Source: Craspedostauros australis
Lineage: Eukaryota
Assembly (NCBI GenBank): GCA_030167865.1
Contig: JALAGF010005422.1
Span: forward strand, 1 to 32,659
Reading direction: 5' to 3'
Length of the DNA: 32,659 nucleotides
The notes under the pieces are model-generated. The model had not been told where the DNA came from and did not search any database. It was given only the letters and a program-made list of their open reading frames with translations. Shown piece by piece: positions 1 through 32,659 of this stretch (position 1 is the first letter of the stretch; every line of letters starts with the position of its first letter). Both the position numbers and the translations under genes were made by a program.

Positions 1-145
1 ATTCGGTCACCGGTCAATGGGGACATGAAGGGAAAATACCAATTTTCAGCAATTTTTCAGTGACATCATGGTATATTGCAACTGATCTGCTTTCTCCCAA
101 TCGTCCTCGGACTCGTCCACACATCCCACTGGACGCAACCATGCC

Positions 146-3100
146 GTGTCACGCACAACGAAAATCAAACGGCCTTCGGTTCTTCCTTCCACATGCCACT
201 ACACCAACGACATGCACTTCACCCACTTCCGCAAAGCCTTCACCGCATACCTCGTCCCCTTTGGTATGGGATACTTACTGGACTCCGACTTCGCTGTGGC
301 CTATCAAGCTTCTGGGCGCAACGTGCTCAATCGATATATTGACCCCTTTTACGAAGGACATTTGCCTTTCGACCACGTCCAACTCAAGTCTGACGTAGCA
401 CTGCTGGCCCGGTTCCTTGGTGAAGCACTTGCAACAAGCAACATGACGTATCTCTTGCGAGGTCCGCATGAGCATGATGGTGTCTTTATCTGGCGCGACC
501 TCATTGCACACAACGACAATGACACCAAAAAGTCAACTCGGGCTGATGCACTTCGTACACGCCTGGATATACCTCTTGGTCCACAAGATGACATCATCCA
601 ATATGTTCAAGACTTCCGTGACACTCTGCTAGCCTTCAATGACGAGACCGACCGTCAACAGGACAAGCTTGACGATATTGCTGCATCCCGCATGCTCCTA
701 TACAATATCAGGGTCGCGCAAGTATCCACTTACGACAATTGGGCCGACTTGGTGCGTACACGAAAACGTCGCCCAACCTTCATTGGCACATGCGAGTTCC
801 TTATTGCTCGAGCCACCGAACAACGAGCCGCTCAAGAACGTGCACACAGCCGTCAAGCACGTCCACGCAACCGCACCAGACATGCCAATCAAGCCATGAC
901 TATACCTGGAGCTCTGGCCTCCGACTATGGTGCTGTTCCGCCGGAGGTGACCTACGTTGCCAACCTCATGGAATGTACTCCACGACATGCCGAAACGTTG
1001 GTTTTCGCTGCACGACCCCATGTCGAAGCCACCGAGCGTGACGCGACGTATATTGATGGCGATACTTTCCGTCGACTACCCGCCGATGTCCGACGTACCG
1101 TCCGCTTCCTACGCCAACGCATTCGACAACTGCAGCAACGATCCGATGGCACCACAATACCGCCCACGTCTCCAGTGACGGATCGTGGAGAAGTTTGTTC
1201 GCCTCAACCAAGTCCAGCTCCTGGAGCTAAAACTGATACAACCGGCACACCAATGGCCATGCAGTACAACCTTGGATACGCAAGGCAAGGGGTCACATGG
1301 GAGGATCAGCGTCCCAACGCCCTCTACGATTCGTACACGACACATGGTGATGCAATGTCTGATGACAATTCTACCGACGATGATCTCGATGATGCTACCA
1401 CGTTCCAACTGTTTATGGTTCAAGCGAAGTACACGGAAATCCATTTGGCACCGACGTCCATCCAGGACAACTGCCCCACCGTGACTTCTTCCCACCTCCA
1501 TGTCCATGCCGCGGCCAACGACATGAACCAACCTGCATACGCCATCAGTGACAGTGGTGCACAATGCTCCATCCTGGGAAGCCTAGGTGACGTGTGGCAA
1601 GTGGAGAACGTGGACATGACACGGGTGATCAACATCATCGGAGCCATTCCGTCATCCATGCGCAAGAACGGACTTCGTGTGGTCTCCGCAATCACCAAGG
1701 CCACGCTTTCCAATGGCCAGCAGGTCCTCCTTCAAGCCCACGAGTGCGCCCTGAACCCGAAGAGTAGAGTCACGCTACTCTCCGAATTCCAGATGAGGGA
1801 AGCTGGATGTGTCGTCGATTCTGTGGCCAAGCATCATCTCCGTTCTATGAACCCAGCACAGTACGGAACACAGTCCTTACAGCCTGCTCCGGATGTGATC
1901 ATTGATATGGTGACTCGCGACGCACTCATGACGTTTGACATCGAGGCGCCCACTCCTGAAGACCTGAATACCCTGGCCGTATACGTTATCACCAAAGATG
2001 AACGCTGGGAACCAAGAAAACACGTTCATCCAGTTGATACGGTTGTCCCACTAACGACCGCTGTGACCACGGTCAACCACAAGCAACAAGCAGAGCCTCC
2101 AGGCAATGTCACTTCAACATTTGGTGATCCCCCTACCATGTCCGTGGCACACATGACACCCTCCAACGACGTTGTCAGCACTGGCGCCATCCATTGCTCG
2201 GATTCCATCTTCGATTTCAGTCAACCGTATGGATTCACCAATCACCGTGTGACCAAGGCGCTCATCACCCAACCACATACTCTGTGGACACCCCAACACC
2301 CTGATCCTCAGCCAGATGACTCCACCGCGCCTGTTGACAACACCAAGACCAACTGGAAAGATGATGTCTCTCAATACGACGATCTATCCGATGCCATCCA
2401 CAAACAACACCAACAAGCTATCGCTGACACACAAGGCAACGATGCAAAGAATGCTCATGACGTCGGATTCCGTGTCAAGGCCAGACATCTCGTGGACGAC
2501 CCAGTCAAACTTCAACCATATCTGGGATGGCGTAACCTTCGTATCATCCGCGAGACCATCAAACGCACAACGCAAGATTGTAAAGCCGTGGTTCGATGGC
2601 CTATGATCAGGCATTTACGCTCCCGATTCGCATGGATGCGCCGCCCTCGCATCAGAGAAGTGGTTGCTACGGACACGTTCTTCGCCAATGCGCCATCATA
2701 TGGTGAGAACTACACTGCGGCTCAAGTATTCTTTGGTACATCGTCTCATGTGCTCAACATCATCGGCTTGCGTTCCAAACAACAGGTGCATGATGCAATC
2801 AACCACTTCATACGTGAAACAGGAGCGCCGTGGGCCTTCCGTATGGACAACGCCAACGAACAGACTGGGGAGAAGGTGGATGCCATCCTTCGCGAGCTTT
2901 ACATCGGTGTCGAGCTTGCTGAACCAGCCACACAGAACCAGAACCCGGCTGAACTCCGTGCCGTCAAATGGATCAAGGCCAACGTTCACATCATCCTTGA
3001 TCGGTCCGGAGCACCTCCACGTGCCTGGTTCTATGCGGCTAAGTACGCCGTCGACATCCACAACATCACAGCAGATCAATCTCTCTGATACAACATTCCA

Positions 3101-6073
3101 TTGACCGTCCGTCATGGCGAAACCATCGACATCTCTGCCTTCCTCTCGTTCAAGTTCTATGAGAAGGTGTACTACCATGATCCGTCGTCAGTGTTCCCTG
3201 ATCCAAAGGAGAAGACTGGATATTGGCTTGGGGTTGCGGATTCGTGCGGCGATGCTCTGACGTACCTCATCCTTGCTGACTCCAATCAGCGTGTACTCGT
3301 TCGCAGTGTTGTTCGACCATGTCGTCCGCACAGGTACAACGAACGCCTCAGCTTTCACAAGGAGCTCGATCCTGATCGTACCTATCCTCCACCGGATGTC
3401 CCTCTGATCCTTGACGACCACCGGATCCCGATCAATCGCAAACTGCAACAGCACCGAAAACCCCCTCGCCCGCGCGAAGCTTCACCTACCACGGCTCCAC
3501 CTGTCACCGATGTACCAACCGTCGTGCACACACCGGTCAGTCCGCGAGTACCAACGCAAACAACTCGAAGCCCTGGAGTTGCCGCAGGAAAAGGGAGGGT
3601 TCCTTTACCTCCATGTGCTCCGACTCGTCGTTCCAAACGCATCAAGGACCGTGGTAACACCACCCCATGGAAGACCAAACTTAGCAAGACCCAGAGCAAG
3701 CAAGTTACAATGACCGCGCTCACGCATGGTGCAGAAATCCAACCGAGCCCTCACCTCGTCCTAGGAGCCCAACACCCTATTGGCAGTGGCATCGGACATC
3801 ATGGCGTGCTGCACCTTGTCACACCACTTCCATCTGATGAACATCTCCCGAATCTTGCTCCTCGTCGCATCCGTTCCGATTTGAACACCAGTGAAGAACA
3901 CCACCTCCTATGGGTGACCGTGGCAGACATCATCATGGACAAGACCGAAGACGATACCATTGGTCCACAGATGGACATGACCGCTGTATCCATCACACAG
4001 CACCAGAACCAGCTTGTCATGGTGAACTGGATGGATGGCTCCCGTAGTTGGCACCACATCGATGAGATTCGTTTGCAAGCCCCAGATATTCTGGCTCAAT
4101 ACGTGCAGGATAATCGGCTTGACGATGCGATCAACTTCACATGGCTGTCCAACTTCCGCCAGACATACGACCGTGCCCTTGCAGCCAAGGCCCAAACAGC
4201 AAAAGCCACGACCAAATACAAGTTTGGTATCCAGGTCCCACGCAACACACGTCATGCGCTGTACTTGGACCGTCTCAACGGCGACCGACAATGGAGACAA
4301 GCCATCGACAGAGAGCTAAAACAGATCAACGAACATGGGACCTTCCGTTGCCCCACCAAGGATGATGACCTCAATACCTACCAGTGCATCCCATACCATG
4401 TCATCTTCGACGTCAAGTTTGATCTCCGGCGAAAAGCTCGTTTGGTTGCCAATGGCAATATGTCCGACCCATCTGTCGAAGACGTCTACTCCGGAGTCAT
4501 TGCCTACGAGACCATGCGCATCGCATTCGTTATCGCTGCCATCAACGGACTCCAAGTCTGTGCTGGTGATGTGGGCAACGCATTCCTGTATGCCAAGACC
4601 AAGGAGAGATGCTATGTCATTGCCGGCCCTGAGTTCAGTCCACTGGAAGGACAACCACTCATCATACACAAGGGATTGTATGGCCTCCGGACGTCCAGTG
4701 CTCGTTTTCATGAACACCTAGCCCAGACGTTTCGTGACCTTGGGTTCCAACCCACCGCCTATGATGCTGACCTTTGGATTCGACCACAAGAGGATCATTA
4801 CGAGATGATTGCGTCATACGTTGACGATGTCCTTGTGTTCAGCAAGAATCCAATGGCTATCATGAACATCCTCAAGGAAAAGTATGTCATGAAAGGTGTT
4901 GGTACACCCATGTATTACCTCGGAGGCAACATTGAGCAACTGGATGAAGCGTGGCAAAAAGAAGGGATTTTCACCGCACTATCAGCTCAAACGTACATCG
5001 CAAGCTCATGTGAGAAAATGGAGCAACTCCTTCAACAATCACTTCCACGCCACGCAACACCCATGGCCGAGACCTACCATCCTGAAGTCGACGACTCCCA
5101 ACTACTGGATAAAGGGGCGGCAAGCAAGTTCAGAACACTGGTTGGATGTGCCAACTGGATCATTACGCTTGGTCGGTACGACGTGCAGTACGCCACCATG
5201 GCCCTCTCACGTTACTCCATGACGCCACGCATGGGTCACATGAATGCCATGATTCGAGTCTTTGGGTATCTCAAACACAACCAAACCGGCCGATTGCTTT
5301 GTGATCCTACTCCACCCAATCATTCCAAGTACCCCAAACACGAGAGCGACAAATGGAGAGAGTACTACCCCAATACACACGAAGCAGTGCCACATCGAGT
5401 GATCCCACCCAAAGGGAAGGACGCCAAGATCACAGTGTACGTTGATGCTGATCATGCTCACGATCTTGTCACGCGCCGCTCTGTGACAGGCATCATCGCC
5501 AAGGTGAATGGCATGGTCGTCCGGTCCTACTGCAAACGCCAACGTACAGTAGAGTCTTCAACCTATGGATCTGAGCTCGTGGCGGCTCGCATTGCGGTTG
5601 ACATGATCGTCGAACTCCGTACAGCACTCCGTGTCATGGGAGTCCCGGTCGATGGACCCGCCCTCCTCCTCGGCAATAACAAATCTGTTGTTCTCAACAC
5701 CTCGATCCCGTCCAGCGTGCTCAAGAAGAAACATTGCGGCGTTGCATACCACCGTATCCGTGAAGCCATTGCAGCCAACATCGTCCAATTCGTCCACATC
5801 GATTCATCTGAGAATGAAGCAGATATTCTTACCAAGCCTGTCTCGAAGTCAACGTTCTACCGGATTCGTCGGATGTCTTTGTTTCGCATTCCACAACATC
5901 TCGTACAGACCAAAGAAGCCACGACGACACAACCAGCTGAACCTGACGCAGCACCTCCTATCCGACCCATTGTCACTGCGTTTGTGACTATCGATCAGCC
6001 CACGCTTGGTGGCAGATTCCAACATGCGCTGAAGGGGCGTATTGGAGCGAAGACACCACCCGAGTCCAAGTAG
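146..6073 (+). pseudogene. gag-pol polyprotein of element A, disrupted by an in-frame TGA at 3086-3088
   Basis: ORFs 146-3088 and 3101-6073 share one frame (…ADQSL*YNIPLTVRHGETIDIS…). Motifs: protease AISDSGA (D at 1550); integrase ATDTFF (2672), MDNANEQ (2846), QNPAE (2951); RT KARLVA, GDVGNAFL, LYGLRTS, YVDD (4817); RNase H YVDADHAHD, STYGSELVA, NEADILTK. The frame continues upstream through TGA stops at 83 and 26. Confidence 0.93.
6029..6039 (+). other. Polypurine tract of element A
   Basis: CTGAAGGGGCG directly precedes the LTR. The identical 11-mer precedes element B's 3' LTR on the minus strand (6400-6390). Confidence 0.85.
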
Positions 6074-6117
6074 TCGGGAACACAGCAACAGACTGCAACA
6101 GACAGCAGAACGAAAAC

Positions 6118-6389
6118 TATTGAAACGAAAGTGGTGTCAAGTGATGGTGAAAGGATCGTCTGAACGGGTTATGACCGAAGTCTTTGTTTTTGTTTTGGGC
6201 GATCTCGTTTGTGTTTGTCTTTTCTTCGTTTCGCTGCTGTTTCGCTGCTTTGCTGCTGCTTTGGTCTGTGCGTGGTGTGCGCGTGGTGTGCGCGTGGTGT
6301 GCNCGTGCCTTCGATCTTTGACACGTTCGGTTGCTGTTCTGCTTCCCTACCGGTTTGTGGCCGACCCGCTTGACCACTTCTCTTCATTA
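6118..6389 (-). repeat. 3' LTR of element B (272 bp)
   Basis: On the minus strand it begins TAATGAA after the PPT and ends TTCAATA against the TSD. Contains a three-copy 11-bp tandem, CGTGGTGTGCG, at 6271-6303. Confidence 0.9.
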
Positions 6390-6808
6390 CGCCCCTTCAG
6401 GGTATGACGGGGAGTATACACGTGCGTAGCCTGATACACATGTACGAATGCATGGACCATGTTGTCATGTGATGTACTTGCGGTTGGCTCAGCTGGCAGA
6501 ATCTTCGTCGTCTCCTTGGCTTTCTTCAGGTGTGCAGGTGCTCGGAATATGGACATCCGGATGAGGCGATGGAAGACGGCTTTCGACACTGGTTTCGTGA
6601 GCAGGTCAGCTTCATTGTCGTGTGACGTGATGTGGAGGAATTGCACGGCTCCTGCTGCGATGGCTTCCCTGACACGGTGGTAAGCGATGCCACAATGCTT
6701 CTTCTTGAGGACGCTTGACGGGATTGTCGTATTCAACACCACAGACTTGTTGTCACCAAGTAGGATCGCAGGTTCAGGGATGGGAACGCCCAGTACGCGC
6801 AGTGCCGT
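6347..6808 (-). CDS. C-terminal RNase H part of element B pol (partial, runs out of the gap)
   Basis: TALRVLGVPIPEPAILLGDNKSVVLNTTIPSSVLKKKHCGIAYHRVREAIAAG…NEADLLTKP aligns with element A RNase H and keeps the GDN aspartate. Confidence 0.92.
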   Translation of the reverse strand, partial: TALRVLGVPIPEPAILLGDNKSVVLNTTIPSSVLKKKHCGIAYHRVREAIAAGAVQFLHITSHDNEADLLTKPVSKAVFHRLIRMSIFRAPAHLKKAKETTKILPAEPTASTSHDNMVHAFVHVYQATHVYTPRHTLKGRNEEKWSSGSATNR

Positions 6809-6858
6809 NNNNNNNNNNNNNNNNNNNNNNNNNNNNNNNNNNNNNNNNNNNNNNNNNN
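6809..6858. other. Assembly gap (50 N)
   Basis: Run of N inside element B. It is too short even for the missing 51 nt of the 5' LTR, so its length is nominal. Confidence 0.99.
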
Positions 6859-7079
6859 TTATGACCGAAGTCTTTGTTTTTGTTTTGGGCGATCTCGTTT
6901 GTGTTTGTCTTTTCTTCGTTTCGCTGCTGTTTCGCTGCTTTGCTGCTGCTTTGGTCTGTGCGTGGTGTGCGCGTGGTGTGCGCGTGGTGTGCGCGTGCCT
7001 TCGATCTTTGACACGTTCGGTTGCTGTTCTGCTTCCCTACCGGTTTGTGGCCGACCCGCTTGACCACTTCTCTTCATTA
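6859..7079 (-). repeat. 5' LTR of element B (partial; its 3' end is in the N gap)
   Basis: Direct repeat of 6169-6389 at offset 690. Similarity ends exactly at 7079, where the AAAAC TSD begins. Confidence 0.9.
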
Positions 7080-7838
7080 AAAACAAAAAGGAGCAACAAA
7101 AGCAATCGAATCAACACATCAAGCTCACAATCCCAAATCGATAACTTAGTACACATCACTTCATACCAAAGACATCCACGCTTCAATACTCATGGTGTGT
7201 TACAAAGTACGCGTACACGTGATACATGTATTAGAATAGTATGGTACTACCTGTTATACGTGCCAATAGAGTAGCTTGTATGGTCGTACCCCAATAGACC
7301 TGATCACCATCTCTCTCGACAGGCACCCGCGTGATCGTAGCACTGCGAGTGCAGAGACAAGGATTGTCACACCTGCGCTCGAGAGTGCTCGTCCTGATAC
7401 ATGTCCCTGTATGCGCATCCAGCAAAGCAACGCGTCCTTGCGACAGCGAAGCGCAGGAGGACGAGAGGATACGAGCCACCTGCGATGTATGGGAAGATGT
7501 GATGACGATATCTTCACGCATTGCGCCACACCATGCCATGCCATGCCATGCCATACGAGCTGGAGTCGAGAGCTGTAAACACCATGCCGTGTCAGCGGAG
7601 TGTCGTCATAGTTCATTGTTTCATAGTCCCAGCATAATACATACCATTGCATCCGTTGATTCACGGCACAGCAACGACGAGGCGATCATCACCTTCACGC
7701 ACTCGCGCTCCCACTCACACTGCTGCTCTCGCAAATCACAACCTATACTCGTGTGCGCATTCTGTTTGTAGGGGAGGGATGCCCCCATTCACAAACATGC
7801 CCTCGTCCTTCAACAGCCACGTCTGCCACCAATCTATT

Positions 7839-9812
7839 CTACAATTCATCACCGCCCTGAGATCCCCCCTCATCATCCTCCCTCAGTCGTCGCACTTCCA
7901 TCAAGTCCACGTGTCGCCCCTCGTTGGAAAGCCACGCCTCGATATCTTCCGCCAGTTCAAGTCCACTAACGACCTTTCCGAAGCAACTGTCTTCGTCGCT
8001 GCTGTCTCGCAAATGCAGTTGGAGGGCCGGACCGTTCTCGCGAAAGTTGATGGAACCTCTGCGACAAGGCGCCTGTTTGGATGTTTCGGCAAAGAATAGT
8101 GCTGCGGCAGCGTTGCTCGGATCTGAAACGGCAATCTCTAGCACGTTCCCATTCGAGGCAACGAACGATCCATTGTTGTACAATCCGTCCTCCACCGATT
8201 CCATGAAGGCCCAAGCGGAGTGCGGCAAGGCATCCATATTGGCGATTTGCACCATCATGTTTCTGTGCTCACCAGATGGGAATCTCATGCTAAATTCGAG
8301 CGCGTATGGGTCGCTTCCGTATCTGATGAAGGGACGAGTATCCCAGATGACGCATAGATGTGGAAGGAATATAGCAGAGAGCGTTAGTTCGATGAGTTCG
8401 TCGATGAACTGAGGCGCGGATGCATTTGCTTAGGTGTTTGCTGTTCCACAGCCGCCGCCAGACACACCACATTGCGAGCACACGGTCATTCTCGTACTCG
8501 TATGGCACTCATGTATAATACCTGTACGTATCAAAGCATCAATCTGATCTTTGGCCGCCGAGGAAATGAATTGCATCTGGATTGCTCTCGTTCGCTTTCG
8601 TCGCGAAATAAATGACAAACTGGCATTTGGTACCTCCAACAGTGCCAATAAAGCATGCTCCAGTTCGAAAAGAGTAGAGGAACTCACCTCGCTTCACACT
8701 TGACTCTGCTCTGGTTCTGGATGCTACTTTGCATCTGCTTCGTAGTCCACTCCGTGATCTTCGACTCGGCACGGCATGTGTCTCTCGCTTGTTTCAGTGC
8801 AGCATTTTCTGTGGTGAAGTTCAGCGAGGATGGTACAAATATGTAGAGTAGAGTAGAGTGGAGTGAAGTAGGTCATACAACGAATGAGGCGCGGCCGAAT
8901 CATTGAGTTGGAGGAGATTGGTGGAGCATGTGACAGACCGCACGAGGATCAGGCAATGATATTACCAATGTGCTGCATCCGGCATGATCCGCCTGATCAC
9001 TGGGCACACACGCAGTCATCTCTCTGACCACAAATGCGCTCGTGGTCGTATGTGCGTTTGCGTATTTGCCTTTGTGTCTGCGTCTGCATTTTCACGTGCA
9101 TTCACGGAAGGGGATGCTACGTCGGCGCGCTCAACGAATCGTGCTCACCTTCCACTTTATTTTGCACCATCTTGTTTGACAGCTCCAGTTTGTGCGCGAG
9201 CCTGCGTTCGGCTTCATCCAATTCCTGGGCGCGCTCATCCACATTCCGCTGCAGCACGGCAATCTCCTTTTGCTTGAAATGTGCGTCATTCTGCGACACC
9301 TCGAACTTTCGAATCATCTCTTCGTGGTCCTTGTGCAACGACGTGTACTGCTCCAACGTCGTCTGATGCTTCTCCAGCAGCTGCTGGTGGTTCACGAACA
9401 AGGACGATTGGCCTTCGAGGCGTCCTTTCAATTCGGCGATCTCCTGCTTCCGCGTTTCGTCTTCGATGCATTTATGCTTCTCCTCCAGCGCGCCAATATA
9501 CTTGTCCTCGAGCTCTCGATGAGTGGCGTTGTGATGACGTTCCATATCATCCACTAGGTCGGAGCACCGGTGCGTGAACATGGTGTAGAAGAGATAGAAC
9601 CCGCACAGGGCTCCCAGACCGACCAACGTGACAACGAGCAACACCAAGTTCAGCACTGATAGAGTGAGGGGGCCTGCTGATGCGCTCTCGCCCTCCCGTT
9701 CTGCTACGCCGGCGGCGATCTTGCCTTTGCGTTCTCTCCTCTTCTTTGGCTTGGACACGGATGATCCCAGCGAAGAGGTCAACGACGCATCGTCGCCGTT
9801 GGATCGAGCCAT
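7839..9812 (-). CDS. Type II membrane protein: TM helix, coiled coil, degenerate cyclophilin-like domain, C-terminal GDEL (3 exons, ~422 aa)
   Basis: Exons 9812-9149, 8808-8688 and 8322-7839, with G|GTGAG donors and CAG| acceptors, join in frame (…VQNKVE-ENAALKQ…IQNQSRVKCEA-RYGSDPYALEFSMRFP…). TM segment LSVLNLVLLVVTLVGLGALCGFYLFY. Cyclophilin-fold-like segments LPHSAWAFMESVEDGLYNNGSF and CFGKVVSGLE. Confidence 0.8.
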
Positions 9813-11795
9813 CGTCTACTCTGGGTGCCCTGCAAGTATGGTACGGGTTGTGTATGGCTTGTATGCCACGTGCACTCTGATCAATGAACGGAAGGCCTCC
9901 GAGATGATGATGGTGGCTGATGATGTGGATGCTCTCTGCTATTGTGCGTCGTTGGGGTGGTGTGCCAAGAGGTAGTCGCACGAGTGTCCGTCTCCCAAGA
10001 CGACGTTCCTCAAACAGTCGTGTGGTACGTCCGTACTCGTAGTCGTAGGCACGTACGGTTGGATTGCCTGTTTCGTCATTTTGTCGTGTGCGGCATGTTC
10101 GTTGGTGTTGTTGTGTTGTGTGTTTCACGAGAGGTGTCAGCCCCCATTTTCCGAATCGAAGTCATGTCATTTATGACCGAATCCATTGGGTCACAAAAGT
10201 ACATAGAAAGTCCTATTTGATCTCAATGCTTTCGGTGAACAACTGAATTGCGAATCGGCGGGCAACAAGGTCCAAGACACAATCTGCACGTTGGCTGGAG
10301 GACTTTCGGTTTGTTGTTTGTGTTTGTGTTTGTCACAAAGTTCGTGGACGGAAAACTCGTTTGTGGTCTCGTGGGTCGCAGGCATACAACGATGAGGTCC
10401 AGGAATGTGTGTATCGGTAGCAACAGAGTGAAGAGACTGGCGATGCTCTGCCCTCTGCTCCGCTGGAGTCCGCGTTCTGCGAAGTTACACACTTGTCTCT
10501 ACGTTATGAGGATTCGTACCAAGGGGAGATCAGTTGTTGCGAGTTTCAATCTCGCAGTTTGACTTTCGCATCTCTTCCCTCTGCTTCCCCGCGATCATCG
10601 AACAACTGTCTCAAGGTGACCGTTCCGTGAAGTACAAGTTCGATACCCACCATGGTACCTACTACTATTACTCTCTCTCTCTCTCTCTCGAGAATAGAGT
10701 GCAAGTATTGCACAGCTGTTGCACTGTATCACTTGACGGCTGATGCGATGGGGGGCACCACAACATGCTCCGGACGGAAACCCAAAATGTTGATTCTTCC
10801 TATCCTTCGGGCGAACTCGGTCTTGTTGACTACAGCCCAACGACTAATTGCAGTCGTAGATTACGGGGATGGTGCCGATGTGCCGATGTACCGTACTTCC
10901 AACAACGAGCACGATTCCGGAGCATGTCAACTGGCGCAGGGCAGAGGTCGAGAAGGATCAGGAAAGTGCTCACATTTGGCCGAGGTGCGGCACCAGGGCC
11001 ACCAGTGTGCTAACACATATAATCGGGCAAGCGGACTCGTCCGTGTGGTATCATGCCGACCAAACATGTCCACCGGACAAGTCCTCAACTTCCGTGCCGG
11101 TCGCACTTTCATTATCTGGCCTCTTGTGGTCGCCTCGAGTGTTTCCACCTGGAACAGCTGACATTCTCCCATTGCGGATGGAAACTCCGAGTGCTCGCGA
11201 CCTGCGCACCTTGATGTCGATGCTGACGTTTGTGCTGTTGTTGGTGTTGATGTTAGCGCAGGGAGGAAGACAGGGGATGAAGCAAGCACATCTTCGACAC
11301 AGATTTATTCCGCCCAAGTACGTGTTGCTCTTCCTTGCGTATGGCAGTACGGCCTACGACTTCGATAGATCGCTGTACAGTTCGTGGCGCAATGACGAAC
11401 CTTGCCGAACCTCTTTGGGGTCAGCGGTTGAAGTTTCGTAACCTGTTTGTCGACACTTGATTGGTGCGCAGAGGACAGGCACAGAAACTGTGAATGCGCC
11501 AAACACGAACCTCGGACGGAAAAATCGCGAAGGCAATAGATGATCCTTCGCATCATGACGGCTGAACATGACGTCAATTTTGTCCACAACGGGCGCGAAA
11601 AGCGCCGTTCGGATACACCCGAAGCCCCGCTGTCTGCCACGGCGTCGTGGTGGACGGAAGCGTTGCCTTGTCCTCTTCATCCGGCCGGAGGAAGAACACA
11701 GTAGGGAGATATCGCATGTAATTTGATGAGTCCCAGGGTCCAAAATAACCTGATAGAGACATTTATTTTGGGGGGTGGATGAGAATTTCGCTTCT

Positions 11796-11850
11796 TCAAA
11801 TTACATGCCATGTCAAACGAAAGTTTCGTTTGACATGGCATGTAATTTGA
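11796..11850. repeat. Perfect inverted repeat, 27-bp arms with a 1-nt spacer
   Basis: TCAAATTACATGCCATGTCAAACGAAA-G-TTTCGTTTGACATGGCATGTAATTTGA. Confidence 0.97.
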
Positions 11851-12303
11851 GGAGTCCCGCCAAATACGAACTCCACGCGGAAGTAAACTGAATTGACAGT
11901 TTTTTATCCAATCAGAAGCGTACATGTTTCTTCGGTTCGCATCTTCATTGTTCTTGAATTGCCTTGTTTCTTTCCTAGACTAACGTTGATGTGAACGGTT
12001 CGAGTCAGCCAAGTTGCAGCATGCACGAAGCTGATCCTTGCCTCTGCGCAGGCCTTGTCCTCAGGTAACCAATTCCACACATGTCGAGACATGTTTTGGA
12101 GAAGTCGTAGTTGTTGTTTACCACATAGATTATATTCTTTAACTATGCGCCGTAGGCGCATTGTGTCACCTCGTTTTTCTGCATGATTCATCCGGCAGGA
12201 ACAGATGATGTTGGGGAAGCTGCTGTCCTTGTGGTGTATTCGATTGTGTGCATTAGATAGCGTGCATTAGATAGTGTAGGTGTAGTTAGAGCATGCATGT
12301 TAC

Positions 12304-12487
12304 NNNNNNNNNNNNNNNNNNNNNNNNNNNNNNNNNNNNNNNNNNNNNNNNNNNNNNNNNNNNNNNNNNNNNNNNNNNNNNNNNNNNNNNNNNNNNNNNN
12401 NNNNNNNNNNNNNNNNNNNNNNNNNNNNNNNNNNNNNNNNNNNNNNNNNNNNNNNNNNNNNNNNNNNNNNNNNNNNNNNNNNNNNNN
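12304..12487. other. Assembly gap (184 N)
   Basis: Run of N inside the TIR element. Confidence 0.99.
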
Positions 12488-13678
12488 CGACGTTGGGACC
12501 TGCTGGGCGAGCTGGCAAAGGTGGGTGGGGATGGGCCATGGTGGCAGCTCTTGGAGTGTTTGGAAGTAAAATCCTATGCGCTGGGACATCACATCGCGCT
12601 CTCCTTCCTCGTGAAGCGTGTAGTTCCGACTAGACCGCTGTTGCAGCAGCATGTGCCATAGCTCGTGGATCACCTCTGCCTGCCAGTGGATGGGCCAGCA
12701 GCGGTCTGGGGATGGAGGAGGGTTGGGGCTGTGCTTTGGGGAAATCTAGAGCGGGAACACATACAAGGCAAGTGCTACATATGACCTGTATGACAGAAAC
12801 ACGGAAACGGAACAGTAGGCAGTGATACCAACAAGCACGAACATGCATGTGGAAGCGTTGAGCATTCATTTTTGTTTGCTGTGAATGGAAACAACAATTG
12901 GAGAGGAAGGAACTTCCTGTTGTCATAGTCTTCCACCGAGGAAGGCTACTCAACAGCATAGATAAGGCTAGACATTATTGATGACGTCATTGTATGATTA
13001 ATTTGATTATTTCAGTCCCTCCAAGATCCAACGCGAACGCAAACATTTGGGGAGAGCTCCCCACTAGTTGTCACCACGACAGGTTCCAGGGGTGGCTTCA
13101 TTTTACATGCGATATCTCCCTAGTGTCTGCCGAATGTTCGTCCTCTTTCCTCCCTGGCCACCCACACGTGTGTGGGTCCTGTGTGCCAGTACTACGACTA
13201 CGACTATACGAGCTGTGGTTGCAGACACCATCACACGAGCGCGCACCCACTGCCGCACAAACGATTTGAAATCTGGAAGCAAACTGGCCTCAACGAAACC
13301 CGGTCAGCGGGGAGCAGCTGACGCACCACAAGACGACAAGGCGGCAAGACAACAAGACAACAAGGCCACATCGCCGCACCACAAACAAACCATTCGGATG
13401 CAACAAAGCGCCACGAGTCCACAACCGACAGACGTCCCTACATAACTCCGGAAACGCAACCAACGCATTCATTTCTTTTCTCTTCGCCACCATCGCCGTC
13501 GCCGTCACCGTCACCGTCACCACCATTGTCAGTATCATCACAATCACCACCATCAGAATACGCAAAAGCCCACATCAACAGCGAATTGACGAACGGCACG
13601 ACGAACAAAGCGCAACCGACAGCAAGTGAAGAAGAACGAGAAATCAACAACGCGACAACGCGATAGCACGATATAACC

Positions 13679-14486
13679 ATGGTTTCCGACATGAACTACT
13701 CGACAGTGTCTAACGTGATAGCCTCGTGGGATTCGCTGCGGCGGATTCCCGACTATCGGAGGGTGGCTGGGCTGAAGCTCTTTCGAGGGTGAGTACCATC
13801 AACAGTCGAGCTGGAGTCGTCCGTGTGGCGTGGGTGCTCCCTTGCATACGGGCTTCTTGATTGGGAGCGGAAACGCGCCGCGCCTCGTGTTCCGTTCCGT
13901 TGCACTGCATTGCAATGGATTCCCCCCAATCACTCGTTTTGTTTCGCTTCCCTGCCTTTCGCGCACCACGCCTCATCTCAACTCGATTCGACTCACATAT
14001 CCTTGGCCACCCTGTCTCATTCTTTCGATACTTATGACCTCCGTTCCGCAACCGTGATCCCATCGGGCCTGCTGTTGCTCCTGTCGGGCGCGTTCCAATG
14101 CACAACCTTTCTCTTCGAGCAGATTCTTCTCAAGAGCACCATCCGGCGTCGCAATCTACTCCTTCAACGAGAACCAGCGGATCAATGACAAGCTCTTCCG
14201 AAATCCACGGATGATCCAGCATGCCACCCATTTCATACAGATGCTGGACCAAGCTATCAGTCTGCTGGGTCCCGACATCGAAACGCTCACAGAGATCTTG
14301 ATTGATTTGGGCGAAAGCCATGTCCGCTACGGCGTCAAGCCGCATATGTACGGCCCAATGGGAGAGGCGTTGATTGAGACCCTGGGGGACATGCTGGGCG
14401 ATCAGTTCACAGACGAAATTAAAGCCTCCTGGATCGAGGTGTACCAAGCATTCAGCTACGACATGATCCGGGGAGCGAGAACATGA
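13679..14486 (+). CDS. Single-domain 3/3 globin, neuroglobin-like (2 exons, ~157 aa)
   Basis: Exon 13679-13788 (MVSDMNYSTVSNVIASWDSLRRIPDYRRVAGLKLFRG; donor GTGAGT) and exon 14123-14486 (CAG acceptor; FFSRAP…MIQHATHF…LGESHVRYGV…WIEVY). A-helix SW, C2 Pro, distal His E7, proximal His F8 and H-helix Trp are present. Confidence 0.92.
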
Positions 14487-15046
14487 CAAAGTCCCTAACA
14501 TACAGTTGCCACTTGTGGGAAGGGTGCCATCCAAGGATGAGTCGGATGGTACGAATAATGCCATACAGGAAGACAAACACACAACTGTACAATATGACCA
14601 CAGGTGCCACTACTGGCAGGAAGTGGCTCAAACCAGTGATATCGTCTGTGCGTATTGGTACGCTGTGCACGCGCTGTCTCTCTCTCCCCCCACCCAAACT
14701 TGGCGATGGTAAGAAGGATGAGAGAGATAGTGTAAGCCACAATTAGTCTCGTATTATTCTATATGCTATTACTATTATTTGTTCACTCGCAGACATCACC
14801 ATGGCTACTTGTGCGTATTATAGAGTATGAGCGGAATTGCGATGCGACGACCCAGGGATTCTGGTGATTATTGTGCTCGGACGAGCCATGGTACGAGTAC
14901 GACTATGAGTACGAGCATGAGTACAACGGACATGCCATGACGATGCCGCACATGTGGTTTCGCTCAGTTTGATGTAATACTCAATTACATTTACGGATTC
15001 CATCGCACAAGACTGGTATGTTGCTCGTAGCATCTCTCTTCGTCCA

Positions 15047-17902
15047 TCATGAAGGGCTGGCGTCAGTTCCTGTGGTTTTTGTTGTTCCAGCTTTTGATGT
15101 CTTTGTCTTTACTGTCGTTGCTGCTGCCGCCGTCGCTTTTGCCCGGGGACGCTTTGCTCGCGACGTTGCTCGTGATTTTGCCGTCATCTTTTGTTTCTGC
15201 TGCTTCTGCTTGTGTCGCTTTTGTTCCTCCTTCACCTCCCTGCGCTGATGCATAGCGTAATGGTTTTGCTGTTGCTGTTCGCTCTTCATGATGGTCAAAC
15301 ACCCAAGGTAGTTGCATGTCCTGTACTTCCAGCCAGTTTTCTTGTGACGGTTGAAGCGCACTGACTGGTTGGTGGCCTCCTTCTCCAAGAACAGGTGCTT
15401 CCAGTCCCACTGCTCAATCGACAGTGCTGGTGTCGGCTTGCCGGATGACAACGCTTTGTCCATGCACCCAAAACGATGTTTGTACACATGATGCCAGAAC
15501 CAGTTCGATTTGGTGGAGCAATCATTCCACACCTTGCACACTTGGAATGCGCAATACAGAGCGGCCGGCTCGCAGTACACGAGGATGTGCTGTAGCATCT
15601 CGGCTGGCATGCCCTTCCATAGATCGTTCGGGACAGGTAGTGTTTGCTCGGATTCGATTGCCACTCTCCCATCTGCTTCTGGTGCGGATTTTCTGTTGCA
15701 CGAAAGCAACCCATCAAATATATCCAGCTCTTCGCGGCGAGCCGCATCCCTCATTCCCAAGCTGTCGGCGAAAGGCCACGCACCTCCGACTTTCGTGGGT
15801 GGCTTCTCAACATCTCCGACGCTGCCTCCGCCAACAGCATCGTCGTCGTCGTCATCATCATCATCAGCAGCAGTATGATCTTCGGAAATGTCTAGCAGAC
15901 CGATGATACTTAAGCGTTGCAACGCACGCAATATTTTCTGCCGAGATTCAGACTCGGGGGGATTGGAGGGTATCCATAATGATGGCGAACTGTACACCAC
16001 TGCGAAATGGTTGGCATACCTCCAGATTGATGCGGTGATGGCGTCTTGTTCGAGCAAGAGCTGCGATAGGCGGCGAGATAGAATATGGGCAACTGCGAAT
16101 CGGCAGGGTGACGAGCACGGCAGGTTCCTCGTTTCTGCGGCAACTTTTGTCTCTGTCTCTGCCTCTGCTTCTACTCTTCCTCTTTGTTCCATCGCAGAGG
16201 CTTCTGGAGATGAGGCCTTGATGGATTCTAGTAGCGGTCGAAGCGCGTTGTAGCATCGTTGACGACAATCAAAAGCAGAACATTCGACGATCCACTCTGA
16301 GAATATCCGAAGATACTCCCACCGCCCGCATCGTTGATAACAGTTCCAGCATACCGATGCAATCTGTTCGCATTGAAAAGGCCTGCGCTGTACAGACAAC
16401 GCCATGCATAGACGCATACTCGGCGACGTGGCTCTTGCTGCCACCATTTGCACGATTTGGTGTGGCCAGATTGAATCATTTTGAATCCGAGCGGGGTGGG
16501 ACGAATGGCGCAAGATGGAATGGTTCCTGACGAAGCAATCCTGCAGTTTACGATATGCACGTGATCGAACTGCTCCAATTTGTTCCCACAGTGACGTTTG
16601 CGCGTTCTGAGTCGCGGTGATGATAGATTTGTGTGTGCTGCCACTCGTGGCCCTGTTCCCTGGCACAGGTTCGTTAATGATGGCCTTCAATGATATGGAA
16701 GGCGATTGTCGTTGTGCGCCCCAAAACTGTCGCTTGAGCCTTTGCTCGTGTAGGCTCATGGCTTCGCCATCATGGATGTCGGAGAGAGTGATCTTCGTCC
16801 GTTTTTGTGGCCGATGGGGCGAGTGGCTCATGCTTGCCCCTGTCCTTGCCTTCGCCTTTATGTCTGCCTTCGTCTTGCGGCCGCTGTCCGTCTTCTGGAG
16901 GCGCACCCAGACCTTGGAAGTCGATGGCAGACTTGCAAGATCGAATGCCGATGCACTTGTATTGATGGGAAGTCTTTGGTGAATCTGCCAATCGTCTACA
17001 GTCGTTGCGACCTCCATCAGCGACTCGATGATCTGCAGGGCGATTGCTGGCGTGCATTCTTCATGCAAAAAGTGAAGCACTGAGATGAGACGATGCATCT
17101 GGCTTGGCCATCGTCGAGTCTTCCGTTCGTCCTGCGCCTGTGTTGAAAGCAACCTGGCGTCTCGAATGAAGGCAGACGCAATGCCATTCAGCCGAAGCGA
17201 AGGGGTCGCGTTTACTATCTTTTTGATGGAATGCAGCAGAAGGTGCTGCGATGGGGTCCACCTTGTGAATTGCGTCTGAAGACCGCTGGAGCCCGATGGC
17301 GGGAACATGGATGATGAACTTGTCATGGAGTCCAGTGCAGGCACGACGTCGCCCCGTTGTCGACGCATCCGAGGTGACGAAGTCAAAACTTGAATGAAAG
17401 TTTGAACCAAGTGTGGGCGAAAAACGTAGGGGATCACAGCTGGATTTAACAGAGTATCGATGAGGGCGCGCAGAGGGTTGTGTGCTGGACTCCCCCTTCG
17501 CGAGTGCTTGTCGTGAAAGTCGCAAAGCTGCATCCAGTCGACTGACAGAAGTGCTTCGTTCAGCTCATGTTCGCAGCCTCTCTTTCGTTTTCGTCCGACT
17601 GTGTCGCTGGCGGCATTGTCTGCGTACCAATGCTTGCCTCCCTTCATCATCGCGTTGCTCGTGTACTTGGTTGACGTCGGACTTCTCCTGCTGGTGCGGA
17701 ATCGGCATGGATCCATCACCAGGTTTTTCACGCAGGTGGTTAAGTTGTCCACATATGTCTCGTACGTTTCCGATTGAAATGTGCGCAGCGATGCCGCGGC
17801 AGCGAGCTCAGCAGCAGAGCATCTCTTCTCTCGATCGCCCTGGCCAGCGCTCCTGGTCACGCCCATAGAGTCACGATTATGATTGCCTGCAGCCAACATC
17901 AT
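15047..17902 (-). CDS. Large protein with a C-terminal F-box and C2H2-type zinc finger (~951 aa from first ATG)
   Basis: 2.9-kb ORF. F-box-like LWKGMPAEMLQHILVYCEPAALYCAFQVCKVWN…FWHHVY, then CNYLGC-x12-HYAMH and a Lys-rich tail. RKRKR NLS-like motif near the N-terminus. Start codon uncertain. Confidence 0.8.
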   Translation of the reverse strand: MMLAAGNHNRDSMGVTRSAGQGDREKRCSAAELAAAASLRTFQSETYETYVDNLTTCVKNLVMDPCRFRTSRRSPTSTKYTSNAMMKGGKHWYADNAASDTVGRKRKRGCEHELNEALLSVDWMQLCDFHDKHSRRGSPAHNPLRALIDTLLNPAVIPYVFRPHLVQTFIQVLTSSPRMRRQRGDVVPALDSMTSSSSMFPPSGSSGLQTQFTRWTPSQHLLLHSIKKIVNATPSLRLNGIASAFIRDARLLSTQAQDERKTRRWPSQMHRLISVLHFLHEECTPAIALQIIESLMEVATTVDDWQIHQRLPINTSASAFDLASLPSTSKVWVRLQKTDSGRKTKADIKAKARTGASMSHSPHRPQKRTKITLSDIHDGEAMSLHEQRLKRQFWGAQRQSPSISLKAIINEPVPGNRATSGSTHKSIITATQNAQTSLWEQIGAVRSRAYRKLQDCFVRNHSILRHSSHPARIQNDSIWPHQIVQMVAARATSPSMRLCMALSVQRRPFQCEQIASVCWNCYQRCGRWEYLRIFSEWIVECSAFDCRQRCYNALRPLLESIKASSPEASAMEQRGRVEAEAETETKVAAETRNLPCSSPCRFAVAHILSRRLSQLLLEQDAITASIWRYANHFAVVYSSPSLWIPSNPPESESRQKILRALQRLSIIGLLDISEDHTAADDDDDDDDDAVGGGSVGDVEKPPTKVGGAWPFADSLGMRDAARREELDIFDGLLSCNRKSAPEADGRVAIESEQTLPVPNDLWKGMPAEMLQHILVYCEPAALYCAFQVCKVWNDCSTKSNWFWHHVYKHRFGCMDKALSSGKPTPALSIEQWDWKHLFLEKEATNQSVRFNRHKKTGWKYRTCNYLGCLTIMKSEQQQQNHYAMHQRREVKEEQKRHKQKQQKQKMTAKSRATSRAKRPRAKATAAAATTVKTKTSKAGTTKTTGTDASPS

Positions 17903-18679
17903 CGCGGCATTCCACGGCAATCGACGGCAATCCACTTGTACCAACACATGCACGTTCGTGAGCACGTATGCATGAATGCACGCTCTCGCTTCAGTCTGTC
18001 TCTAGCTCTCTCTCTCCCTCGCCCGCACGCGCCGTGATCTCTTGTGCGGATCTTTTCGTCGAGAATCGGATCTTCTTTCACGCTGCTGCTGCTGCTACTG
18101 CTGCTGCTGCTGCTATCGAAAGATAGCTCGTACGAGGAGATCCGACAGCTTGAGCTGACCAAGGAAAGCGTGAATGTGGACTACATGTAATCTAACCCAC
18201 GAGCAGATCGGTGATGCGCAGAGTACGTATGATAATGTCGACACTCCTTGTGTGGTTTCGGGGACCTGTGGATTGCTCTGACTCGTACCTCGCACCTTGT
18301 GCTCTGTGTGGATGGGTTGTGGTGGGAGACAGACAACACACACATCAACGACGTGGTGGTTGCGAGTTCGTGATTGAGACGACAGACACAGTACATGGTA
18401 TCGTATCAGCGGTCTCACAAATTCGACCAACCAATTGTCAAGGGCTGGGCCGGAAACATGAAGATACCATGAATGAGGTAATTGTTCGTTCCACGTCTCA
18501 AACCCAACGCACACAATAACACGACTGGCGCAGACAACAACGAATTCCCGATTATCCGCCCAACATCAACTTGCTCGGACCGCGAGCTGTGGTGTGGTGG
18601 CATCCGTCTTGGATGTTGTCGCCGTCCAGTCACAACCGCAGTCGCGACCAGAGAGCGAGAGAGAGAGAGAGAAGAGACG

Positions 18680-19762
18680 ATGGGCGGGGGGCAGAGCAAG
18701 AAGGCCGAAGAACAGTCGTTGAGGCTGCTGCAGTGCTCCATCGATGGAGATCTGAGGGAAGTCAAGCACATCATCGAGACGTACTTGGAACACCAAATGA
18801 AAGGGAATGAAAGTGGCAACGACAACGACAACGACGGCCATATCAGTGACAATGGCAGCGGCGGTGACAGAGTATCGCACGTCAAAGCGTTTGTAAACAC
18901 GTCTGATCCCCAGGGTAACACAGCCCTGCACGGCGCCGTCTTCTCCGGACACATGGACGTGGTGCGGTACCTAATCGAGGAATGCCACAGCGACATCGAC
19001 CAGCAGAACGGACTCGGTTGCTCGCCCACTTGGCTTGCGGCCGGATACGATCGATGCGAGGTCTTGCAGTACTTGCTGAAGAGGCACCCCGATCCCAAGT
19101 CGGCTTTGCTGTCGACTGTTGCGGCCAACAAGACGGGGGACACACCGCTCGTGGCAGCAGCATCGAAAGGCAACGTGGCAGCGTGCCAGTTGCTCAAGCA
19201 GATGGCGTCGGAACTGGATGTCCCGTGGGGCCAGATGGTGCTGCGTAGGAATAAAGGCAACGACAACGCCTTGAACGTGGCCATTGCCGGCGGTCACAAT
19301 CAAGATGAATTGCTGGATCCATTCCTCGCCGAACTGTCAGGCGCCGATCTGGATGAACCCAACACAAAGGGCCTCTCGCCCTTCCTGATTGCCAGCGAGC
19401 GCGACGATGTTAAATTGGCCAAGAAGCTTTTGAGCAAGGGTGCTTCGTGGAACGTGCAGGACTCGAACGGCTCGTCGCCGCTGAGCATAGCAGCATTTTG
19501 CGGCAACCCTCACATCATCAAAGAAGTGCTGCTGCAGAAGGAGGAGCTGCGGGATAGGCAAAACCGCAACGGGTGCACGGCGCTCTGGTTAGCGGTCAGG
19601 GCAGGCCGCCCGGAAGTCGTGGACGCGCTGCTGGAAGGTGGGTGCGATCCTTCCATCTCCAACAAAGACGGGTTATCCCCACTCGATGCTGCCAAAAAAT
19701 ACAAACGCGATGCCATCGCGAGGCTTTTGGAGGACCATATTGCCAGCAATCCAACAGAGTAA
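18680..19762 (+). CDS. Ankyrin-repeat protein (~360 aa) with N-myristoylation motif
   Basis: Repeats GNTALHGA, GCSPTWLAA, GDTPLVAAA, NDNALNVA, GLSPFLIA, GSSPLSIAA, GCTALWLA, GLSPLDAA. First ATG gives MGGGQSKK. Confidence 0.93.
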   Translation: MGGGQSKKAEEQSLRLLQCSIDGDLREVKHIIETYLEHQMKGNESGNDNDNDGHISDNGSGGDRVSHVKAFVNTSDPQGNTALHGAVFSGHMDVVRYLIEECHSDIDQQNGLGCSPTWLAAGYDRCEVLQYLLKRHPDPKSALLSTVAANKTGDTPLVAAASKGNVAACQLLKQMASELDVPWGQMVLRRNKGNDNALNVAIAGGHNQDELLDPFLAELSGADLDEPNTKGLSPFLIASERDDVKLAKKLLSKGASWNVQDSNGSSPLSIAAFCGNPHIIKEVLLQKEELRDRQNRNGCTALWLAVRAGRPEVVDALLEGGCDPSISNKDGLSPLDAAKKYKRDAIARLLEDHIASNPTE

Positions 19763-20243
19763 AGACATGTGTAATAGCAGAGTATATACCTCATGCAGTC
19801 TACTTGCTGACACCCGCCCCAGAGCATTCGAGAGGAGGGTGCACCTGTGCAGTGTGGTACGATTCTATGCACGAACAACGAACAAATGCGTGGCCATGCT
19901 CCGTCAACTCAACTGAAATAATCATAATATAATGTAATCGAATGTATTATCATATAATATAATGCGATGCTTGCCAATGGCATATCATCACCGTGTCTTC
20001 ATCATGCACTCTGCAAGCACCTGATCGTGCATACAAGTATTAGACAGGTATTCTATTACATAATATTCTAGAATACAAGCTAATCGCACTGCACCACACG
20101 GCATAGGCGGGCACCCCGCGCCTTGGGCTCCGCAGGCATTGGTACGACTACCTGTGCGATGCTGACATCGTCGCGACGGTGACGTGTGGACACGACTGCG
20201 ATTTCGACACACACGACTGAGCTGCATCATTCTCTCAGAAGTT

Positions 20244-20320
20244 CGCGCCAAAAATGAAAACGCGGAACTGGCGATTTGACTCGTCCGAACAACCCCGTCA
20301 CACACACAACCGCGCCAAAA
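20244..20320. promoter_or_regulatory. Two E2F-type sites upstream of RPA1
   Basis: CGCGCCAAAA at 20244-20253 and 20311-20320 (reverse complement TTTTGGCGCG, matching TTTSSCGC), just before a C/A-rich leader-like tract. Confidence 0.55.
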
Positions 20321-20980
20321 GTTCCCTCCGTTTGCGATACCTTGAAATTAGTGGTTGTTTTGTCGCGGTGCTGAGTTGCTGTGGTGTCGTTCATCGCAGA
20401 AACACACAGCAGCGCAAAGCGTGAAACACACACAAATCACAAATCACAAATCGCTGACAACTGGAAGGCAACGTTTCTCACCTCACAACCACCACAAACA
20501 CAGACACAAGCACAAGCACAACCATAAGAGCAACCACAAGAGCAATTCAAGCCCAAGACATCAATCATCATCCAATTTTCCACATTGCCACCAGATCAAC
20601 AACAGTGAGTCGAGAACAAGAGGAAAGCGAGCAGGAACGCCAAAGAGGAGGTGCTGCTGTTGGCGATGCGGGGATTTGGGCGCCTCACCCCATTTTATGC
20701 TTCCGACAGCGTGCGTGTGCATCGTTCACACATCTGATTGCTCACCGCCTTCCTACCTTTCTCTGCCTTCATGGTATGGCGCTGCTGTCCTCTGATCCGG
20801 ACCGTTTGTGCTGCTTCCTATACTATACTATGATATTATTTTATATTGTATGACACCATGGAACATTGTGTTGTCTCGCATTACGCTGGACAATGAATTG
20901 ATAACCGCATTTGCGTTCATCAACCAAACACACAAATACTTGCCCTGCTATAAAAACCACAAGAACGAGCAAGCACAAAC

Positions 20981-22918
20981 ATGTCGCTGACACAAGATGG
21001 AGTACGCACGATCATTGGGATGGAAAAGGGAGCAGACAACCCTGGGTTCCAGCCAATTCTGCAGGCGATCAGTGTCAAGCCCGTGTCGAAGGGCAATAAC
21101 GACAGATTCCGCGTCGTCCTGAGCGACGGAGCGCACTACATCCAGGGCATGCTGGCATCGCAGATGAATCACCTCGTCAAGAACAACGAGCTCAGGACGA
21201 ACAACCTCATCTGCATCAAGAACTTCATGAACAACGCAATTCAGGGACGCACCGTCACTATTCTGCTTGAAATCGAAGTGGTGGGCAACTCTGATGAACG
21301 TATCGGGAACCCAGCGAACATCGAGAAGGCAGGCAACGCCGCGTTGAACTCGGCCACAGCTGCGCACCAAAAAACACCAGCTGTTGCGCCAATGTATGGA
21401 TCCGGAGGCGCATCCGGCGCTGCTCCGAGCAGGCCAACGGCAACGCCGCCTCGAGCACCCTCATCGTCAGCATCATCTGCATCGCGGAGCAAATCGAATC
21501 CCTACGGATCGTCCAGCCCGTCTCGCATGGGGACGTCACGAACCCCCATCGCACGCAGCACCACCGCGAACGGCACGCCAATCACATCCATCGCTTCCCT
21601 CAACATGTACCAAAACCGATGGACCATCAAGGCGCGCGTCGTGTCCAAATCGGACATCCGTTCTTGGAGCAACTCCAAGGGTGAAGGCACGTTGTTTTCG
21701 GTGGAAGTGCTGGACTCCTCCGGCACCGATGTCAAGTGCACCTTCTTCCGCGAGGCCGTGGAGAAGTTCTACAACATGCTCGTGGTCGGCAGCGTCTTCA
21801 CGTTCTCCGGCGGACGCCTGGGCGTCGCCAACAGGAGGTACAACAGCTGCAAATCGCCACTGGAAATCACGTTCGATCAAAACGCCGAGATCCACCTGCA
21901 GGATGATGCCGATGACATCCAGGCGCAGAGCTTCGAGCTGGTCAAGATCGCCGACATCGAGACCGTGGAGGCGAACAAGACCGTCGACGTCATCGGAATT
22001 TGCAAGGACCCTGGGGAAGTCGTCAGCTTCATCGCCAAGAAATCGGGGCGCGAAATGACGAAGAGGGACGTCGAGATCGTCGACGACTCCACAGTGCAAA
22101 TCCGTGTGACGCTGTGGGGCCAGGACGCCGTGAACTTCGATCAGCAGTGCGAGATTGGCAAGGTTGTCGCATTCCGTCGCGCCAGAGTCAGCGATTACGG
22201 CGGCAAGACGCTGAGCGCATCGAGTGGCGGCACCATCATCGAGCCCAAGGTGCCCGAAACGGCGCAGCTCCAGCAGTGGTACAGCTCCAATGGTGGTGCC
22301 AACATGACGGCAAAGTCGCTGTCTAGCTCCGGCGGTACTGGAGGTCGCATGGACAGCTTCGCGGACCGCAAGGTCATCTCTGACATCAAGTCTCAGAACC
22401 TCGGCATGAACAGCGAGAAGGGTGACTATTTGTCCTTCAAGGGACACTTCACGTTCCTCCGAAAGTCCAAGGAAGGCGGCGCGTGGTACACAGCGTGCCC
22501 CAACCCGAAGGATCCCTGCCGCAACCGCTGCAAGGTGTCGCAAAACACCGAAGGCAGCTGGCAGTGTGATCGGTGCTCCGGTACCTACGCCACTTGTGAC
22601 CGCAAATGGATCTTCTCTGGCATCGTGACAGACGCAACGTCGTCCACGTGGGTTTCGATCTTCGACGAGCAGGCAACGCAGATGTTCAACGGTGCCACAG
22701 CGAACGATGTGTTTGCGGAGTACTCCATGAACCAAGACGCATACGACGGGCACTTCGCTCGCGCGAACTTCACGGAATGGATCTTCAAGTGCCGCGTTCG
22801 CAACGAGATGGTCAACAACGAACCTCGATTGAAGACGCAGGTTGTGAGGATGGACCCAGTCAACTACGTTCAGGAAAGCAATGACATGCTGGCAGCGTTG
22901 GAGAAGATGAAGGTGTAA
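20981..22918 (+). CDS. RPA1: Replication protein A 70 kDa subunit
   Basis: N-terminal OB fold (RFRVVLSDG…MLASQMN), low-complexity linker, DBD-A (LNMYQNRWTIKARV…GEGTLFS), DBD-B (VDVIG…VTLWG…VSDYGG), DBD-C with Zn motif (WYTACP…CKV…WQCDRC). Intronless CDS, 645 aa. Confidence 0.97.
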   Translation: MSLTQDGVRTIIGMEKGADNPGFQPILQAISVKPVSKGNNDRFRVVLSDGAHYIQGMLASQMNHLVKNNELRTNNLICIKNFMNNAIQGRTVTILLEIEVVGNSDERIGNPANIEKAGNAALNSATAAHQKTPAVAPMYGSGGASGAAPSRPTATPPRAPSSSASSASRSKSNPYGSSSPSRMGTSRTPIARSTTANGTPITSIASLNMYQNRWTIKARVVSKSDIRSWSNSKGEGTLFSVEVLDSSGTDVKCTFFREAVEKFYNMLVVGSVFTFSGGRLGVANRRYNSCKSPLEITFDQNAEIHLQDDADDIQAQSFELVKIADIETVEANKTVDVIGICKDPGEVVSFIAKKSGREMTKRDVEIVDDSTVQIRVTLWGQDAVNFDQQCEIGKVVAFRRARVSDYGGKTLSASSGGTIIEPKVPETAQLQQWYSSNGGANMTAKSLSSSGGTGGRMDSFADRKVISDIKSQNLGMNSEKGDYLSFKGHFTFLRKSKEGGAWYTACPNPKDPCRNRCKVSQNTEGSWQCDRCSGTYATCDRKWIFSGIVTDATSSTWVSIFDEQATQMFNGATANDVFAEYSMNQDAYDGHFARANFTEWIFKCRVRNEMVNNEPRLKTQVVRMDPVNYVQESNDMLAALEKMKV

Positions 22919-23613
22919 AGCAAATTGGCATCTCTGCCACAGCACTCCATACCGGTACATAACACCATATGAAGGCGGCTCTTGATCATGCTCCGCTGTC
23001 ACTGCTTGCTCTCGTTAGAGGAAAGACGGACGACACTAAATTGCATAGCCCTGCATTACTCGCGACAATTGTACTCGTACGTGGAGTAGAGCAGAGTATC
23101 ATACATGGAAACAGATAGAGTACGAGTGCTTCGAAGTTGCTGGGCACTCGGGAGTACATGCCGAGCGTGGCGGACTCCTCACATGCTGCACCGAGGGCGG
23201 TGCTACCCATCCTCTCGAAAGCGTGCTCCGCTATTCCGCCTTCGGCATGTTGCACGTCTTTTTCGTCATGTCGTACAGAACCGCGCTACAGCATGCGCTT
23301 GAGCATGGAGGTATTGGGACTACCTTCCCCCATTTACTAAGAGTTGTCTCACTCCAGAGAGGGTATGTGCCATTCTTCACTATCATATCATCACATGTTG
23401 TTGGGCGTTTCCGCGCTCCTCTAAAATACTGTTGGGGGACCATACTCTAGCACGTGTGGTGCTCATACCATACATATGGTGCTCCTCATCAGTCTTGCTA
23501 CTGCTGCTACTGCTGCTGCTACTGCTGATGGTGCTACGATTCCTCCTCCTCTTCGTCGTGGTCGTCGTCGTTGTCATCATTGTTCTGTTCGAGAGTTCAT
23601 GCCAGCAGCGCGT

Positions 23614-25875
23614 TCACATCGCCATCGGTTGGTGATGCTGCCGCAACAAGTTGCCAGCGATGTTGTAGCCGTCCTGGATGCCAAGCGGTTCACCCAGTGT
23701 TTGCTGCAGTCGCTTCGATGGGTGTCCGTTGTAGGCGGTTTGCCGGATCCATACCTGCGAAACGAACTTCGTATCGATGGCTGGCAGTGCCGCATGCAGG
23801 GCACGTTTGTCGAGCAACCCGTCGATCGTGGCAGGAAAGAAGACCAGTGCCTTGCCACGTCGTGGCTGCACCTTGAGATCGTTGAGCGCGGGGAACGCAG
23901 TCGCGCCACCCCGATCGACATCGTTGAGGTACACCAGGACGGTGACAACTCGCTGACCCCCGTTGGACGCAAATCTCCTCCCGTCTTCGTTGCTCAAATC
24001 AAATGCGTCAAAGTGCTGTCGTTCGCAGTCATCGTGGGGGTTTAGAGTACGCAGGGTGCGGGAAGCATGGATGGCGAAGTGAGATGGTGGCATTTCCTTC
24101 CAAAGTCTTTTGTTGAGGTTGTTGCCAAGTCCGATCAATGATCTTGTGGTTCAACATGATGCGCACTGTACTGCTGGCAGTATGAGCATGGTATGGTAGA
24201 ATACCAATTCATAGTACATACGCATATCGTAGTAGTATGCATTCCAATTACATAGAAGCACAAGTGCAAGCACAAGTGCAAGCACAAGTGCAAGCACAAG
24301 TGCAAGCACAAGTGCACATACTCGCACCGCACCATACCATCTGGCACAAACTCAAACTCAAACAATCATCCATCTCTCATTCCTCAATCCTGCATCTTTT
24401 GTTCGTCAACATAGAGCCGGGCATGACACAAAGCTGTGCTGTGATTGCTCTTCGTCTAATGATCCTCTTGAGCAGCCACGCTCCAAGAAATGAACGCCAT
24501 CAAGTCCAGCCAGGTCAAACATTGAAACCGATTCGACTGGACGCAATTACGATCAGTTGCGAGCACGGCTGGTGGAGTGGAGTGGAGTAGAGCAGCGCTG
24601 ACGTACCTGTAAATACTGTTGTGATGGAAGGTACCGCCCCACCTGCGGAAGCTCACAATGTTCAATGGGCTTCCCGGTCAACGCGGTGATCTTTCGCAAA
24701 TAGTCCGGCAGATCTTCTCTTGCAAGATAGCATGTGGTGCTGGTCCGGCTTGCAGACACCTCTCCAGCACCCTTGCCAACGACCGGTGCTGGACCCAAGG
24801 CATCCTGCGCTGCATTGATCAGGAAGTCGCACTCGAAGGGCGTCAAGAAGTTGTCGACTGTGAAGACAGGTGGGTCGGAGAGCACGACGTTGATGCCTGG
24901 GTACTGCGGGTTGATGCCGCTGTAGGTTGGCGGGACAGTGGGGCGATCCTGCACGGTGAGGGGAACGTTGAGGACTGGTGGCACTGCGGGTATTGGAGCG
25001 GTGATGGCGTAGGGTGAACCTGGCGTTAGTATCGTAGGGAACACGACTGGCATTATTGGGGCTGTAGCTGCGGCTGTAGTCGCTGTCGTTGCAGCGGCAG
25101 CGAGGAGCCCAGGGGCCAACTGTTGCAGATGCTGCAGACGTTGCAGATGGTGGTGTTGCTGCTGCAGGTATTGGTGCTGTTGCTGGCTCGGCAGAATGAT
25201 CGCTGCTGGGTATCCTGGACAGCCGTTCATGGATGATGCCAGCGACGAAGCCTGCAAGTGTCCTGGGATGAGATTGTGAGTGACAACCGCGGGAGCCGTA
25301 GCTGCGTTTGGGATCACATAAGCCGAGGATCCAAATGGCTGCTGCTGTTGCTGTTGATAAAACTGTTGCTGTTGTTGCTGCTGATGCTGTTGGAGAATGA
25401 CAGCAGCAGCTGCAGACACATCAAGTGCGTGTTGCTGCTGTTGTTGTTGTTGTTGTTGCTGCTGCAAGTGTTGATTCTGCGGTTCCGAAAGCGTTTGCGC
25501 CTGCATTGCGAGTGCCATCGGAATGTGGAATGCGTTTGGTTGGTTGACGTAGACATTCGCGCTGGTGCCCCCCAACCCAGCACTTGGGCCTGCTGCGGCC
25601 GCATTGGTCGCGGACACAGCAGCGTGGATGGTGGCGTCGGAGTTTGCATCGGCGTTTGCGTTGGTGTTGGGATCTGCGCCACCACCAATACCAGCACCGA
25701 CGGCGGAACCACAGCCATTCGCTGTCCCGTTGACGCCCGCTTTGTCGCACTTCTCATCGTCGGCACGCGCTGCGTCCGTCGCAGTCGTCATGGTCATCCC
25801 CGTTGCTGGTGTGTCTGGGTTCGCCATTCCGTTCTTCTTGCCGGCCTGCGGCTGCGCTTCGGGCTTCTTGTCCAT
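23614..25875 (-). CDS. Prolyl 4-hydroxylase (2OG/Fe(II) dioxygenase) with long low-complexity polyQ N-terminus (2 exons, ~556 aa)
   Basis: Exon 25875-24607 (…PPVFTVDNFLTPFECDFLI…RTSTT…ELPQVGRY…QQYLQ|GTACGT) joins in phase 0 to exon 24015-23614 (CAG|HFDAF…GGQRVVTVLVYLNDVDRGGATAFP…ALHAALP…KFVSQVWIR). HxD…H iron ligands and the 2OG-binding Lys are present. Confidence 0.92.
24256..24315. repeat. Tandem repeat (AAGCACAAGTGC)x5 in the P4H intron
   Basis: Five exact 12-bp units. Confidence 0.95.
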
Positions 25876-26659
25876 TTCTTCTCCTCACGTCTGATGTTTT
25901 GCCCGGGCTGGCCTCTCCTGCCTCTGCCTCTGCCTCTGCTTCTATCCAATGTTGCTCTAATGATCGTGATGTGTAGTGCTGGTTCTACGAGTCTTTGGTC
26001 TTCAGTGTACGATCCATGTACTATATGGGATGTGGGCAGGGGCTTTTGGCAGTCCCGGTGAGTCCTTCCCTCCAATGCTGCTTCTGACACTCTGCTGCCG
26101 TGTATAGTGGTGTGATGCGAGTTGTGCTGACTGCTGTGTTGGCGGAGGCGAACCCCCACAAACCACGCATCCCACACCACACACGGGAACAACAGGGGCA
26201 ACCACCAACGCAAACACACAACAGCGTCACATCAACAAACGCACTACATGACGAACGTAATTTCGCGACCGGGACATCTCTGCCGTTGCCACGACGGGAC
26301 GATAGCGAGGTGCAAAGTTAGTCCCATGATGACGTGTATCAGCCAATCATTTCACGTGAAACAAACACATCGGACGTCTGTACATCCATCCGTCGATATG
26401 CTCATGCACGATTGGCCACCCAAAACGAAGAAATCTTGCGATGTTGTCCAGAGTGTTTCTGCCACAAATCTCGAAAGGATGCCAGAAGAGACGCAAAAAA
26501 GAAACCAAAGAGAGGAGACCAAACAAGAGATCAAACAGGGCAACGGTGGCTGGAGTAGAGTGGAATACCATCCTATTGTATAATATTCTATTCTATTGTA
26601 TTCTATATTCCATTATATTATAATATTATACGATTTTCACCACAACAAGGCAAAGCATC

Positions 26660-28404
26660 ATGCAAAACCAGCAGCTCACGTCCACAACCGCCCCTGGCAA
26701 GCTGTTTGCATCGCGATCAGAGCTTGCGCAGCACTACAAATCGGAATGGCACAAGTACAATCTCAAACGTCGCGAGGCGGGGTTGGCGATGCTGGAGGAG
26801 CAGGACTTTCAGGCGCGCTGGGAGGCTGCGCTCGCGTTGCGAAAGGAGAATCAGGCCAGGGCAGCGGGTGGCAGTGGCAAGAGCGGTGGCAACGGCAAGA
26901 GCCATCTCAAGCAGGGCAACAAAGGCAAAAGCAAGAACAAGAGCAAGAAGCAGCATAAGAATCGAGAGGTATCGATCGCAGCTGCAACGCAGGCAGCTGG
27001 TGCCAACAAAACTGGGAACGCCACAGCCTCCGCCACCATGAAGACAGCCGTAGATATAGATGCAGATGCCGATGCCAATGCCAATGCCGATGGAGGTGAA
27101 AGCGAAGGCGATGATGACGCGGCAATGGTCACTCCCGAGGGACAAGCGCATGCGCAGCGCATGGCAGACAGCCAGCAGAATCCAGAAATCGACCCCAATC
27201 AATCCCTCTTCGACCAACACGTATCTGACTCCATCCAAGGCAACCTGAAATACATGCAGCACAAGTACGGCTTCTTTCTGCCAGATCAGGGTGAGTTGCA
27301 ACGTGTTGACATGGTGCTTTACAACTGAACCATGCTTCACTTGGCGTAGGTTCCTTCAGCGTGGTTTCTGTTTGCTCTACTCACATAGTGCTGCCAAGAG
27401 AGTACGTGCATTGCTTTCGGACAACTGTCATCCTTCAGCAATTCACGGTGCTGTGCCACACACGCGCCTGGAGCTATCTCTGACCGACCATCCCCATCAT
27501 CATCTACTCCCATGTCACATTCCATATGCCAACTGCTGCTATATCTCGCACGATGCGAGTAGAGCACCTGACCGATCTGGAGGGATTGCTTGGGTACAGT
27601 CACGAAAAGATCAAACTGGGCCATTTCTGCTTGTATTGCGAGAAAGTCTTCCCAACCTGGCAAGGTTGCCAAAAGCACATGATTGCAAAGAATCACACCA
27701 AGCTACGATACGAAAAAGGATACTGGGATGAATTGGACATCTTTTACGACTTCGAGGATGACGACGGCAACGACGGAGCGAAAAGACAGAAGGCCACCAT
27801 GGCCAAGAGCGGCATGGCACCCAAACATCAGAAAGATGGCGATGTTGTCATGGCAGATGGCGATAATGACGATGATGGCTGGGAGGACATGTCTGATGAC
27901 GGCAACAACGACGACGACGACGACGAGGCCCTTTACCGTGGGTACGAAGAGGAGATCGCACGATTCGGTTTGGATGTGACAGCGCTTGGAGAACTGGTCT
28001 TCCCTGACGGTCGCATCATCGGCCATCGCGCACTGAAGAAGTATTACGATCAGCGTGCGCGCCCCATGGTACATCAGGACTCCAGCGTTGCCATTGTTGC
28101 CGCAAGGCGTGCGGCAGGCGAGCGACTCTACGAAGGTCGCGTGGTCAATATCCACGGCCCTGTCAACGCCATTTCACGCGGGACGGAAAGCAAGGGCAGG
28201 GGCATTCTGGTGCGCAACAAGGACGGGGTCGAAGGCTTCTCAGCACTCTCCCTGTACCGGTACAGAGCCGCTGTTCGCAAGCAACGGCGCGGCGACGAGC
28301 AGGGACTTCGACTGAAGTACAGACAAAGCATGAACATCAACAAGATGGACAAGAAGCACAACCGTCTGATGAACGGAGTCAGCGTGGCGCACGCAGCAAG
28401 ATAG
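26660..28404 (+). CDS. REI1: Cytoplasmic 60S maturation factor, REI1/ZNF622 family (2 exons, ~490 aa)
   Basis: HYKSEWHKYNLKRR motif. Exons 26660-27290 (G|GTGAGT) and 27563-28404 (TAG|) join as YGFFLPDQ-EHLTDLEGLLGY. Also CLYC…CQKHMIAKNH, FYDF and ELVFPDGRIIGHRALKKYYDQ. Confidence 0.92.
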
Positions 28405-28803
28405 GACCATTCAACGAAGTCCAACCCCACTCCACTCAAGTGCGCACATCACTGCTTGTGCATTGGATTGGTGTTGCTCCTGCTGTTGCCTCGCTGTCTA
28501 TGGAGAGATGTGGAGTGTACGAGTACTTCAACATCAACAACTATCTGGAACGCTGATAAATCTGCTTTATGATTTTCCACAAGCCCAATTACCTTGAATA
28601 CATATTATATGGTGCGTACGATACCCCACTCTCTGGGACAGTCGTGCTCTGCTTTTACTCAGTTACCGTAGCACATGTACCAGTTTCCACTATTCCCGTA
28701 TCCGCATTCGCGTCTATGAATTACAGACAAGATTACTCGTACGAGCACCATACGAGTGCAAGGCAAGCACTCTGCTGCGGTCAACATCGAGAGACATGAG
28801 GCA

Positions 28804-30921
28804 TCAAACCTCAGTCGATGACGATCTCTGCGAGCGTGGAGTCATTGTCTCCATCTCCACTTCTGCTCGGGGAGATGTCGGTGCGGCCAATGGCAGGGAT
28901 TGCGATGATGCCGGTGGCGGTGTGTTGCTGCGCTGCGATAGTGGAGCAAAGCCTCTGCCCGCAAACACATTAAAAGGACATCGTGCTCCTCCGCCGCTTC
29001 GGCTCGCCCCGCTCAGTTCCGCATCGCTGCTGGACTGTGAATCGTCGGACACTGCGGACGCCTGTTGTTCCGAATGCGCCATGATGTGGGCGAGCACGTC
29101 GAATTTGCACAGTGGACAGTTGGGGTGTCGTTCCGTGAGCCAAGGCACGACGCAATCGCCATGGAAGCGGTGGTTGCATGGGAGTACTTTCACCATCTCG
29201 CCTTCCTCGAACGTGTCGAGGCAAATTGCGCAACAGTGCGCGGATCCGAGCATGTCATCGTCGTTGCCGTTGTCACCATTTTCGTTCGCGTTTTCATTGC
29301 TGTTGTTGAGTATACTCGCGCTTGTATCGATTGCTCTCACAGTGCTTGGATCCGTGCGTGAACCTTCATTTGCCGATGAGTCAAGGGTGTTGCTGTTGCT
29401 GTCACGGTCGCTATCACAGTTGCTTTCCAGATCAATACCAACACCCCCAACTTTGTCAGCACCATCGATGGCGGCAACGACAACGTTGGTGTTTCCATCC
29501 AAGGAGTTGCTGGGATTTCCACCTTGCTGCAGTGATGGTGTCGACGGCATTGGTGTCTTGGATGCTCTCGTTGCTGTACGACGAGTGGTACTCGTATCTC
29601 CACTCGTGGTTTCGGCGTGGAATGCTTCCTCCTTCAACGTTGCCACTTGTGCTTCGGTCAAGACGCCGGATTGAATCATGCGCCCAACGATAGGAATGTT
29701 TGATCCGCGCCTCCCCGTCACAATGAACACCCGTCCTCTCGCATCCGTGCGCAACGAGATGAGTCCGGTTTGTGCGCACAGGAGTATGCAGGCAAAAAAA
29801 AGCATGAAGGCCAGGAATCCCATCAATGCGGCAAGAAGGTATCCCGTCAGTGACAACCTCCCTGCTGCAGCTGGGTCGAACATGGGAACTCCATCTAGCT
29901 CGACCATAATCCCCTCGCTGACGCCGTCCGTTGCGTTGGCCTGTTTGCGGATCTCACGTCGAAGTTCTGTCCTTGCCGTTGGCGTTAGGATTCGTCATGT
30001 TTGACGTTGGCCGGTTGAGAGTTTGTGAGGTGGGCGAAAGGCACAGGGGAAAGGCGTTGTTGGAGTAGGCAGGAGAGCATCAGGGAGTGTGAGAGTGGTG
30101 GAGGCAGCAGGAGGAAAAGATGGGGGAAGGCAAGTGCTCCAGAGTATGCTCTCTATTGGTAGAGAGTATTATGGTATTATGTATTGCAATGACGAGTTCT
30201 CGGATATTGTTACATCAGGGTGTCGGTCATCAGACTCCACACGAACAACAGCTTGCTTGGTGTTATCGAACAACCAAGCACACAGAGCAACGTCTGAGAT
30301 TGACTTACCCATACCCGATGTGTATGAAACGAACAGCGGAGCATTTCCCTTCAACGCCGTGTCACTTCCCATGATGGTCAGATCATCGTTGGGCTTATCG
30401 TCGTAGATTATAACGTATTGGATGGAGGCTGACAAGGCGTAGGCCTGCACCGCCTTCTCCAAGAATGTGCAACCCTTTCGTTCCACCAGTAAAGCGATTG
30501 GAACGTCGCCTGTTGTGGTGGGAGACATAATGCTGGGAGGAATTCCGCCTGTGTGAGCATCTTGACTGCACATGCGAGGACGATCCTCGATGAAGTGCAG
30601 ACGAGCATGTTTGTAGATGCCCTTTTGCCATTGCGTGCCAAAGACCGCTGGGAGGCTAGCAAATGATGGATTCGCCGTTGCATTTGCATCAGTGTTGGTG
30701 ACGTTGTTGCTGTGGCTTTGGCTGTCGCTTCCGGGGGTGATTCCTTTCAAGATTGTCACAGCGGCATCAGTCGTTGGTAGGCTGAAGAGCATGGCGATCG
30801 AAAGGAGAACCACAAGGGCGCATCGGAGAGGCCTGCTGTTGTTCCTGCTGCGATTGCTTTTGATGAGTTTGCCTCTGATTGTGCGGCGTCCGCACATGGT
30901 GTGACGTGCAGCGATGGTCAT
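28804..30921 (-). CDS. PA-TM-RING-H2 E3 ubiquitin ligase (RMR/RNF13-like; 2 exons, ~591 aa)
   Basis: Exon 30921-30309 (hydrophobic signal; PA domain PAVFG…ALLVERKGCTFLEKA…VIIYDD…FVSYTSG; donor GTAAGT) joins in frame to exon 29966-28804 (TM YLLAALMGFLAFMLFFACILLC; RING-H2 CAICLDTF…LPCNHRFHGDCVVPWL…CPLC). Confidence 0.92.
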
Positions 30922-32303
30922 GTTGGCTGCAGGGCGGAGAGAGTGTCGCGTGGTATGGCTTGCTGCTTTTGGTGACGCTTTGCTGTTTCTGTCGTAGTGT
31001 GATGGGTAGATGCTTGTGCGATCGCGATCGTGAGTGCGGATGTGGTTTGGGTTGTATACGGAATATTATTATAGAATAATATAATGCGATGCAAAGTATA
31101 ATAATGTAATACAATATTGTACGAGTCTTCGTGCTGTCGTCAAGGTTGCTTGATGACGATCTCCTCGTGCCTGTGGATGTGATGCAATGGACTTGTCTCC
31201 ACTTTCGTGTCGTTTCCGGTCGTTTTGCGTCGCGTCGGCGTGTTTTCACGATCGCTGCCAGTCCAGTTTGTGTCCGATGTAGTCGATCAATCGGTTGTGC
31301 CTTCTGTCAATCCTGGTCGGACCTCTTGCACATGTGGTATCGTACGACTATGGTACCGTGTCCAACTTTGTTTTGGGTGTGATTGTATTATATAACGTGA
31401 TATGATATGATTGTTGTCGATGACACTTGGATCGTATCGAGCTCGGTCCGAAGTGATCCTGTTTGGGATTCACGCACAACGGATGATGAAGCGAGGGAGG
31501 AGAAGCAACGGTCACCTCTCGACTGTCTCCGCAATAGAAGTCCGACAGGTTTGCATCTGTGTTTGTAATATAGTCGTAATACTTGTTCGTCGCTGTGGTC
31601 GTAACTGTATTTGGAATCGGACTCGGAACTGAATTGCAATTGTGGCTGCAGGCTGGCGAGTTTGGGTGAATGTGTCTCCAGCTTGTGAATAACGGAACGG
31701 AACGTAGGAGGCAACGGAACGAGATGCGACGAGACAAGACGCGACGCAACATGTCACGCCATGGGCTCTCTGGAGAAGAGAAGCAGCGGATGTTGCTGCT
31801 GTTCGGGAGCTGGCTTCTCCCTCCTCGTGGCACGGTGGCGACAGCGGCGACAGTGGCGGCAGTTGGGAACAGACACACAAGAAGGTCGTTGTTGTCAGTT
31901 TTGGTGGGACTGCGTGTCATTCGTGGTTTCTGTTCGCAGTGTTCTCTCTGTGTGACAGTGTTCTGTACATGGTGGCGACTCGACCGACTCAAACCATCAT
32001 GCTGCGATGCATTCTGGGAAGATACCATCACCAACCAACCAGACAAACAGACAAACAGACGACCGAACAGAAAACGCGCCAACATTTCCATCATCCAACA
32101 CCGACGCAAATCAACGAAAGCGCCGAAAAGATACGATCTGTTCTGAGGATGCACAATACGCGCGCTGGTCCAAGAGGACGAGGAGCAAACCACAACAAAC
32201 TACTATTGCTGGAATATACTCGCACTATTTGGAGAGTAGCGCCATCGACAAAGCAAAGCAAAGCAAACGAGGGGAGCACTCTAGAGAATAATCGCCTACG
32301 ATC

Positions 32304-32387
32304 ATGCCGTTCGTTCATGTTACCTGGCTGCCAAAGGCTTGCCGCAACGCCAAGGTCCGCAAGGAGATCGCGGATGCCATCATCAAG
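32304..32387 (+). CDS. First exon of a probable tautomerase-superfamily (4-OT/MIF-like) protein; rest likely beyond the window
   Basis: MPFVHVTWLPKACRNAKVRKEIADAIIK followed by AAG|GTGAGT. Pro after the initiator Met, then a beta-strand and an amphipathic helix, as in the Pro-1 beta-alpha-beta unit. Confidence 0.65.
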
Positions 32388-32622
32388 GTGAGTGCCTACC
32401 TGCCTGCCTGCTTGTCTGCTTATTTGTTTGTTTGCGTCCTTCCATCCTTCCTTCCTTCCAGCCTTCATTTTTATTGCTTTTTCCAACTCATCAAGACGGG
32501 GAAGGTCACACCGTCATGCCTCATCGCACACCCCATACTCTCTTGCAGAGAAGCCTGTTTCCGTGCAGATGCCAGGAACCTCATAAAGAGTACGAATACA
32601 CCGACATGTTCCATCCTTGTGT

Positions 32623-32625
<3 letters not shown>

Positions 32626-32659
<34 letters not shown>
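32626..32659. repeat. (CA)17+ microsatellite at the window end
   Basis: Uninterrupted CA dinucleotide run. Confidence 0.98.

Follow-up and report, generated by a model that had tools for sequence, protein, structure and literature searches.

Few features of LTR retroelements are as conserved as the terminal CA. Two nested Ty1/copia elements of the diatom Craspedostauros australis, A and B, depart from it: their LTRs begin and end with TA. The question was whether these ends are a one-off mutation or, as the first-pass annotation had proposed, the trait of a lineage. The window is the whole stretch of DNA that was analysed, i.e. 32,659 nt of contig JALAGF010005422.1.

The first frame of element A (86..3088, plus strand) holds the remainder of gag, the protease, the N-terminal part of the integrase and the catalytic core (D-D-x34-E, without HHCC). 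It is closed by an in-frame TGA at 3086-3088, and because this stop lies inside the integrase region, the copy in the window is broken. The second frame (3089..6073, plus strand; PF07727, E 1.4e-21) holds the C-terminal part of the integrase, an apparently degenerate chromodomain, the reverse transcriptase (RT) and RNase H, and extends into the LTR. A polypurine tract (PPT; 6029..6039, plus strand) was read directly and adjoins the 3' LTR; the same motif precedes the LTR in all TA families. The first 78 bp of the 3' LTR (6040..6117, plus strand) start with TATTGG at 6040, and the remaining 104 bp (7085..7188, plus strand) end with CAATA, followed by the target duplication CTCAT (5 bp; 7189..7193, plus strand).

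The window begins at base 1 of its contig, and the 5' LTR of A is therefore not upstream in the window. An uninterrupted 5' LTR was found on another contig, C1417 (L021). It is 182 bp long and 100% identical to both halves of the 3' LTR. CTCAT stands before it and the primer site after it, and it has a single AAAAC, i.e. the empty site of element B. The 5-mer expected before the 5' LTR is thus present, but on C1417 and not upstream in the window contig. The two contigs are linked by the LTR identity, by the 5-mer they share and by gag segments that complement each other (residues 8-126 versus 276 onward, in the numbering of a relative). No exact end overlap between them was found, and joining them by overlap was dropped for want of shared end sequence. 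The sequence on both sides of the break looks unrelated.

Element B was inserted on the minus strand in the 3' LTR of A with a perfect 5-bp duplication. The first AAAAC (6113..6117, plus strand) is within A's LTR and the second is at 7080..7084 (plus strand), while the uninterrupted A LTRs (L021-L023) have one copy only. The 3' LTR of B (6118..6389, minus strand, reading from 6389 to 6118) has 272 bp and TA...TA ends. It is adjoined by a PPT identical to that of A (6390..6400, minus strand) and by the end of pol (RNase H; 6392..6808, minus strand), with 63% protein identity to A. An assembly gap of 50 N (6809..6858) hides the right end of the 5' LTR and most of the interior. The visible 221 bp of the 5' LTR (6859..7079, minus strand) begin with TA at 7079 and are 100% identical to the 3' copy. 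The boundaries and the duplication in the first-pass annotation were thereby borne out. Its description of the LTR bodies of A and B as unrelated was partly right, as no alignment between them was obtained (local scores of 21), but the wording was too strong: intermediates connect LTR families within the clade (B and C484a, 94% over 35 nt; C484a and C484b, 74% over 112 nt).

The proposed tabulation of termini and target site duplications (TSDs) gave the same picture across the genome. In nine LTR families, all 45 left ends were TA, as were 45 of the 46 right ends (80% filter, below which L015 fell with 74%). One fragment, L018, ended with TG. A perfect 5-bp TSD was present in six of the eight single-contig cases, with the tandem pair on C6244 left out; L010 had one mismatch, and contig C484 had no TSD and LTRs that were only 74% alike. 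Moreover, for seven of 11 5' LTRs there was a 3' partner flanked by an identical 5-mer. A pattern search that was neutral between TA and TG/CA found TA in 13 of 13 matches to LTR end plus primer site (reversed control: 1) and in 53 of 56 matches to PPT plus LTR start (control: 6). Of the TG matches at PPT plus LTR start, which numbered three, two were inspected and had no RT nearby. One uninterrupted element has 170-bp LTRs, 100% identical, and a frame of 2254 codons. As the LTR pairs are identical, insertion was recent. The clean integration of TA ends with 5-bp duplications, claimed for B in A, is found in other copies as well.

Three other explanations of the ends were rejected. A RIP-like CpA-to-TpA process or deamination acting on TG...CA ends after insertion would make TA from both TG and CA, but it is next to impossible here: TpA/ApT is 0.40-0.57 in the elements versus 0.47 in host DNA, (CpA+TpG)/(ApC+GpT) is 1.05-1.22 versus 1.32, TA is also found on elements whose LTRs are identical and whose open frame is long, and a CA right end is retained in another family of this genome (L069). 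The true ends could also be an inner TG...CA 3 nt in, with the outer bases being target or untrimmed overhangs, and such a pair, TG at positions 4-5 with CA at -5/-4, is indeed present in A and several B copies. However, at each insertion that was resolved the duplications adjoin the outer TA and, as had been noted, none goes with the inner pair. In five B copies the inner TG reads CG, and family S and most metagenome relatives lack it. The empty site in A's other LTRs, which shows exactly five duplicated bases, refutes the inner boundary, to which we give practically no credence. It is also very improbable that gap filling made the second LTR of B. The 50-N gap does adjoin the 221-bp identical copy, but A's LTR resumes at the duplicated 5-mer (junction 7079/7080), and elsewhere in the genome assembly the same ends are present on solo LTRs and on one full gap-spanning element.

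By sequence, A and B are CoDi-A-like Ty1/copia elements. CoDi-A comprises Ty1/copia elements from diatom genomes (Maumus 2009, PMC2806351; Llorens 2009, PMC2774666). The domain order is protease, integrase, RT of the copia type and RNase H, and the structure comprises two LTRs, primer site, PPT and 5-bp TSD, as in Ty1/copia. The usual HHCC and D-x35-E are absent, and the ends are TA...TA instead of the usual TG...CA. As published exceptions exist, TG...CA is a usual and not a defining copia trait. A and B resemble CoDi-A (CoDiI; CoDi2-4, 7) in domain order, lack of CCHC and GPY/F, a chromodomain-like segment, short LTRs and a diatom host; the markers were taken from file 3 of PMC2774666. Pattern searches found neither a CCHC array nor a GPY/F motif in A or the uninterrupted relative, and CCHC was found in none of 120 homologues. 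Searching Pfam with A gave no integrase and no chromodomain match. The profile of the segment after the integrase gave 3e-15 for A, 1e-14 to 2e-6 for three Pfam-confirmed chromodomains and 0.14 and 1.5 for two controls, which points to a degenerate chromodomain of the CoDi-A kind. At the protease motif, A reads LRVV; LPIV is found in 27 of the 120 homologues, in the alignment majority and in five of seven listed CoDi-A members (PMC2774666). The best named relatives were Phaeodactylum tricornutum proteins (42-43% over RT-RNase H). The 120 best hits, at 50-66%, included no organism-named protein.

The spread of the ends was assessed in 79 loci of metagenome relatives, with each end called solely from the PPT or primer site and not from a TSD. 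Rows with neither end readable or with <300 columns were excluded, and 74 were kept. The trees were quick searches with SH-aLRT support only and an arbitrary root. L217, which holds two elements, was left out of the 74-row tree, and neither tree included L054, L067, L068 and L071, which duplicated L040 or lacked RT. First-match PPT calls were doubtful in L148, L155, L156 and L210 (L155 and L156 were later resolved), and the primer match of L223 was misplaced.

The TA...TA trait fell in a 38-row clade (SH-aLRT 99) without any TG or CA end. Its right ends before the Ile primer site were TA (9), AG (1) and AA (1), with CA at 0, and seven of nine both-end calls were TA...TA. Deviating ends were CT...AG in L156, TA...AA in L158 and TT starts in four rows. 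Both P. tricornutum proteins in the tree, which had no named CoDi references, fell outside this clade. In the 31-row outer clade, the right ends were CA (16), TA (4) and AA (2). The 12 both-end calls outside the TA clade were TG...CA (7), TA...CA (2) and TG...TA (3), with no TA...TA. The outer clade is mostly TG...CA, with TA...CA and TG...TA as single-end intermediates. Judged from these alignments, TA...TA is the rule of a deep, broad clade. Together with the nine families, the 38 rows bear out a lineage trait.

The D-x34-E spacing and the missing HHCC in A's integrase were confirmed. Their association with TA ends was not: D-x34-E was present in all 48 rows in which the two columns were filled, across all end types, and corresponds to a one-residue gap in the catalytic spacing relative to MMTV integrase. 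An HHCC-like pattern was found in none of 113 homologues with the motif, and both features are shared with TG...CA relatives and with those from P. tricornutum. They were therefore ruled out as the cause of TA ends. What does mark the TA clade is an extra residue directly after the catalytic Glu (17 of 49 integrase rows), in the first turn of helix alpha-4. In HIV, the residue after the catalytic Glu, S153, alters LTR preference (PMC3185514). The extra residue is not required for a TA end, as six rows without it (L171, L180, L195, L182, L196 and L201) have TA at one end. Being one inherited event, it co-varies with TA by descent alone. A predicted structure (pLDDT 82) supports an integrase core fold, with TM 0.70-0.72 to the PFV core, and two N-terminal helices.

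We consider it likely that A and B belong to a CoDi-A-like clade whose cDNA itself ends in TA...TA. This explanation starts from the observed ends, abutting 5-bp duplications, recent insertion and clade-wide spread. By analogy with Ty1/copia biology, the minus strand would be primed by the 5' half of tRNA-Ile (inosine anticodon) adjoining the right LTR end, and the plus strand at the PPT adjoining the left. The primer site is complementary to half of this genome's tRNA-Ile(AAT), over 14 nt in metagenome members and family X, and in A's subclade over just 7-11 nt, up to a bulge or mismatch. As both primers adjoin LTR ends, the cDNA would be blunt, and integrase would join ...TA-3'OH untrimmed. 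Each end would be copied from a different LTR and could change independently. From the single-end states it would seem that a T in place of C at the second-last base was already acceptable to CoDi-A integrases; two such changes may then have been fixed in the ancestor of the TA clade. The clade would have kept TA afterwards, possibly through later retuning of the integrase, for which the extra alpha-4 residue is a candidate.

Pure drift would need no retuning: CoDi-A integrases would be indifferent to the second-last base, and the TA clade would have inherited TA...TA with an unchanged integrase. We regard this as a serious possibility but not the probable one. It fits the catalytic spacing and HHCC loss common to all end types, the repeated origin of TA at single ends outside the clade, and the CA...TG, CT...AG and TT ends in the wider group. 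Lotus elements with different ends likewise intermingle on the integrase tree (PMC9804982). Against drift, no CA end was seen in the clade although RT-RNase H identity drops to ~50% and LTR bodies are beyond alignment, and the outer clade retains CA in 16 of 22 right ends. A TA clade without CA beside an outer clade that keeps it argues for selection on ends in each clade.

A bolder version of the retuning explanation is put forward tentatively, with less than our full belief and indeed less than half of it. CoDi-A integrases, with no HHCC and a catalytic loop one residue short, may have escaped the CA-3'OH rule, and sub-lineages may have re-specialised: to TA...TA, with the additional residue in helix alpha-4, to CT...AG, and to CA...TG, where the duplication is 4 bp and even the last base is a G. 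If true, diatom copia elements would form a natural series for mapping end recognition by integrase, and motif-based annotation would lack a large proportion of these elements.

The novelty is lower than the first-pass annotation assumed, because TA...TA is published for plant copia elements, and CoDi3.2, 4.2 and 4.3 (three of 26 CoDi families) were reported without TG/CA and may or may not be TA...TA (PMC2806351). No description of TA...TA ends in diatoms was found in the open-licence literature. AtRE1 and the lotus TATA copia elements share the TA...TA ends, the comparison with AtRE1 being by ends alone, and are transposition-competent (Ou and Jiang, bioRxiv 10.1101/137141; PMC9804982). Short LTRs are a further likeness; the lotus elements have a mean LTR of 229 bp and comprise 154 copies, or 0.41% of lotus copia copies (PMC9804982). 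These are plant lineages and a minor class mostly intermingled with other ends, whereas TA...TA is here the apparent rule of a deep clade. Bianca, a plant Ty1/copia lineage likened by primer site alone, has a site complementary to half of a tRNA-Ile whose first anticodon base is inosine (Neumann 2019, PMC6317226). Yeast Ty1 shares the 5-bp duplication and presumably the blunt cDNA ends, established for Ty1. Its integrase has the usual HHCC and D-x35-E. It joins blunt cDNA ends and reportedly requires TG...CA, as an AC end abolished substrate use (PMC2939329).

For departures from CA, co-evolution of the integrase has been weighed against recent mutation in lotus (PMC9804982). This question becomes approachable with natural proteins, i.e. 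a fixed TA clade, single-end intermediates in its sister group and one marking integrase insertion. The claim that an LTR search requiring TG...CA would miss such elements is supported: such runs would lose at least nine TA families of this genome, together with one family that has CA...TG ends. LTR_retriever has an optional non-TGCA module with seven motifs, and in the underlying survey the first T never varied. The CA...TG family, a distant one with 4-bp TSDs, therefore lies outside that module too.

The TA...TA ends of elements A and B, which the first-pass annotation had read as the mark of a lineage rather than a one-off mutation, proved to be real and clade-wide: they characterise a 38-row RT-RNase H clade (the TA clade) and nine families of the own genome. 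B's LTR had 19 matches in the genome and A's LTR 4. Further families came from an RNase H search of the genome (150 scored among 432 candidates), each with an identical polypurine tract (PPT) and TA start. LTR copies were tabulated by searching all fetched loci of the own genome with a single LTR from each family. Left ends were TA in 45 of 45 cases and right ends in 45 of 46; the sole exception was a fragment (83%) ending TG. As the seeds of this tabulation were themselves TA LTRs, two unbiased patterns carry more weight. The pattern of LTR end plus primer site gave TA in 13 of 13 (reversed control: 1), and among 56 hits to the PPT plus LTR start pattern, 53 read TA and 3 read TG (control: 6). 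No RT was found near the two of the three TG matches that were read.

Target site duplications (TSDs) agreed with these boundaries. A perfect 5-bp duplication was present in six of the eight cases with both outer ends on a single contig, namely B in the window, an element on contig C4526 and the solo LTRs L022, L023, L006 and L008. Of the other two, L010 had one mismatch and the element on C484, whose LTRs are 74% alike, had none. A flank could be read at 11 of the 5' LTRs, and 7 of these shared their 5-mer with a 3' partner (30 of the 56 PPT loci fetched). In the C4526 element the two 170-bp LTRs are identical and a single frame runs for 2254 codons, which indicates that TA ends integrated recently. 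RIP-like change was sought via dinucleotide ratios, and none was seen. At 12 of 13 target sites of the TA clade, the 5-bp duplication had A or T as its middle base.

The window (G000:C5422:1–32659) begins at the contig start; the genome comprises 66 Mb. The host is a diatom: among the 120 RPA70 matches listed, the 9 with an organism name all come from diatoms. The pol of A lies at 86–6073 (+), with one in-frame stop at 3086–3088. Its 3' LTR starts with TA at 6040 (+), directly after the PPT, and is split by B, which lies on the minus strand between AAAAC copies at 6113–6117 and 7080–7084. The 3' LTR of B (272 bp) reads TA...TA, and 221 bp of its 5' LTR are visible up to a 50-N gap. The remainder of A's LTR (7085–7188, +) ends in TA. 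The prediction that A's 5' LTR would follow CTCAT was borne out on contig C1417, where CTCAT, the uninterrupted LTR (182 bp, 100% identical, a single AAAAC) and the primer site succeed one another; an overlap between C1417 and the window contig was looked for, and there was none. Insertion of a TA-clade element into another TA-clade LTR was seen in two cases only: B into A (window 6113–7084), and, on G000:C484, a solo copy of A's LTR into the 3' LTR of that contig's element (L022, L033). Ordinary host genes span 15047–29994: an F-box-like gene (15047–18001, −), an ankyrin-repeat gene (18482–19762), RPA70 (20954–22918) and a RING finger gene (28804–29994, −).

Relatives came from a scan of metagenome contigs (79 loci, from the best 80 of 586), with ends called by PPT (left) and primer site (right), without TSD. 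The RT-RNase H tree had 74 rows (quick search, arbitrary root), and an earlier one of 67 rows included two P. tricornutum proteins. A and B fell within the 38-row clade (SH-aLRT 99). The left ends of its 24 metagenome rows were TA in 15, TT in 4 and TG in none (four doubtful first matches, one missing); right ends were TA in 9, AG and AA in one each and CA in none. In the outer clade (31 rows), left ends were TG in 15, TA in 4 and TC in 1, and right ends CA in 16, TA in 4 and AA in 2. Both ends were re-read at 26 metagenome loci, five of which gave no call (four TA clade, one outer). The TA clade had seven TA...TA, one CT...AG and one TA...AA; the outer group had seven TG...CA, two TA...CA and three TG...TA. 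No P value is given, as the sequences are related to one another. At the CT...AG locus (L156), PPT and primer site enclose ends that form a perfect inverted repeat of 8 bp; its contig gives no TSD.

The D-x34-E spacing and missing HHCC motif noted for A's integrase are real: 113 of 120 full-length homologues had the motif, 101 of these with the 34-residue spacing, and an HHCC-like pattern was found in none of the 113. Neither accounts for TA ends; the Glu column stood 34 residues from the second Asp in all 48 rows, regardless of LTR ends. The model shows a typical integrase core (TM 0.70–0.72 to the PFV core), and the catalytic loop has a one-residue gap in the alignment against MMTV integrase. 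One extra residue immediately after the Glu occurred in 17 of 49 rows, all of the TA clade where placed (one is in no tree). The predicted structure (pLDDT 82, pTM 0.81) places it at the start of helix alpha-4, within its first turn. In HIV, S153 (the same position) and K159–V165 (the same helix) affect LTR preference, according to the available part of PMC3185514. Because the insertion was inherited from a single event, and TA also stands at one end in outer rows that lack it, the residue is a candidate for end preference, not a need.

A distant copia family (G000:C5068, L072; L116–L145), about 40% identical to the TA clade in RT-RNase H, has CAA...TTG LTRs, i.e. CA...TG, and 4-bp duplications. 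Among the 30 of 40 matches read, the expected start was found at 29 (one truncated) and the expected end at all 30; a perfect 4-bp TSD was present in eight of eight single-contig cases (4/4 whole solo LTRs, 4/4 elements). This family, which also has D-x34-E and an Ile primer, demonstrates an unusual freedom of end sequence within the group.

The TA...TA dinucleotide itself is already known in copia. AtRE1 ends TA...TA, and a 50-genome plant survey found the first T to be the only invariable end base (both bioRxiv 10.1101/137141, in part), a rule broken by the CA...TG family; lotus has 154 TATA copies (PMC9804982, accessible portion). Diatom ends without TG/CA were also already noted, for CoDi3.2, 4.2 and 4.3 (Maumus 2009; PMC2806351, in excerpt); their actual ends may bear on the novelty of TA...TA. 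The available portions of PMC8147415, bioRxiv 10.1101/2025.10.24.684338 and PMC4139406 held nothing on diatom LTR ends. In the open-licence literature searched, TA...TA was not described for diatoms, nor was a deep fixed TA...TA clade, single-end intermediates or a linked integrase insertion. The markers of the TA elements (no CCHC, no GPY/F, a degenerate chromodomain) fit CoDi-A as far as described in the accessible text of PMC2774666. The degenerate chromodomain is common to the whole group; the relatives P0013, P0016 and P0055 have a second, canonical one (Pfam PF00385) upstream of it.

The primer site that follows the 5' LTR is complementary to the 5' half of the tRNA-Ile(AAT) of this genome, a half that ends at position 40 (hand numbering). 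A C lies across from anticodon position 34, which is what an inosine there would predict (L113–L115, after every 5' LTR). The match is 14 nt long in metagenome members and family X, 11 nt in C4526, and 7 nt in A and B, followed by a bulge or mismatch. Plant Bianca is likewise primed by half a tRNA-Ile with inosine (PMC6317226, in part). No base separates PPT or primer site from the LTR, in agreement with blunt cDNA ends of the kind that Ty1 has (PMC2939329, available text); with blunt cDNA, the 3'-OH joined would be TA.

Tandem elements with a common LTR, the primer site directly following the 3' LTR, were seen on G000:C6244 (L040, L054) and C4353 (L069). Three derivatives of family S (L067, L068 and L071 on C5417, C3242 and C4466) have TA...TA LTRs with a 9-bp terminal inverted repeat, and a single long frame that contains protease- and RNase H-like parts, without integrase or RT; judged by this content, they are probably non-autonomous. 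Outer-clade metagenome loci, L069 and two of these derivatives (L067, L068) carry a second primer site after the LTR, which from its sequence we infer to be the complement of the tRNA-Asn anticodon arm.
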